Of a stretch of 64,000 bases of DNA, positions 1-64,000 are shown piece by piece. The notes beneath the pieces are model-generated. The model was not told the origin of the DNA. It searched no databases and was given only the letters and a program-made list of their open reading frames with translations. Source of the DNA: Dipteris shenzhenensis (taxonomy: Eukaryota); assembly GCA_047967505.1 (NCBI GenBank), contig CM106538.1, one strand, 5' to 3'. How positions within the stretch are numbered: the stretch's first letter is position 1; each line of letters starts with the position of its first letter. The translations under genes were made by a program, and so were the position numbers.

Positions 1-1
1 A

Positions 2-739
2 AAAGATACGGCGACAGAAGCGGAGCGTCCCAAACCCAAGATAACCAAAAGTAGGGCTCCAAGAAAGCAAAGCTCGAAGATTACCACACAGGTCGAAGCT
101 CAATCGGAACGCCTCAACCTTGTACAGCCTGCAGCTATGGCGGATTTTCCCAGGCCTCATCCTCGGCGGTCGATCACAGATCAGAGACGCAATCGTAGAG
201 CCGTTCAACGGGAGGAGCAGCCTGAGTTTACTCGTCAGCGAATCAAGCTCAAGACCAAGATGGCCTCGGTTCTGGCAAGCCAATTCGTTTACACTCCCAA
301 CACGAGATATGCTGTCGATATGTTTCAATACATGCATGTCACGGGGCTCAGATCCTTTGCCATAGCGATGGGATTGGAGCAACATACTGCCGAATCGGAC
401 GCAAATGCTGATGTTGTTCGGCTGCGGAACGCTGTAGTCCGGGGTTTGATAGAGAGGAATCAGATGTTGGATGCTCGGCGCGACGCAGGGGCAATCAACT
501 CGCCAGGCAATCACGGCATAATTGCATCCAAGATTGCAGGCGTCTTTCGACAGGCCTTGGAGACATTTAACCCTGGAGTAGGTGAAAATTTAGACAGGTT
601 TCCATTTGATGCAGACTTTGTCGTGGACTTCCTCAAAGCGCAGGGGCTGGACAGCGATGCGATGATAGTTGTGGTGGAATTCATCTTGGGGGAGGTTGAC
701 GGACTGTTTCAGGTAGCTAACATGAATTGCGCATGTTGA
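2..739 (+). CDS. Orphan ORF, at least 245 aa, open at the left edge of the window (MADFPRPH... from 137); function unknown
   Basis: The frame of ORF 137..739 stays open back to base 2 (KDTATEAERPKPKITKSRAPRK...). CpG-rich, no stops, no motif recognised. Confidence 0.4.
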   Translation, partial: KDTATEAERPKPKITKSRAPRKQSSKITTQVEAQSERLNLVQPAAMADFPRPHPRRSITDQRRNRRAVQREEQPEFTRQRIKLKTKMASVLASQFVYTPNTRYAVDMFQYMHVTGLRSFAIAMGLEQHTAESDANADVVRLRNAVVRGLIERNQMLDARRDAGAINSPGNHGIIASKIAGVFRQALETFNPGVGENLDRFPFDADFVVDFLKAQGLDSDAMIVVVEFILGEVDGLFQVANMNCAC

Positions 740-1368
740 GAAGACGATCCATTACGTGCTGCAATAGCTGACGATCCGTTTGTAAGCTCCGAATAATTTG
801 AGTATCCCTTGCGAACGATGATCCGTTTGCAAGCTCTGTTTTGCGCTTATTAAGGATGATCACTTTATTGAGGCTCGTTCGATTCGATTGTTTTACACAA
901 TTGTTTGATTGCCTTCCAGATTCGACAAGGAACTTGAGGTTGATTACAGCTACACCATTTTGCCGTGGCGATGGGGACGAAGGGCTTTTTGCTTTTACAC
1001 ATTTGTTTGAACCAAGTTTCCGAGTGTTGCGTCAAGACGCCATAGATTATCTGTATCCCACAGTTCGTAGCGTATGTCTGGCTTCAACCAGGATGTAGAA
1101 AGGGCTTCGTCGTCTCAGCCAGTCCAGGTGTGTGATGAATCTTTGAACATTGCGACGAAGTAGAAAGCGCTTCGTCGCCTCAGTCTGTCCAGCTTCGAAC
1201 ATTGCGACGATGATCTTTTCACTATAACGATGATCTTTTCGCTTATATATTGAAGTCTCCGAATTCGTCTCTGTCATCTGCTTTTTCTGAGACCTCATTC
1301 CTTCATTCAGAGCGTCCTCATTCGTTCACCACTTACACCGGCGAAGAGCTTCATCCGGGAAACTGTTT

Positions 1369-1530
1369 CTGATCATTAATGCCTTGCTTGCTTGACTCTC
1401 TGAGATTTTTGGAGTTCTGTTTTGCACCAATGCAGTGGTCAAAAGTTGCTCATTCATCTGTTCTGCTTGGCCTGATCATTAATGCTTTGCTTGATTCAAA
1501 CTCTGAGATTTTTGGAGTTCTGTTTTGCAC
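1369..1530. repeat. Imperfect ~60-bp direct repeat, two copies (1369-1427, 1472-1530)
   Basis: CTGATCATTAATGC(C/T)TTGCTTG...CTCTGAGATTTTTGGAGTTCTGTTTTGCAC occurs twice. Confidence 0.85.
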
Positions 1531-3144
1531 AAATGCGGTGGTCCAAATGAGATCGACGACAGGGTCTCCCTAGTAGTCGCTGATGTTGCTCGGATCCTTT
1601 CTCTGCCTCATGCAGATTTGCTGTGGGCAGAGCATCCTCATTTCTTCGTATAGTTTGTTTAAAAATCTGGTTCTATTTTGCGTGGGCTGATCAACGGTCG
1701 GCTATTAATCCTAAGTTGGTCTTCTCAAGAACTGCTTATGATGCCTGCATTATTTCTGAAGTATTCATAGTTGCAGATGTCTAATCAGTTAAAACGTTTA
1801 ATTTGAGGTGCAGGTTAGTCGTGTCTCTGAATCTATAGCTCAACAACATGCTCCTGATAACATACAGTTATCTTTGTTACATGGTTAGCAGTCTTTCATT
1901 GCAGTAAAAAGTAAGATTAGTGGCAAAACGACGTATTTCATAGCATTCACTGAAAGCAAATTAGCTTCTCCATACTTCAAAACTGGGAAGTATTTATGAA
2001 GTCTGGGGTTATGTAAAAACTCTATGAAATCTGGGGTTATGTAAAAACTGTACATCTTTGATTTCATGCACGAATCTCCATAAGGGGAAAAGGAAACATG
2101 TTAATATGGGAAAGGTTAGAGAGTGAGCAAGATCTTATGCAAACAAACTTAGAAACTAATTATGTGTGCCCTTCTTTCCTTATTTTCATATCCATGGGAA
2201 ATGGGTTCATGTACCACTTTGAATGATGAGTACATCACATGTAAACAACATGTAGAACGGATCCATTTCACAAGAGCCAAGATCATACTAAAACAACCTC
2301 AATCTTGTCCCTTATATGGGTGAATCTTTAGGTCACTTCTTCCACTAAGAAACTATCAACATCCTTTATATGGTTGAATGGTTAGGTCACTACTTCTAGT
2401 AAGAAAATAATCAACATTCCTTAATGTAAAATGTCTCAAATTATTGCACTCAACGTAATTCATAAAAGTTTAAATCTCCAAAAGAGGTCCCCCAATAGAA
2501 AAGAGAAAAAGGGAGGAGGGGAGTGAAAGAGAGGGTGGGGGGATAAATAGGAGAGTGATGAAGTCCCTGTATTTATGAGGGAGGGGCCCCCTCTCCGTTT
2601 ATTTAGGAGGATAAAATTTGAAAAACATCTACTTTCTTAATAGTACCTTTTAGTGAGGCCCTATAAGCTCATAGAGGAATTCTTGAGCTCAAATCCCCAT
2701 TTGAATGAAAATTCGAAGCTATCTTACTACAAGGCACAGGCTGTTTTTCGACGAAAATACTGACCTTTTTTTCACTAAAAAGTTCTTTTTTAATGGGTGC
2801 AAAGGTCGGTATTTACGTCACTGTTAGTGTTGAAAAAGAAATATCGCTATACAAGTGTCGCTATATAGCGACTCTAGTAAACGTCATTATATAGCGACAT
2901 TGGTAAAGTGTCACTATATAGCAACGCTTAACAAAAACTAAAAGAAAACATTAGTGGGGCTAAAGAGAGCCACAACAAGCCTTGTTTTGTCCCATTAATG
3001 TTTTCTTTTTAGTAATTACAAAAGAATGTTAACAAGCACACAAGCGAGATAAAACTCTCAAACCTTGTTTGTAACAAAACTTTCCTTGTAAAAGGGGTGA
3101 TACAAAATCGCTCAAATGAGTCGAGAGACACAAGCATATACATG

Positions 3145-4867
3145 TCAAAGATATACAACATTGTTTGTTACAAAATTATCCTTTCGAAAAGGATGATTCA
3201 AAATCGTACTACTACTACTACTACTACTACTACTGCTACTGCTACTGCTGCTGCTGCTACTGCTGCTGCTGCTGCTGCTACTCCTGCTGCTGCCACTGCT
3301 GCCGCTGTCGCCGCTGCTGCCGCCGCCGCTGTTGCCGCCGCTGCTCATCCGAATCATCATGGCTGTCCTCGTCGTCGTTGTGGCTGTGTTGGCTTGATCC
3401 CGGCCCTCCTGAGCTACGCATGATCCCTGGCTCTCGTCGAAGCCGTGTAAGCCAAATCCCTCGTCATCGCCGCTCACCTTTGCTGATGGGACGTTTGAGC
3501 TTGCATCCTAAGAGTAAAACCATATTAATTGGAAATTAGATTGGAACTTAAAGAATAAAACAATTTAAAAAGTGAGATTACAAGTAGGAGTAGACTTATC
3601 CCGTGCGAGCAACCACCTCAACCCAATCGACTGTCGCTCCCATGGCCTCCATCTCAATAAACCACAGTCCTATATGGAACGCGCTTCTCACCTCTTTGTC
3701 TATGGAAAGGCGACCCATCGCAGCTTGTTGTGGGTCCAATTTATGAGAGTTAAATAAAGTGCATGGAATATGTAATAGAACAAATAAAACAATAAATTAA
3801 ATGAGAAGAAGTAGACTTACCACCCATCCTCGAACACCAACTGTCCACCTACACCAAAGTGCAAAGTACTTACAGAGTCTAGCCATCTCCTCGTAGCCCT
3901 CCTCTAACTCTCGAACTTTTTGGGATGGTCCTTGTACTCCTTTAAAAACTTCCAGTCAGCTTTGTCTGCCCAGCTGGGCTTAGCCTTCCCCTTTGCAATG
4001 GAAGTACGCAAGGTTGACCTACGATGCTTCAAGAAAGAACACATGCAGTCTCGCATGTACTCCTCGTTGAACTCCCAATTTGGGGGGTTAGGGTATTGTC
4101 TTTTCAATTTATCGATGACTGCCTTCTTCTTTTCTTCATCTTGGTACCGCTAGTGAGTAGCTATGCCGCTCTTGAAGTGGTGGTTCATCAACTGCCTCAT
4201 GGTGGCCAGCACTTCTGAGTCCTTTTTATTTTCTATTATATCTCCAGTCCTAGTGATTTCATAGTACAAGTCCTTAGGCGGGAAAGGAGGATCATGAGAG
4301 TGGCAGAGCTAGAGCGAGGGGTGTTACTACGAGCGCTTACGGAGCGAGGAGTAGCAGAGGGAGTGGGAGAGGGCAAGGGACTTGACTAGTACTGGGTCTC
4401 ATGACCAAGTGGAGACCTGTAGGGATGTGAGTGTGCTGACTGTCTACATCTCTCGAGTCAGCACAATAGCTTCGACCCTTCCTGCTCTTCCTTCCCTTAC
4501 GATGGATATGCTTAGGTAATGACCCCTCAGTCTAAGGGGCTAGAGGGGACGGTTGTCAAGTAGGTCAAACCATCGGTGTAGGAGAGGAAAGAGCTAAGGT
4601 TCTCTAGGATAGTAGAGAGAAGAATCTCGCTACCTCCGCATCTGTCATTGGTGCGATAAACTTGGCAGGACTCTCGATGAAGCCATGGACTGCTAGCAAA
4701 GGAGTTCCGCGAGGAGTAGTCATAGTGCTAGGCCCGAGGGGAGTCTGGCCAAGGGTAGGGCCCGGGGGAGTTGGTTGAGTGGAATTAAAGTCCTCTAGAG
4801 AGTAGAGATGATGAGGTCTCCTCTTACAAGGATTTTTGTACTCATCAGACGTGCGACGTGATCCCAT
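3145..4867 (-). pseudogene. CACTA ORF2 (accessory, TnpA-position) pseudogene, intron-containing
   Basis: Matches to ORF2 at 25708-27170: DLYYEITRTGDII vs TIYYDITQTGGIL; RQYPNPPNWEF vs SRYPNPPNRQF; STLHFGVGG..FEDGW|gtaagt vs STHFGAGG..WEAQF|gtaagt (same intron position). Pro-rich N-terminus; multiple stops. Confidence 0.7.
3207..3345. repeat. Compound trinucleotide microsatellite (TAC)n-(TGC)n-(CGC)n
   Basis: Directly visible; explains the poly-T/A, poly-S and poly-Y/C ORFs. Confidence 0.95.
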
Positions 4868-5539
4868 GTCTAATTTTATGAAAAGCCAGTTTTGAAATTA
4901 TAAATATTTATGAAAGGCAAGTGTAATCCAAGAAGGTTTTTATATATTAAAAAATATCGCCAAAAATACTATTGTTAAGCAAGAGTTCTCATGTACAAAA
5001 AGAGAGCGCAAAATATATCTCCAAAATTATGCTTAAGCAAAATTTGTCTTCAAAAGACACATTCTCCAAAAATGCCAAAATAGTAGAGGAGGTCTACTGC
5101 TTTGCATTACTGTCCAATGTACTTTCCTCCTCCGAGCCGCTAGGCGGGTCACTCGAGACCTCATCCTCCACTTCTTCTAATATGCAATGATACTCTTCAG
5201 GAATTATGTATTGGGAATCCACATAGGCCTCCACACAACCCATTATGTCCTTTATACAATCATCTTTGGTGCTCCAGCGATCGTGGCGGTCTCTCCAAAA
5301 CCTATGGAGATCCCGTAGGTTGTGTCGTGTGTTCCTCAGTCACGCCTGCTCCTCTACCCTACAGCTTGGACCCCACCCATGTGCACACACCTAGACGTTG
5401 TACTTCACCTAGTCGCTATCATGCACAATCTTCTCTTTTACATGATCTAGCAGAGAATCTATGTCTATAATCTATGAGATGTGGGGAACCGGGTTGGGGT
5501 TTTGGAGGACAGCTGTGGGTGAGGGCGTGGTTATTCCAT

Positions 5540-8500
5540 TTAGAATCGAGAGAGCCATGAAACTGCACCTCCAATGAATGAGAAAACATATCTTGTAGTA
5601 GACCTCCTGGTGTCTACATTCCCTGCAAAATCAGCATCTGCATATCCAACAATAGATGTGTCCTTCCTCCCAAAGAAATGCACATGTTCTTTGTACCATT
5701 CAAGTATCTCATGATACCTTTCACTGCCTCCCAATGCTTCTTGCTAGGATTTGCCATATACTTGCTAACAGCTCCCACTGCAAAAGCAATATCTGGATGT
5801 GTAGCAACCATGGCATACATCAAGCTTCCTACTGCGGATGCGTAAGGTATCTTTGCAATTTCAGCCCGCTCCTCATTTGACTTAGGGCTGTCCACTTGGC
5901 TGAGTTTCACATATGGAGGCAACAGAGTACTTATGGACTTCCCCCTCTCCATATTGAAACACTCAAGTACCTTGCTAATGTACTCTTTCTATGACAAATG
6001 AAGGAGTTTCTTGTTCCTATCCCGAACAATCCTCATGCCAAGTATGTGACTGGCATCACCCAAATCCTTCATGTCAAAGGTCTTATGCAACCTTTTCTTT
6101 AAGGCATCCACATCCAAAGTAGATTTCTCAGCAATAAGCATGTCATCAACATATAAAATCAAAATAAGAAGGCTGCCATCTGATGCCTTCTTTGTGTAGA
6201 GGCAATGATTTGTCTCACTCTGTGTGTACCCTTGGGATCGCATAAATGCATCAAACTTATGATACCACTACCTAGGAGCCTGCTTCAGCCCATAAAGACT
6301 TTTCTGAAGCTTGCATACCATCCATTCTTTGCCCTGCACAACAAACCCCTCTGGCTGCTGCATATAGATGTTCTCATGAAGATCTCCATGTAGAAAAAAT
6401 GTTTTTACATCCGTTTGAACAAGCTCCATGTCCTCTCTAGCAACCAATGCAAGCACTATACGAAGGGTAGTCATCTTCACCACTGGGAAAAAGATCTCAT
6501 CAAAGTCAATACCCATCTCCTACTTAAAACCCTTAGCTGCCAACCTTGCTTTATACTTAGGCAATGCATCTGCTGGAGACATCTTCGACTTGTAAACCCA
6601 TTTGCATGGCAATGCAATCCTTTGGGCAAATAAACCAAATCCCAAGTAGGATTCTTCATCAAAGAATCCATCTCTGACTGCATAGCCTTCTCCCACTTAT
6701 GCTTGTCATTCCTAGACATAGCATCCTCAAAGCATGAAGGCTCACCAAATCTGTCAACATGACATAATCTAGAGATGGAGCATATCTCTGTGGAGGTCAT
6801 GAAACTCTAGTGGAATGTCTCAACACTTGCTCACCATGAGCATCTTGCTGTCCCAACTGATTTTCCTGCATAACCTGAGGTTGTCCACCTAGATGTGGCT
6901 CTCCCACCTCACGATCTATGGGTTGTCCATGCCTTGCATCATGTGGAACAGGTTGTGCATGCCTCTCATATGGTGGTTGTCCATCCTCTTGAAACACCAC
7001 TCTGCGTATCTCAACAGTCTTTTTTGGCTTCTTGTGCATCTTGTCCTCATTAAAGATAATATCATGGTTGAGTACTATCTTCCTGGCCTCTGGATCCCAC
7101 AATCGGTATCCCATCTCACTTGAATCACCATATTCAAGAAAAATGCACTTCCTTGACTTTGGATCAAGCTTGCTGCATTTTTCCTTAGGGATATGAACAT
7201 AAGCTTCACAGCCAAATACACAAAGATGCCCATAAGATGGTGTCTTGCTTGACCAAACCTCTTCTGACACTTTTCCATCTATTGCCTAGCTAGGCGATCT
7301 ATTGATAAGATGTACTGCTGTCTTGATAGACTCAGCCCAAAAGCCATGAGGTAGAGCGGCATTAGAAAGCATGCTTATATTCCTTTCTTGAATAGTTCTA
7401 TTCATCTTCTCAGCAATCCCATTCTGAGAAGGATTCTCAGGAGTAGTCAACTCCCGCTTGATTCCACATAGCTCACAAAAATTCTTAAATGCATGAGAGG
7501 TATACTCTCCTCCATTATCAGTGCGCAAGCATTTGAGCTTCTTGCCCGACTAATTTTCAACAAATGCTAAGAACTTTTGAAATGCATCAAAGACATCACT
7601 CGCCTTCCGAAGAGGATAGACACACCTTCCGTGTAGCATCATCAATGAATGTAGCAAAGTAAGAAGCACCACCCAATGAGATAGTAGGAATAGGTCCGCA
7701 CACATCACTATGAACCAACTCCAATGGTTCAAGCCTCTTCTTGCCCAAAGATTTTTTATGTGAAGACCGTGTTTGCTTCCCATACATGCAATGCTCACAC
7801 ATGCTAAAATTTGAAAAGATAAACACGGGAACATATTGCAAACCAAAAGGTATCTTCAGTCCTGTCATGCTCATGTGTCCCAACCGACGATGCCACAAAG
7901 AGATGGATGGCTGCTCGGTCACATTGATTACATTATCTCTTATGCCTGACACATGCATTGAGTACAACGTTCCATGCTTGGAACCTTTAGCAATCACAAG
8001 TGACCCTTTGCTTATTTTCCATGTATTGTTGCCAAAAAACACATGATAGCCATCATCATCAAGCTATCCTGTACTTATCAAGCTCTTTTTCAGATTTGGA
8101 ACATGCCTAACATTCTTGAGTACAAATGTAGAACCATTAAGAAGAGACAAGTGGATATCTCCCACTCCAACAATGTCACATGGATAATCATTTCCAAGTC
8201 TCACGGTTCCTTTCCTTCTTGCATCATCAATGGTAAACCACTCCCTATGTGGAGTGACATGGAAAGATGCTCCTGAATCTAGTATCCAATTCTGTGACAA
8301 TGCATCATCACTAGTCACAAGAAAAGCATGCTCAAACATAGAGGTATAAAGAATGTCACCCTCATCACTATTGTTACTTATGGCATTCAGTTCCTCTATA
8401 TTGACCGTGGATTTCTCTTCCTTCTTGGGCTACACGTTAGCTTTTCCTTTGCCTTTATCGTTCTTCCATTTGTAGCAATCCTTTTTGAAATGGCCTTTCT

Positions 8501-9239
8501 TCCCACAATAGAAGCATTCCAAATCCTTTTTGGCATGGGATTTTCCTCTAGATTTGCTTCTAGACTTGCTTGTATTTCTGTCATGGTATTTCCCCCTGGA
8601 ATATGACCTCCCTCTCACATTGAGAGCACTTGAACTTTTAGTTCCAGCATTGTTCTTTCTATTTACCTCCTCAGTGAGAAGGCTACTCTCAACATCACTG
8701 CTTGTCAGGCCTCCTGCATGGGCTGAATTGCTTATAGTTGTCCTAAAAGTGTCCCAATTTTCAAGAAGGGTGACCAATAAGAACATTGCCTTAACTGAGT
8801 CATCAAAGGCAATTTTCTGAGCTGAAAGTTGACTAAAAATTGTGTTAAACTCATTTAAATGGCTGGACATTGAAGTCCCTTCTTCCATGCGAAGATCTAT
8901 GAGTTTCTTCAGCCAATACACTTGACAAGTGGCACTCTGCTTCTCATAAAGATCATGCAACTTTATCCACACACCATAAGCACCACCTGCAGTATCTTTC
9001 ACATTGAAATACACCGATTTTGAAAGTGTGAGCATGATCGTGGAGCATGCAAGTGCATCCAATTCCTTCCACCCTTCATCATCTTCCCAATCCTCTGGCT
9101 TTATCCCTTTGCATTTTATAGGATTTACTTGCTTCTTCTGCACCAGAACATTGTAGATTTGCTCCTTCCAATAGGAGAAGTTTGTGCCATCCAACTTCTC
9201 AATGTTAAACAATGCATTCTCTAATGCCGAAGCCATCAC
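5540..9239 (-). pseudogene. Ty1/copia (Tnt1-like) gag-pol, frameshifted, no LTRs or PBS found, RNase H truncated
   Basis: Gag KLDGTNFSYWK and zinc knuckle CFYCGKKGHFKKDC; protease WILDSGASFH; LWHRRLGHMS; integrase LELVHSDVCGP, RTDNGGEY, QNGIAEKMNRT; RT LYGLKQAPR, LYVDDMLIA; RNase H GYADADFAG ending abruptly at VSWLSR. Confidence 0.95.
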
Positions 9240-11862
9240 AATATTTAGTTATGCTATCTACCTGAATTAAGTGTAAGCCCCCACGATGAGATATTAAGGT
9301 AACCTACATTAAAGCACGATGACTTATGTCATCTCTCCTGCCATCTCCTCCCTTGCTGCTCTCCACCTCCTACTCTTTCCCTCTCCGCCCCCCCTCTCTT
9401 CCTATCCACCTTTTGCTCCTTCTCCAAATGGCCCTCCCTTTTGTCACTCGCTTCTCAATCCACTTTGCCCTCCTGCCCTCTCTGGCCTCTTGTTTTTGGT
9501 CCTCTGTTCCCCCCCTCTCTGTTCTTTCACCCATCCTTCCCTTCTAGGAACTCATAGAAAAGTACTGATTAGACGACTTCTAGCTGAATGCGCAAGTTGA
9601 TGCTGTCATGTGAGCAAGTTACTGATTGAGTTGATACATGTCCTATCTACACACTCACCTCTAAACCATGAAGGTCTACAGAAATGCAGTGATAGTAATC
9701 AAGCCATACCATTAAGGTCTAAAGAGATTCTACTCTAAAGTGTGAGGATTTGCAACGATGAAAACCAAACCCACATCCAGGGAGATAGTCCACATCGCAT
9801 TCAACAACACTTCTACATCTTGAATTGTTTTGTCATTTGAGTTTTTTCTTTGCTATCTTTTCTTCTCTTTCTTTTGAGCCTAATTCTCTGTGATCTCTTT
9901 GTTGGGTTGAATTTACACTCATTTTCTCAAATTTTTTGCCAGCTTGTGTACAAAGCAACCGTGAGGCCATAGAGGATGAAAGGAGTGTCTCCTCTTTCAG
10001 TGTAGAATAGGACATGGCACTTTACTGTTCGATGGATTGCAGGAGGGCATGTGAGGTAGTCCTGGCTTGGTGGAGGAATGAGAGCATGCCTCCACCAAGC
10101 ATGGCAATGATCAGCTTGATGCGAAGGCATCTCACAAGGTTTATGCTACCTTAGGTAAGGTTACGTTAGGTTTAGTCTTGGTTAGGTAGACTTTTATAGT
10201 GTTGCCACATAATTTTTCTTGTACCCCAATTTTATAAAAAAAATTTTCACTCCTCCCTCCCAAAATCGTCCCTCTAATTTTGCTCTCCCAAATCTTTCAT
10301 TCTCATCCCTCCCAAAATCGTCACATTGTTCCCTTGAATTTCCCTTTTGACTCCCTCCCAAATCTTTAATTCCTCCCTCTCATGCTCATACATGCCCTTT
10401 CCCTCCCGAAATCTTTCTCGCTCATCCATCCTCCTTTGCTCAATGCTTTGCTCTATCAATGTCTTCTTCTTAACTATGTTATCAACATTGTCTACAAGCT
10501 AGCAGAGGAGTTGTGCCACACTTAACAGAATAAGGAAAAAACTTTGATCTATCAACATCATCCAGCCATGCTCATATAGTGTGCTTGTGTGGTGCCCATG
10601 AGTTTTCTTTCAAGACCTTGTTCCTATTGCTAGATATTGTCTTTTATATTTTTGCTGATTCTTTGTTGTTCATTGCCTCCTATCTCAAAGCATTATTTCT
10701 ACTTATCTTCCTTTTGTTCCCTTCTGTTTACTTTAAAGTGCAGCCATTCTCTATTACGAGGAAACTATCACCACACTCCCTGATTCAAACTGATATTTTG
10801 ATTAAGGGATCTACCTTCCTTTTTCCTTATTCAAGATCTCTCTGACAAATTTTTGCAAGTTATAATGTGCCAATTGAAGATGCTCAAATCAAGGTGGGTG
10901 CTGACAAACACAATGCATGCATTAGAAAGCGAGGTGGAAGAAGCGTTGCAGCATAGCAAGAAGCGCAAAGTACACCCATCGGCCCTCTCTTTGCAATAAC
11001 ATCTCTTGCTAAAGGACCTGCTAGAGACAAAATGGCTGCCAATCTGCATCTATAAGAGGTACAAAACTTTGCTCTGTCGTGGTCCCCTTTGAAATTGTAA
11101 TGGGGTTGCAATATGCTTCCAGAAGCTATAGGATAGGCTCCCATTGAATTTGACCAATTCATGCAATCTCAATGGACGCTAGCTACCATGATCTCAAACA
11201 ACTGGCCACCTAATCCCTGAGTCAAGACTACAGCTCTATCCCTCGACTGGTTCTCCCCTCCTCTCTGTGTGTGCATCTTTGCATATATCTTTTACTCAAA
11301 TGTCAGCCTGACTCTTCTTTGATTCAGGCTTCAATCCTAAGCATCAAAATGTAACCCTGGTGCTTCACCTACCTGTAATATATCTGGTTTTATATTATAT
11401 TTCCCATTATTGTCAATCATGAGCCTTGTGGACTTTTGAGGAATCCTAGGAATCTAACATCGTCCATTGGATTCAAGTACTAAATTGGAGGAGGTGGCCC
11501 GAACATCTGATGAAAGGCTATCTTGGCCTATAGAAAGAGTTCACCCAGGGACTGCACATTGAAAACAAAAGAGACAATCACCAAGGTAATCAATAGTAGT
11601 ACCCACTCCAAGATTTGTGGGTCAAGGATCTTGAGGAAAAACTCACCAATTTTAAAAGCTATTTGGCGAATTGAAAGGAGCTATTAAAGGTTGAATGTGA
11701 GAGATGGAGATGTCACAAATTGCAAGTTTGGAGGGAGGAAACAAAGAATGAATTGATAGCAATTAAAGGAAGCATCAAAGTAGACATGGGGAGGTGATCA
11801 GTCCTATTTCAACACCTCCTTTCACCGAAAACATCTTGGCCTAATGCCAACCTGTCGATGAA

Positions 11863-12213
11863 AATTGTTATTTCTCTTCACAATCTTAGAATTGTTAGAC
11901 CTAGACCCTAGTGTTGCTATTTTAGAGCATGCTTTCAAGAAGTAGAAATGGAACTCTATACTATTATCTATCTCAAATGGTGAGCATAAGTTGTTTTCTT
12001 GGCTGCTACATGGGCTATGTGCGATTTCAAAAGATCTCATAAAAATGTGGTATTCAAGATAATTGTTATTTCTCTTCAAGATCTTAGAATTGTTAAACCT
12101 AGACCCTAGTGTTGCGATTTCGGAGCATGCTTTCAAGAAGTAGAAATGGAACTCTATAGTATTAGCTATCTCAAATGGTGAGCATAAGTCATTTTCTTGG
12201 CTGCTACATGGGT
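11863..12213. repeat. Direct duplication, period 198 bp
   Basis: AATTGTTATTTCTCTTCA...TTTTCTTGGCTGCTACATGGG starts at 11863 and at 12061. Confidence 0.9.
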
Positions 12214-12223
12214 TGCTAGGAAC

Positions 12224-12805
12224 TATTAAATTACATGGCACAGTGGAATAGAAACTGAACAAAGAATAGAGAGTACACAACAAATTAGAGAGGAACAAAC
12301 TTTTCCTTCAATACTGATGTAGTACAAATGATGGCTTCGTCCACCCGTGCACTCCCACAGTGGAGCTTAGATGGTGATCTAGACAGATACTAGGTGAAGA
12401 GCTACTAGCTGGAAGATCTGATCTGATTTGAAGTGATCTGATACAATGGACTGGGGAGGTCGCCTCTTTATAGCTATGAGGGCGATAGTCGGATCAACGT
12501 AGTCGGTGGAGTCGACCAGTCGACCTAGTCGGTGGAGCCGACCAATCAACCTAGTCAGTGAAACCGACTAGTCGCCCATGGAATATTCAGGGATTATTCA
12601 GGCCCCAACAAGACTAAGGGGCTCCCGCACAATCACCTTTCTATCATCAACAGTCTCATTGATAGACCTCATTTGACATGCAAGTTAGGATCCATCCATT
12701 GTCTCGGGCTCAGACATGGCTTCTGCTTATATGGGGGCCTTACAACTTGAGCACCTTGGACCACTAGTGGTTACCAGGAGGGTGGGGCATTGAGCATATC
12801 TAACA
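12224..12805 (-). repeat. 3' LTR of the 12224-17335 element
   Basis: TATTAAATTACATGGC...GCATATCTAACA; aligns with 16783-17335 apart from substitutions and two short indels. Confidence 0.93.
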
Positions 12806-12833
12806 CCCCCCTCAATGTCCACCCATAGGTGAA

Positions 12834-15800
12834 CTACCTTCTCGGCCCAATGCTAAGTCTCTCAAGATGACCCTGAAGCTGATCCTTCCCGAGTGCCTTG
12901 GTGAAGATATCTACTCCATTTTGCTTTGTTGTATAGTACACCAATTCCACTATCTCGTCCTCGATCAACAAATCACACACATAGTGATACTGAATCTCTA
13001 TATGTTTTTTGCACACATGAAACACTGGATTTTTAGCAATGGCCATGCAACTTTTATTGTTGCACCTCAACATAGTTGCCTCATGCTCTTGCACTCCCAT
13101 GTGCCATAAGATCCTCCTTAGCCACACTGCTTCAGATGCAGCAAAACATGGTGCCTTGTACTCAGCCTCGGTAGAAGACAATGCCACTGTTGGTTGTTTC
13201 TTATTGATCCAAGAGAAGATACCTGAACCTAAAGAGAAATAATATCTAGAAATTGATTTCTTGGAATGAACATCTCCATCCCAATCTGAGTCATAATGAC
13301 CAGCCAAGGAAGTGCTCGTACCATAGGTGATGCCATAATCAAGAGTGCTCTTCACATACCTGAGCACCGCATCCTTACATTCCAATGATTCTCTCGGGGC
13401 TTATTGGAGAACCTGCTCAAAATGCCAACAGCAAAATTGATGTCCAGTCTGGTGTTGCACAGATAGATGAAACTGCTGACCAACTTCCTATACCTCTCGA
13501 TGTCTCTTGGTGGTGAGGCATCCTCCATAGACAGCCTTGCATTTACCTCCATAGGTGTAGCTATCTCCTTGCACTCAGACATACCAAATGCCTTCAAGAT
13601 CTCCCTTGCATATTTCTACTGAGAAATGAAGATCTTGCTTGGCTCTTGCCAAACTTCAATCCCCAAACAATACTGCATCAAGCCTAAGTTTGTCATCTCC
13701 AACTCTATGCTCAACGCCTTTCTAGTCTACTGGATCATGTCTTCATAGTCACCTATAATAAGGAGATCATCCACATAAAGAACAATAATAGCAGATTTTC
13801 CACCTTTCTTGTACACATACAAGTTAGCATGTGAGGCACATCTTTTGAAGCTTAATTTATGAAAGAATTTATCTATCCATTGGTACCATGCTCTTCGGCT
13901 GTTTCAGCTTCTGTATAGAGCCTTCTTCAGCTTACATACATTGTTCTCAGAATGGGGGGCCTCAAACCTAGGTGGTTGAGCCATGTATGCAACCAATCTG
14001 ACTTTGTGGCCTTGTACTTTACCTTCCAAACCCACTTGGTGCCAATAACCTTTCTGTTAGGTGGTCGATCTACTAGCTCCCAAGTTTCATTCTTCATGAT
14101 GCTATCATATTCTACTTGCATAGCATTTTTCCAATCTCGGTTTGCAAGTGCTTCCTCCAAACTCGCATGCTCCTTTACTTCTGCAATAATCTCAGCCATC
14201 AAGGCCATATTGGCTATGTGAGCAGAAGCCCTCCTTTGCTCCTCGATTCTCTGAGACCACCTTGGTCCATATGCATGCTCCTCAACAGACATAGGCATTT
14301 GGTTATCATGGTCATAGAGCTACCTTACCCATCACAGCAATGGCTTTTCCGGGTGTGTAACAATAGGTTGGTGTCTTATGCCTTCATCATTTGATATTTC
14401 CTCCTCCTTTATAGCTCTTGGTACAAGTCCATAGTGAATTACCTCTTCGCTTGATGATAAAGTGGAAGAGCTCTTCTCTGACTCCACTGCATGTGGGTGC
14501 TCCTCAACACCACATCGCGCCTCGCTATGATCTTCTTTGCCTCTTGGTCATACAACTTATAGGCTTTCTTCTCATCACAATAGCCTAAGAAGATACATTT
14601 GGTGCTTTTTGGTTGTAGCTTGTTTCTCTCTTTGTCTTGTACATGCGCATAGCATTCACACCCAAATGTTCTGAAGTGGGAGACAGATGGCTTCTTACCG
14701 CTGTAAGCCTCATGTGGTGTTTTACCTTTGAGTGCCTTTGTATAGCTACAATTAAGGATGTAAACCATAGTATTGAGAGCCTCAACCCAAAAGTGGTTTG
14801 GCAGTCCACCACCTTTCAACATACACCTCCCCATCTCCATGGTGGTTTGCATTCGGTGTTCAACAACTAAATTTTGCTGAGGCGTATGTGCTGTCATCGT
14901 TTGTCACTTGATCCCTTTGCTCTTGCAAAAATCTCCAAACTCTGTAGAAACAAACTCACCACCACCATCTGATCTGATTTTCTTCACTTTTCTCCCTGTT
15001 TCATTTTCAACAAGCTATAGCCATTCTTTAAATTTACCAAAAGCTTGAGCCTTTTTGCGAAGAAAGTACACCCACATCTTCCTACTATAGTCGTCGACAA
15101 TCAATAAAAAATAAGAAGATCCTCGCAAGGCCTGTGTACGCATCTTATCGCACAAGTCAACATGCACCAACTCTAGAGGAGCGTTTGCTCGATTCTTGCT
15201 TTCTCGTGGGAATGCCTTTCTCTGTTGCTTGCCATCATGCAAGCTTCACATGGTTCTTTGATTTTTGCGACTACAGGTAAGTGAGGAGCCATACCTTGCT
15301 TCTACATCTCCTTCAGCACTGCAAATCTGATGTGGCCGAATCTTTCATGCCAAAGTCTGCTAGTGCCCACTCTAGCAGTGGCTATAACAGCACCTAGCTC
15401 ATACATGTTGTTCCTCCTTACTCCTGTGCCAACAAGATTTCCTGCACTATCCATAATTTTTGCTTCTATCTTGTTGAACCTCACCTCATGGTCAAGGTTA
15501 GTCATGGAAGCGATTGATAGCAAATTTCTCTTGATTTGTGGAACATACAGCACATTAGATAGTTTCTTAACATCTCCATTTACAGAACCTCAATAGGGCA
15601 TTTTGCATTATTACCAACCATCACGGTGATGGGTTCCTATAGAGGCTACATGGAACAATATAGACCCTTCTTGTAGGTCATGTGACGGGAGGCACCACTA
15701 TCCAACACCCATGAATCAGTGGTTGAAGCTTCTTGAACTGAGAAACACTCTTCCTCAATGGCCAGAAATAGATCCAACTCTGCTTTTGCTATGTTAGCTA

Positions 15801-16711
15801 TCTCTTTCCCCTTATCTGTCTTCTTTAGGATACCATTCCTTTCATCTGCTTTCTTGACCTAGCAATCTGCAATCATATGGCCCTTCTTCTTGCAGTAGAA
15901 GCATTCTCCCTGAAACTTCTTCTTGCTGCCCTGCTTCTTTTTGTCACCACTAGTAGAGGACTCACCTTTGGTGGAGGAACTACCTTTTCCTTTCATAGTG
16001 GTAGAGAATATAGCATCCGGATTGCTGCCTCCATCTCGAGCTTTAAGCCTCAATTCCTCCTCCATAAGTAAAGCACAAAACTCCTCAAATGACAATGGTT
16101 GGGGTCTCACCTGAGTATTAAGTGCTGTTACCCATCCATCAAACCTTGGTGGCAATATCCGAAGACACCACCGAGCTAGCTCTTCGCTAGTCTTTTGTAT
16201 CCCAGCACTAGCCATCTGGTCACACAAATTTTTGATTCAGGTTATGAACGCCTCCGCTGTCTCTCCTTCATTAAACTTCTCAGCTGCGAGCTGATTCTCT
16301 AGGTTCTGGATCCTTGTTTGATTTCACATCTCATACTGACTCTTCAATATGTTCCAGGCCACAGTTGCCTTAGATGTATGCTAAATCAAGGTCAAAACAC
16401 TATCGATGAGGGCACACAGAGCATCTGCATTTCCAAGCTCATAGAAGGTCGGCATTAGGAGGTATCATACTCCCTAGATTTGCTGGGTCAGGGGTTCCTT
16501 GTGGTTCTGGGTCAGTCCCTAGTAATGTCTCCAGAAGCTCATATGAATCCAAAAAAGCAGTAATTTTAAACTTCCACAGAGTGTAGTTCGTACCATCTAG
16601 CTTGCCTTCAGTGAAGGCTAGTGGGCGAATCCTCAATGCCTGGATTGTTGGTGTAGTAGCAGCTACTGAACTCAAGCTGCTTCTTGTTGAGCCGCTTCCT
16701 ATTGCCATCAT
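12834..16711 (-). pseudogene. copia gag-pol pseudogene with many stops and frameshifts and an internal RT deletion
   Basis: KLDGTNYTLWKFK, CFYCKKKGHMIADC, WVLDSGASRHM, LWHERFGH, LELVHVDLC, KKQPTVALSSTEAEY, KHIEIQYHYV. Confidence 0.95.
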
Positions 16712-16782
16712 TCCGTATGCTGTTGAAGCCCTCGCCTCTCTTCTATTCTTTGATCCTTAGAGCTGCTTGGGCTTTGATACCA

Positions 16783-17335
16783 TGTTAAATTACATGGCGC
16801 AGCAGAATAGAAACTGAATAAAGAATAGAGAGGAACAAACTTTTCCTTCAATACTGATGTAGTACAGATGATGGCTTCGTCCACCTGTGCGCTCCCACAG
16901 TGGAGCTTAAATGGCGATCTAGACAGATACTAGGTGAAGAGCTACTAGCTGGAAGATTTGATCTGATCTGAACTAATCTAATACAATGGACTAGGGAGGT
17001 CACCTCTTTATAGCTATGAGGGCGGTAGTCGGATCAACATAGTCGGTGGAGTTGACTAATCGACCTAGTTGGTGGAGCCAACCAGTCAACCTAGTCGGTG
17101 GAACCGACTAGTTGTCCGTGGAATATTCAGGGAATATTCAAGCCCCAGCAAGAATAAGAGGCTCCCACACAATCACCTTTCTACCATCAACAGTCTCATT
17201 GATAGACCTCATCTGACATGCCCATCCAGTGTCTCGGGATCACACATGGCTTCTCCTCATATGGGGGCCTTACAACTTCAGCACCTTGGAACACTGGTGG
17301 TTACCAGGAGGGTGGAGCATTGAGCATATCTAACG
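16783..17335 (-). repeat. 5' LTR of the 12224-17335 element
   Basis: TGTTAAATTACATGGC...GCATATCTAACG, adjacent to the PBS. Confidence 0.93.
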
Positions 17336-17925
17336 GGAACAATACTTGGCTATTTGGAGGACCTTGGAGAGAAGTTAGAGCAACTATAGAGTTTGGAACA
17401 TTGCCAACAAGTGTTAAGATGACATGTGGCATCATCTGAGCATCATCTAGAGGTGTTTCAGCAACTGCATGGATTCCCTAGTGCAGAATGGATCTTCAAA
17501 TGCGAGCATGGCATGACTAGGATCTAACCAGGATAGGTGGGACCTTGTTGGGAAACAATATGGGGCCCTTTAGAGCATGCAAACATCCTACCATCTCCCT
17601 GGACTTGCTCTATCCCTGGATCACCCAATATAACTCCCTACCATGCTCTAAAAGCACCCAACTACTTCCCAAATAGGCACCATCTATCTTGGTTAGATCC
17701 TGTTCACGTCGTGCTATCATTCGATGATCCATCTACCCTAGGGAGTCCATGCAAATAGGCAAATGTATCCCGAGTCTATCCTAGTATAGAAGTTGTCTGC
17801 ACAGTTCCTGAAACACCTCTAGATACTACCACATATCATCGCGACACCTGCTGGTAGGGTTCCATTCTCTGTGGTTGCTTTGACTCTTCTCTAAGGTCTT
17901 CCAAATAGCTAGGTATTTTCCCTAG
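17336..17925 (+). repeat. Long imperfect inverted repeat (fold-back); arms about 17336-17579 and 17642-17925
   Basis: Examples: GCTATTTGGA / TCCAAATAGC; TCTAGAGGTGTTTCAG / CTGAAACACCTCTAGA; AGGATCTAACCA / TGGTTAGATCCT; TTTAGAGCATG / CATGCTCTAAA. Confidence 0.9.
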
Positions 17926-18883
17926 TTGTGCTGCCAATATGGCAACCTATGTGCTGCCCATGTGGTAGCCCTATCCTTTGCCTTTTCTATTTGAGTATGT
18001 TTCCCACATGGCAGCCGATGTTCTCCCATGTGGCATCCCAGCAAGCTTAAGTGCACCTCAACCAAGACGGATAGTTGGGGAGCAAACTAAATGGTTGGAA
18101 GCTCCTGGTCCGCCGCCATAATAGACTAGAAGTTGGTTTGCTTTGGGGGGTCCATTCGGGGCTCATAGTTCATCCAGGGGAGCAACCCTTCAGGAGCAGT
18201 TCGAAGAAGCAGAGTAGTAGGTCTTGGGCCATCATCTAGGATGACTAGAGGAGGCTGATTGCTATAGACATAGCTTAGAGGAAGGCTTCACCCTTGGCTA
18301 TCTTCTAGGGTAGCAAGATGCACAGGTCAAAGGGACAAGCACTCCCTTGTGTTCCGGTTGAGCAAGAGGGGCATTGTGAAGGTGTATTTGTGGGCATGAT
18401 AATAAGGCCAACCCGAGCTCTACAGGAGCATGGAGGCTGAGTGTTTAAAAAGTGCCATAGAGGTACGATAACAACATATTTTGTGTATATAGAGGACCAC
18501 ATTTTGGTGGGACTCTAGACTTGTTTTTATATTGTGTCCATCTCTTAGATGGAAATATATGGTCTATTGGTTCTACATCTCTCTCATGAGCATTGTCTAT
18601 TTACTTTCTTGCACATGTATTATTGAGCACACTAAGTAAAGAAAATTTGGATTCCACATAAGCACCACTATGTGAGTTCTTGGGCTACACTATATCTATC
18701 TTCTGCATTGTGTATACCTCTGTTGTGGATTTCACACAATCAAGCTCTCAAACATCTATTTCTTTATTTAATATACACTCTCGAGCTATCACATGTCATC
18801 CTTCTCTTAGTCCAGTCTGGATCAGGTGGCATGATGCTGAATGGGGATGAGGCATTGACACATGTAAGTCAACATTTGAATAG

Positions 18884-19601
18884 GTTTATTAGCTTGCATT
18901 TAGCTCAGTATACAAAGTGATAAGCAAATTTTCTCTCTTAATTGCTAAAGAGCTCAGTACATATATGTTTCACATTTGGTCATTGAAGGTATATGACTTT
19001 GTGGTCATTTGGCCGAACTTAGTTTTTAGATAAATATCAACTTGTTCTTAATTCTAGAAGAGGCTCATTGTCAAAGCATCATCTGCTATCTCGACTTCAT
19101 TACTTGGGGTTAACACTCATTTGAACACACACTTAGTTACTTAGTATGTTGAGCATAGTATTTGAACACACACAATCTTTCAAAACAGATGACCCCAACT
19201 TATAGCAAACGAGTATGAACAAATATGGACAAAACAATTGATGTTTATTAGCTTGCATTTAGCTCGGTATACAAAGTGATAAGCAGATTTTATCTCTTAA
19301 TTGCTAAAGAGCTCAGTACATATATGTTTCACATTTGGTCATTGAAGGTATACGACTTTGTGGTCATTTGGCCGAACTTAGTTTTTAGATAAATATCAAC
19401 TTGTTCTTAATTGTAGAAGAGGCTCATTGTCAAAGCATCATCTGCTATCTTGACTTCATTATTTGGGGGTAACACTCATTTGAACACACACTTAGTTACT
19501 TAGTATGTTGAGCATAGCATTTGAACACACACAATCTTTTAAAACAGATGACCCCAACTTATAGCAAACAAGTATGAACAAATATGGACAAAACAATTGA
19601 T
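18884..19601. repeat. Near-identical tandem duplication, period 359 bp
   Basis: GTTTATTAGCTTGCATTTAGCTC... starts at 18884 and at 19243. Confidence 0.95.
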
Positions 19602-19699
19602 TAGTTGTAGAGTTGGGCTAGAACACACCCAATTCATTCACCTATAGAGTTCTTAGCACACCCAATTCATTCACCTATGCCACTTCTTTTCCATTTACA

Positions 19700-20165
19700 A
19701 CACAAGAGATGGTACCTTTATATCACTTTATTTTCATTTAAAATCTCATAAATGACACTTTGATGCCATTTATGACATAAGATAAGAGAACCGTGTTTTC
19801 ATTGATTGACATTTAAAACATAATGGCAATTATATGTCATTTTTTCCTTAAAAATATTAACTTTATGTCACTTTTGTCATTTCAAACATGATAAATGGTA
19901 GCTTTGTTTCATATCTTTCATATTTAATCTCAAATTTGGTCCCATTTCATACATAGAAAATGGCAAAAATATATGGCACTTTTAGTTGCCATTTCATACA
20001 CAAAAATGACAAAAATATATGGCACTTTTAGTTGCCACTTCATCCAGCACTTTTGGTTGCCATTTCAAAAAATGGCACATGTGGAAACGGCGGCATGAAA
20101 GTGCCATTTAATAATGTAGAAATGGGACTTTTAGGCTACCATTTATACTTGGTTTTGTAGTAGTG
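19700..20165. mobile_element. Orphan CACTA terminus with subterminal repeats
   Basis: Ends in TTGGTTTTGTAGTAGTG (reverse complement CACTACTACAAAACCAA); dense (A)AATGGCACTTT / TGCCATTT motifs in both orientations; partner end not found. Confidence 0.7.
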
Positions 20166-21002
20166 TTACTTATCATGTTGTACATTTGATTATAGTGGCT
20201 GTATTTCTCATGCTGAAATTCCAATCATTGGTTGTACGTGTTTGTCTTCTATGTTGGCTGAGATTCTCATGCTATTCATTTGGTTATAGTGGCTGAAATT
20301 CTTGTGCTAGTTATGCCATGGAAATAGAGAGCTATGGAGCCTTTGGTATTTTGTAGTCTATGTCTACCAAGTGTTCAGGTGGATTATCTCCATAGCTCAC
20401 ACATGTAAGTGGCATGTTAGGATTGTTGTTGAAATTTCCTACGGTTGACATTCAGATGCCTGGGCTAAATTTGCTAAATTTATGATTGCTGAAATAGTCT
20501 TGAGGTAGGTACGGAGTTGAGGAGCTATAGGTGGTTTTGTTAGTATTTTCCATGTTGAATTATAGATGTATCACAACAACACAAAGCAACTATAGACGCG
20601 CTTGGTACACACGCAAAATAGCGGGCGTGTCTATAGGCATTGCTTTAGTAGAGAAATTACGGGCGCGTCTACATGCGCATTTAAAAGCTCGTCTATTTGC
20701 GCGTAAATCACCGCGTTTGACCTGAGAAAATACGGGCCCGTCTAATATCCCGTTTATTAGCGCGTCTATTTGCACGTGTATTAGGGCATTTATTTGCGCG
20801 TTTACACTGAGAATTAGACGCGTAAATAGACGTGCTCCAGAGAATACAGAAAGTGAGATTTTGGTGTACATCATTGCTTTCCAAACATTGCCCATGATTA
20901 CCAAAGCACATAATTTTTTACAAGCCCACATATACAAGAATTAAGTGAGATGAGGAGAATGAGACAATATGTAAAATAGTTTTGCCAATATCAATTGTGG
21001 GG

Positions 21003-24000
21003 CTACGGTTCAATCTCATCCTCAATGAGATCAACCCTTGCCAAACTATCTACTTCAAAATCCAAACAAGTGTTTAGATCTACAAATACATTCAACCCAC
21101 TACTACTTGTGCCACTCATGTGCTCATCGAAATCAGCATCTCCAATGGTAGGCTCGTCCTCACGGGTAATGGCCTCAATATCTATATCTCCTATCTCATG
21201 TTCATCCTCCTCTCTTGTATCACGGTCATCATCACGTCCATGGCCATGATCATCCTCCATACGCTCCATATTAGTAAATGTACTATACATCACTTTGGAA
21301 CGTGGCATAATAGGTATGACATGCCACCATCTATTATTATCTACCATTGGTTGATAGACAACCTAATTCAAACACAAATACAATCATGTTACTTTTCTTG
21401 CATCAAATATTTAAAAGCGAGTATTTTTATGTGTGTGCACAATACCTGTTCACATTGTTGCGGTAGTACTAGTGTGTCCTTCCTACTTTGCCAAAACTTT
21501 GTGGAGTCAATAGTTACAAAGCCACTTGCATGGCGTTTGATTGTTGCATTAGGGCCTCTTTCCACCACGTCCTTAAACCACTTTACATCCAAAACATACA
21601 CAAAGAAGCGTCGAAAGTCAAGCATAATGATATCTTGGATTATGCCACAATAACCATCCATGGCTCCATTGGCTCCCTCAAAGCTAGCAATGACGCCGCA
21701 ATCTTGTGTGTTTCTCTTATCATCAATCCGTTGTGTTTGAAAATGCTTGCCCTCACACCATATAGCATTGAACATAGTGCACTACACCAAGAAAAAATTA
21801 ATTAAATAAGCAATCCAAATTATAAAAAGCTCCTAACTTATGCATAACATTCTATATACTGACCTTGCTCATGCATCCCCTAGCATACTCCCATTCTTCC
21901 ATTGTGATATGCATCCCCTCGTTTTTCTCTGCTTTCTCCATTTCATCAAGTAGCCAATCCACATGAATATCCTTTGGAAGTGCTCTTAGATGCTGAGGGT
22001 ATGGCACACGAGATCCGTGGTGTGTACAAAAGAGGGCCCTTTCTTCTTGTCTTCTTGCCTTTGCATCCTCGTATCTTGTCACCCATCTTTTCATCACATC
22101 ACTATAAAGCACGCAAAAGAGGTTGATACTATTATGCAACTCCATGTCTATTACTTTGTTGCATCCTTTTCCTTGAGGCACAATAGAGGTCATCCTTAGG
22201 TCTTCATCATCTCTCCATAGTCGTGGGAGAGAGCTATCCACATCAACAAGAAACTCAGAAATATATACAAGTGACTCTTGTACCAACCAACCCTCGGCCA
22301 TGCTACCTTCGGGTCTTGCATTTTGTCTCAAGAAGCCCTTCAAGGTCTTCATGAAGCGCTCGAGGAAGAACAACCATCGTGCATGTATAGTACCGCATAT
22401 AGCAATCTCATCCACCAAATGTACTATGAGATATAGTTGGCTTGTGAGAATAGAACGTGGAAATGTCTCCTCCACTAAACAAACCGCCTCCACTGACATA
22501 ACTCGAGCATTCTCAAGCGTGGTGGGATCTATTTTCTTTGAGATCACATACCTCACAAGCTCGCCCATCTTGTAAATACAATCTTTCATGTCCTTCGATG
22601 CACTACGTGAAATGCTAGTAGGTAGTATGAACTGAACCCGCGAGGAGGTGGTTGATTAGTTGCTTATAGCTATTCACTCACAAATTTGAAAGGAAAAAGA
22701 TATTATGCATATAAAATACTTACTTGGAGCATCTTGTGCCAATCATGAGATTTCAAGCCATATAATTGCTCTACACCTCTTTTCTTGCTCTTTGTAAAGG
22801 CTCCCTTCAAACACCTCATGCATCCAGTGGGAGTACGAATTGTAGTAATAGCGCGCTTCACCGTCGCCATCTCTAGCTTTGATAACATCCACGGTGCACG
22901 AGGTAAGAAAGCACACCCATTTGATCTCTCTTGAGGCCAAGCTTCATGCATCCTCCCTGTGGTACATAGATCCTCCCTTATGCCTGCCAAATCTCGTGTC
23001 CCATTCAAATGCTCCCAAATGGTAGATGCCACATTCTTGAAGATATGCATGGGATCAAGCAAGTGATTGATCTTGAGGTGGGATCAATATGGTAAACGAT
23101 AAAAGATGGAGTATCTAAACAAAATAAAGTGTTAGTGTGCAATCTTTACTTTCAACCAATATAGCCAATCTTTACTTCTAGTAGTTACAAACCCTTACCG
23201 GCTCATGCCAAGTAGTGGAGGAGTCGTGGAACCGTCCCAAATTCTCATCCAATCTCCCGTGGTGAGAGATTGTGGGAGGACTTCATTCCAAGGGGCAACA
23301 TATCTAGGATGATCAGGTGGGAGAAATCGATGGTGATTCTCATAGATGACCTTATTTAATGCATCTGCCCGTGAGGCAACTAGCGAAGGACCACAAATAG
23401 GACATGCATGGTAACCCGATGTAGTGAGACCTGAACAATAGATGCAATTAAGAGTGGAAGGTGGGTTTAGGGTGCCACGTCCTTTGCCTATTCATAATTA
23501 AAAAATGCAATGCTTACCTGAACACTCGCCATAGCCTGGGAATTCATGCATCGTCCACATCAAGACTGCTTTGCAGTTGAAGTCTCATGACGAGGGAGGC
23601 TTGCTCACATCATGCACCTCGATACCTCTCCAAAGTATCTCTAGCTCATCAATCAAAGGCTCCAAATAAACATCAGGGTTTTTGACTTTATGTTTCCCTA
23701 GAATTAGAAGGGACAGCATGACATGTCCTTTCTTAATAGCCATAGAGGGTGGAAGATTGTAATTCACCAATACCACTGGCCATACACTGTAAGACGTGCT
23801 TTTGAGACCAAATGGGTTCACACCGTCCATACCCAATCCAAGTCTCAAGCTCCTAGGTTCTTCCTTGAAGCTTGGCCATGTGTCTTCAATATGCTTCCAT
23901 GCAGGAGAGTCCGCGAGAGTTCTCCACTTGCCATCGGTTGATCGATGGGAGGAATGCCATGACATGAGCTCTGCAATAGATTTGCACTTGAACATATGTT

Positions 24001-24976
24001 GGATGCGAGGGATTATGGGAAAATGTCGCAATACCTTACAAGGCATGTCCAAGGTTTTGAGATCTTCTCTATATCTTGCCTCTCCACAAGTAGGACACTC
24101 TCTTGCATCCTTATGTAGTCCACGAAACAAAATGCAATCGTTGACACATGCATGGATGCGCTTGTAATCTAATCCTCCAAGAGAGGTCACATGTTGCCTT
24201 GCCATATCTCTTGAGGTCGGTAATTTATTCTCCCTTGGAAGCATTTTACACAATAGCCTGCACGTGAAGACCATAAATGAGGAAAAGCATTCGAGTAATT
24301 GACCCACTAGCATAATTCACCATGTTTGCAAAATCGACTTTAAAGCTTACTTGAGTAATGCATTCAAACTTGCATTGCTCCATCCATAGATGGTTTGCAA
24401 GTTTAGTAACTCAAGGGAGGCACGTAGAACAGAGAATGTGCACCCCTCAAACAGTGGAGTCGATGCTACGGTAAAAAGATCATCCTACTCCATGGTATTA
24501 TCCCTCCCTTGATGGACATATAAATCCCGCACCATATCATCAAACACCTCCTCCTCCATGGCTTCATGAGGTAATGGTGGAGGGCTACTATCACCATCAC
24601 TCCATGCATCTGTAACGGTCCCTCCTGAAGATCCCACCTCATATCACCGACGCTTCGCCTCCTCACGACGGGCATAGGGTAACATGTGCGGGTGTGGCAC
24701 TGCATCCTATATCAAATTAAAACGGGATCATAACTCAAACATATGAACACCCATAGGTATCTCAATCAACCTTAACTTACAAACCCTTACCCTGTTTACG
24801 GTCACATCCCATTCTCCATACTTTGAGATATGATTGAGTGTAATCCTGCATGCACGATACATGTTTTCTCGACATCGATCACATAGACATTTGATTTTTT
24901 GCTCCAACCACATTTCGCGATGGTGGATACGAAGGGATTCATCCTCACTGGAGCTACTTGTTGAAGATGGAGACAT
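21003..24976 (-). pseudogene. CACTA transposase (TnpD/Tnp2-like), 8 predicted exons, inactivated by nonsense changes
   Basis: Motifs IHACVNDCILF, CPTCGEARY, LRHFPIIPR, DSPAWKHI, LGLGMDGVNPF, YNLPP, DVYLEPLIDEL, LDPMHIFKNV, GLKSHDWH, HLVDE, FLERFMKTLK, PEGSMAEG. Predicted exons 24976-24791, 24706-24351, 24257-23518, 23430-23199, 23114-22724, 22631-21864, 21781-21446, 21362-21003, all with GT-AG introns of about 80-95 bp. In-frame TGA at about 23585 and about 23085. Confidence 0.93.
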
Positions 24977-25044
24977 CCTACAAACAAACAACCCACCAAA
25001 TTTGCTCTTCTTCAAATGTTTAATTTAAACTCTGTGTTGCATCT

Positions 25045-25630
25045 ATCGCTGCGTCTATGGTCGCGTCTAACATCGCGTCTAACGGCGCATCTACTCTGTG
25101 TATTTAGACGTGCCTATAGACACGCTAATAGATGTGACTATAGACGTGGCTTTTAAACCTACTTTTCGGCGTGCCGCTCGCTTTGCTTTTCTTTACATTA
25201 CTTAAACTTCACGCGCGGATTCCTTCCTTCTTTATTAGCAAATCCTTAGATTCGAAGCTTAAGAGAGAGCCTCCCATACTTACTTCCAAGCTTTCACTCA
25301 AGAGAAAGGGACCGTACCTACACTTACTTCTAAGCTTAAAGGAGAGGAGGATGAACAAGGAGAAGAAGCAAGTTTGGAAAAGAAAGAAGAACCTTTCATA
25401 CCTTTATCCAAGTAAGACTTTTTGAAGTTGATCTTGTTTGGAAGTTTGCTCTCTCTAGTTTTGTACTTTCTCGCGCGTCTGGCTTGTTGCAGACACACAG
25501 ACGCGTCTATAGATGCTCTGTTAGACGCTCTGTTAAACGCACTGTTAAACGCTCTGTTAAATGCTCTGTTAGATGCTTTGTTAGACGCGTCTATAGACAT
25601 GCAAATCAGATGGGTCTATAGATGCGCTCT
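25045..25630. promoter_or_regulatory. Putative bidirectional promoter flanked by two clusters of the element's subterminal motif (TAGACGCG / CGCGTCTA)
   Basis: Clusters at about 25045-25150 and 25470-25625 lie between the divergent start codons at 24976(-) and 25708(+). Promoter function is inferred. Confidence 0.55.
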
Positions 25631-25707
25631 GATAGTAAGCGTCTCTTTTCTTCCCCTTTCTTCTCAGCTCATCAATAATATATTTTTTTCCTTTTTTCCA
25701 GTTCAAC

Positions 25708-27170
25708 ATGTGGCTAGGAAGTGCTTCTAGCTCACCTGATCCCCGGGAATCTATTTGGAAGGACTTATATAACATTTTAGGGCACCCTCCTAGTCCTGCG
25801 GAGTTATACGGGTATATGATAGGTACTCTTAACACTCCCCAGGAGTCGGCACTACAGACTCCAAGCCACCCCACACCGCCTGAGATCACCCCAGTGGAGT
25901 CAGCACAACCGTCTTATGCCCCTTCTTATGCCCCTTCCCTCGTACCGTCTTATGCCCCTTCCCCCATGCCGTCTTATGTCCCTTCTGCCATCCCGTCTTA
26001 TGCCCCTTCCCCCATGCCGTCAGGAGGTCCTTCTGTCTCGGCGAGCCATCGACGTACTCCCCAGTCGTCGAGACTCGGTTCTCCAGCTACGAGTGGTCAG
26101 CGTAGTCCCGTGCAGTCCCCAGCTACAAGTGGCCAGCGTACGAGCTCGACATGATAGGGTAGCAGGCGTAGTAGCAGGGAGAGCGGTGGGGGATGCATGG
26201 CACAGTGCTTTGGGCCATGTGGCGGTGAGGAGGATGATGATTCAGATGATTTAGACACGCCTCTGGGTGATGGTACGATTTATTATGACATCACTCAGAC
26301 AGGAGGCATCTTGATGGATGCGCGGGGAAAGGACATCATGGCCTTCATGCGCTCTGTAATTGCTAACAATTACAGAGATTGCTTTATCCACTATAAAGAC
26401 CACCCAAAGAGGTTGGCTGATGAGACCCTCGCTACTGTTCGCTCTAGGTATCCTAACCCCCCCAATCGCCAGTTCACAGATAAATGGGGGAAGTCAAAGA
26501 TTGTTACGATACTTAGCAATAAAAGATCTTTGCTTAAGAGGCAGGCACTAGCGGAGCTTGCCAGGCTTGAGGCAGGTCAACCACCAAGGGGCCCGCCCCA
26601 CACCACTCACAAGCGTGAGTGGAAGAAGGCAATGAAGTCAGCGAGGGAGGACCCCAGTCTGTAGCACGTGGAGGCACAGAGGATCCAGATGGAGAAATAT
26701 GGAAGCACGCATTTTGGAGCAGGGGGTGTTGAATCATGGGAGGCCCAATTTGTAAGTATCGATCTCAAATTATATTGCTTATGTAGTTTATTAGGAGGTT
26801 GGTTGTTTCTTTGTACTAATCCCTCCACAAAGTGTGTTGCGGTCATGCAGCTTGAGATCGTGGGCAGATACCCTACTCCAGTGGAGATAGCCTACCACCA
26901 CCACCATCGCAAAGGAGATACATGGAGGCACTTCTATGATGACGGGTTGATTACTAAGGAGCAGTATACCCGAGCTACTGGAGCGGCCCCCCAGGTAATT
27001 GAAAGTAATTAAATAATGCCAAAATTATAAGTAAAGATTTGATTTTTCATACATTGATATATGTTGTCCCTTGTTTACAGGCCCATGCACAAGACGACGA
27101 GGAAGACGAGGAAGGAGGCACAGAAGGGAGCGTAGAAGGGAGCGTGGAAGGCACAGAGGATTGGTCGTAG
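25708..27170 (+). pseudogene. CACTA ORF2 (accessory gene), 3 predicted exons, Pro/Ser-rich N-terminus and acidic C-terminus
   Basis: One frame 25708-26751 broken by TGA (26152) and TAG (26662); introns 26752-26850 and 26995-27080 (GT-AG); last exon AHAQDDEEDEEGG...WS*. PSYA repeats at about 25910-26020. Confidence 0.8.
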
Positions 27171-27868
27171 AAGTAGTGCTAGCTACTCTTTTTTGTACTT
27201 AAAGCCATTGGCTTGGCTTCGTGCCTCTTGTATATAGACTCTTATTTTTTGTACTTGAAGCCACATGACATGGCTTAGCTTCCTTATTTTTTGTACTTGA
27301 AGCCACATGATGTGGCTTAGCTTTGTGCTATATGTATATACAAGCACTTTTTGAGCTTTTAATTTTATTGCGTTTTGGAGTTGTAATATTTTATTTGGAA
27401 TTGTAATTAAAATGCGGTTGGCTGTAAGAATTGAATTACAGAATGTGGATATGGGATTCTTGTAACTATATAGCATACACAACATACACAGTATTTTGTA
27501 AAATTAAAAAAAAAAAAGCGTGTCTATCCGTGCGTTTAAAAATGCATTTATATTCGTGTCTGTCTGTTCAACTTGTGTCTATATGTGCGTCTATAAACGC
27601 ATTTATAAGTGCATCTATTTATGCATCTAACTGTGCGTCTATACGCACGTGAGTCTGATATATAGACGCGCAATTAGGCGCGCCCGTAAGTTTTTTATTT
27701 AGTTCATGAAACGTGTCTGTGCGCGCGTCTATGGGTGCTTTGTCTTGTTGTGTATAATGTTGTCTATTATGTCTATTATGTGGCCATATTGAAAATAGAT
27801 TCAGTTATGTTTGGGAGCTATGGAGCTATCGGTTCATAGTATGAGGGTATGATGGTAGCATGGCTTTC

Positions 27869-27872
<4 letters not shown>

Positions 27873-27914
<42 letters not shown>
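27873..27914. repeat. (CT)n microsatellite
   Basis: Directly visible. Confidence 0.97.
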
Positions 27915-27917
<3 letters not shown>

Positions 27918-28020
27918 CCCCCATGCTACTAGATCTTGACAATTGCGTTGTGTATTTGGAAGGGATTGTGGATCTTTTTGATGGACCTCTCTAAATTTAA
28001 GAATGCATAAACCGCTCCCC

Positions 28021-28390
28021 ATAGGCTCCAATACCGATGGGGGTGAGTGATTCTAGACTTCCTCTTATATATATGTTTGTTCCCTACTCCTTTCCGAGGA
28101 TCAAAGATCTAAATAAGGTGTGAATGCTCTTCATTTGGAGCATCTATGTGCACTATGTTCCTCACACATTCTACAAAAGTATGAAATAAATCAAAGGAAC
28201 CTAAATGCACCTACCAAAATCCTTTGAAAACAACCATCCTTTTTTTATCAATTGGTGTGGGTGAAATTTGAGAGCAAAACTTGGAGGGAATGTTTATGAC
28301 CTTCACGATCAAGACTGTACATTGTGAAAAGAAACTTATAGGCCCACTTGATAGTCCTACCTGACAAGTAGCAATTGGAAGTGTTTGGAT
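28021..28390 (+). pseudogene. P-element-like transposase relic, 5' part (interrupted by the copia at 28391)
   Basis: IGSNTDG, then (with a frameshift) LHDQD..HCEKKLIGPLDSP..VAIGSVW; the frame continues across TSD TGGAT into 41225. Confidence 0.5.
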
Positions 28391-29115
28391 TGTAAGAAAA
28401 CAATACAACGTCTGTGCTCAACAGATAACAGGATCTTGTACACAAGACAGAAAACCAGATAGTATGGAGAATAAAAAATTTGATTACTGTAGATTTGATA
28501 CAATTGATGGCACTGCCTCCCAACCATGCGCTCCTGTGAAAGAAGCTTCGATGGCAAGATGGAAATAGTAGAGGACAGAGGCTAGATGCTAAGGAATCAG
28601 GGTTGCTATAGCCAGTGATGAAATGGGCTTCATAGGCTCACTCTTATATAGCCACTAATCATAGTCAGTTGGACCCAATTGGGTGACCGACCTAGTCTAC
28701 CCAAAATGGTCGACTGGGGGTCAGTCTTGAAATAGGCCACCGACCACACGATAGAACCGTGGCGTAAAATAGAGCAACTAACCTACGGGCTCTGTTCGGC
28801 CCACAGCCATCCGGGATCAACTAGGACTCCAAACGGGCCCCGCAACTTGAGAGTGGGTTGCCCCGAGAAATGCTCTGTCTACCCTCAATGCAGTCAGTCA
28901 TGGGATGCCTTCCCACACTTGCATGTAGCCTAGTTGGAAGTGTGCCAACTCCGTCCAGCCATCAGCAGGCCACAGATGGCCCCCATCTAGTGTCCGAACC
29001 AAGACCTACCGGATAACCGAGCTACTCAAATGCCTTCTCCTCATATGGGGGGCTTACAAGTAGAGTTAGTTGGTTCTCGCGTAGTTACACGAGAGTGGAG
29101 CATTGATATCTAACA
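28391..29115 (-). repeat. 3' LTR (725 bp)
   Basis: Aligns end to end with 40501-41224, with many transition differences. Confidence 0.95.
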
Positions 29116-29145
29116 CCACCCCTCAATGTCCACTCGCAAGTAAAC

Positions 29146-31276
29146 TTACTTTTTTGGTCCAATGCCAAGTCGATGAAGATGCCTCTCTAGCCAGTCTCTT
29201 CCAAGAGCCTTCATGAAGATGTCCGTAGCATTCTCTGTAGTCGGACAGTACACCAAGTTGTTGACCTCTCCATCCATGATGAGCTCACGTACAAAGTGAT
29301 ATTGAATCTCAATGTGTTTTGTACGAGTGTGGAACATAGGCTTCTTTGCAATCGCCATGCAACTCTGATTGTCACATGATAACTGCGTAGGCTTGTTCAG
29401 GCTTGTTCTGCACTGCACCCATGTCCCCAAAAGTCCTCCTCAACCACACTGCCTCGCAAGAAGCAAAGCAAGCTGATTTGTACTTAGCCTCAGTAGAAGA
29501 AAGAGCAACTGTGGGTTGCTTCTTATTGACCCATGACATAGCTCCAGATCCAAGTGAGAAGTAGTACAACCTGTCACTGATCTCTTGCTGTCCACATCTC
29601 CTACCCAATCCGAGTCACAGAATCTGGTCAAGATGTTGCCCTTGGTATAGGTGATGCCATAATCAAGTGTGCCTTTGATGTATTTCAGCATCTGCATCCC
29701 TACCCTCCAATGGTTCTCCCGGGGCTTATTGCAACACCTGCTTAGTACACCAGTCACAAAGCTTATGTCTGGCCATGTGTCACACAAGTAAATCAAACTG
29801 CCCACAAGCCTTTTGTACTTCATTTCGTCCACCAGTGGTGATGAATCCTCGTTTGAGAGCTTCACGTCAACCTCCATAGGGGTACCAACTGTCTTGCACT
29901 CAGCCATGCCAAATGTCTTTAGTATCTCTCCAGCATACTTCAGCTGTGAAATGAAGATCTGTTTCGGCTCTTGCCAAACTTCAATCCCCAAACAGAAATG
30001 CATCAGCGAGGTCTGTCATTTCAAACTCTCTTCCTAGCAAATGCTTTGTCTACGAGATCTTATCTTCATGGTTCCTTGTTATGACAAGGTCATCCACATA
30101 AAGGACCACGATCATACATCTGCCTCCTCCTCTGAAGATATATAAATGTGCATCTGATGGGCTCCTCCTGAACCCATTTTGCAGAAAGTAGGCATCAATC
30201 CACTGGTACCACGCTCGTGGGGCCTATTTTAGCCCGTAAAGTGCCTTCTTCAGTTTACAGACTTTACCTTCTTCTGAACCGGCGATCACAAAACCTGGTG
30301 GTTGTTCCACATATACCTCCTCCTTGAGATCCCCATTCAAAAAGGCAGATTTTACATCCATTTGAAACACGGGCCAACTTCCCTGGGTAGCTAAAGCCAA
30401 AACACTGCGAATTGTGGTTAGTCGAGCTGTGGGAGCAAAAGCATCCTGATAATCAAAACCATGTACCTATGCAAATCCTTTTGTCACGAGCTGAGCCTTG
30501 TACTTATCCAACATGCCATCGGACTTCTACATGGTCTTGTACACCCACTTGGTGCCGATTACCTTACGTTTTGGTGGACGATCCACAAGGTCCCAAGTGT
30601 TATTCATTATGGAGCCATACTTCGACTGCATAGCCTCCATCCACCTATCATCACCCTGTGCCTCTTCAAAGACACTTGGGTTCATCAACACAGATCACCT
30701 CAGTCATTAAAGCATAGTTGACCAAGTGTTCTTGCACCCTTCTTTGCTCCTCTAATCTCTCGAGCCGGCGGTGTTCGGATGGTTCCTCCTCAATGGTTGG
30801 AGGTTCTCTACCATCCAAAAGCTACTTTACCCACTTCAGGAATGGCCGTTGCCATTGTGGTTCTGCAGGCTCTTCTTCATCTTCTTTATCTTGAATCCTC
30901 TGAAGCACCATTGGGGGAGTTTGGTCTACTGTTGGTGGTGGTACTGGATGGATATCCTGGTCCTGATTGTATGGGAAGGAAGCATCCTCCTCCAATTGAT
31001 GTGGCTGTTTTGAGAGGACCACATCGCGACTTACTATTACCTTCTTGGTAACAGGGTTATAGAGACAGTAACCCTTCGCCTCTTCACTGTAGCCCAAGAA
31101 AATACACTTTCGGCTCTTCCGTTCCCATTTGGTCCTGTTAGCATCAGGGACATGCACAAAACAGTCACATCCAAAAACTCTGAAATGTGCAGCTGAGGGT
31201 TTCTTACCAGAAAAGGCCTGCAGTGGAGGCCTGCAGTGGAGGGTTTCTTACTAGAAAAGGCCTGCAGTGGAGGCAT
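29146..31276 (-). pseudogene. copia pol, 3' part (integrase C-terminus, RT, RNase H)
   Basis: KSRKCIFLGYSEEAKGY, QMDVKSAFLNG, LYVDD, FCDSDWVGD, KKQPTVALSSTEAKY, RTKHIEIQYHFVRE. Confidence 0.95.
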
Positions 31277-31532
31277 TGTTGAGAGTTCACGCTCAACATC
31301 ATGTGATCATGTGTGCATAGCACCATCACGTGATCATATGTGCATAGCACTAACCTTATAGAGTGCTATAAAGGAAAGGGTTAGATCCCCTAACCTAACC
31401 CTAAAAGGGTTTGTATATATTCTATTTTTTCAACTAATTCTAGTGTACAGTTAGTCATTTGTGGTGTGCTCTCTAGCTGTGCCCTCTCTCCTCATCTCCA
31501 CTCTTCTCCTCTCCCCTCTTCATATTTTGTCA
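31277..31532 (+). repeat. 5' LTR (256 bp)
   Basis: TG...CA ends, TATA-like CTATAAAG, followed directly by the PBS. Confidence 0.97.
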
Positions 31533-32619
31533 TGGTATCAGAGCTCCCTTGTCTTCCGCTGAGACATTGAGTTTCTTGAGAGTGTGAGAGAGATTGTGAG
31601 ATTGAGAGTTCTCTTGAGTGATTGTGAGATCTTTCCCTTCACTTCCGTTGAGAGAAATTTCCGTCATTGAGAAGAAATTTCCGTCCATTATTCTTTCTTT
31701 GAGTTCATTCTTGAGAGATTTTAGTTCCTTCTCTTGAGTGTTTCTTATTCCGTGAGAGAGAGAGACCTCTGAGTGTTCATTGAAAGCTTCAAGAGCTATT
31801 ACTGTGTGAAAGAGATAGGGTGAGAAAGAAAGGTTTTAGTCTCATTCTCAGAGAAAGAGATAGAGAGGTGTCTCAAGAGAGTTTGAGAGTGTTTTCTTTT
31901 TCAAGAGAAGCCCAGCAACAACCAAGGCTCCATCGACAAGATATTGTGGGCTACAACGAACGCAGGCTACTGCACCGACAGACCTCCTTCTACGCGGCTG
32001 CGACCACGGTTGCACACTCCAGCAACGAAGCGTCTCCTAGTTGGTACCCGCGAGCGGACCTCCATAGTCTTCTACGACTTCCAAGCCTCTTCACCGGCTC
32101 CTACGCTACCTGCGCTCCAGACCACTTCACAAAGCGGCTCTCGTTGCACCAGCGACTCCTAAGCTCCATCAACGACGAGCGCCCACGAGCAAGCATCTCC
32201 AAGCCTCACGCCTCGAATGGCTCCGCAGCTAGCCTCACGCCTCGAACACGCAGCTAGCCACACATCTCGTACAGCGAAGCTCTAGCGCTTAGCGCTCTCG
32301 TACAATGGGGGTCCAGCGCAAGAGTTCGCAAGAGTTCCGTGTCCATCCCTCCTTCAAGTGAGCATCTTCGGAGAACTGCGAACATCGAAGCTTCAGATTT
32401 GAGCGTGGACGGAGCTCACCCAGCCACGACAGCGAAAGCCCTTCTTCCCAGAGCCCAGCTGCCACCACGAATGTGAAAGCCAAGCGTCTAGCAACCTCGC
32501 AACATCGAACGAGCGCCTCCAAACGCGCACATTCCCGTTTCCAAAGCTCCATCGACGGAGAAGACGACGGAATCTAGAAGATTCCGTCCGAATCTTTCTA
32601 GATTCTGGCTTCCCACAGC

Positions 32620-33125
32620 GTGACACGTGGCCCGTGCGCCATGTCATCTAATCTGCCACGTGTCAACCTTATCTGCCACGTGTCAATCCTATCTGCCACG
32701 TCAGCACTGCCACATCATCTGCCACATCAGCAGTGCCACGTAAGTAGGCCACGTCATCACTGACTGCCACATCAGCACCGACTGCCACATCACCTGCCAC
32801 GTCATCAGTGACACATCATCAGCCACGTCACCTGCCACATCATCAGTGACACATCATCAGCCACGTCACCTGTCACGTCATCAGTGACACGTCATCAGGC
32901 CACGTCATCTGCCATGTCATCTGGCCACGTCATCTGCCACGTCATCTACCACGTCACTTGTGCCACGTCATCTGTGCCACGTCATCATTGCCACGTCATC
33001 AGTGCCATGTCATCAGTGACACCTCAGCACTGCCACCTCAGCACAGAGCTTCACTGGCACACCTCTTGCTAAGCACAGTGCCACATCATCACTGCATGTG
33101 ACTCACAGTGACACATCATCATTGA
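32620..33125 (+). repeat. Dense array of TGCCACGTCA(TC)-type 10-13-bp units (G-box/ACGT-core) in the retrotransposon leader
   Basis: Dozens of GCCACGTCA, GCCACATCA and GACACGTCA units; an equivalent array lies at about 61180-61640. Confidence 0.9.
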
Positions 33126-33903
33126 GCACCATTTGCACTCCTTTTGCCCCTCCACCTAGATCAAGTCATATCTCTTGATCCAGGAAGAATTTGAGGGTGC
33201 TCCAAAAAGGAAAGTCGCTCGATTTTTTGTGCTCTATGCGCTCGTTACATCATGCGCACATTTCGGTGCAAGTTACACTCACATTTGAGCCTCGCCGACA
33301 AAACCACTTCCTTCATGCACATTTGCCTCTACATCGACGCATCTGACCCAGCACTTAAAAGGAACAAAGGAAAAGGAATTATTTGCTGCTCTTTCATCGA
33401 TCGACGGTTGGTTTAGATCTAGATCAGAGTAGACTAGATCGCCATAGAGGGGACGCTTTGAATTCCCCAAGTTGCCAATCTAAGCCATGCCCGAAATTCC
33501 CGACTAGTACCTACTCGGAGTCAGTCCATACGCTCACATCCGATTTCACATCATTACATTACCTGAAACCTTACGTTCATCAGTTCAGTGAGCAGACTTC
33601 AGAGTTCAGAGGCATTGCAGATTGATTCAGTGGGCAGATAGCACTTGATTTCACACACACATGCCACCATTGTAAAGCCTATTTGGCTATCTCACGGCAT
33701 CGTGCACATCATTTTTCAGCCTTGTAAAGCCTCTTGGCTATTCCCGGCATCATTGCCACAAGCCTTGTAACACAGGTCAGATCTTATTTACTGCAGTTCT
33801 ATCTTCACCGACGGTACAGAGATTTCACTTGGCATCTTCAGTGTATTTGCAGTTGATTCATACAGAGTTTTCCAGGACACTTTTTGAGTACATTGTTTGC
33901 ACC

Positions 33904-36900
33904 ATGTCGACTAGCAACCTCAATCTGGAGGCATCTGCTAAGTTAGACAACTCCAATTACGGTACATGGAAATACCGAATGGAGACCATTCTTGTGCTTC
34001 AGGACAAATGGGAGTATGTTGATGGATCCATACCTAGACCATTGGCAGATCCAGCCACCAGTAGCTCTACTCCATCTGTTGTCACAGCACCAGCAACGGG
34101 ATCTACATCGGGATCTACATCTACACAAACAGTTTCCGCATCAGTAGCAGATCCTGCCATTGCCCGAGCTCAAGCAGAATGGGATAAGAAAGACAAGTAT
34201 GCCTATCACCTGATCAAGCAGAATGTGCAAGATGTCATGCTAGGACAGCTCAACACAGTCAAGACATCAAAAGAAGCATGGGATATGTTCACAGCTCTCT
34301 ACGAGTCCAAGAACACATCCAGGATTCTCACCTTGAGAAACCAGATCAACCAGAGTTTCCGCAATAGCAATGAAACCGGTCATGCTTATGTACTCCGCAT
34401 CAAAGACTACAACAATCAACTTGCAGCAGCAGGAGAAACTATGAATCCCGCAAAAATGGTTCAAGTAATCCTGAATGGACTAGGAGAAGGATATGAGAAT
34501 CTGGTCCAGAGTATTGCCATCCAATGACAAATTCCAACAGTTGAAGAACTTCAGTCAGTTCTACTTGGTGAAGAACTCAGGACTCAGGCCATTCAAGCAC
34601 GTAAAGGTCATTCTAATGATCAGGCATTCACAGCTTCAGACAGAAGCAGAGGCAAAGGCAGAAACAGAGGTAAATCATATCAGAAAAGTGGTCAAAATCA
34701 AAGTCAGAATCAGCATCAGCATCAGCAGCATCCTCAGCAACATCAAAATCAGCAAAGAGGAAATCATTCCAACAGAGGAAGATTCCAAGGACGAGGGAAT
34801 GCATCCACCAATGTGTCAAACATTCAATGCAACTATTGTCACAAGTTTGGACACTATGAAAGAGATTGTCGCAAGAAGCAGTATGACCAAGGCGGTCAAT
34901 CCAGCAGTAATCGAGGGAATTCCCAAGGAAGAGGAAATCATCGTGGTGGACATTCTAGTCACAGTCATTTTGCAAATGAACATGGAAATATGTTTCTTGC
35001 AAGTGAGGAATTGCATCAGACTGATACAATGCACCTAGACACTGATTTCAATCCCAAAGAAGATTTCAGCTATCAAGTCGACCAAGTGGAACAGGATCCT
35101 TGGTACATCGACAGCGGTGCATCATCTCATATGACAAAATGGTTTACAGAAATGCAGCCATTAGAAGGTCAAAAGAATGTCATCTATACAGCAGACAATA
35201 CACCGAATCCGGTTCAAGGGACAGGTGTTATCCCTATGAACAATTTCACTGGTACAAAAGGATTAGTCAAAGATGTGCTCTATGTTCCGAAGCTCAGTAA
35301 GAACCTTTTGTCAGTAGGTCAAATGACGGAACACAACTACAAAGTCATCTTCGATGGTGATGAATGCACTATCAGAGACAAATCCAAAAGAGGTCAGCTA
35401 GTAGCAAAAGGTGTCAAGGAAGGACGCTTATACAGGATGCTAGCTATGGTACCAGATAAGCATGCCATGTCAGCTCAAATGCAACAGATGCCACTATCTG
35501 CAAAATGGCACAAGAGATATGGTCATGTCAACTTCAAGTACTTGTTAGATCTCAGGAATCAGAATATGGCAATTGGGATTCCGAAGCTACAGTTTCTTGG
35601 AAAGGTTTGTGAAGCATGCTGCTTCGGCAAACAAAAGCGAACCAACTTTGTCAGAAGTACCTCTCGTGCACGAGGTATTCTTGATTTAATTCATACAGAT
35701 GTATGGGGTTATGCCCAGACCCGCAGCATCAATGGTTCACTTTATTACTTGACCTTCATCGACGACTACAGCAGATATTGTTGGGTCTACTTTCTGAAAG
35801 AGAAATTTGAAGTGTTTGCCAGATTTCAAGAATTCAAAGCCATGGTAGAAAACCAAACAGGCAGAAAGATTAAGGTCATGAGATCAGATAGAGGAGGTGA
35901 ATACATGTCTTCAGCCTTCATGAACTTTTGCAAAACTCACGGCATTCGAAGACAATTCACATGTGCAGATACTCCTCAGCAAAATGCAATAGCTGAAAGG
36001 AAGAATGGGACTTTAGCAGATAGTGCTAGAGCAATGCTTAGTGAAAAGCATCTTCTGAATCAGTATTGGGTAGAAGCAATAGCTACAGCTAACTACTTGC
36101 TTAATCGGCTTCCTACCGAACCGATACAAGGAATGACTCCTTATGAAGCATTCATTGGACACAAGCCATGCATTGGGCATCTCCGCATATTCGGTTGCAT
36201 AGCATATGCTCACATACATGATGATCATCGCAGGAAATTGGATGCGAAGTCACGCAAATGCATCATGGTTGGCTACAGTGAAGAAAGTAAAGCATACAAA
36301 TTGTATGATCCCATCAACCGCAAAGTCATTATCTCCAGAGATGTAATCTTCGATGAGGAATCAGAATGGAAAACCTCACCTACACAGGAGATAGAAGCAT
36401 CGACTTCACAGTCATCTACAGAACAGGTTGATGAAGAAGAGCAAGAATTGCCAGCAACACCCCAATCAGCGTCACAGCAGCTCAGACGGTCTACTAGGGA
36501 AAGCAGACCACCAGCCAGATTGACATATGCTCAGAAAGGCAAAGCAATTCAGGTGGAAACCACCAACTATGCTCTTATGACTACCATCGTGGCTACAGAA
36601 GAGCCAGTGTACTTCGAAGACGCAGTAGATAAGCCAGAATGGCAAACTGCAATGAATGAAGAAATGGATGCTTTGTATAAAAATAACACTTGGGAATTAT
36701 GCGACCTTCCACCAGGAAAGAAGGCCATAGCCAACAAATGGGTATACAAAGTGAAGTACAATCCAGATGGCAGTATTCAGAGATACAAAGCCAGATTAGT
36801 TGCAAAAGGATTTGCACAACAATATGGCCAAGATTATGATGAGACTTATGCTCCAGTAGCAAAGATGGATACCATACGGTTCTTGATATCACTAGCGACA

Positions 36901-38151
36901 CTCAGTAAATGGAATGTGTATCAGCTCGATGTCAAGAATGCATTTCTCAATGGTTATCTAGACGAGGAAGTCTACATGCAACAACCAGCCGGTTATGTTG
37001 AACCAGGACAGGAGAACAAGGTTTGCCATCTCAAGAAAAGTCTCTATGGCTTAAAGCAAGCACCCAGAAGTTGGTACAGCAGAATTGACAAGTATTTTGC
37101 TGATCTGGGATACATGAAGTCCAATGCAGATCATACTCTCTACTACAAAGTTCAAGGGGAAGATATTACTATTGCACTTTTGTACGTAGATGATCTGATT
37201 GTGACAGGAAGCAAGGATAGCTTCATCAGAAAGCTAAAACAAGACTTATCTGCAGAGTTCGACATGAAAGATCTTGGACTTATGCACTATTGTCTTGGAA
37301 TTGAGTTCTGGAGAGATTCAGATAGCACATTCATGAGTCGGCTCAAATATGTTGATAGTCTCCTGAAGAAGTTTCATATGGCAGATTGCAAGATTGCAGC
37401 CACTCCCATGGAACAGAGTTTGAAACTTACTAAAGATTCAGAAAAGCCTACAGTCAATGACAGATACTACAGGCAACTCATTGGATCTCTTATATATCTG
37501 ACAATCACACGGCCAGATATTTGTTATGCAGTAAGCTCACTAGCATAGTTTATGGCAAATCCAAAACAGTCTCACTGGAATGCAGCCAAAAGAGTCTTGA
37601 GATACATCAGAGGTACAAGACAATTTGGGATAGAATACAGAGGAAGTCATCCACGGTTGCATGGATACTGTGATAGTGACTATGCTAGAGATCATGAGAC
37701 CAGGAGATCGACACAGGGATATGCATTTTTCCTTGGTCAAGGTGCTATATCATGGTTGTCAAACAAACAGCCAACTGTTTCTTTGTCTTCGACTGAAGCA
37801 GAATATAGAGCACTCACTACAGGTGCATGTGAAGCTATATGGCTCAGAAGACTATTGTCAGAAACAGATTACTTTGATGAGTCAAAGCCAACAACAATAT
37901 ACTGTGATAATCAATCGGCTCAAGCATTGGCCAAAAATCCAGTATATCACTCCAGGACAAAGCACATTGATGTCAGAGAGCACTTCATCAGAGAAAGAGT
38001 GTTACTTGGTGACATCACACTGCAGCATTGTGATAGCAAAGAAAATGTTGCAGACATCTTTACCAAACCACTCGGTAAAGAGCTATTCGAGAAACACCGA
38101 CTAGCTCTTGGTTTGATGCAGAGGAAGGACATTCCCATTAAAGGGGTGTGA
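33904..38151 (+). pseudogene. copia gag-pol polyprotein, single frame with only two in-frame stops (TGA 34525, TAG 37546)
   Basis: ORFs 33829, 34813 and 37552 share one frame. KLDNSNYGTWK, CNYCHKFGHYERDC, WYIDSGASSHM, LDLIHTDVWG, RSDRGGEY, YKARLVAKG, LDVKNAFLNG, LYVDD, GYCDSDYA, ADIFTKPL. Confidence 0.97.
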
Positions 38152-38239
38152 TGGAATGTAATGCTCAGTCCTTCTTCGATTCCCCAGAATCATCATCTTG
38201 AGGGAAGGCCTACTTCATGATGTTGATCTTGAGGGAAGG

Positions 38240-38496
38240 TGTTGAGAGTTCACGCTCAACATCATGTGATCATGTGTGCATAGCACCATCACGTGATCAT
38301 ATGTGCATAGCACTAACCTTATAGAGTGCTATAAAGGAAAGGGTTAGATCCCCTAACCCTAACCCTAAAAGGGTTTGTATATATTCTATTTTTTCAACTA
38401 ATTCTAGTGTACAGTTAGTCATTTGTGGTGTGCTCTCTAGCTGTGCCCTCTCTCCTCATCTCCACTCTTCTCCTCTCCCCTCTTCATATTTTGTCA
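38240..38496 (+). repeat. 3' LTR (257 bp)
   Basis: Preceded by the PPT and followed by TSD GGCAT. Confidence 0.97.
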
Positions 38497-40430
38497 GGCA
38501 TCCCATTCATAGCCTTCATGTAGCTATGATTGAGAATGTAAACTACCTTGTTACATGCTTCAGCTCAGAAAGTCTTTGGCAAATCTTTCCCTTTCATCAT
38601 ACTCCGGCCCATTTCGCAAATGATGCGGATCTTGCATTCTGCGACTCCATTTTGTTGTGATGTATGTAGCAAGGGTTTCTGCCTCTTGATCCCATGACTT
38701 TTGTAGTATCTTTTGAATTTAGATAATGTGAACTCTCCACCTCTGTCTGATCTCAATTTCTTCACCTTCCTCCATGATTCTTTCTCGACCATTACATGCC
38801 ATTCTTTGAACTTACTAAAAGCCTCATCTTTAGTCTTCTGGAAGTATATCCATATCCTTCTACTGTAGTCATCGATCAGCATCATGAAGTAGTAGGAACC
38901 ACCCAAAGCTTCCATCTCCATCTTTTTGCAGAGGTCCATGTGAACGAGCTCTAGAGGAGCCTTTGCCCTGCTGGCCTCTTTAGGAAAGGGCTGCCGATGC
39001 TACTTGCCCATCATGCAAGCTTCACATACATCGGGCAGATCTGAAATTTCTGCTAGGTCTGCAATCATTCCACTTTTATGCATCTCCTTCAAAGAACTAA
39101 GGTTTAGATGACCAAACCTCTCATGCCATAGCTTAATGTTCTTCACATCGGCTCGAGCACTAAAAACTGAGAGTTCATAGATGTTGTTGCGCCGTGTACC
39201 TTTACCAATGACCTTCCCTTGAAGATCCAAGATCTGTGCACCAGTCTTATCGAATTGAACTTTGAGGTCCCAATCCGTCCCAATCCGTGATTGCAAAAAT
39301 GGACAACAAGTTCCTCTTGATATTTGGCACATAAAGAACATCGGACAACTGTTTTACAACTCCATCTGACTTGAGAGCAATCGTACCTTTTCCTTTTGTT
39401 GGACATTTTGCATCATTGCCAACTGCTACCAGGATGTCATTCCCTACCGACTCTAGAGAGGTATACCAATCCTTCTGAGTAGTCATGTGGCGCAATGCAC
39501 CACTGTCAATGATCCAAGGTTCATCCGTAGGTAGATGAAGTACCTCCGTGAAAATCTCCTCAATTGCGACGAACAGCTCTATTGGTACTGCTTGCATGCT
39601 GTTGCTGGACTCTTTCTTCACTTGGTTCTTCTCATCTGCAATCTTCTTGTGGCACTCATTCTGCTTGTGCCCTACCTTGTTGCAATAGAAGCACTTGATC
39701 TTCTTCTTTCTCTTTTTATCATCAGAAGAAGATGGGTTACCAGAGTCCTTACCCTTACCTTTCTTTGATCCAGTCTAGAAAGCCGAATCTTCTCCAATCC
39801 TTGTCTTTTGACGCATCTCCTCCTCCAGAAGCATCGCACTGAAATCCTCAAAGTTGAGGGGCGGATTTCTGTTCTATGTATTCAGCGCCGTAACAAGACC
39901 ATCATACTTTGCTGGGAGAATCCATATGCACCTTTGTGCTAGATTCTTGCTAGTGATGGTGATGCTAATCGTAGTCATCTGATTACGCAGATTCTTCACC
40001 CTGGTGATGAACTTCTCTGTTGCTTCAGACTCAAACAATTTTTTGCTCGCGAGTTGAGTCTCCAGATTCTGAATACGCGTCTGATTCGTGGTCTCGTACT
40101 GATTTTTCAAGACCGTTTATGCCTCCTCCGCTTTGGTGACATGTTGAATTAACGCCATGATGGAATCACTTACACTGCAGACAATAGAACACAGTGCATC
40201 TGCATTTCTTCTTGTCCACGTGAGAATCTCATCTACAGTTGGTACTATCTGTTGTCCTACATTGGCTGGATCCGGGCAACCGGCCTCACGTCCACCCCAG
40301 TAGTAGTGTCCCAAAGCTCATACATGCTTAGGATGGTCTTCATCTTGAACTTCCAGAGTGGATAGTTAGAGCCGTCCAACTTTTTGCTTTCACCGAACAG
40401 TGGGATTCGCAGTCTTGCGGGGTGGGCCAT
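38497..40430 (-). pseudogene. copia gag, protease and integrase N-terminal part of the 28391-41224 element
   Basis: KLDGSNYPLWKFK, WIIDSGALRHM, LWHERFGHLN, CEACMMGK, LRSDRGGEF, QQNGVAE. Confidence 0.95.
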
Positions 40431-40500
40431 CTCTCACAATCTGCTTGCAAATAGAAACACACTACCAAATCTTATTGCTAGAGTCCAGGCTCTGATACCA

Positions 40501-41224
40501 TGTAAGAAAACAATACAATGTCTGTGCTCAACAGATACCAGGATCTCGTACGCAAGAGAGAAAACCAGATAGTATGGAGAATAAAAAATTTGATTACTAT
40601 AGATCTGATACAATAGATGGCGTTGCCTCCCAACCGTGCACTCCTGTGAAAGAAGCTTCGATGGCGAGCTGGAAACAATAGAGGATGGAGGCTGGATGCT
40701 AAGGAATCAGGGTTGCTGTAGCCAGTGATGAAATGGGCTTCACGTGCTCACTCTTATATAGCCACTAGTCGTAGTCGATTGGACTCAATTGGGTGACCGA
40801 CCAAGTTTGCCCGCCAAAAAGGTTGATTGGGCGTCGGTCTCGAAATAGGCCACCAACCACATGATAGAACTATGGTGTAAAATAGACCATCTAACCTATA
40901 GTCTTCGTTTGGCCCATAGCCATCCGGGATCAACTAGGATTCCAAACAGGCCCTGCAACCCGAGAGTGGCTGCCCCAGGAAATGCTCTGTCTACCCTCAG
41001 CGCAGTTAGTCATGGGATGCCTTCCCGCACTTGCATGTAGCCTTGTTGGCAGTGTGCCAACTCCGTCCAGCCATCATGCCACACATGGCCCCCATCTGGT
41101 GTCCAAACCAAGACCTACCGGATAACTGAGCTACTCAAATGCCTTCTCCTCATATGGGGGGCTTACAAGTAGAGTTAGCTGGTTCCCGCGGAGTTACATG
41201 AGAGTGGAGCATTGATATCTAACA
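40501..41224 (-). repeat. 5' LTR (724 bp)
   Basis: Adjacent to the PBS; followed by TSD TGGAT. Confidence 0.95.
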
Positions 41225-41822
41225 TGGATCACACTAAATCATGTCTCTATTGTTTATAATTCTTTTTCAATTGAGGAGCACAGGCTATGAGATGGAGACA
41301 TTCAAAGAAATGATAGGAAAATTTGGGGATCAACATAAAGGATTACAAGTAGGAAAGTACAAAATTGTTTGAGAAAATTGCAAACAAAAGAGAAAAGTAT
41401 GCAAGGGACTGAGGGCTATTTGAGGATTGTTGCTGATTATATTGATATTTTCTTGTCACCATATATAAACTTAAAGGAGTGTGTAGTGCTTGCAGCCAAG
41501 GTAGTTTTCTTCTTCAAAATATGGAGGCTATGGATTCATCACCATACAACCTACACCTTGAACAAATATTCCATCAATAAACAAGCTTATATGGATTGCA
41601 TACTTTCTTGTCACTTTGTGGTATTTCTCATAAAGATGTTTCGAGATTGATATCCTAATCTCAAGTGTCCACTACATCTTATAGGTTTTGATGCTGTTGA
41701 AATCTATTTTAGTAAAATCATAGGCATCATTGGACAAGAAAGAGCATTTGATCTAGGAGATCTTCTACATAGCATCAGTAGCTTGAATAAAATTTCCATG
41801 CATGAGTGTGTTGAAAATGGTC
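41225..41822 (+). pseudogene. P-element-like transposase relic, 3' part, cut off by the gypsy fragment
   Basis: ITLNHV...EEHRL.DGDIQRNDRK...GTEGYLRIVADYIDIF...VFFFKIWRLW...AYMDCILSCHFVVFLIKMFRD.YP...LIGFDAVEIYFSKI; the last motif resembles the P-family D..E..FS catalytic-Glu motif. Confidence 0.55.
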
Positions 41823-42815
41823 TAACTTTCTCCAAGGCTCATAAAAAGCTTGTTAGCTAACAAGTGGTGCTTGAACTTCTTTACTGCATAGACCATGGCG
41901 AGACCTTCCCTCTCAATGGTAGTGTAGTTAACCTCGGCCTCATTTAGTTGGCGGCTCGCAAAGTATACCGGGCAATCTAAATTATGCTCCCTGGGTTGGG
42001 CTAACACACACCTGATGGCAAAGTTAGAGGCATCAATATAGACATGGAATATTAAATTCCAATCGGGTGACCTCAACACTGGTGTGGGGGCTAGTACTAG
42101 TTTGAGGGTTTCAAAGGGTGTTTGGCATTCTTTGGTCCACTTAAAGGATACTAGCAGTTAGTATAATGGGATGGCTATGTTCGCATAGAACAAGATAAAT
42201 CTCCAGTCATAACCCATGTGGCCAGTAAATCGTTGGAGTCCCTTGGCATTGGTTGGGGGTGGTAACTCCAAAATGAGTTTGATTTTATTATGGTCCATAG
42301 AGATTCCATGCTGGGACACTATGTGGCCCAGGATGACACCATGTTTGACCCAAAATCGGCACTTAAGGGGGTTGAGGGATATGTGGTATAAGAGGCACTT
42401 CTCGATGACGAGCCTGAGATACTTCAGGTGGTCATCCCATTTCAAGTTTACCCAGATGTCATCCAAGAAGACTTCCACAAAGTCCCTCAGATATCTTGAA
42501 TACCATAATCATCATCCGTTGGAAGGTAGCATGGGCATTGGTTAATCCAAATATCATCACCCTGGTTGCATATACACCCCTTTTGATTGCGAAGGCAGTC
42601 TCATGTTGATCTTGTGGGGCAATCGACACTTGGTTGTAACCTGAAAATCCGTTTAGGAAGCTATATGCTTCCTTTCTGGCTACCCTTTTCTAGAACATGT
42701 TTCGTGAATGGCAAGGGGTAGTCATCTCATGGTAGCATTAACCTTTTTCAAATCCATACATACTCTAATTTTTCCATTTTTATTTAGGACTATCACAATG
42801 GGTGATACCAGTCCA
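41822..42815 (-). pseudogene. Ty3/gypsy RT-RNase H fragment (non-chromovirus-like)
   Basis: FSGYNQVSIAPQDQHETAF, EVFLDD, LNPLKC, LGHIVS, HVYIDASNFAI, YFASRQLNEAEVNYTTIEREGLAMVYAVKKF. Confidence 0.92.
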
Positions 42816-42844
42816 CCTTGCACGTTACCTATAATCTTTTGGCT

Positions 42845-43135
42845 CGGGATATTTGGGGATCAAACTTCCTTAGTTTGAGCTATACCCCTTTCATGGCTAT
42901 TTTCATTGGCGTGGTTATTTTCATGGACGTAGACCTGAAATGTGCATGTTGCTTGCACTCCTTGGTCTTGGTGTCAGAGGTGGAACACACAACCTGTCTG
43001 GAATCCTTGAATCCTTGGACTTTGGATATTTGGGGATCAAACTCCTTGAGTTCGAGCTATATTCCTTCTGTGTGCACATTTCTTGTAATCACTGGCCTTG
43101 GGGTATTTGGGAATCAAACTCCCTGAGCTTGTTCA
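42845..43135. repeat. Three dispersed copies of a ~30-bp motif GGATATTTGGGGATCAAACTCCTTGAG
   Basis: Copies at about 42847, 43024 and 43100. Confidence 0.75.
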
Positions 43136-43344
43136 TTGAAGTAGATCATGTGGCCTAGTCACCTTTACTCATTGATTACCCTGCATTTGGCGGTTGTACT
43201 ATGTGGATGTTAACATAGGTATATCACCTCTCAACTTAAACTCAACTCATGTAACAGACTTCAGTAAATCAAATCACAAAAAATCTAGTTATTGTGTGAC
43301 ACTGAGTGCGTAACACCGACTAACCGTTTCTTCACATCTAACAC

Positions 43345-44020
43345 TAGGCTTCAGTTGCAACACACAACTATCAAGGGATAGTTGAGTGCTAGACTAAGTG
43401 TCTATGAGAACATCGCATGATATCAAACTTAGACTGCATCACACAACTCTCAAGAGAGAGATGAGTTCCATAATAAGTGTCTATGAAAACATCTCTAAAC
43501 TTAGACTGCATCACACAACTCTCAAGAGAGAGATGAGTGCCAGAATAAGCATCTATGAAAACATCGCTAAGCTTAGACTACATTACACATCTCTCATAAG
43601 AGAGATGAGTGCTAGCCTCATATTTAAAAAAAATCTTTATATAGAAACTGAAATTGCAATGCACAACTCCCGCAGGAGAGATGATTTCCAGTCTCAAACA
43701 TAAATCAAACAAACAATTAATAAGTAAAAAAAGACTATGGTACACAACTCTCGCAAGAGAGATTAGTGCCAGTCTAATACACAATATAAAAGAAATATTA
43801 ATTAATAAAAAAAGACTGCAGCACACAACTCTCGCAAGAGAGATTAGTGCCAATCTAAAACACAATACAAAACAAACAGTAATTAATAAAAAAAGACTGC
43901 AGAACACAAATCTCACAAGAGAGATGAGTGCCAGTGTAAAACATGAAACAAAAAAAACATTAAATTAATAAAAAAATATTGCAACACACAACTCTCGCAA
44001 GAGAGATGAGTGCTAGTCTT
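43345..44020. repeat. Minisatellite of about nine 72-83-bp units with a conserved hairpin core
   Basis: Core GACTGCA(G/T)CACACAACTCTC(GCAA/AAGA)GAGAGAT(G/T)AGTGCCAGTC separated by A-rich linkers. Confidence 0.9.
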
Positions 44021-44409
44021 AGACAAAAGAGAAGAAGCTACCTATGAAGGGTGGGTGAGCTGGTAGGTAAGGTAATCTGGCAGGTACCATAAGCAAGTAG
44101 GAGGTAGGTAAGATTAGCAAGCAGGTAGCTGAGGTGGCAAGGAAGGCAGGCGGTAGCATTCGTACGTATACAAAAAATGAGAGTGGGTCTTCTTATATAC
44201 TACGTTGATTCGCATAAATAAATAGTAGTTAATTGTATGAATAAAGTTATTCGTACGAAATACTAAGCTATTCAAACGAATTGAATGGGAAAAAATGATT
44301 TAAGCGTTTTAAATTGCAAAAACCATGAATTCATGTGTTTTTTAAAGGAAAAAAATGGGTGAATTACTGCAACTTAGATCTTACATATTTACAACGTGAC
44401 TGGCTTGGG

Positions 44410-46690
44410 ATTTTCTTTCACACTGTATATACCAAGGGATCCATTTGTAATAGATTTGGCCAACCCAAGTGGGTGTAGAACAAAATGTGAAAAATGGCCT
44501 CATAAATGATGGTATTGAGCTTGTCACAAGGCCACATGTTCATTGTATCATTGCTGCTAGACTAATACAACCATAAACAATCTATTTTCACACTTTTTGT
44601 ATCAAGAGAGCCTTTTCTTTAAAATTTCTCCAACTCAAGTAGGCGAAGGGCCCTAAGTCGACAAGGAATGTAAAAGTCACTCATACTTGATGGTGTCGAT
44701 CTTGTGGGAAGTCCAAGTTCCCATTTCTTGGATAAGTTATAACTCTATCATAAACACTCTTTTTGTACTTTGTGCATACCTTGGAGCCATTTTTCACTAA
44801 TTTGGCCAACCTTAGTTGGTAAAGGTCCTTAAGTCACAAAATGGGTAGAAAAGGCTCTCAAAATTGAGGGTATTGATCTTGTAGCAAGGATACGTGAGCA
44901 TCGAACCCCATATTTATTCTATCACAAATGGTATTTTCCCATACTTTCTATACCAAGGTCCCATTTTCGCTTATTTGGGCAATCAGATTGAGTATAGGGA
45001 TCAAGTTTGGAAATGAGTGCAAAAGGCCTTCATAGTAAATGGGATAGGGCTTGTGGAAATTCAAGTGATCATTGGATCTACCTTGATCTCCCCTTGATTG
45101 ATGAAACCCATTATTTGTGATCCTCATTTACACTTCATATACCAAGGGAGCCATTTTTCATAAAATTGGCCTTCTCAATGATTTGGAAAACCTAAGTGGG
45201 TACCGAGGGCTTGAGATAGGAAACAAATATGAAAGGAATTTTCAATTGGCAGGATTGAGATTGTGGAAAGATAAAATAAGGATTGTGTTTACTTCCTTGG
45301 GAAATTACACCATAAATAGTCAATTTTCACATTCAAGCTATATGAATGGAGCGACCATAAATAGTAGAATTTCACACTTTTTATACCAAGGGAGTCATTT
45401 TTTACTAATTTGTGTAACAGAAGTAGGTAAAGGCATTAAGGAAGGAATGAGAAAAAATATCTTTCAACATTTTCTCTACAAAGGATCCATTTGTAACAAG
45501 GCCACATGGGAATTGTATTCCTCTAAGTTTGCTTTCTTGGTTCCAACATGGATGTTTTTCACACTTTCTATACCAAGGGATCCAATTTTTATTGATTTAG
45601 TCAATGTGAATGGGTCAAGGTTCTTGAGTCCAGCAAAGAATACACAAAGCCTTGAGTCTAGCAAAGACTGCACAAGGCCCTTAAATTTTACGGTATGGAT
45701 GAGCATTGGGCTCTAACAAATTCCACCAGAAGGGCCATTTTTCACTTTGTCTGTGGCAAGGAATACTTTTTTGTTTATTGGGAGACATGTCTATAGCAAC
45801 AGAGATGTTTTTCACTAATTTGGCTAAGGCAAATGCATAAAATTCCTTGATGGGATAGAGCTTGTGGAAAGGGAAAGCGAGTTGGATCCCCCTTTCTTGA
45901 CTAATTCCACCATAGAATGGTGTTTTTTCAAACTTTTTATAATGGGAGCCATTTTCCATTATTTGGCCGACCAAGTGCGTAAACATCCTCAAGTCCATCA
46001 GAGTATCCATAAGGACATCTAAGTTTATGTTATTGAGATTGTGGTATGACCAAATGAGCATTAGATCAGTCTTGCTTGATTGATTCCACCATAAACTCTA
46101 TGATTCATACTTTCTATACTATGTTGGGATCCATTTCTCATTTGTTTGCTTAGGTAGAAACGGACTCAAGTTAGGCAAGATGTATGCAAGTTTCTAATAC
46201 TTGATTAGATGAACTTTTAACTAGAACATGGGAGAATTGGATCTCCATTGCTTTCCCATTCCTTCTTCTTACACTTTCTATATGAATGGAGCCTTTTTTG
46301 CCTAATTTGGCTAAAGTGAGTGTCTAAAGGGACTCAAGTTAGGAAATGAGTGAAAATTTCACTAAAAAATGGTATTGATATTGTGCACAGCCACTCGAGC
46401 ATTTGATTGGATTTGTTTGACTACTTCTATAACAAAAAGTCAATTTTCACACTTTTTACGCCAAGGGAGTCATTTTTTAAACTTTGATTGGATTTGTTTT
46501 CCTACTTCTGCAACAAATAACACCTTAATTGGATTTGTTTGACTATTTTTACAACAAGTGAGTACAAGCATTTGTGAGCACTACCTTCAAATTGGTTCTA
46601 TCAAAGGAAAACAATTGTAAAGATGATCGAATCATTAATTTGTAGCACCAATGATGGAAGCCCATGCATAGGAAAGTCCAAATTATGTGC

Positions 46691-46756
<66 letters not shown>

Positions 46757-47099
46757 AACCAAAATGGAAGGGGGTATTGATATTGTGCACAGCCACTCGA
46801 GCATTTGATTGGATTTGTTTGACTACTTCTATAACAAAAAGTCAATTTTCACACTTTTTACGCCAAGGGAGTCATTTTTTAAACTTTGATTGGATTTGTT
46901 TTCCTACTTCTACAACAAATAACACCTTACTTGGATTTGTTTGACTATTTCTACAACAAGTGAGTACAAGCTTTTGTGAGCACTACCTTCAAATTGGTTC
47001 TGTCAAAGGAAAACAATTGTAAAGATGATCGAATCATTAATTCGTAGCACCAATGATGGAAGCCCATGCATAGGAAAGTCCTTATGATGTGCAAATTTT

Positions 47100-47152
<53 letters not shown>

Positions 47153-47153
47153 T

Positions 47154-47200
<47 letters not shown>

Positions 47201-47620
47201 AACCAAAATGGAAGGGGGACACTTGGCAAGAAAGTGTGTGGGACACTTTTTAACAAAAGTGTAACTATAGCATTGCCTTGAAGGCAGTGCTAACAAACAA
47301 CCAATTTTCACCCTTTTTATACCAAGTGATTCATTCTTCAATGATTTGGCCAACTAGATGGGTAAATGGCCTTGAACAAGGAAATGAGTGGCAAGACATC
47401 ATAACTGATGCTGAGCCATATTTCATTGATTTGGAAAAACCAAGTCTGTTGAGGGACTAGACCAATGAAATAAGTTTTTAAGGTCTTCCTTCTTGATGGG
47501 TTTGATATTGTAGAAAGGCAACATGATCATTATATTCCCCTTCTCCATCATTGATTTAATTTTTTCACCATAAATTACATTTTTCCACACTTTCTATAGC
47601 ACATGACCCATTTCATGGAA
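44410..47620. repeat. Highly degenerate satellite-like array, period roughly 165-190 bp
   Basis: Recurrent TTTTCACACTTT(C/T)TATACCAAGGGAGCCATTTT near 44415, 44585, 44765, 44935, 45130, 45370, 45555, 45740, 45925, 46105, 46270, 46445, 47305 and 47580. Confidence 0.75.
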
Positions 47621-49910
47621 CATTACCCCATGCTATCAAAAGAAAGTATGTGTGATTACGTATGACTGAATCTTTATTAAGCAATGGGTTTATGATTTAT
47701 CCAAATTTCACATGTTGAGTTAAAGAGTTGCTAACAAGGGTTATATTCATGTGCACTTCTAGTCATACACATGTAGCCCTAGTTATAACATAAGGTATTA
47801 GAGCACAAAGGATATTGTGCCTATGTTTGTATTTTAACTCTTCTATTGAGTTGTAGACGATGCTGGGAGATAGGTGGCCGAGATGGCGTGAGAAGAAGCA
47901 AACTTTTTTTCTTCTCCCACATTGTGGGAAGGGGTTGGCATCAATGGGGTTAGAGGATTTGTAACTTGGGTCTTCTAGGAGAAGTTTATTCTCTTCCTAC
48001 TTTCCCCTCGCTCTCCTATTTGCCCATTTGATTTATGGGTAGCCTTTCCAAGGGACACTTGAGTAAGAAGACCCTTCGATTCTTTGATTCTGACTTTGAC
48101 CTGGATTGACATAGATGATTTTTCTCAACTTCAACCATTGTGTATTGCATATGGCCATAGAGCCTTACTTTGATCAAATTGTCGTGTCTAGTGAAGACCC
48201 CCACATCTTTTGTGGCTTTGTACATTGCATCAAGCCACAAGCCTCAAGTCGCCTCAAGTAGCTTAACTACTTCTTGCTCCATAACGTTCCTGCCTATAGT
48301 TCTAGGCTGTACCGCCCTTTTCAAGTCATAAGCCTTGATGATTAGAAGGTTATCTCTATTTTCTATAGCTTTTTCTTTCCCTTGTCGTGAGTAACATGCA
48401 TCATAGCTTCTTCATTCCACAAAGCCATGTGCAAATACATTTGCGAAAGACACAATTCTAAGATCTACTCCTTAGTGAGTGAATCTATTTTATTTTTTCC
48501 CATTCGAGATGGATTACTCCATGTCCTTAAATGCTGGATCAGAATGGTTTTAAATGCATAAGTTCCATCAAGGCTACACTTTTTATAAGCTCATGTAGTT
48601 TTGGCAAAAGTAACGACATCCATCCTTAAAGCATGAGTGCAATGTCTTCATAGAAAGGACAAATGGAGCATAGAAACAACAAAGTATTCATTAGAAGACC
48701 AAAATTCATAAGCCTTAGATAACATGGAGCATATATGATCAACAATTCCATTTGATTTGATTTTGGATAGGTCATTTGAACCTACTCAAGAATAGCTTCA
48801 ATTTTGATTCAAATCACTACTTAAATTGGGTATAATAGTGAGTTGAACCTGAAACATGTTGTGGAGGTAGCTCTATTGGGTCATTGTTTCCTTGGGTGTA
48901 GCCTTTTTTGATGAGGTTCATGGACTTTTTTGTATATAGGTATCTTGCATGACCCATAACTTATGCTTTGCTCAATGGAATTCAGCAAACTTTGTCTTCA
49001 AGTTGTAATACACATTCCAAACATGAACATGAAAGCAAAAAATTATGTAATAAGGATTTGGAACAAGACCGTAAAAGAATTACAAGTGCTATGTTTCATG
49101 TGAAGCATGCATCCTGAAGACTATAGGATATAATAATTTATTCAAAAACCTCAAAATTTTGTTCTATAGATACATACAACCAAGTAATCATTCAAAAGTA
49201 CACTACGTGAGCTTCTCCTCAACCCAAGGATGCACCTAAATGAGATCATTATGGATGGGTTAATGGGGCCTCCAATGTTGTGCTAAAGTGATGCATAGCC
49301 ATTTGAGGGCATGCTCCATAACTTTTTTTTGATTTGTTGAAAACCAAAACGGATTGAAAACTTGGAATCCAAACTATTGGGACAAGTGCATGGTGGTCTT
49401 AAAACGTTGATAGTTGATGGTATTGGTGTCTAGATTCACCGTAAAATGGAAGAAGCTGGAAAGTGCAATTTGTGCATGTGCAAATATATTTTAATAAATC
49501 CAACACTATTTACAATTTTGAATTGTTTCTTTTTCCATGCACTTACTTGCTATATGGCTCATAAGCATGCCAAAGGTCATTGCATTTAGTAATACACAAC
49601 ATCAAACACGATGGTGTGCCCTTTGGCCTATTTGTGTTTTGAAGCATTTTAGGGCACATTGCACTTCTTTGGGATATCGAAGTCTGCTGACATGTATCAC
49701 CAGAGGGGGAAAAACGAACGGCTTAAATTTTGCTACCCCCGTGAATTTTGAATTTTCACACCTCCCACCCATCGAATCTTGGAAGATTAAGTACCTGCAA
49801 CTTGCCCCTGCCCTGAAATGCCCTACAACCCACATGCACCTCAACATGACCTTGCATAGACTTTGGTTTGCCATTGTCTTCTTTCGGGTGAGTTGTCTTC
49901 TAATCTTTGA

Positions 49911-50180
49911 TTGCCTTACCAAATAGCTTCTTCGAGTCTAATCAGGAATGTGGATCTTACCTTTACTAAAAGGCCAAAAGTGATTTGTCAATGCAGAGTA
50001 CAATATAGTTCAGAGCATAAGAAAAGGAGAGGTAGCCTAAGTGCAGAAGTCATTGCTATAGTGATGACGTTTTGGCATAAAAATACGAGAGTTTCTCCAA
50101 ATAGAAAAGACATCTATAAGAAGCGGACGAGATGCAAGGTGTTTGAGGAGCACATCATACACATGCTAAATATAATGCAG
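49911..50180 (+). pseudogene. Possible degraded DNA-transposase-associated exon; second copy at about 58155-58425
   Basis: FWHKNTRVSPNRKDIYKKR...EEHIIHMLNIMQ followed by a GTTAGT donor-like site; resemblance to transposase N-terminal regions is from memory only. Confidence 0.3.
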
Positions 50181-50269
50181 GTTAGTGGTGCATAGACTAG
50201 CTCGGTGCTTGTTTGTGATTGCGCTTTGGGATAGTTTACTTGTTTCAATTCTTAAACTAGGCTTGGACT

Positions 50270-50915
50270 AAATGCGATTGTCCTAAACCAGCCTAGTGGC
50301 TGGAACATCATGAACTGTAGGCTGGTTCAGCTCAATTGCTAGCTATGTGATTGTCCTAAACTAGCGCATGTGGTTGAACATACATTAGTTGTTATTCAGC
50401 CTGGTGGCATGGTCGAGCAAAAATTAATAGCAATATATTTCATAATATATTGTTATTTTACTAAACCAGCCCGGTGATTGGAACATCATGCAACTGTGGC
50501 TGCTTTGGCTCAATCACTAGTTATGTGATTGTCTTGAATGAGCATGGTTGAATAGACATTACTTATTGACCAGCTCTATGGTTGTAATTATTGTATTTCT
50601 TAGTACCTAAATTCATTAAATTTAATTTCCTACTATTCGAGTCATATACCATTGCTAAATTGTGAAATTCAGAAATGAAAAGCAATATATTGTTATTTTC
50701 TAATGGTGAAATTCAAAAATGAAAAGCAATATACTTGTTATTGTCTAATATGTGAAGTTGACTCTGTTAGGCTAAACTATCCCAGTGGTTGAAACGATGA
50801 TAGTGTCCTAAACCATCCCGGTGGTTGAAATTGTGAGTGACTGCTGTCCTAAACGTGTCCTAAACCAGACCGGTGATTGAAATTATGACTCTCCTAAACC
50901 AGCGCAGTGGTTGAA
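50270..50915. repeat. Degenerate short repeats TGTCCTAAACCAGCCCGGTGGTTGAA; also at about 58495-59155
   Basis: Many imperfect copies at irregular spacing. Confidence 0.75.
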
Positions 50916-52400
50916 ATTCGTTTTGCTTCATTATATACTTTAATTAGACTGTGTTTTGTATTCTTTTAGTAGTAGCAAAAAGGGGGCTCATTGTTCTGTT
51001 GTTCCTGCATGTTGGGTCAACAGACTGAATTGTATCTCAAGTTTATGGATCGGAATCCGAACATTTGAGAATTAATTCATGATGGTGGTCGCTCTCATTA
51101 GCCACGTTTGTCGTGGCTAAGATTCCACCCGGCTGGCAGTCAATTACTAGCCACCGAAGTGCCACCACATGGCATCTTCTTCATGATTACTAGCCCCCCG
51201 TCTGGGGTGGTGCCTAAGATTCCACCACGGTGGCTTGCAATTAATATGGATGGAACCCCAGCAAGCTCCAGCCACCACAGTGGCTCAAAATTTATAATAT
51301 ATATAAGATCTGTGGCATTTGGCATTTTACTATGTTGCTCTGATCCCGCCCATGATCTACTACTTTGCTCCACACACTCTGCTACTTTGCTCCACACCCC
51401 TCCTCAAGATCTTTTCTGCCTCTGCTCTACTTTGCTCCATGCTCCCTCCTCCAACTCTCATCACTCATCTGCTCCCCTACTCACCCACTCATCTTCAACA
51501 TGCCTACTACCACCCCCCCTTGATGCTCTGTGATCCCAATGTTATCTGCCTTCTCATATAAGGTGATTGTGTTGCACTCACCTGGAGTAGGAATGCTAGC
51601 ACTAGTGGAGACCCTTCGTTCCCACAGTCGATTCCCCACACATCTACATGTCACCACCTTAGATGACATGCTCATAGAGGGCCTCTTTATGGATGTGCTA
51701 TATGGGTTCCCCCTAGATGTCCACGAAGGCCTTAGTATTTTCAGAGCAGAGTACTCTAGACTTGTTGGGGGAGCCATAATCCGAGTCCTAGCAATGTGCA
51801 TGGTCTTTGCCCTCTCCATCATATCCTCCTTTGGCTCCCTAAAACAAGCTAAACTAGTGGAAAACTGAGTCGTACAAATTCCCTCTTGCTTAGATGAGGC
51901 TCTCAACAATGGCTGGATGTAATCTTTTGGGTTCTCAACGATCTTTTGGCTCACTGGATGTAAGGTTGTGGTCTCTAAGGCATTCATGTAATCTCTTTTT
52001 GTTCAATTTGAGGCTCTCAGTATGCACACTTGTTAACTTTTATATTCTGAATGGTTATGGCTACTACCTGTAATCTTTTAGCCTTTAAGGCTCTCAGCAA
52101 TTGCTGAGTTTTTATAAATGTAAGATCCTCTGTTCAATTTTTACTCAATATAAGTTGATAATTTTTATATAACCTGTTATTGGATGTAGATGTACATTGT
52201 AATCTCTTTTGCTTTCGAGAACTTGTACTTTTGCCCTCATTTATATTTATTGCAACAAGGACTAAAATACCAGGAAAGATGGACTACAATTTCCTTGGTT
52301 TATGACAAAATAGCGCTAAAATAACTCCAACGATCCCACCATTGTGGTTGCATGGAGATATACCTAGAAAAATACAATTAAACTTTCAAAAATTGCAATT

Positions 52401-52543
52401 GAGGATATGGCCCTTGAGGGGTCCTCTCTAGGGGCAAGGGCCATATCGACGTGCATTATACAATATCAAGATGCCACTGGACAGAAATGGCATATCGATA
52501 TGGCCCTAGCCCCTAGAGGGGACTCCTCAAGGGCCATATCGTC
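52401..52543. mobile_element. 143-bp MITE with ~50-bp self-palindromic TIRs, flanked by AATT on both sides
   Basis: GAGGATATGGCCCTTGAGGGGTCCTCTCTAGGGGCAAGGGCCATATCGA vs reverse-strand GACGATATGGCCCTTGAGGAGTCCCCTCTAGGGGCTAGGGCCATATCGA. Confidence 0.8.
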
Positions 52544-53480
52544 AATTGGATTTTGCTTTGTTGCACAACAAAATACATTTTCATTGGTACACATACATAT
52601 AACTCAAAGAACTAGCATGGTGGCTTTCATAGATCTCCTTTTCTTTGCCAGCATGCTGGTCGTCATAGACTTCCTCCTGTAATACGTAAAAATAGGTAAC
52701 GGAGCTATAACTCTAAGAACTAGCACGGTGGTCTTTCCAAGACAACCTTGAATTTTGAGCGATGATAGGTCATTAGAGGCCAGAGATTGCATTGAGGCAA
52801 TGCTTAGAATGATAGATTGTGTCTCATTATTATGCCAAAAACCAGCGCGGTGGTCTCTCCAGGCCAACCTATGATTTGCATGGTCTGCGGGCAAAGATGC
52901 GACAAAAGGTTGCACGATGACAGGTGGTCAGGCCAAAGAGTGTGTGCTGCAGCAGTGTTCAGTATGATAGATTGCATCTAATTATTACGCCAAGAACTAG
53001 CACGATGAACTCTCTAAGACAACCTTCAATTTTAATGATCTGTATGGGTGTGGTGCCTAGTGACAGGTGGCAAAGCTACAGCAAAAGGTTGTGCGATGAT
53101 AAGTGATTAGACGGCATAGGCCAAAGACTGCGCTGCGTGAGTAGTGCAGAGATGCCATGTGTCGAGCTATGCAGTGTTCAGAACAAATACATTGTGTCTC
53201 AGTATTATGCTAGTGCACCTTCGTGACGTCGAAAAAATTTTCGAGGAGAGCACGGGTCTGCACAAAATTCAAATATTCACCCAGGAGCGCATTACATCGT
53301 GGCCCCAAAATGGCCCCGAAAATACTTCCACAATTGACTACACCCAAGCAAATGTTAACCCTATTGCATTCACTTCTTGCACTCTTTACAAGTCTATTTA
53401 TTCCAGCATCAATCCTACATTAAAGGAAAGAAATTAGCACATTGAGCTTGTGAGCTCAAAAGCAGCTTGTTACATCCACA

Positions 53481-54245
53481 AGAAGAAGTAATTGGTAGAT
53501 CCATGAGTAAAGTCTCTTGATACACACTAGGTAAGCCTTTGACATAGAGCCACAAACATTCTCCAGCATGGATCAATTCTATTTCTCATTCTTATTTAAG
53601 TGGTGATATTCCATTCATGATCCCAAATGAAATCCACGAATCGGAAGAACAAAACTGGCAAAAAATTGTATTGCTCGCTATACAAGCATTGACTTAGTTT
53701 GAATTGCCATAATCATGTTGCAATAGCTCCCTTGGCTAGCAATCACGAATTCCTCTTGATTTTGGCATGAATTGAATTCTTACAAAATACAAAATGAGAT
53801 CAGATTATGTGCCATGGGAGATATTCAATTTATGTTTCAAACATAGATTTACAATAACTACATAGAAGAAGTAATTGTTAGATCCATGAGTAAAGTCTCT
53901 TGATACACACTAGGTAAGCCTTTGACATAGAGCCACAAACATTCTCTAGCATGGATTAATTCTATTTCTCATTCTTATTTAAGTGGTGATATTCCATTCA
54001 TGATCCCAAATGAAATCCACGAATCGGAAGAACAAAACTGGCAAAAAATTGTATTGCTCGCTATACAAGCATTGACTTAGTTTGAATTGCCATAATCATG
54101 TTGCAATAGCTCCCTTGGCTAGCAATCACGAATTCCTCTTGATTTTGGCATGAATTGAATTCTTACAAAATACAAAATGAGATCAGATTATGTGCCATGG
54201 GAGATATTCAATTTATGTTTCAAACATAGATTTACAATAACTACA
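53481..54245. repeat. Near-identical tandem duplication, period 383 bp
   Basis: AGAAGAAGTAATTG(G/T)TAGATCCATGAG starts at 53481 and at 53864. Confidence 0.95.
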
Positions 54246-54385
54246 AAATTTAAGCATTGAACTCATTTGAAATAACAAATCCTCATGTTGAAACCCAATG
54301 CATTACTTCTTTTTTCCTACTCCATGAGGGCAATACCAATAATTTACTTCTTTTCAAAACTACTAAAGGGAAGCTAGTTAAAAGA

Positions 54386-55346
54386 TATTGGGAGACATGT
54401 CTATAGCAACAGAGATGTTTTTCACTAATTTGGCTAAGGCAAATGCATAAAGTTCCTTGATGGGATAGAGCTTGTGGAAAGGGAAAGCGAGTTGGATCCC
54501 CCTTTCTAGACTAATTCCACCATAGAATGGTGTTTTTTCAAACTTTTTATAATGGGAGCCATTTTCCATTGATTTGGCTGACCAAGTGCGTAAACATCCT
54601 CAAGTCCATCAGAGTATCCTCAAGTGGGTATTCATCATCAAGTCCATCAGAGTATCCATAAGGACGTCTAAGTTTATGTTATTGAGATTGTGGAATGACC
54701 AAATGAGCATTAGATCAGTCTTGCTTGATTGATTCCACCATAAACTCTATGATTCATACTTTCTATACTATGTTGGGATCCATTTCTCATTTGTTTGCTT
54801 AGGTAGAAACGGACTCAAGTTAGGCAAGATGTATGCAAGTTTCTAATACTTGATTAGATGAACTTTTAACTAGAACATGGGAGAATTGGATCTCCATTGC
54901 TTTCCCATTCCTTCTTCTTACACTTTCTATATGAATGGAGCCTTTTTTGCCTAATTTGGCTAAAGTGAGTGTCTAAAGGGACTCAAGTTAGGAAATGAGT
55001 GAAAATTTCACTAAAAAATGGTATTGATATTGTGCACAGCCACTCGAGCATTTGATTGGATTTGTTTGACTACTTCTATAACAAAAAGTCAATTTTCACA
55101 CTTTTTACGCCAAGGGAGTCATTTTTTAAACTTTGATTGGATTTGTTTTCCTACTTCTACAACAAATAACACCTTACTTGGATTTGTTTGACTATTTCTA
55201 CAACAAGTGAGTACAAGCTTTTGTGAGCACTACCTTCAAATTGGTTCTGTCAAAGGAAAACAATTGTAAAGATGATCGAATCATTAATTCGTAGCACCAA
55301 TGATGGAAGCCCATGCATAGGAAAGTCCTTATGATGTGCAAATTCT

Positions 55347-55429
<83 letters not shown>

Positions 55430-58400
55430 AACCAAAATGGAAGGGGGACACTTGGCAAGAAAGTGTGTGGGACACTTTTTAACAAAAGTGTAACTATAGC
55501 ATTGCCTTGAAGGCAGTGCTAACAAACAACCAATTTTCACCCTTTTTATACCAAGTGATTCATTCTTCAATGATTTGGCCAACTAGATGGGTAAATGGCC
55601 TTGAACAAGGAAATGACTGGCAAGAGATCATAACTGATGTTGAGCCATATTTCATTGATTTGGAAAAACCAAGTCTATTGAGGGACTAGACCAATGAAAT
55701 AAGTTTTTAAGGTCCTCCTTCTTGATGGGTTTGATATTGTAGAAAGGCAACATGATCATTATATTCCCCTTCTCCATCATTGATTTAATTTTTTCACTAT
55801 AAATTACATTTTTCCACACTTTCTATAGCACCTGACCCATTTCATGGAACATTACCCCATGCTATCAAAAGAAAGTATGTGTGATTACGTATGACTGATT
55901 GTTTATTAAGCAATGGGTTTATGATTTATTCAAATTTCACATGTTGAGTTAAAGAGTTGCTAACAAGGGTTATATTCATGTGCACTTCTAGTCATACACC
56001 TGTAGCCCTAGTTATAACATAAGGTATTAGAGCACAAAGGATATTGTGCATATGTCTGTATTCTAACTCTTCTATTGAGTTGCAGACGATGCTGGGAGAT
56101 AGGTGGCCGAGATGGCATGAGAAGAAGCAAACTTTTTTTCTTCTCCCACATTGTGTGAAGGGGTTGGCATCAATGGGGTTAGAGGATTTGTAACTTGGGT
56201 CTTCTAGGAGAAGTTTATTCTCTTCCTACTTTCCCCTCGCTCTCCTATTTGCCCATTTGATTTATGGGTAGCCTTTCCAAGGGACACTTGAGTAAGAAGA
56301 CCCTTCGATCCTTTGATTCTGACTTTGACCTGGATTGACGTAGATGATTTTTCTCAACTTCAACCATTGTGTATTGCATATGGCCATAGAGCCTTACTTT
56401 GATCGAATTGTCATGTCTAGTGAAGACCCCCACATCTTTTGTGGCTTTGTACATTGCATCAAGCCACAAGCCTCAAGTTGCCTCAAGTAGCATAACTACT
56501 TCTTGCTCCATAACATTCCTGCCTAAAGTTCTAGGCTGTACCGCCCTTTTCAAGTCATAAGCCTTGATGATTAGAAGGTTATCTCTATTTTCTATAGCTT
56601 TGTCTTTCCCTTGTCGTGAGTAACATGCATCATAGCTTCTTCATTCCACAAAGCCATGTGCAAATACATTTGCTAAAGACACAATTCTAAGATCTACTCC
56701 TTAGTAAGTGAATCTATTTTATTTTTTCCCATTCGAGATGGATTACTCCATGTCCTTAAATGCTGGATCAGAATGGTTTTGAATGCATAAGTTCCATCAA
56801 GGCTGCACTTTTTATAAGCTCATGTAGTTTTGGCAAAAGTAACGACATCCATCCTTAAAGCATGAGTGCAATGTCTTCATAGAAAGGACAAATGGAGCAT
56901 AGAATCAACAAAGTCTTCATTAGAAGACCAAAATTCATAAGCCTTAGATAACATGGAGCATATATGATCACACAATTCCATTTGATTTGATTTTGGATAG
57001 GTCATTTGAACCTACTCAAGAATAGCATCAATTTTGATTCAAATTACTACTTAAATTGGGACATGAGCTCATCTACAATAGTGAGTTGAACCTAAAACAT
57101 GTTGTGGAGGTTTCTCTATTGGGTCATTGTTTCCCTGGGTGTAGCCTTTTTTGGTGAGGTTCATGGAATTTTCTGTATATAGGTATCTTGCATGACCCGT
57201 AACTTATGCTTTGCTCAACGGAATTCAGCAAACTTTGTCTTCAAGTTGTAATACACATTTCAAACTTGAACATGAAAGAAAAAAATTATGTAATAAGGAT
57301 TTGAAACAAGACCGTAAAATAATTACAAGTGCTATGTTTCATGTGAAGCATGCATCCTGAAGACTATAGGATATAACAATTTATTCAAAGACATCAAAAT
57401 TTTATTCTATAGATACATGCAACCAAGTAATCATTCAAAAGTACACTACGTGAGCTTCTCCTCAACCCAAGGATGCACCTAAATGAGATCATTATGGATG
57501 GGTTAATGGGGCCTCCAATGTTGTGCTAAAGTGATGCATACCCATTTGAGGGCATGCTCCATAACTTTTTTTTGATTTGTTGAAAACCAAAACGGATTGA
57601 AAACTTGGAATCCAAGCTATTGGGACAAGTGCATGGTGGTCTTAAAACGTTGATAGTTGATGGTATTGGTATCTAGATTCACCCTAAAATGGAAGAAGTT
57701 GGAAAGTGCAATTTGTGCATGTGCAAATATATTTTAATAAATCCAACACTATTTACAATTTTGAATTCTTTCTTTTCCCATGCACTTACTTGCTATATGG
57801 CTCATAAGCATGCCAAAGGTCATTGCATTTAATAATACACAACATCAAACCCGATGGTGTGCCCTTTGGCCTATTTGTGTTTTGAAGCATTTTAGGGCAC
57901 ATTGCACTTGTTTGTGATATCCAAGTCTGCTAACGTGTATCACCGGAGGGGGAAAAACCAACAGCTTAAATTTTGCTACCCCCATGAATTTTGAATTTTC
58001 ACACCTCCCACCCATCAAATCTTGGAAGATTAAGTACCTGCAACCTGCCCCTGCCCTGCAAATGCCCTACAACCCACACGCACCTCAACATGACCTTGCA
58101 AAGACTTTGGTTTGCCATTGTCTTCTTTCGGGTAAGTTGTCTTCTAATCTTTAATTGCCTTACCAGATAGCTTCTCCAAGTCTAATCAAGAATGTGGATC
58201 TTACCTTTACTAAAAGGCCAAAAGTGATTTGTCAATGCAGAGTACAATATAGTTCAGAGCGCAAGAAAAGGAGAGGCAGCCTAAGTGCAGAAGTCATTGC
58301 TACAGTGATGACGTTTTGGCATAAAAATATGAGAGTTTCTCCAAATAGAAAGGACATCTGTAAGAAGCAGACGGGATGAAAGGTGTTTGAGGAGCACATC

Positions 58401-59565
58401 ATACACATGCTAAATATAACGCAGGTTAGTGGTACCTAAACTAGCCTGGTGGTTGTTTGTGATTGAGCTTTGGGATAGCTTACTTGTTTCATTTCTTAAA
58501 CTAGGCTTGGACTAAATGTGATTGTCTTAGACCAGAATAGTGGTTGGATCATCATGCAACCATAGGCTGGTTCAGCTCAATTGCTAGCTATGTGATTGTC
58601 CTGAACCAGTGCATGTGGTTGAACATCCATTAGTTGTTATTCAGCCCGGTGGCATGGTCGAGCAAAAATTAATAGTAATATATTTCATAATATATTGTTA
58701 TTTTACTAAACCAGCCCGGTGATTGGAACATCATGCAACCGTGGCTGCTTTGGCTCAATCACCAGTTATGTGATTGTCCTGAATGAGCATGGTTGAACAA
58801 ACATTACTTATTAACCAGCTGCGTGGTTGAAATTATTGTATTTCTTAGTACCTAAATTCATTAAATTTAATTTCCTACTATTCGGGTCACATACCACTGC
58901 TAAATTGTGAAATTCAGAAATGAAAAGCAATATATTGTTATTTTCCAATGGTGAAATTCAAAAATGAAAAGCAATATACTTGTTATTGTCTAATATGTGA
59001 AGTTGAGTCCGTCAGGCTAAACCATCCCAGTGGTTGAAACTATGATAGTGTCCTAAACCATCCCGGTGGTTGAAATTGTGAGTGACTATTGTCGTAAACA
59101 TGTCCTAAACCAGACCGGTGATTGAAATTGTGACTCTCCTAAACCAGCGTGGTGGCTCGGGGGGTCACTATGTATAAACCCTCTATATCACATGCGTTCA
59201 AGTCCTATATTTAAAGTCCCTTATCTGTAAAAAATTTCATTAATAAAATGTACCCCTTTTCTATACAAATCTGTAAATTTTTTCCAAAACTATTTTAAAT
59301 AGTCCCTTATGTATATTTATTTCTATAAATTTTAGAAATTAAAAAAATCCTTCTGTTAAACTCACGTGATAGGGTTACATACGATGAGTGACCCCCCCAA
59401 GCGTGGTGGTTGAAATTTGTTTTGCTTCATTATATACTTTAATTAGACTGTGTTTTGTGTTCTTTTAGTAGTAGCAAAAAGGGGGCTCATTGTTCTATTG
59501 TTCCTGCATGTTGGGTCAACAGAATGAATTGTATCTCAAGTTTATGGATCGGAATCCGAACATTT
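54386..59565 (+). repeat. Segmental repeat copy 2 (~5.2 kb)
   Basis: Colinear with 45776-51066; lacks the internal duplication, carries a MITE; microsatellite at about 55326-55425. Confidence 0.95.
59156..59401. mobile_element. 246-bp MITE with 8-bp TSD CGTGGTGG (hAT- or P-type TSD length)
   Basis: TIRs CTCGGGGGGTCACT... / ...AGTGACCCCCCCAAG; AT-rich interior; empty site in copy 1 at about 50900 (ACCAGCGCAGTGGTTGAAATT). Confidence 0.88.
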
Positions 59566-59579
59566 CAATTGGGCAGAGG

Positions 59580-61787
59580 TGTTGAGAGTTCATGCTCAAC
59601 ATCATGTGATCATGTGTGCATAGCACCATCACGTGATCATATGTGTATAGCACTAACCTTATAGAGTGCTATAAAGGAAAGGGTTAGATCCCCTAACCCT
59701 AACCCTAAAAGGGTTTGTATATATTCTATTTTTTGAACTAAATCTAGTGTACAGTTAGTCATTTGTGGTGTGCTCTCTAGCTGTGCCCTCTCTCCTCATC
59801 TCCACTCTTCTCCTCTTCCCTCTTCATATTTTGTCATGGTATCAGAGCTCCCTTGCCTTTCGCTGAGGCATTGCCAATCTCGAGAGAGTGAGAGAGATTG
59901 TGAGATTGAGTGTTCTTTCACTTCCGTTGAGAGATAGAGAAATTTCCATCCATTTGAGAGGAATTTCCGTCCATGAGAGATTGAGAGATTTCCGTTAATC
60001 TCATTCCATTCTATTCATTCCTTCTTTAAGAGTTTCTATTCATTGGAGAGAGAAAGAGGGAGCGAGATTTCAGTTGAGAGAGATTCACTCTGAGAGATTG
60101 TGTGAAAGAGAGAGAGGTTTTGAGATATCTGTGAGAAAGAGTTCTTAGACTCCCTCAATGACTGCATACCTGAGGTGCATTAGCCCCTGCGTGCTCGCCA
60201 AGTCTACAAGGCTCCGACCTTGACTACATGCCCACAACAAATAAGGCTCTCTATGCATAGCCTTCTCAGCGAGGGCTCATCCACGACGGCCTGCTTCTCC
60301 AAGCTTTGACCCGCCGGGCTCACGGGCTCACGGGCAATGCTTCAAAACTGCCCATGCAAGCCACCTCTCCAAAGCTTCTACAAAGCTTCCAACAAACAGG
60401 CCTACTTCCAACAAATGGCTCCTATAGCAGAAGCCTTGGACGTCTCCAATCGGCAGTGCGGCTCTACATCGGCTCTCATCGACTCGACAACCTTCTACAC
60501 GGCCTTCTCTAGGCAACGCCAAGCTTCTAGCTCAGCAACTCTGTAAGCCGCGCAGTGCCTAGCTCCATATAGCCTGTATTCCTTATATCCCCTGTTACTC
60601 ACTACGTCACCAACCGTCTTGTTGGTAATAATGAACGCAAAGATGGTGAAGAAGAAGAGCAAGACGATGAGCGGCATGAGTCACAATTGAAGCACAACTC
60701 CATGGAATTGGTCTTGTCAAGCTCAACCAACTCGACATACTTTGCCACGGGATTCCCTTGAGCCCTGCATCGTCAACAGCCACGCTTTGGCCCAAAGTAA
60801 GGGCCCGCTCTTGGCAACGCCTCTCCTGACGGCCCTTCCCGATAGCTTGCGGGATCCCATACCCTCTGATGCCATCGATACCCTGCGCCATTCGACCTCT
60901 CAGCCTCTACAACGACTAAGAGAATTTGCATCTGCAAGGCGCCATCTCCATCGTTCAGTCCATCGCCTCCGTCGACCAAGATACCTGCATCTCTTCTTTG
61001 AGAGAGAAATTGCCACGTGGCAGATAAGGCCACATGGCACTCTTCAATCCCATCACCCACCTTAGGGCAAGGTAACCCGGGGTAGAGTAACCTTGGTAAA
61101 AAATGGATAAGGATGGTTAAGTGAACCCCTAGTCAAGTTAAGCCAAGGCTGGGCTACTCAGAGAAGGGTGGTCAAAAATCAGCCACGTGGCACTTATCCA
61201 TGGCACTTATCCACTTGCCATGTTATCCATCTTATCATCAATCTTATCATGCCACATCATCAACCTTATCATGCCACATCATGAAGGCAATCCTTATCTA
61301 CCACATCACCCTTGCCAGCTCAGTAGGCCACGTCACCTGTGCCACGTCAGCACAAACACGTCATCATCGACTACCACATCATCATCGATTGCCACATCAC
61401 CTATGCCACATTAGTAGTTCATGTCATCACTACACATCAGCATTGCCATGTCATTTGCTGACATCATCATCTATGCCACCTCACTAGTGCCACCTAAGTA
61501 GTCCAATCAACACTGACCTCTGTAGGCACTCACAGTGCTCCACAGTCACTTCATGTGACCACTTCTGCCACCTCAGCACAAGCTCCACTGGCACACCTCT
61601 TGCTAGGCATAGTGCCACATCATCATTGCATGTGACTCATAGTGACACATCATCATTGAGCACCATTTGCACTCCTTTTGCCCCTCCACCTAGATCAAGT
61701 CATATCTCTTGATCCAGGAAGAATTTGAGGGCGCACCAAAAAGGAAAGTCGCTCGTTTTTTTGTGCTCTACGTGCTCATCACATCAT
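59580..61787 (+). mobile_element. Truncated sister of the 31277-38496 copia: 5' LTR, PBS and leader only
   Basis: LTR 59580-59836 differs from 38240-38496 at about five positions; PBS TGGTATCAGAGC 59837-59848; GCCACGTCA array; block 61565-61787 matches 33030-33253, then breaks off. Confidence 0.95.
60570..60700 (-). pseudogene. Two captured fragments of a plant tetraspanin coding sequence, antisense to the retrotransposon
   Basis: 60671-60570 = LIVLLFFFTIFAFIITNKTVGDVVSNRGYKEYRL (TM3 and start of the large loop; family pattern FAFVVTNKG.G.....GYKEY.L). 60700-60671 = ELCFNCDSCR (family pattern LC(Y/F).C.SCK), in a different frame. Confidence 0.85.
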
Positions 61788-64000
61788 TGATTTGGAAAAA
61801 CCAAGTCTATTGAGGGACTAGACCAATGAAATAAGTTTTTAAGGTCCTCTTTCTTGATGGGTTTGATATTGTAGAAAGGCAACATGATCATTATATTCCC
61901 CTCTACATCATTGATTTAATTTTTTCACCATAAATTACATTTTTCCACACTTTCTATAGCACATGACCCATTTCATGGAACATTACCCCATGCTATCAAA
62001 AGAAAGTATGTGTGATTACATATGACTAAATGTACTATCTTGCTGCTCTGATGTATCTCAAGACTCTTTTGGCTGCATTCCAATGAGACTATTTTGGATA
62101 ACATAAGGTATTAGAGCACAAAGGATATTGTGCCTATGTTTGTATTCTATCTCTTCTATTGAGTTGCAGACGATGCTAGGAGATAGGTGGCCAAGATGGC
62201 ATGAGAAGAAGCAAACTTTTTTTCTTGTCCCATATTGTGGGAAGGGGTTGGCATCAATGGGGTTAGAGGATTTGTAACTTGGGTCTTCTAGGAGAAGTTT
62301 ATTCTCTTCCTACTTTCCCCTCGCTCTGCTATTTGCCCATTTGATTTATGGATAGCCTGTCCAAGGGACACTGAGTAAGAAGACCCTTCGATCCTTTGAT
62401 TCTGCCTTTGACCTGGATTGACGTAGATGATTTTTCTCAACTTCAACCATTGTGTATTGCATATGGCCATAGAGCCTTGCTTTGATCAAATTGTCATGTC
62501 TAGTGAAGACCCCCACATCTTTTGTGGCTTTGTACATTGCATCAAGCCACAAGCCTCAAGTCGCCTCAAGTAGCATAACTACTTCTTGCTCCATAACGTT
62601 CCTGCCTATAGTTCTAGGCTGTACCGCCCTTTTCAAGTCATAAGCCTTGATGATTAGAAGGTTATCTATACTTTCTATAGCTTTGTCTTTCCCTTTTCGT
62701 GAGTAACATGCATCATAGCTTCTTCATTCCACAAAGCCATGTGCAAATACATTTGCTAAAGACACAATTCTAAGATCTACTCCTTAGTGAGTGAATCTAT
62801 TTTATTTTTTCCCATTCGAGATGGATTACTCCATGTCCTTAAATGCTAGATGAGAATGGTTTTAAATGCATAAGTTCCATCAAGGCTGCACTTTTTATAA
62901 GCTCATGTAGTTTTGGCAAAAGTAACAACATCCATCCTTAAAGCATGAGTGCAATGTCTTCATAGAAAGGACAAATGGAGCATAGAAACAACAAAGTCTT
63001 CATTAGAAGACCAAAATTCATAAGCCTTAGATAACATGGAGCATATATGATCACACAATTCCATTTGATTTGATTTTGGATAGGTCATTTGAACCTACTC
63101 AAGAATAGCATCAATTTTGATTCAAATTACTACTTAAATTGGGACATGAGCTCATCTACAATAGTGAGTTGAACTTTAAACATGTTGTGGAGGTAGCTCT
63201 ATCGGGTCATTGTTTCCTTGGGTGTAGCCTTTTTTGGTGATGTTCATGGACTTTTCTGTATATAGGTATCTTGCATGACCCATAACTTATGCTTTGCTCA
63301 ACGAAATTCAGCAAACTTTGTCTTCAAGTTGTAATACACAAACATGAAAGCAAAAAATTATGTAATAAGGATTTGGAACAAGTGCTATGTTTCATGTGAA
63401 GCATGCATCCTGAAGACCATAGGATATAACAATTTATTCAAAAACATCAAAATTTTATTCTATAGATACATGCAACCCAATAATCATTCAAAAGTACACT
63501 ATGTGAGCTTCTCCTCAACCCAAGGATGCACCTAAATGAGATCATTATGGATGGGTTAATGGGGCCTCCAATGTTGTGCTAAAGTGATGCATACCCATTT
63601 GAGGGCGTGCTCCATAACTTTTTTTTGATTTGTTGAAAACCAAAACGGATTGAAAACTTGGAATCCAAACTATTGGGACAAGTGCATGGTGGTCTTAAAA
63701 CGTTGATAGTTGATGGTATTGGTATCTAGATTCACCCTAAAATGGAAGAAGTTGGAAAGTGCAATTTGTGCATGTGCAAATATATTTTAATAAATCCAAC
63801 ACTATTTACAATTTTGAATTGTTTCTTTTTCCATGCACTTACTTGCTATATGGCTCATAAGCATGCCAAAGGTCATTGCAATTAATAATACACAACATCA
63901 AACCCGATCGTGTGCCCTTTGGCCTATTTGTGTTTTGAAGCATTTTAGGGCACATTGCACTTGTTTGGGATATCCAAGTCTGCTGACGTGTATCACCGGA
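61784..64000 (+). repeat. Segmental repeat copy 3 (partial; runs off the right edge)
   Basis: TCATTGATTTGGAAAAACCAAGTC... colinear with 47423 onward and 55652 onward. Confidence 0.95.
62046..62098 (-). other. ~53-bp filler derived from copia RT of the 31277-38496 family
   Basis: CTCTGATGTATCTCAAGACTCTTTTGGCTGCATTCCAATGAGACTATTTTGGA is the reverse complement of about 37560-37612 with two mismatches; absent from copies 1 and 2. Confidence 0.9.

Follow-up and report, generated by a model that had tools for sequence, protein, structure and literature searches.

Structure of the element and its coding regions

The window, the whole stretch of 64,000 nucleotides from contig CM106538.1 of Dipteris shenzhenensis (GCA_047967505.1) analysed here, contains at positions 20572-27752 an element of 7,181 bp (about 7.2 kb) with two genes pointing away from each other, a TNP2-type transposase pseudogene (21003-24976, minus strand) and a second gene, ORF2 (25708-27012, plus strand), and a central region of about 680 bp. 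The borders of the element are formed by a terminal inverted repeat (TIR) of 30 nt, whose left arm (20572-20601, plus strand) starts CACAACAACACAAAGCA and whose right arm (27723-27752) reads CACAACAAGACAAAGCA on the minus strand. The arms are complementary at 27 of 30 positions (90%), CACAACAA opens both, and both tips of the element are CACAA (CACAA...TTGTG). A target site duplication (TSD), TAT, lies at 20569-20571 and in identical form at 27753-27755. The next base outwards differs between the two sides (T vs A), and the repeat therefore ends exactly at CAC; as the duplication is intact, insertion must have taken place with the ends at exactly these positions. Both the inverted CACAA termini and the perfect 3-bp duplication had been proposed in a first-pass annotation of the window and are confirmed by this analysis.

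About 2.4e-4 inverted pairs of 30 nt with at least 27 matches are expected by chance in the window at a spacing of up to 20 kb, and the chance probability of a 3-bp duplication is 0.018. Allowing up to three mismatches, a 17-nt tip pattern occurred at three sites in the window, namely both ends and an unrelated site with three mismatches at 37948. Comparison of the tip pattern, the flanks and the whole element identified neither a second copy nor an empty site nor a paralogue within the window, and Rfam gave no match on the whole window. Other CAC..GTG pairs with a 3-bp duplication in the window either ceased to match by about 12-13 nt or were copies of a larger repeat: the pair 896/8844 diverges past about 8 nt, in the pairs 25295/31740 and 27487/37906 matching ends at 12-13 nt, and the partners of site 42794 are three copies of a larger repeat with identical outside flanks.

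The element is further marked by a motif with a period of 12 bp (core GCGCGTCTA, up to one mismatch). All 27 matches in the window lie inside the element (left 9, central 11, ORF2 1, right 6), with 2.36 expected for the whole window, and the core CGTCTA has a density of 2.79 per kb inside the element versus 0.12 per kb outside. The left subterminal array (20593-20835) carries the motif in both orientations with a period of 12 at 20739-20804, and the right subterminal array (27514-27731) has a period of 12/24 at 27578-27643. Two arrays occupy the central region, array A (25039-25148; period 12 at 25061-25093) being located 63-172 nt upstream of the transposase ATG and array B (25473-25627) 81-235 nt upstream of the ORF2 ATG. 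Array B includes 6.6 tandem 12-bp units (25510-25588, 88% matches) and runs in approximately inverted orientation to array A, with 71-80% complementarity.

The transposase gene was delimited by Pfam domains, tblastn with the 1135-aa relative P0010, with which it aligns over about 900 residues, and splice sites; it has six short introns, all GT-AG. Transposase_21 (23585-24316, E 5.9e-38, 130.7 bits at a cut-off of 28.6) and DUF4218 (21852-22655, E 1.8e-23, 83 bits at a cut-off of 27) were both identified on the minus strand, which bears out the earlier statement that a CACTA transposase lies inside. The gene is interrupted by two nonsense codons (TGA at 23585-23587 and TGA at 23084-23086), and four further in-frame stops in the N-terminal part of about 500 nt (24480-24976) may be intronic. 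At the positions which we, partly on assumption, take to be the D-D-E, CxxC and HxxxH residues, the first catalytic D (GAC, first base 23827), the last catalytic E (GAG, first base 22361) and the CxxC in ...ACPICG are present. The second catalytic D is replaced by Glu (GAA, 23543-23545), the residue being D in 99/99 relatives in which the motif was found (21 of 120 gave no match to the regular expression), and Tyr takes the place of the first His of HxxxH, which is H in 30 of 31 relatives. Catalytic D-D-E together with C(2)C and H(3-4)H motifs are named as superfamily hallmarks in an excerpt of PMC12730594. The changes to Glu and Tyr fit a decayed copy and are uninformative about the family. 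The exchange to Glu requires a transversion, so that simple deamination decay does not fit every change seen in this copy.

ORF2 was delimited by a single-frame reading and the alignment of its relatives. Its N-terminus is rich in Pro and Ser, and its helical C-terminal domain carries a conserved YPNP...W...NKRS motif. Three stop codons (TGA-TAG at 26152-26157 and TAG at 26662-26664) fall at positions that the aligned relatives read through, and the gene probably has one intron after ...FVSI. Among 1.84 billion representatives, 30 relatives were found at E<=1e-3. No Pfam family was detected in the pieces of ORF2 or in 17 relatives, HTH_70 in the relative P0124 remaining sub-threshold (19.7 bits vs a cut-off of 27). 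The structure model (pLDDT 86) gave no match by fold at E<=0.001 in the PDB, where the best sequence match had an E of 0.17; the best score against the ESM Atlas, 0.85, was under the guide value of 0.9. A word-indexed search with the single sequence returned nothing, and a profile search returned eight matches, none of them named. ORF2 is thus a member of an unannotated protein family. The sole pointer to a role in end binding is its position, a detectable DNA-binding domain being absent. Because of the nonsense codons in both genes and the Glu in place of the second catalytic Asp of the transposase, this copy is dead and cannot move itself.

Superfamily and nearest relatives

The combination of the TIR, the 3-bp duplication, the TNP2-type transposase and the 12-bp-period motif places the element in the En/Spm (CACTA) superfamily beyond doubt. 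Short direct and inverted subterminal repeats are present as well, and the 5'-CAC...GTG-3' termini and 3-bp duplication by which Repbase-style curation defines EnSpm (CMC/CMCT clade) are both found here (excerpt of PMC12730594). For plant CACTA elements the literature gives CACTA or CACTG as the initial bases (PMC10741241; PMC3193017, Table 2), in agreement with the first-pass annotation, whereas both ends of this element start with CACAA. No second product of the TnpA/TNP1 kind (Pfam Transposase_24 or TNP1) was detected; this carries little weight, since second proteins of TnpA type are known to lack homology from one family to the next (PMC2613891).

Two other superfamilies do not match. The duplication is TAT and Transposase_21 is the only transposase domain found, unlike in PIF/Harbinger elements, which have TWA-type 3-bp duplications and a DDE_Tnp_4 transposase. 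Transib elements generate duplications of 5 bp, as opposed to the 3 bp observed here, and the transposase of this element is TNP2-type and not RAG1-like. The tip shares with the Transib consensus (CACAATG; RSS heptamer CACAGTG) only its first five bases, CACAA, which may be a coincidence; universal conservation in that group is limited to positions 1-3, CAC (excerpt of PMC1131882).

Maize En1 (En/Spm) and Antirrhinum Tam1, with which the CACTA group was founded, share with this element 3-bp duplications, short TIRs, a TNP2-type transposase and subterminal arrays of 12-bp period; the subterminal motif of En-1 is 12 bp long (PMC2613891). The present element differs from both in position 4 of the tip, A instead of T, and in an unrelated subterminal motif sequence. 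ORF2 resembles none of the TnpA/TNP1 Pfam families and lies on the opposite strand from the transposase, while En/Spm forms a single transcription unit, and the central motif arrays are additional. In Tgmt* of soybean one large gene encodes both functions (PMC2613891), in contrast to the two divergent genes found here. Jozin and the other angiosperm CACTA elements of the Chenopodium study likewise have a TIR, direct and inverted subterminal units of 10-20 bp and a central Transposase_21 reading frame; they were preselected for an intact CACTA motif, a filter which this element would fail (PMC8978399).

The search for transposase relatives yielded 729 at E<=0.001 among 1529 candidates, 120 of which were listed. 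The nearest named relatives among the matches listed are the hypothetical TNP2-like proteins P0003, P0006-P0009 and P0011 of Adiantum nelumboides, with 57-62% identity over a 243-aa N-terminal core; they are known as predicted proteins only, and the comparison is of transposase sequences. A quick IQ-TREE phylogeny (LG+G4, SH-aLRT only, no bootstraps, 235 columns) was calculated from 121 rows, i.e., the transposase of this element and all 120 listed relatives. The transposase of the element fell, on a long branch (0.55), into a set of 12 rows with six Adiantum and five unnamed rows (support 99), and all 54 named angiosperm rows were separated from it by a branch with support 99. As 59 rows of the tree are unnamed, it is from six proteins, all of a single species, that the label 'fern-type' derives. 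A phylogeny of the transposase against known CACTA clades had been called for in the first-pass annotation, and the grouping with Adiantum, apart from the named angiosperm rows, now points to a fern affinity. The choice of 'plant En/Spm' as comparison group was overstated, as the closest relatives with a name come from ferns and not from angiosperms, and the set behind the CACTA rule is angiosperm (PMC3193017, Table 2). A scan of bacterial and archaeal assemblies found five plant-like loci with 37-44% identity, which are distant and uninformative on the fern clade; none of the five had a recognisable CAC..GTG pair with a duplication.

Origin of the CACAA termini

Taken together, it is highly probable that the locus represents a 7,181-bp En/Spm transposon with its nearest named relatives in ferns, inserted by a cut-and-paste mechanism with a TAT duplication and authentic CACAA...TTGTG termini, and since decayed. 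Over the first 13 nt, the left TIR is identical to Tam1 and the right TIR to En1 at 11 of 13 positions each, differing in both cases at positions 4 and 11 (PMC3193017, Table 2). Tip positions 1-3 and 5-10 agree with En1/Tam1, and position 4 is A for T; within the CACTA pentamer this is the only difference, and elsewhere the tip retains the pattern that is deeply conserved in En/Spm elements.

The family to which this copy belongs may at large end in CACTA, with CACAA confined to a private sublineage or to a single, still mobilisable master copy. We regard this as unlikely. It would be in line with the single copy seen in the window, and within-family polymorphism is plausible given that related systems tolerate a change at position 4, but both ends are changed, so that the source copy carried CACAA twice and was nevertheless mobilised, and the observations give no hint of relatives with CACTA ends. 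The wider alternative, a fern, perhaps wider non-seed-plant, En/Spm clade that differs from the angiosperm elements in its CACAA...TTGTG tips, in a transposase and an unannotated accessory gene transcribed divergently and in a central control region studded with the motif of the ends, is possible, and we put it forward tentatively.

On the model of En/Spm, the CAC tips would have been recognised and cut by the TNP2-type DDE transposase, and an element-encoded DNA-binding protein would have bound the 12-bp-period motifs, which are crowded into some 250 bp within each end, and thereby paired the ends; ORF2 is the only candidate for such a protein. The central arrays upstream of each start codon may represent putative autoregulatory binding sites. 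Their resemblance to the subterminal arrays, which extends to motif, period and mixed orientation, together with their mutually inverted arrangement, would also be expected if a transposase-bearing and an ORF2-bearing half-element had been fused head to head, leaving the central arrays as relics of former subterminal regions without regulatory function, and tandem Pack-CACTA insertions re-mobilised as one unit are reported in an excerpt of PMC8903248. Such a fusion appears rather improbable, as no tip-like CACAACAA... sequence occurs inside the element at up to three mismatches, and the arrays lie at similar distances upstream of the start codons, which fits a regulatory role. When the central arrays were considered as buried termini, ends and centre shared only matches of 9-16 nt at the level of the motif.

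Insertion with CACTA ends, followed by a T-to-A change at both tips, is very unlikely. The copy is old enough to have accumulated three differences among the 30 positions of the arms and five stop codons, but the same change in both arms would, by our own estimate, occur with a probability of about (0.05/3)^2, or about 3e-4, at some 5% change per arm and one of three possible changes. A single transition suffices to convert each of the five stop codons (TGA, TGA, TGA-TAG, TAG) into a sense codon, whereas the tips share the same T-to-A transversion at both ends, and CACAA is for this reason far more likely to be inherited than a product of decay, as judged from this one copy. It is extremely improbable that the boundaries are misplaced and that the 30-nt inverted repeat lies within a larger element with canonical ends, as no supporting point was found, all 27 motif matches stop at 20572/27752, the flanks share no sequence with the element, the duplication sits exactly at the CAC tips, and in the window none of 24 CACTA and none of nine CACTG pairs with a duplication reached 10 of 12 TIR matches.

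Implications for annotation and for the CACTA signature

No CACTA element with CACAA ends was found described in the literature searched, co-mentions of CACTA and CACAA among the matches listed being primer or RSS coincidences, and searches for CACAA tips with terminal inverted repeats, TSD and transposase returned nothing on En/Spm. CACAA-ended plant elements are absent from the excerpt of PMC12730594, which covers fungal families, and the word 'CACTA' is absent from the main text of the EDTA benchmark paper. As terminal-motif variation is already accepted at the level of the superfamily, CACAA represents a modest variant and not a surprise.

The proposal in the first-pass annotation that structural finders filter on the terminal motif holds for some of them: an intact CACTA motif was an a priori requirement in the Chenopodium study (PMC8978399), and packFinder was seeded with CACTACAA (excerpt of PMC8903248). 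It does not hold for Repbase-style curation, which accepts CAC..GTG (excerpt of PMC12730594). The further claim of a lineage missed by annotation went too far, as homology-based classification finds the element at once via its transposase and the element also conforms to the Repbase-style definition of CAC..GTG with a TSD (excerpt of PMC12730594). CACAA elements would be overlooked or wrongly classified by structure-first finders and by manual protocols in which CACTA or CACTG is obligatory, and motif filtering would cost most for transposase-less derivatives, which are beyond rescue by homology. TIR-Learner reportedly applies a comparable rule, CACT[A/G]. Ferns have large genomes, the DNA transposons of which are poorly curated.

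Both the practical and the biological importance of the finding are modest. The tip is otherwise conserved between this fern-type element and those of maize and snapdragon, and the clean change at position 4 suggests that the transposase does not need that base, a tolerance which parallels the Transib/RAG system, where only CAC is essential (excerpt of PMC1131882). If a fern clade with these tips does exist, position 4 of the 'CACTA' signature would be no constant of the superfamily in plants, fern annotations filtering on CACTA would under-count a class of elements, and the ORF2 family would represent a new type of TnpA-like end-binding protein.

Termini and damaged transposase gene

The element is bounded by a 30-nt terminal inverted repeat (20572-20601 and 27723-27752), in which 27 of 30 positions are paired, and by a TAT target site duplication in the three bases outside each arm (20569-20571 and 27753-27755). 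Read inwards, both arms begin with CACAACAA, then C or G, then ACAAAGCA. The flanks differ from one base beyond TAT, which sets the outer limit of the repeat at CAC and the length of the duplication at 3 bp. About 2.4e-4 inverted pairs with 27 of 30 matches would be expected by chance at the base composition of the window, counting every pair separated by no more than 20 kb, and the probability of matching 3-mer flanks is 0.018. Allowing three mismatches or fewer, the 17-nt pattern of the tip was present at both element ends; its sole other match in the window, at 37948, is unrelated. The first-pass annotation had placed the element at 20572-27752, and these coordinates proved exact. Further CAC..GTG pairs with a 3-bp duplication were rejected as termini, as the matching either ended after about 12 nt or belonged to a larger repeat with identical outside flanks. 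The assignment of the element to the CACTA (En/Spm) superfamily is secure.

A TNP2-type transposase gene was located by Pfam and tblastn on the minus strand, from about 24976 to 21003, with matches to Transposase_21 (E 5.9e-38) and DUF4218 (E 1.8e-23). About 900 residues were aligned by tblastn to P0010, a relative of 1135 residues. The alignment contains six gaps of 78-100 nt, all six of which have canonical GT...AG borders, which implies six or more short introns in the gene. The N-terminal region of about 500 nt did not align to P0010 and holds four further in-frame stops, which may be intronic or mutational. Within well-aligned exons there are two TGA nonsense codons: one occupies 23585-23587, and the other (23084-23086) stands for the Trp of a conserved PYW.

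Relatives were collected with the 243-residue core as query, and the best 120 longer proteins were kept from 729 with E<=0.001 among 1529 candidates. A regular expression for the motif WTxxDFP matched 99 of these (21 of 120 without match), all of which have Asp where the element has Glu (GAA, 23543-23545); we read this position as probably that of the second catalytic Asp. In addition, an HxxxH motif precedes the catalytic Glu; its first position is Tyr in the element and His in 30 of 31 motif-matched relatives, the remaining 89 of 120 being without match, many owing to truncation. The transposase gene of this copy is dead.

Among the 120 relatives, the best named matches came from the fern Adiantum nelumboides (hypothetical proteins, 57-62% identity), followed by the liverwort Riccia sorocarpa (52-53%), with angiosperm proteins at 50% or below. 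A quick maximum-likelihood tree of these relatives and the window sequence (235 columns, LG+G4, SH-aLRT only, without bootstrap) placed the latter within a set of 12 rows, the others being six from Adiantum and five unnamed (support 99), and all 54 of the 54 named angiosperm rows were separated from it by a branch with support 99. The window sequence has a long terminal branch (0.55), which a pseudogene would be expected to show.

ORF2 and the 12-bp motif arrays

The second gene, ORF2, is divergent from the transposase gene and consists of a single reading frame of about 430 codons on the plus strand (25708-27012), broken by the stops TGA-TAG (26152-26157) and TAG (26662-26664); aligned relatives read through these positions. 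With the central 168 residues as query, HMMER was run in full over 1.84 billion representative proteins and detected 30 relatives at E<=1e-3, of which 11 reached E<=1e-10 and none E<=1e-30. ORF2 and the aligned relatives share a Pro/Ser-rich N-terminus, a CCFGGGG-like stretch and a conserved YPNP...W...NKRS core. At 25924-26021, 4.1 copies of a 24-nt unit encode the PSYAPS-like Pro/Ser repeats in this N-terminus of ORF2. Pfam assigned no family above cut-off to the window pieces of ORF2 or to any of 17 relatives, one of which gave a sub-threshold HTH_70 match. An AlphaFold2 model from a 21-row alignment is mostly helical, with a mean pLDDT of 86 and values above 90 for residues 40-168. Foldseek with this model returned no PDB match at E<=0.001, the ORF2 profile reached a best E of only 0.17 against PDB sequences, and all ESM Atlas scores were under the guide value. 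In the word-indexed protein search, the single sequence gave zero matches and the profile eight, none of them named. ORF2 is therefore a member of a small, unannotated family.

The 9-mer GCGCGTCTA (up to one mismatch) was found 27 times in the 64-kb window, compared to 2.36 expected, and all 27 matches lie within the element: nine in its first 265 nt, six in its last 240 nt, eleven in two central clusters (25061-25125 and 25473-25627) and one in ORF2. The density of the 6-nt motif core is 23 times higher inside the element than outside. Tandem Repeats Finder gave a period of 12 for the arrays of all three regions, the clearest being that at 25510-25588 (6.6 units, 88% matches). A unit of 42 nt is tandemly duplicated (95% matches) at 27241-27323 in the right non-coding part of the element.

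The two central clusters are mutually inverted, joined by the inverted-repeat pairs I1 and I2, and each precedes an ATG, the one that of the transposase by about 63-172 nt and the other that of ORF2 by about 81-235 nt. That the centre is the scar of two fused half-elements is rather unlikely: the likeness of the clusters to the element ends is limited to motif-sized matches, and a search of the clusters for the tip-like sequence CACAACAA found none. The anatomy of the element is observed, and its mechanism we infer from En/Spm: a DDE transposase would cut at the tips, and a second, family-specific protein would bind the subterminal repeats. ORF2 is the only candidate here for the latter. The central arrays lie upstream of both start codons, which suggests that this same protein may regulate both genes. 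In PMC2613891, binding of subterminal repeats by a second element-encoded protein is put forward as a proposal, TNPA of En-1 and TNP1 of Tam1 are described as having little similarity, and the En-1 motif is 12 bp long.

Genomic surroundings and plant-like loci in bacterial assemblies

A search of the window found no other copy of the element. Its surroundings in the window consist of Ty1/copia retrotransposons, and no host gene was recognised in this transposon-rich region. Fragmented Ty1/copia gag, integrase and reverse-transcriptase pieces occur at 6797-9248, 13927-14903, 29440-31247 and 38565-39774, all on the minus strand. A Ty1/copia retrotransposon on the plus strand (33676-38151, within 28391-40800) has a gag frame (33676-34527) and a 1006-codon open pol frame (34528-37548) with a protease-like beta-barrel, integrase and RVT_2. 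On either side, 300-nt direct repeats at 28391 and 40501 (91% identical) could represent the LTRs of an older enclosing element. A large repeat at 45776-63677, with two to three copies of 94-100% identity at start-to-start spacings of about 8.2 kb and 6.1 kb, reflects either recent duplication, segmental or in tandem, or the nesting of long repeats; its ORFs had no Pfam match. Closer to the element, two tandem copies of a 359-nt unit (97% identity, 18884-19542) were found about 1 kb upstream, and a perfect (CT)21 microsatellite (27873-27915) 120 nt beyond the right end.

A scan of bacterial and archaeal assemblies gave five distant plant-like transposase loci, at none of which element ends were recognisable. 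The first, L001, is on contig LFMX01000071.1 of Candidatus Burkholderia humilis UZHbot5, an obligate leaf-nodule symbiont, and encodes at 10001-10681 a plant-type CACTA transposase 44% identical to that of the window. It lies in an AT-rich stretch of about 12 kb (about 6000-18000, GC 0.32-0.48) flanked by GC-rich Burkholderia-like DNA (GC 0.52-0.65). The stretch results from chimeric assembly or host contamination, or else the symbiont genome contains plant DNA. At this locus, a CAC..GTG pair with a target site duplication was looked for and not found. The other four (L002-L005), on short contigs of a Bacteroidaceae MAG, a Sideroxydans MAG, Dechloromonas sp. H13 and Bradyrhizobium iriomotense, carry plant-type TNP2 transposase fragments (37-43% identity to the window's) and are likely due to plant DNA contamination of 'bacterial' assemblies.

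CACAA tips and known termini

Both arms show the identical T-to-A transversion at position 4. Five of the five stop codons are one transition off a sense codon, which fits decay by deamination. By our own estimate, assuming about 5% change per arm, the chance of the same specific transversion at both tips is about 3e-4, and the intact duplication shows that the present ends are those with which the element inserted. Taken together, these points argue that the inserting copy had CACAA at both ends. At the least for the element's own lineage, CACAA is very probably an inherited tip; the wider reading of the first-pass annotation, a trait of the whole family, may hold, and its further claim on elements missed by annotation is limited to methods that filter on the motif.

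According to Table 2 of PMC3193017, the tips of En1 and Tam1 are CACTACAAGAAAA and CACTACAACAAAA, respectively. The right tip of the element is identical to En1 at 11 of 13 positions and the left tip to Tam1 at 11 of 13, both differing at positions 4 and 11. The same paper places CACTA at the outermost end in almost all CACTA elements, and a primer on plant annotation names CACTA or CACTG as what typifies them (PMC10741241). An intact CACTA motif was demanded a priori in a Chenopodium study (PMC8978399), and the packFinder seed was CACTACAA (PMC8903248); motif-first procedures of this kind would therefore miss the element.

Other definitions are wider. A 2025 survey by a Repbase curator defines EnSpm by 5'-CAC..GTG-3' termini and 3-bp duplications, with mostly only CA..TG in common across the wider CMCT clade (PMC12730594). 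Animal superfamily members can start with CCC and have 2-bp duplications (PMC4298943), and in Transib and V(D)J signals CAC alone is universally conserved, the Transib consensus being CACAATG (PMC1131882). The change at position 4 is therefore within the known tolerance of the superfamily. A search of published papers for CACAA in a transposon context returned nothing on En/Spm, and one for CACTA elements in ferns gave two papers. Also of interest are the two divergent genes with motif arrays between them and the unannotated family of ORF2.

Follow-up and report, generated by a model that had tools for sequence, protein, structure and literature searches.

The leader of a truncated copia retrotransposon carries a patch of 144–148 bp in which two pieces of a tetraspanin sequence adjoin each other on the minus strand, in swapped order relative to the gene, in different frames and antisense to the element. 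To judge from a contig that carries both of them, the pieces come from one tetraspanin-8-like host gene, whose order is permuted in the patch. Discontinuous copying from that gene, most likely by the reverse transcriptase of the element, seems the likeliest source of the patch, if by no means a firm one. Throughout the text, "the window" is the whole stretch of DNA that was analysed (64 kb), and the positions of the features within it are collected in Table 1.

Table 1. Features of the patch, its donor and the elements around it (positions within the window)
Feature	Position	Strand	Description
Tetraspanin piece 1	60570..60672	-	End of TM3 and start of the large extracellular loop, LIVLL...GYKEYRL; P0001 residues 82-115; putative donor exon 1
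Tetraspanin piece 2	60672..60717	-	(Y)KTNSMELCFNCDSCR, 46 nt; LC..C.SC motif region, profile positions 207-222; putative donor exon 2
Donor neighbours of piece 1			Before: LWLYLVAMFL; after: (R)LGDYSTWLQ; hand-translated loose ends
Donor neighbours of piece 2			Before: VSYSSDCTTY; after: (R)AGVLQNINK; hand-translated loose ends
Truncated copy (copy 2), 5' LTR	59580..59836	+	TGTTGAG...TTTTGTCA; 98.1% identical to the sibling's 3' LTR over 260 nt
Truncated copy, PBS	59837..59848	+	TGGTATCAGAGC; identical 12-mer after the sibling's 5' LTR, 31533-31544
Truncated copy, leader	59849..61787	+	Joined to repeat R at 61787, with 4-nt TCAT microhomology at 61784-61787
Truncated copy, middle of leader, holding the patch	59996..61240	+	1245 bp, copy-specific
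Sibling, full-length Ty1/copia	31277..38496	+	LTRs 31277-31532 and 38240-38496, 99.6% identical
Sibling, gag	33676-34527	+	Retrotran_gag_2
Sibling, pol domains	34528-37548	+	Pol_BBD, gag_pre-integrs, rve, SH3_retrovirus and RVT_2, in that order
Repeat R, three copies	45776-51066, 54386-59579, 61784-64000		93-97% identity

Two tetraspanin pieces in the patch

The initial annotation, made from the letters alone, had described two peptides on the minus strand that lie in different frames and both fit plant tetraspanins. This reading held. ELCFNCDSCR is translated from the minus strand of the window at 60700-60671 and MPLIVLLFFFTIFAFIITNKTVGDVVSNRGYKEYRL at 60677-60570, one frame off. At the nucleotide level, piece 1 matches a donor contig over 60574-60672 (~100 nt), the assignment of 60570-60573 being ambiguous, while piece 2 matches over 60672-60717 and so extends 17 nt beyond the ELCFNCDSCR stretch noted at the outset. 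The two pieces overlap by a single base, G 60672.

The 60-aa ORF that holds the piece 1 peptide was searched against a collection of 5.8 billion proteins. The search gave 53 candidates, among which 12 proteins matched at E 1.3e-9 to 3.3e-8, every one of them with Pfam PF00335. Eight of the 12 are named: for seven, one source or more gives the name tetraspanin-8 or tetraspanin, and the remaining one bears an unrelated jgi label (EcfT). The named tetraspanin matches are mostly from legumes, with one from Cucumis. Within LIVLL...GYKEYRL, 28 of 34 residues are identical to P0001 (Glycine soja), and the similarity stops after RL; in LCFNCDSCRS, 7 of 10 residues are identical to P0001 at 213-222. 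When the piece 2 frame alone was compared with the protein collection, none of the 87 candidates reached E ≤ 10. Pfam made no tetraspanin call on either of the piece frames, because the pieces are too short.

A tetraspanin profile was built from the 7 full-length proteins of the 12, the truncated or aberrant P0005, P0006, P0008, P0010 and P0011 being excluded, and was run on all six-frame stop-to-stop pieces of at least 8 aa in the whole window (2177 scored). Piece 1 was the top match (61.6 bits, E 1.6e-17). Piece 2 came second among the 2177 (8.4 bits, i-E 0.28), adjoining the top match on the same strand; by our own arithmetic, the chance of a match with i-E 0.28 within ~150 nt on the same strand is 0.28 × ~300/128000, or ~7e-4. 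Among the top 25 matches of this search no other fell within 59580-61787, and therefore neither the GCCK region, reported as missing by the initial annotation, nor the remainder of the gene is present. Two further resemblances, a plus-strand stretch "KAGLL..." at 61145-61264 (E 0.47), considered as a third piece, and a match of "CAAYRVAELEAWR" to the tetraspanin tail (E 2.6), lie outside the top 25 profile matches and were dropped as chance. The six-frame profile search also found no tetraspanin gene elsewhere in the 64 kb that could have been a nearby DNA template.

In total, the patch holds ~49 of ~270 tetraspanin codons, in two frames and in swapped order. It lacks what makes up a tetraspanin gene, namely four TM helices and a loop with GCCK/RP and the conserved cysteines, all in one frame. 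The patch is a gene scrap, not a gene, and nothing tetraspanin-like is encoded, because the two pieces are mutually out of frame.

Donor contigs in public runs

In ten public runs, 5-8% of the words sampled from 59580-61787 were found, and the contigs of four of these runs were aligned to 59400-62000 at a likeness of at least 80%. A contig of 797 nt (run X2, record 11) agrees with 60574-60672 at 93 of 99 letters, without gaps, and departs from the window beyond either end of this match. Another contig alignment covers 60672-60717 and likewise has loose ends on both sides. In run X3, one contig joins 60717 to 60574 (it "goes back 144"), the shorter side of the joint measuring 46 letters. Since this single contig joins both pieces, the donor has both on one molecule, in an order opposite to that of the window. 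The proposal that the pieces stem from one tetraspanin gene in reversed order was thus confirmed. Two observations had been named beforehand as speaking against the proposal, a lack of any tetraspanin match and a lack of a nucleotide match for the LC..C.SC piece; both matches were found.

The contigs have loose ends at 60574, at 60672 (in both directions) and at 60717. The four ends, 30 letters each, were reverse-complemented and translated by hand, and all proved to be tetraspanin sequence (Table 1); the spacing from D-C to L-C is 11 residues in the donor as in P0001. At all four break points donor and window diverge exactly at the borders of the pieces, so that host-derived sequence lies internal to the element with a clean boundary between the two.

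The three tabulated differences in piece 1 (60613, 60629 and 60632) are all transitions, with A/T in the window and G/C in the contig. Piece 1 matches its donor at 94%, versus 98-99% for the LTR pieces in the same run (X2, records 9 and 10). The figure of 94% would fit either an old capture or a true donor that is a closer paralogue of the gene found here. X2 and X3 may be RNA runs, and we speak of the donor as a gene or transcript contig. Among the matches listed for the four runs, no contig bridges the patch and its flank, and scans of metagenomes gave 0 matches for the inner junction of the patch and 0 for the LTR end together with the PBS.

The matched proteins also bear on the exon structure of the donor. 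Four of the 12 (P0005, P0006, P0008 and P0010) leave the family alignment after ...LSALQ/LSSIQ and continue with V(S/R)F.... From these tails we infer read-through into a GT-starting intron located between the two pieces, which would assign piece 1 to exon 1 and piece 2 to exon 2. Neither piece crosses the exon 1/exon 2 junction, so the patch is compatible with an RNA donor and with a DNA donor alike.

The element that holds the patch

By its structure, the element is a 3'-truncated Ty1/copia that can no longer transpose. As hallmarks of an LTR element it retains only the 5' LTR and the PBS, which is presumably of the initiator tRNA-Met type; a deletion has removed the 3' part of the copy. The patch lies between the PBS and the gag-proximal end of the leader, where the sequence is 94% identical to the sibling, on the strand opposite to that of the element. 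Its earlier placement in a copia leader and in antisense orientation was therefore correct.

Compared with the sibling, the truncated copy shows 88% identity at 59580-59995, 73% at 61241-61484 and 94% at 61565-61787. The middle of its leader is unrelated to the corresponding 961 bp of the sibling (31685-32645) and has no other match within the window, and the same comparison revealed that the sibling is without the patch. At ~60100-61100 of the leader the GC content is 0.485-0.575, versus 0.42 in the whole window. Contig joints from the PBS region to 60350 or ~61000, and from 60456 to 61582, were excluded from the definition of family modules, as their sides are only 20-26 letters long; short repeats or other families may be their source.

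At 61787 the leader enters repeat R at an internal R position, TCAT being common to both partners. In other copies the leader continues in a sibling-like manner, as seen from contig loose ends behind 61786 in X2, X3 and X4, and therefore the 61787 junction is a later deletion. On the 5' side of the element, an R-like sequence in X4 (loose end at 59547) is similar to the 14 bp that precede the LTR, and here the element seems to have inserted into R in the ordinary way.

The sibling has the features of a Ty1/copia element: TG...CA LTRs, a 5-bp TSD (GGCAT on both sides), the same PBS, a purine tract (PPT) before the 3' LTR and the order gag-protease-integrase-reverse transcriptase, with gag_pre-integrs and rve preceding RVT_2 along a 1006-aa ORF. 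Its gag-pol frame is broken twice, by in-frame stops at 34525-34527 and 37546-37548. The sibling is nested in an older minus-strand copia (RVT_2 remnant at 29440-30015, Pol_BBD at 39247-39774), which is itself flanked by a repeat pair of 89% identity (28391-29115 and 40501-41224).

Surroundings of the patch and the rest of the window

Pfam found nothing in the three ORFs flanking the patch. For the ORF at 60773-61060 on the minus strand, none of 265 candidates in the protein collection reached E ≤ 10. The ORF at 60742-61065 on the plus strand had a single match, P0013 (E 2.2e-6), a protein of 582 aa made of ~134-aa tandem repeats, to which the ORF aligns in five places, each over 35-40 aa at 33-41%. 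The P0013-like stretch at 60780-60890 on the plus strand is weak (41% over 37 aa, five repeats). We read P0013 as translated repeat DNA rather than as a captured host gene; a gene caller has probably translated a related repeat. No sign of other captured coding sequence was found in the GC-rich flanks of the patch.

A duplication in the flanks of the patch was not significant, the best local score being 25 versus a maximum of 26 in 200 shuffles, and no inverted repeat was found that could fold the patch into a hairpin. Elsewhere in the leader, an 18-nt inverted repeat pair contains two perfect G-box-like palindromes, GCCACGTGGC, at 61012-61021 and 61182-61191, 170 bp apart. The 3' part of the leader (61216-61660) consists of degenerate short direct repeats with units of ~21-35 nt around CCACATCATC, and the sibling's leader has short direct repeats of the same kind at 32646-33040. 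Many contig "skips" fall in 61216-61660, and family members thus seem to differ in the number of repeat copies.

Overall, the window is a nest of transposable elements. The copies of repeat R are spaced ~8.2-8.6 kb and 6.1 kb from start to start, and the third starts at an internal position. Pfam found no family in the R ORFs tested (45105-45716 and 51481-52002), and R may be either a very long LTR or a segmental duplication arranged in tandem. Within its third copy, 62 bp at 62038-62099 match the pol region of the sibling (37559-37620) in reverse orientation at 92%. Remnants of a CACTA-type transposase (Transposase_21/tnp2 and DUF4218) lie at 21852-24316 on the minus strand, and a further copia gag, which includes a zinc knuckle (Retrotran_gag_2 and zf-CCHC), at 8430-9248, also on the minus strand. 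The window further contains two-copy tandem repeats at 53481-54245 (383 bp, 99%) and 18884-19601 (359 bp, 97%), as well as a compound (CT)n(CA)n microsatellite at ~55330-55480, visible as SLSLSL/THTHTH in ORF translations.

Possible origin of the patch

We lean, without great confidence, towards discontinuous copying from the tetraspanin-8-like gene, in which at least three template switches would have occurred: one into the donor, a hop of ~0.4 kb and one out. The hop would have led to a more 3' part of the donor, on the same or on a second donor molecule. The enzyme would most likely be the reverse transcriptase of the element, working in the virus-like particle with a co-packaged tetraspanin mRNA as trans template. 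A switch from minus-strand DNA onto the tetraspanin mRNA during plus-strand synthesis would give the antisense orientation. The chimeric cDNA would then have integrated into repeat R at 59579/59580, and a later deletion at the TCAT microhomology would have taken everything 3' of 61787. Against this reading, the overlap is only 1 nt at the inner junction of the patch, the one junction that can be read without a pre-capture leader.

Templated filler at plant double-strand-break junctions consists of short, scrambled, microhomology-joined copies of sequence from elsewhere, for which polymerase-theta end joining, synthesis-dependent annealing and replication switching of the FoSTeS/MMBIR type are candidate mechanisms. 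As the main rival it is possible, though we hold this only tentatively, that a template-switching polymerase repairing a break or a stalled fork after integration copied, in arbitrary order and orientation, two stretches from the tetraspanin gene or from a transcript of it. The pieces suit this reading no less well and look as such filler usually does: they are short (46 and ~100 nt) and scrambled, lie in different frames and meet with a 1-nt overlap. Moreover, the same copy has a deletion junction at TCAT and a copy-specific middle, and no other patch-bearing copy was seen among the contig matches listed for the four runs or in the metagenome scan. However, the template of such filler usually lies near the break, whereas the 64 kb contain no tetraspanin gene, and the flanks of the patch bear no duplication or deletion signature, given a score that stays below the shuffle maximum.

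The remaining explanations account for the order of the pieces in other ways. A single longer antisense capture of ~codons 81-221, followed by a tandem duplication and two deletions, would give the 221|81 junction without any hop, in a leader that is indeed rich in short tandem repeats and copy-number "skips"; but it demands three extra events where one hop suffices, the intervening ~270 nt left no trace, and the leader has no other profile match among the top 25, which makes it quite unlikely. Copying round a circular tetraspanin RNA, the other route that the initial annotation had offered, would yield the permuted order from one continuous read-through. We consider it most improbable, as the 221|81 junction falls inside exon 2 and inside exon 1 rather than at splice sites. 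In the hand-read loose ends of the donor contigs, GG rather than GT comes after the break and CT rather than AG before it, and a single intron between the pieces would leave neither exon with both of the splice sites that back-splicing needs. Finally, one ordinary capture next to a chance resemblance could be argued from the 8.4 bits of piece 2 alone and from its lack of a database match. We give this next to no weight: piece 2 is the second-best profile match in the window and adjoins the best, and its 46-nt match to the very contig that carries piece 1 (the X3 joint) already refutes it.

Possible activity and meaning

If the LTR were transcribed, the only plausible activity of the patch would be as a source of antisense RNA or siRNAs partly identical to the donor: the patch is antisense to the element, and therefore transcription from the LTR would yield RNA antisense to tetraspanin. 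If the element were silenced, siRNAs from the patch could, by analogy with other captures, match the donor. The tetraspanin family is tied to plant extracellular vesicles and to the cross-kingdom export of small RNAs. That transcripts or siRNAs from this leader act in trans on the donor tetraspanin is highly doubtful; were it true, vesicle biology or defence would depend in part on whether this copia family is active or silenced.

On the favoured reading, copying by the reverse transcriptase of the element, the patch would be a clean natural footprint of discontinuous copying, in which one donor was sampled twice, in the wrong order and with break points resolved to the base. Such footprints provide a gauge of the frequency and manner in which plant LTR elements acquire host sequence, and each is a candidate site of siRNA cross-talk with the donor gene. 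It is at best a remote possibility that scraps of host transcripts land repeatedly in the copia leaders of this family. The patch alone changes no concept, as it is a tiny, non-coding capture in a dead copy.

Comparison with known captures

The capture of host fragments by plant LTR retrotransposons with multiple switches is well known and has already been described. Partial host gene fragments inside LTR elements, between the LTR/PBS and the coding part, are reported in the available text of PMC13317346, PMC3726574 and bioRxiv 10.1101/777037, the first of which names Bs1, Veju and BARE-2 among the captures by LTR elements. Among the titles listed in a literature search, none concerned tetraspanin capture, though the genome-wide capture lists in supplements might name such a gene.

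The patch resembles Bs1 of maize and other gene captures by LTR retrotransposons, in rice, in sorghum and in the Sireviruses of maize, which in the accessible parts of these sources are likewise partial fragments between the LTR/PBS and the coding part. Bs1, however, as described there, carries pieces of three genes in sense orientation and forms an expressed chimeric ORF, whereas the patch holds two much shorter pieces of one gene, swapped, antisense and non-coding. The closest parallel in mechanism is found in Tan et al. 2016 (PMC5131818), whose available text describes LTR-mediated capture of partial mRNAs through template switches guided by microsimilarity, with more than two switches and with switch points anywhere in the mRNA. 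The retrocopies presented there replace part of the element ORFs and combine different genes, while the patch lies in the leader and its hop is within one gene. In the same text the median microsimilarity is 6 bp in the Drosophila cases, as opposed to the single nucleotide at the one readable junction of the patch.

With respect to small RNAs, captured fragments in maize have siRNAs matching the donor gene, according to the portion of Muyle et al. (bioRxiv 10.1101/777037) at hand. As in the captures by Pack-MULEs, Helitrons and Sireviruses considered there, an exon fragment in a silenced element could give siRNAs that match the donor; compared with those captures, as far as that portion describes them, the patch is small and its piece 1 is 6% diverged. 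Filler from plant break repair likewise consists of short scrambled pieces, but it usually has a nearby template, and none was found for the patch within the window. As a double patch from the same gene, in swapped order and antisense, with junctions defined to the base, it is a neat specimen of a known kind of capture.

Follow-up and report, generated by a model that had tools for sequence, protein, structure and literature searches.

A long modular 5′ leader with an unalignable C-rich interior in two copies of a Ty1/copia retrotransposon from Dipteris shenzhenensis

In this study, we analysed a stretch of 64 000 nt from Dipteris shenzhenensis (assembly GCA_047967505.1, contig CM106538.1; hereafter, the window), which contains two copies of a Ty1/copia family that appears to be young and whose modular 5′ untranslated leader, at 2.36 kb in copy 1, is unusually long. 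As the original prediction had it, conserved flanks in this leader enclose a stretch that is wholly different between two copies with near-identical LTRs. With a probability of roughly one half, we interpret this stretch as an unconstrained part of the leader that lies between conserved cis-acting signals, is remodelled by reverse transcriptase and took up sequence from one gene incidentally, the result being a tolerated by-product.

Results

Structure of the two copies

Copy 1 (31277–38496), a Ty1/copia element, is intact and very young. It has direct LTRs with TG..CA ends, a primer-binding site (PBS), a polypurine tract and, on both sides, a 5 bp target-site duplication, GGCAT (31272–31276 and 38497–38501), and one 1 bp indel is the sole difference within its LTR pair. 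The domains of gag-pol follow the copia order of gag, protease, integrase and reverse transcriptase, with Retrotran_gag_2 in gag, and Pol_BBD, rve and RVT_2 at pol residues 192–271, 387–482 and 719–962, respectively. The gag-pol region contains two in-frame stops (ends at 34527 and 37548), and the best relatives in the databases are merely 40–45% identical. The PBS, TGGTATCAGAGC, is presumably complementary to initiator tRNA-Met. The features of copy 1 are as follows.

31277–31532, + strand: 5′ LTR, 256 nt, TG..CA
31533–31612, + strand: PBS TGGTATCAGAGC (31533–31544) and conserved first ~70 nt of the leader
31613–31905, + strand: GA/TTCCGT short-repeat leader, aligning only loosely with copy 2
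31906–32620, + strand: C-rich, CpG-rich middle, GC 0.57, CpG observed/expected (o/e) 1.10, skew −0.22; the final ~60 nt are again of leader type
32621–33029, + strand: array of ~26 CTGCCACGTCATCA units
33030–33253, + strand: conserved 224 nt block with a hairpin at its centre
33254–33903, + strand: rest of the leader; the gag ATG follows at 33904
33904–38151, + strand: gag-pol in copia order (gag, Pol_BBD, pre-integrase, rve, SH3, RVT_2)
38231–38239, + strand: polypurine tract GAGGGAAGG, directly before the 3′ LTR
38240–38496, + strand: 3′ LTR, 257 nt

Copy 2 (59580–61787) is an older 5′ fragment, which ends at 61784–61787 where a 3 nt microhomology, CAT, joins it to an unrelated 8 kb repeat. 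Its features are as follows.

59580–59836, + strand: 5′ LTR, 257 nt, five substitutions from the LTRs of copy 1
59837–59916, + strand: PBS and conserved beginning of the leader; past 59916, contigs from other sequencing runs diverge
59917–60150, + strand: GA/TTCCGT short-repeat leader
60151–60990, + strand: C-rich middle; the next 20 nt (60991–61010) are GA-type leader
61011–61190, + strand: ~170 nt segment without counterpart in copy 1, with GCCACGTGGCA at both borders, a direct repeat that brackets 61026–61177
61191–61564, + strand: decayed array, mostly CCACATCA, CpG o/e 0.32
61565–61787, + strand: conserved block

Identity mosaic between the two copies

The full-length reading of the leaders rests on these two copies, in which identity rises and falls module by module. 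The near-identity of the LTRs was confirmed, with five substitutions separating the copy 2 LTR (59580–59836) from those of copy 1 (31277–31532 and 38240–38496) and an LTR identity between copies of 95–97%, as was the common PBS, TGGTATCAGAGC being present in both. Identity over 31277–31612 and 59580–59916 is 95.3%. The GA-rich leader is indeed common to both copies; near-identity does not extend past its first ~70–80 nt, and 31540–31818 and 59844–60114 are 68% identical. The predicted CCACGTCA array was found in both copies. In copy 1, it has a period of 12–14 nt, and the reverse complement of its unit CTGCCACGTCATCA is an ACGT-core box (TGACGTGGC); in copy 2, it has decayed to CCACATCA. The two arrays share 65–73% identity. 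Downstream of the arrays, the block described as near-identical proved to be 94.2% identical over 224 nt (33030–33253 and 61565–61787).

The middles cannot be aligned, in agreement with the original prediction. The Smith–Waterman score between them was 13, compared with a shuffle mean of 13.0±1.6 (110 of 200 shuffles reached 13), and alignment of one middle with the reverse strand of the other gave a score of 12 against 11.5 (89 of 200 shuffles reached 12). Both zones that align loosely, the GA/TTCCGT zone and the ACGT-box array, are built of short tandem repeats with monomers that vary between copies. The C-rich middles contain local duplications of 8–29 nt only and are not tandem arrays; slippage alone therefore cannot have made them, which counts against the view that we favour.

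Coding signal and database searches

The middles had been thought to be patchworks of coding-type sequence. Outside the tetraspanin pieces described below, this was not borne out, as neither 3-base periodicity nor a protein match was detected. The codon periodicity of the copy 1 middle (P3 0.16) was exceeded by 96% of 1000 shuffles, and the z values of 150 nt windows across the middles ranged from −1.4 to +1.4. The controls were positive: none of 1000 shuffles reached the value of gag or of the tetraspanin pieces, and 0.8% reached that of pol. Among 10 ORFs searched against Pfam, none gave a match below E 0.1 (best, a chance match to RecO_N_2 at E 0.19), at a length for which Pfam is insensitive, PF00335 having missed even the true tetraspanin ORF. 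With phmmer against PDB, the best E was 0.13 for all six stop-read-through frames of the copy 1 middle and 0.18 for a pair of long ORFs from the minus strand of copy 2. One of the six frames of the copy 1 middle, a minus frame, was also compared by phmmer with 1.84 billion proteins and yielded a single match (E 3.7e-4). This match, SP-RING-like in pattern (C..C...CF..W.C), 31% identical and running through three stop codons, was treated as chance. No match was obtained for the 99 aa ORF at 60607–60906 (− strand) in a word-indexed search of 5.8 billion proteins.

Rfam returned sub-threshold chance matches to C/D boxes in the arrays and nothing else. An origin of the middles from an rDNA spacer or a satellite was rejected, there being no Rfam rRNA match and no tandem structure. 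Within the element, both strands of the LTR, the GA leader, the block, the remaining leader and gag-pol were compared with the middles, and only the GA-type tail of the copy 2 middle was matched, and a blastn search of the rest of the window (word size 7, E<1e-3) gave no match. The lack of similarity to other parts of the element leaves a self-derived origin of the middles without support, a point against the view that we favour. Exact-pattern scans were run for the LTR/PBS junction (metagenome and viral contigs) and for the block hairpin (metagenome and genome contigs), and neither returned a locus.

Tetraspanin pieces in copy 2

The presence of host-gene sequence in one of the middles was verified. 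Within the copy 2 middle, a search of 5.8 billion proteins matched tetraspanin-8 proteins at E 8.6e-10, and the match resolves into two pieces of ~99 and 46 nt, overlapping by 1 nt and derived from one tetraspanin-8-like host gene.

60574–60672, − strand: tetraspanin piece 1, antisense to the element, encoding LIVLLFFFTIFAFIITNKTVGDVVSNRGYKEYR
60672–60717, − strand: tetraspanin piece 2, antisense to the element, encoding KTNSMELCFNCDSC, a C-terminal loop motif

The peptide LIVLLFFFTIFAFIITNKTVGDVVSNRGYKEYR extends from TM3 into the beginning of the large loop, and the coding match of piece 1 may reach 60570. The order of the pieces is permuted: read along the minus strand, piece 2 precedes piece 1, but in the gene its source lies further 3′. 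A contig from a public sequencing run of a related organism (run X3) carries both pieces in their natural order and continues on both sides unlike the element; by hand translation of the loose ends, both continuations read on as tetraspanin. Three differences were listed between the patch and this contig, all of them transitions at which the element has A or T. The patch also differs from its surroundings in composition, with a GC content of 0.44 and a skew of +0.02, compared with 0.54–0.58 and −0.25 to −0.37. Host-derived sequence thus lies inside copy 2, the property by which gene-fragment capture is recognized. Such fine-grained capture, two sub-100 nt pieces of one gene in antisense and permuted order, constrains its timing in reverse transcription or repair.

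Composition and short words of the middles

The middles are rich in GC and CpG, as had been predicted, with a GC content of 0.54–0.57 and a CpG o/e of 0.69–1.10, compared with 0.42 and 0.44 for the window. Elsewhere, the CpG o/e is 0.37 in gag-pol, 0.10–0.19 in the LTRs and 0.33 in the block. The GC and CpG content of the middles thus exceeds that of every resident module, which speaks against the view that we favour: a recent origin outside the element, from a source not depleted of CpG, would explain it no less well than an origin within the element. An excess of C over G characterizes the middles (skew −0.22 to −0.28), the arrays (−0.35 and −0.47) and the blocks (−0.25) alike. In windows of 60 nt, the skew was negative in 11 of 12 for the copy 1 middle and 13 of 15 for the copy 2 middle, the two exceptions in copy 2 being the tetraspanin window and the GA-type tail.

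The two middles also have a strand-specific vocabulary in common. On the same strand they share 72 7-mers, compared with 52.8±9.3 (7 of 200 shuffles reached 72), and on opposite strands 30, which is at the expectation of 31.4. Enriched words common to both are TCCATCG (four occurrences, 0.09 expected), CTTCTAC (four, 0.14 expected) and AAGCTTC. Punctuation by short motifs had been predicted and was found: CCAAGCYTC has five matches in the window, compared with 1.12 expected, three of them within the middles, and is strand-specific. A 13 nt word, AAGCTCCATCGAC, occurs with up to one mismatch at 31925, 32161 and 32544, these three sites in the copy 1 middle being all of its matches in the window. 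The two segments that the three words separate show no relationship (score 13, compared with 10.4±1.4; 18 of 200 shuffles reached 13), which gives the words the look of punctuation and not of decayed repeats and is a further point against the view that we favour. Words of this type bracket and divide the copy 1 middle, and degenerate forms flank the tetraspanin patch of copy 2, where AGCTCCA and AGCTCAA form short direct repeats on either side.

These properties bear on the alternative that each middle is wholly foreign, that is, a functionless mosaic of non-coding host RNA pieces (e.g. 5′ UTRs) assembled by repeated template switching, of which tetraspanin is the only part that a protein search can recognize. 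The CpG o/e of the middles, set against 0.10–0.37 in the LTR, block and gag-pol of the same lineage, is what such an origin predicts; the sense strand of plant 5′ UTRs is rich in C, and UTR pieces as short as the two proven captures would escape the searches used. The short direct repeats that flank inserts (AGCTCCA/AGCTCAA and GCCACGTGGCA), together with the threefold occurrence of AAGCTCCATCGAC in copy 1, point the same way. However, GC content and strand skew are uniform over nearly all 60 nt windows of both middles, the sole proven foreign piece is compositionally unlike the remainder, and Pfam, PDB, Rfam and the large protein libraries, the latter queried with one frame of the copy 1 middle and one ORF of copy 2, gave no credible match. 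The uniform composition, resident-type strand bias and common strand-specific words argue against a patchwork of host mRNA, since fragments collected independently are unlikely to share composition, C over G bias and vocabulary. We therefore consider a wholly foreign origin unlikely, while giving it some weight.

Contigs of related organisms

We found 10 public sequencing runs, none of which had a word share above 0.08, and compared contigs of four of them (X1, X3, X4 and X5) with copy 2 alone; contig depth gives no copy number. No RNA run was among the 10, a result with no bearing on expression. Each of the four runs has contigs that agree with copy 2 over the LTR and PBS as far as ~59916 and again over the block (61488–61787). 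The loose ends past 59916 and before 61547/61582 consist of letters unlike copy 2, and the X1 variant past 59916 is unlike copy 1 too. Joins that span the interior were observed in X4 (59910 to 61681 and 59916 to 61320) and in X3 (60456 to 61582), and an X3 contig spans 61053–61281. The contigs thus show that the interior varies among relatives as well. Between 59922 and 61487, copy 2 is mostly without cover in X1, X4 and X5 and patchily covered in X3, and uncovered parts were not counted as evidence. For this reason, a copy-specific insertion of ~350 nt, suggested by gaps in X3 at 60531–60573 and 60792–60878, was rejected, absent cover not being admissible.

Loose ends past 61786 go on like copy 1, indicating that the CAT junction of copy 2 arose by illegitimate repair. 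This event recommends a second alternative, in which the tetraspanin patch is filler DNA from the repair of a chromosome break in one dead copy after its integration. Filler DNA at plant double-strand breaks consists of short patchwork inserts from several templates, with microhomologies of 1–3 nt, and multi-template filler in plant end joining yields short, permuted, antisense and slightly overlapping pieces, as seen in the patch with its 1 nt overlap. The three transitions to A or T relative to the X3 contig are, moreover, what decay in place predicts. However, jumps of reverse transcriptase produce the same signature. Filler would be a one-off event in one copy and not a property of the family. 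On balance, we regard this account of the patch as rather improbable.

Discussion

In the interpretation that we favour, the modules conserved between the copies, namely, the LTR, the PBS, the first ~70–80 nt of the leader and the 224 nt hairpin-containing block, would be conserved because they are cis-acting replication signals, serving priming, strand transfer and probably packaging or dimerization. The interior, with its GA/TTCCGT repeats, C-rich and CpG-rich non-coding spacer and array of ACGT-core boxes, would be little constrained. Each replication cycle may then remodel this interior through slippage of reverse transcriptase in the repeats and illegitimate strand transfers between co-packaged RNAs, with the consequence that lineages only 2% apart in their LTRs would have loosely similar repeat zones and an unalignable spacer. 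The two pieces of a tetraspanin-8-like transcript would have entered the lineage of copy 2, in antisense and permuted order, through jumps of this kind or through subsequent repair. The 'cassette' would therefore be a tolerated by-product of remodelling with incidental capture, and no device for collecting host sequences. If this ordinary reading is correct, the family offers a worked example of a non-coding interior that diverges far while the LTRs stay 95–97% alike, and a caution for LTR-based family definitions and insertion dating.

The distribution of AAGCTCCATCGAC-type words would take on a different meaning if the word were a sequence-defined entry site, at which reverse transcriptase repeatedly leaves and re-enters the template, splicing in other RNA preferentially in antisense, so that active copies would produce RNA complementary to host messages such as that of tetraspanin-8. 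We consider this very unlikely; if true, it would represent a retrotransposon with built-in acquisition of antisense host sequence, in which the epigenetic-conflict hypothesis outlined below could be tested directly.

The original proposal of a specialized hypervariable slot, in which fragments of host mRNA accumulate to camouflage the element or to give rise to small RNAs against the host, is very unlikely to be correct: the middles do occupy the identical position in both copies with leader-type sequence on either side, they contain recurring words, including one of 13 nt three times in copy 1, and the antisense pieces would make the sense transcript of the element complementary to a host mRNA, but instead of many independent host pieces a single host gene was demonstrable, in one of the two copies and that one dead and truncated, the remainder of the middles lacks coding signal and is uniform in composition, long inverted repeats that might act as hairpin precursors of small RNAs were not found, and a simpler published mechanism suffices (PMC13317346, PMC7004042). 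The searches run here revealed no host match apart from the tetraspanin pieces, an outcome that forms one half of the scenario named in the original prediction as refuting it, the other half being two fixed subfamily haplotypes.

Comparison with known systems

Hypervariable retrotransposon UTRs, gene-fragment capture and epigenetic conflict have all been published already. For plant LTR retrotransposons, hypervariable UTRs are explained by illegitimate recombination or by abnormal strand transfer between co-packaged RNAs in PMC7004042, which cites Macas et al. 2009 on such regions in the 3′ UTR of Tat/Ogre elements. As in Tat/Ogre, the stretch studied here is non-coding, varies in sequence and length between copies and contains short tandem repeats. 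Tat elements, however, belong to Ty3/gypsy and vary in the 3′ UTR, whereas the present family is Ty1/copia and varies in the 5′ leader; in addition, the most variable part of this leader, the C-rich middle, is no tandem array, and one copy carries pieces of a host gene.

With respect to these pieces, template switching to an unrelated co-packaged RNA is a published route of capture (PMC13317346), and in a survey of gymnosperms, at least two captured fragments were present in 13.68% of host TEs on average, a minority (PMC13477047). Our case resembles gene-fragment capture by LTR retrotransposons in having host coding sequence between LTRs, and differs in that the pieces are only 46 and ~99 nt long, come from a single gene and lie antisense and permuted in the leader. 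Maize Bs1 is reportedly a named example of such capture by an LTR retrotransposon. Finally, under 'epigenetic conflict' (Muyle et al., bioRxiv 10.1101/777037), siRNAs that target a TE with a captured piece of a gene may act on that gene as well, and silencing of the TE may be tempered as a result. This is the same idea as the proposal of camouflage or small RNAs for the leader examined here, put forward in that source for capture in general and for maize.

Structure and surroundings of copies 1 and 2

The window is plant-like and rich in transposable elements (GC 0.42, no N), and self-comparison detected the 257-bp LTR three times. Two of these LTRs belong to copy 1, a nested insertion in an older copia element of the opposite strand, and the third opens copy 2.

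Features of the two copies and their surroundings
31277-31532 and 38240-38496: LTRs of copy 1, enclosing a 7.2-kb element
28391-29115 and 40501-41224, minus strand: LTRs of the older copia element (725 bp, 88.9% alike)
30822-31247 and 38565-39774, minus strand: ORFs of the older element, its integrase frame split by copy 1
59580-59836: LTR of copy 2
45776-51066, 54386-59565 and 61784-64000: ~8-kb repeat units, copy 2 lying between the second and third

The sole difference between the copy 1 LTRs was one 1-bp indel, and a 5-bp target-site repeat, GGCAT, was found on both sides of the element. The PBS was TGGTATCAGAGC and the polypurine tract GAGGGAAGG. The domain order (gag, Pol_BBD, pre-integrase, rve, SH3, RVT_2) was of copia type, the reading frames were interrupted by two in-frame stops, and the closest database relatives showed merely 40-45% identity. 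As gag starts at 33904, the leader measures 2359 nt. Every LTR contained 2.7 units of a plant telomere-type CCCTAAA repeat (CCCTAACCCTAACCCTAAA; 31389-31408, 38351-38371 and 59691-59709).

Copy 2 breaks off at 61784-61787, at a CAT microhomology junction to the unrelated ~8-kb repeat. Contigs of other sequencing runs proceed past this point exactly like copy 1, indicating that copy 2 is a truncated 5' fragment. The window contains three units of this repeat (~8.2-8.6 kb, no recognisable protein domains) at 95-98% identity, the third beginning at the position equivalent to 47423. Elsewhere we observed CACTA-type transposase remnants at 21852-24316 on the minus strand (Pfam Transposase_21/tnp2, E 5.9e-38; DUF4218, E 1.8e-23) and, at 3016-3539, a long trinucleotide-type low-complexity tract giving poly-Thr/poly-Ala or Tyr/Cys runs in two frames.

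Comparison of the two leaders

Identity between copies 1 and 2, from the LTR inwards
LTR, PBS and first ~70 nt of the leader: 95%
GA/TTCCGT short-repeat zone: 68%, numerous indels
Middles (31906-32620 and 60151-60990): no alignable sequence
ACGT-box array: 65-73%
224-nt block (33030-33253 and 61565-61787): 94.2%

Much of the original prediction was reproduced by measurement. Five substitutions were counted between the LTRs of the two copies, which had been judged about five apart, and the middles were indeed unalignable: their local score of 13 equalled that of dinucleotide shuffles (13.0 +/- 1.6; 110 of 200 reached 13), and the reverse-strand score of 12 (11.5 in shuffles) was reached by 89 of 200. 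The middles were also GC- and CpG-rich as described (GC 0.54-0.57, CpG o/e 0.69-1.10), compared with CpG o/e values of 0.44 for the window, 0.37 for gag-pol, 0.33 for the block and 0.10-0.19 for the LTRs. The short words proposed to punctuate them were enriched, on the plus strand only. All three window matches to the strongest, AAGCTCCATCGAC, with at most one mismatch, lay in the copy 1 middle (31925, 32161 and 32544), and the stretches separating them bore no relation to one another.

The array (32651-33044 in copy 1, 61191-61564 in copy 2) lies in the transcribed leader, with ~26 tandem CTGCCACGTCATCA units in copy 1; the reverse complement of this unit, TGACGTGGC, is presumably a bZIP site of the G-box/C-box type. 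The array reads CCACATCA in copy 2 versus CCACGTCA in copy 1, and most cores of copy 2 have decayed to CACATCA (CpG o/e 0.32 versus 0.78). Together with the differences from the contigs of other runs, where copy 2 mostly shows T in place of C or A in place of G, this decay indicates that copy 2 is the older, deaminated copy. A ~152-nt segment of copy 2 (61008-61195), missing from copy 1, carried GCCACGTGGCA at both borders; a contig of run X3 crosses its right junction, showing that it also occurs in other copies. Within the block, the same central hairpin (AGATCAAG...CTTGATC in a longer stem) was predicted in both copies (33140-33210 and 61675-61745; folding z = -2.15 and -2.68), with no covariation support because the sequence there is invariant.

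Relatives in other sequencing runs

Pattern scans of three collections gave no further family copies. Copy 2 was compared with contigs of four public runs of differently labelled organisms. The LTR, PBS and first ~70 nt were matched by contigs in all four runs, as was the block. Contigs depart from copy 2 at 59916 as well as ahead of 61547 and 61582, at least one variant, in run X1, resembles neither copy in the window, and some contigs bridge the interior and join both flanks. These contigs, which do not give the number of middle kinds, support the description of conserved flanks and a variable interior for the family.

Tetraspanin pieces in copy 2

The host-gene piece reported in one middle was confirmed: a minus-strand ORF at 60495-60680 matched tetraspanin-8 proteins (E = 8.6e-10 in a search of 5.8 billion proteins), true homology covering 34 residues (LIVLLF...GYKEYRL). 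Directly adjoining this piece, in a different minus frame, is KTNSMELCFNCDSC, the conserved LCFNCxSC motif, located ~130 residues further along tetraspanin. A single X3 contig spans both pieces (60672-60717 and 60574-60672) in reversed order relative to the element ('goes back 144'), diverges from it at both inner ends, and translates on as tetraspanin on both sides by hand translation, indicating that the element holds two pieces of one host gene. Measuring ~99 and 46 nt, the two run antisense to the element in permuted order, with an overlap of 1 nt; transitions accounted for all three listed differences from the contig.

Seen on the plus strand, such an arrangement would be produced by a polymerase copying the mRNA, upstream piece first, followed by a jump to a downstream piece. 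Either a change to an RNA template in the course of plus-strand synthesis or filler synthesis from several templates during the repair of a break would fit it equally well. A separate alternative, limited to the tetraspanin patch, is that it is repair filler laid in after insertion; in our estimate this is rather improbable.

Origin of the remaining middles

The middles had been described as patchworks of coding-type sequence, which did not hold outside the patch. A strong three-base periodicity characterised gag, pol and both tetraspanin pieces but was absent from the copy 1 middle and from either side of the patch in copy 2, both in wholes and in 150-nt windows. Pfam matched none of 10 ORFs, a weak test that also missed the true tetraspanin ORF. 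Against PDB sequences, none of the six read-through frames of the copy 1 middle scored below E 0.13 and two long copy 2 ORFs had no match; the 99-aa ORF adjoining the patch had no protein match, and Rfam gave nothing in the middles. For one frame of the copy 1 middle, a search of 1.84 billion proteins returned a sole match (E 3.7e-4; 32180-32380, minus strand; SP-RING/MIZ-like, 31% identity), which is borderline, extends over three stop codons and probably arose by chance.

Composition is the more telling evidence. GC and C>G skew were even window by window in both middles, the skew being common to the adjacent array and block, and the proven foreign piece was distinct (GC 0.44, skew +0.02). 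The middles had 72 same-strand 7-mers in common, compared with 52.8 in shuffles (7 of 200 reached 72), and no excess on the opposite strand. Outside the patch, no sign of host origin was found.

Interpretation and comparison with known systems

By their appearance, the leader flanks may act as cis-acting signals, and the interior would be free to change. We favour, at a probability of about 0.5, a copia element whose 5' leader is hypervariable at its centre and has made one small capture, a variant on kinds already known. Three features of the middles speak against an intrinsic origin, namely CpG above every resident module, no tandem structure, and no resemblance to the rest of the element. 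The main alternative is that the middles are a wholly foreign non-coding mosaic. Uniform composition and skew with common same-strand words are unexpected for independent host fragments in arbitrary orientation, and we regard this alternative as unlikely. The flank and interior pattern of the original prediction stands, but its dedicated slot found little support and appears highly improbable.

For the hypervariable centre with one capture, precedents are available. PMC7004042 describes hypervariable UTR regions in plant LTR retrotransposons and attributes them to abnormal strand transfer among copies packaged together; PMC13317346 presents unrelated co-packaged RNA as a capture route; and Copia captures, at times of several fragments, are reported in PMC13477047 as common in large plant genomes. 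The proposed camouflage or anti-host small-RNA role corresponds to the 'epigenetic conflict' hypothesis, as outlined in bioRxiv 10.1101/777037.
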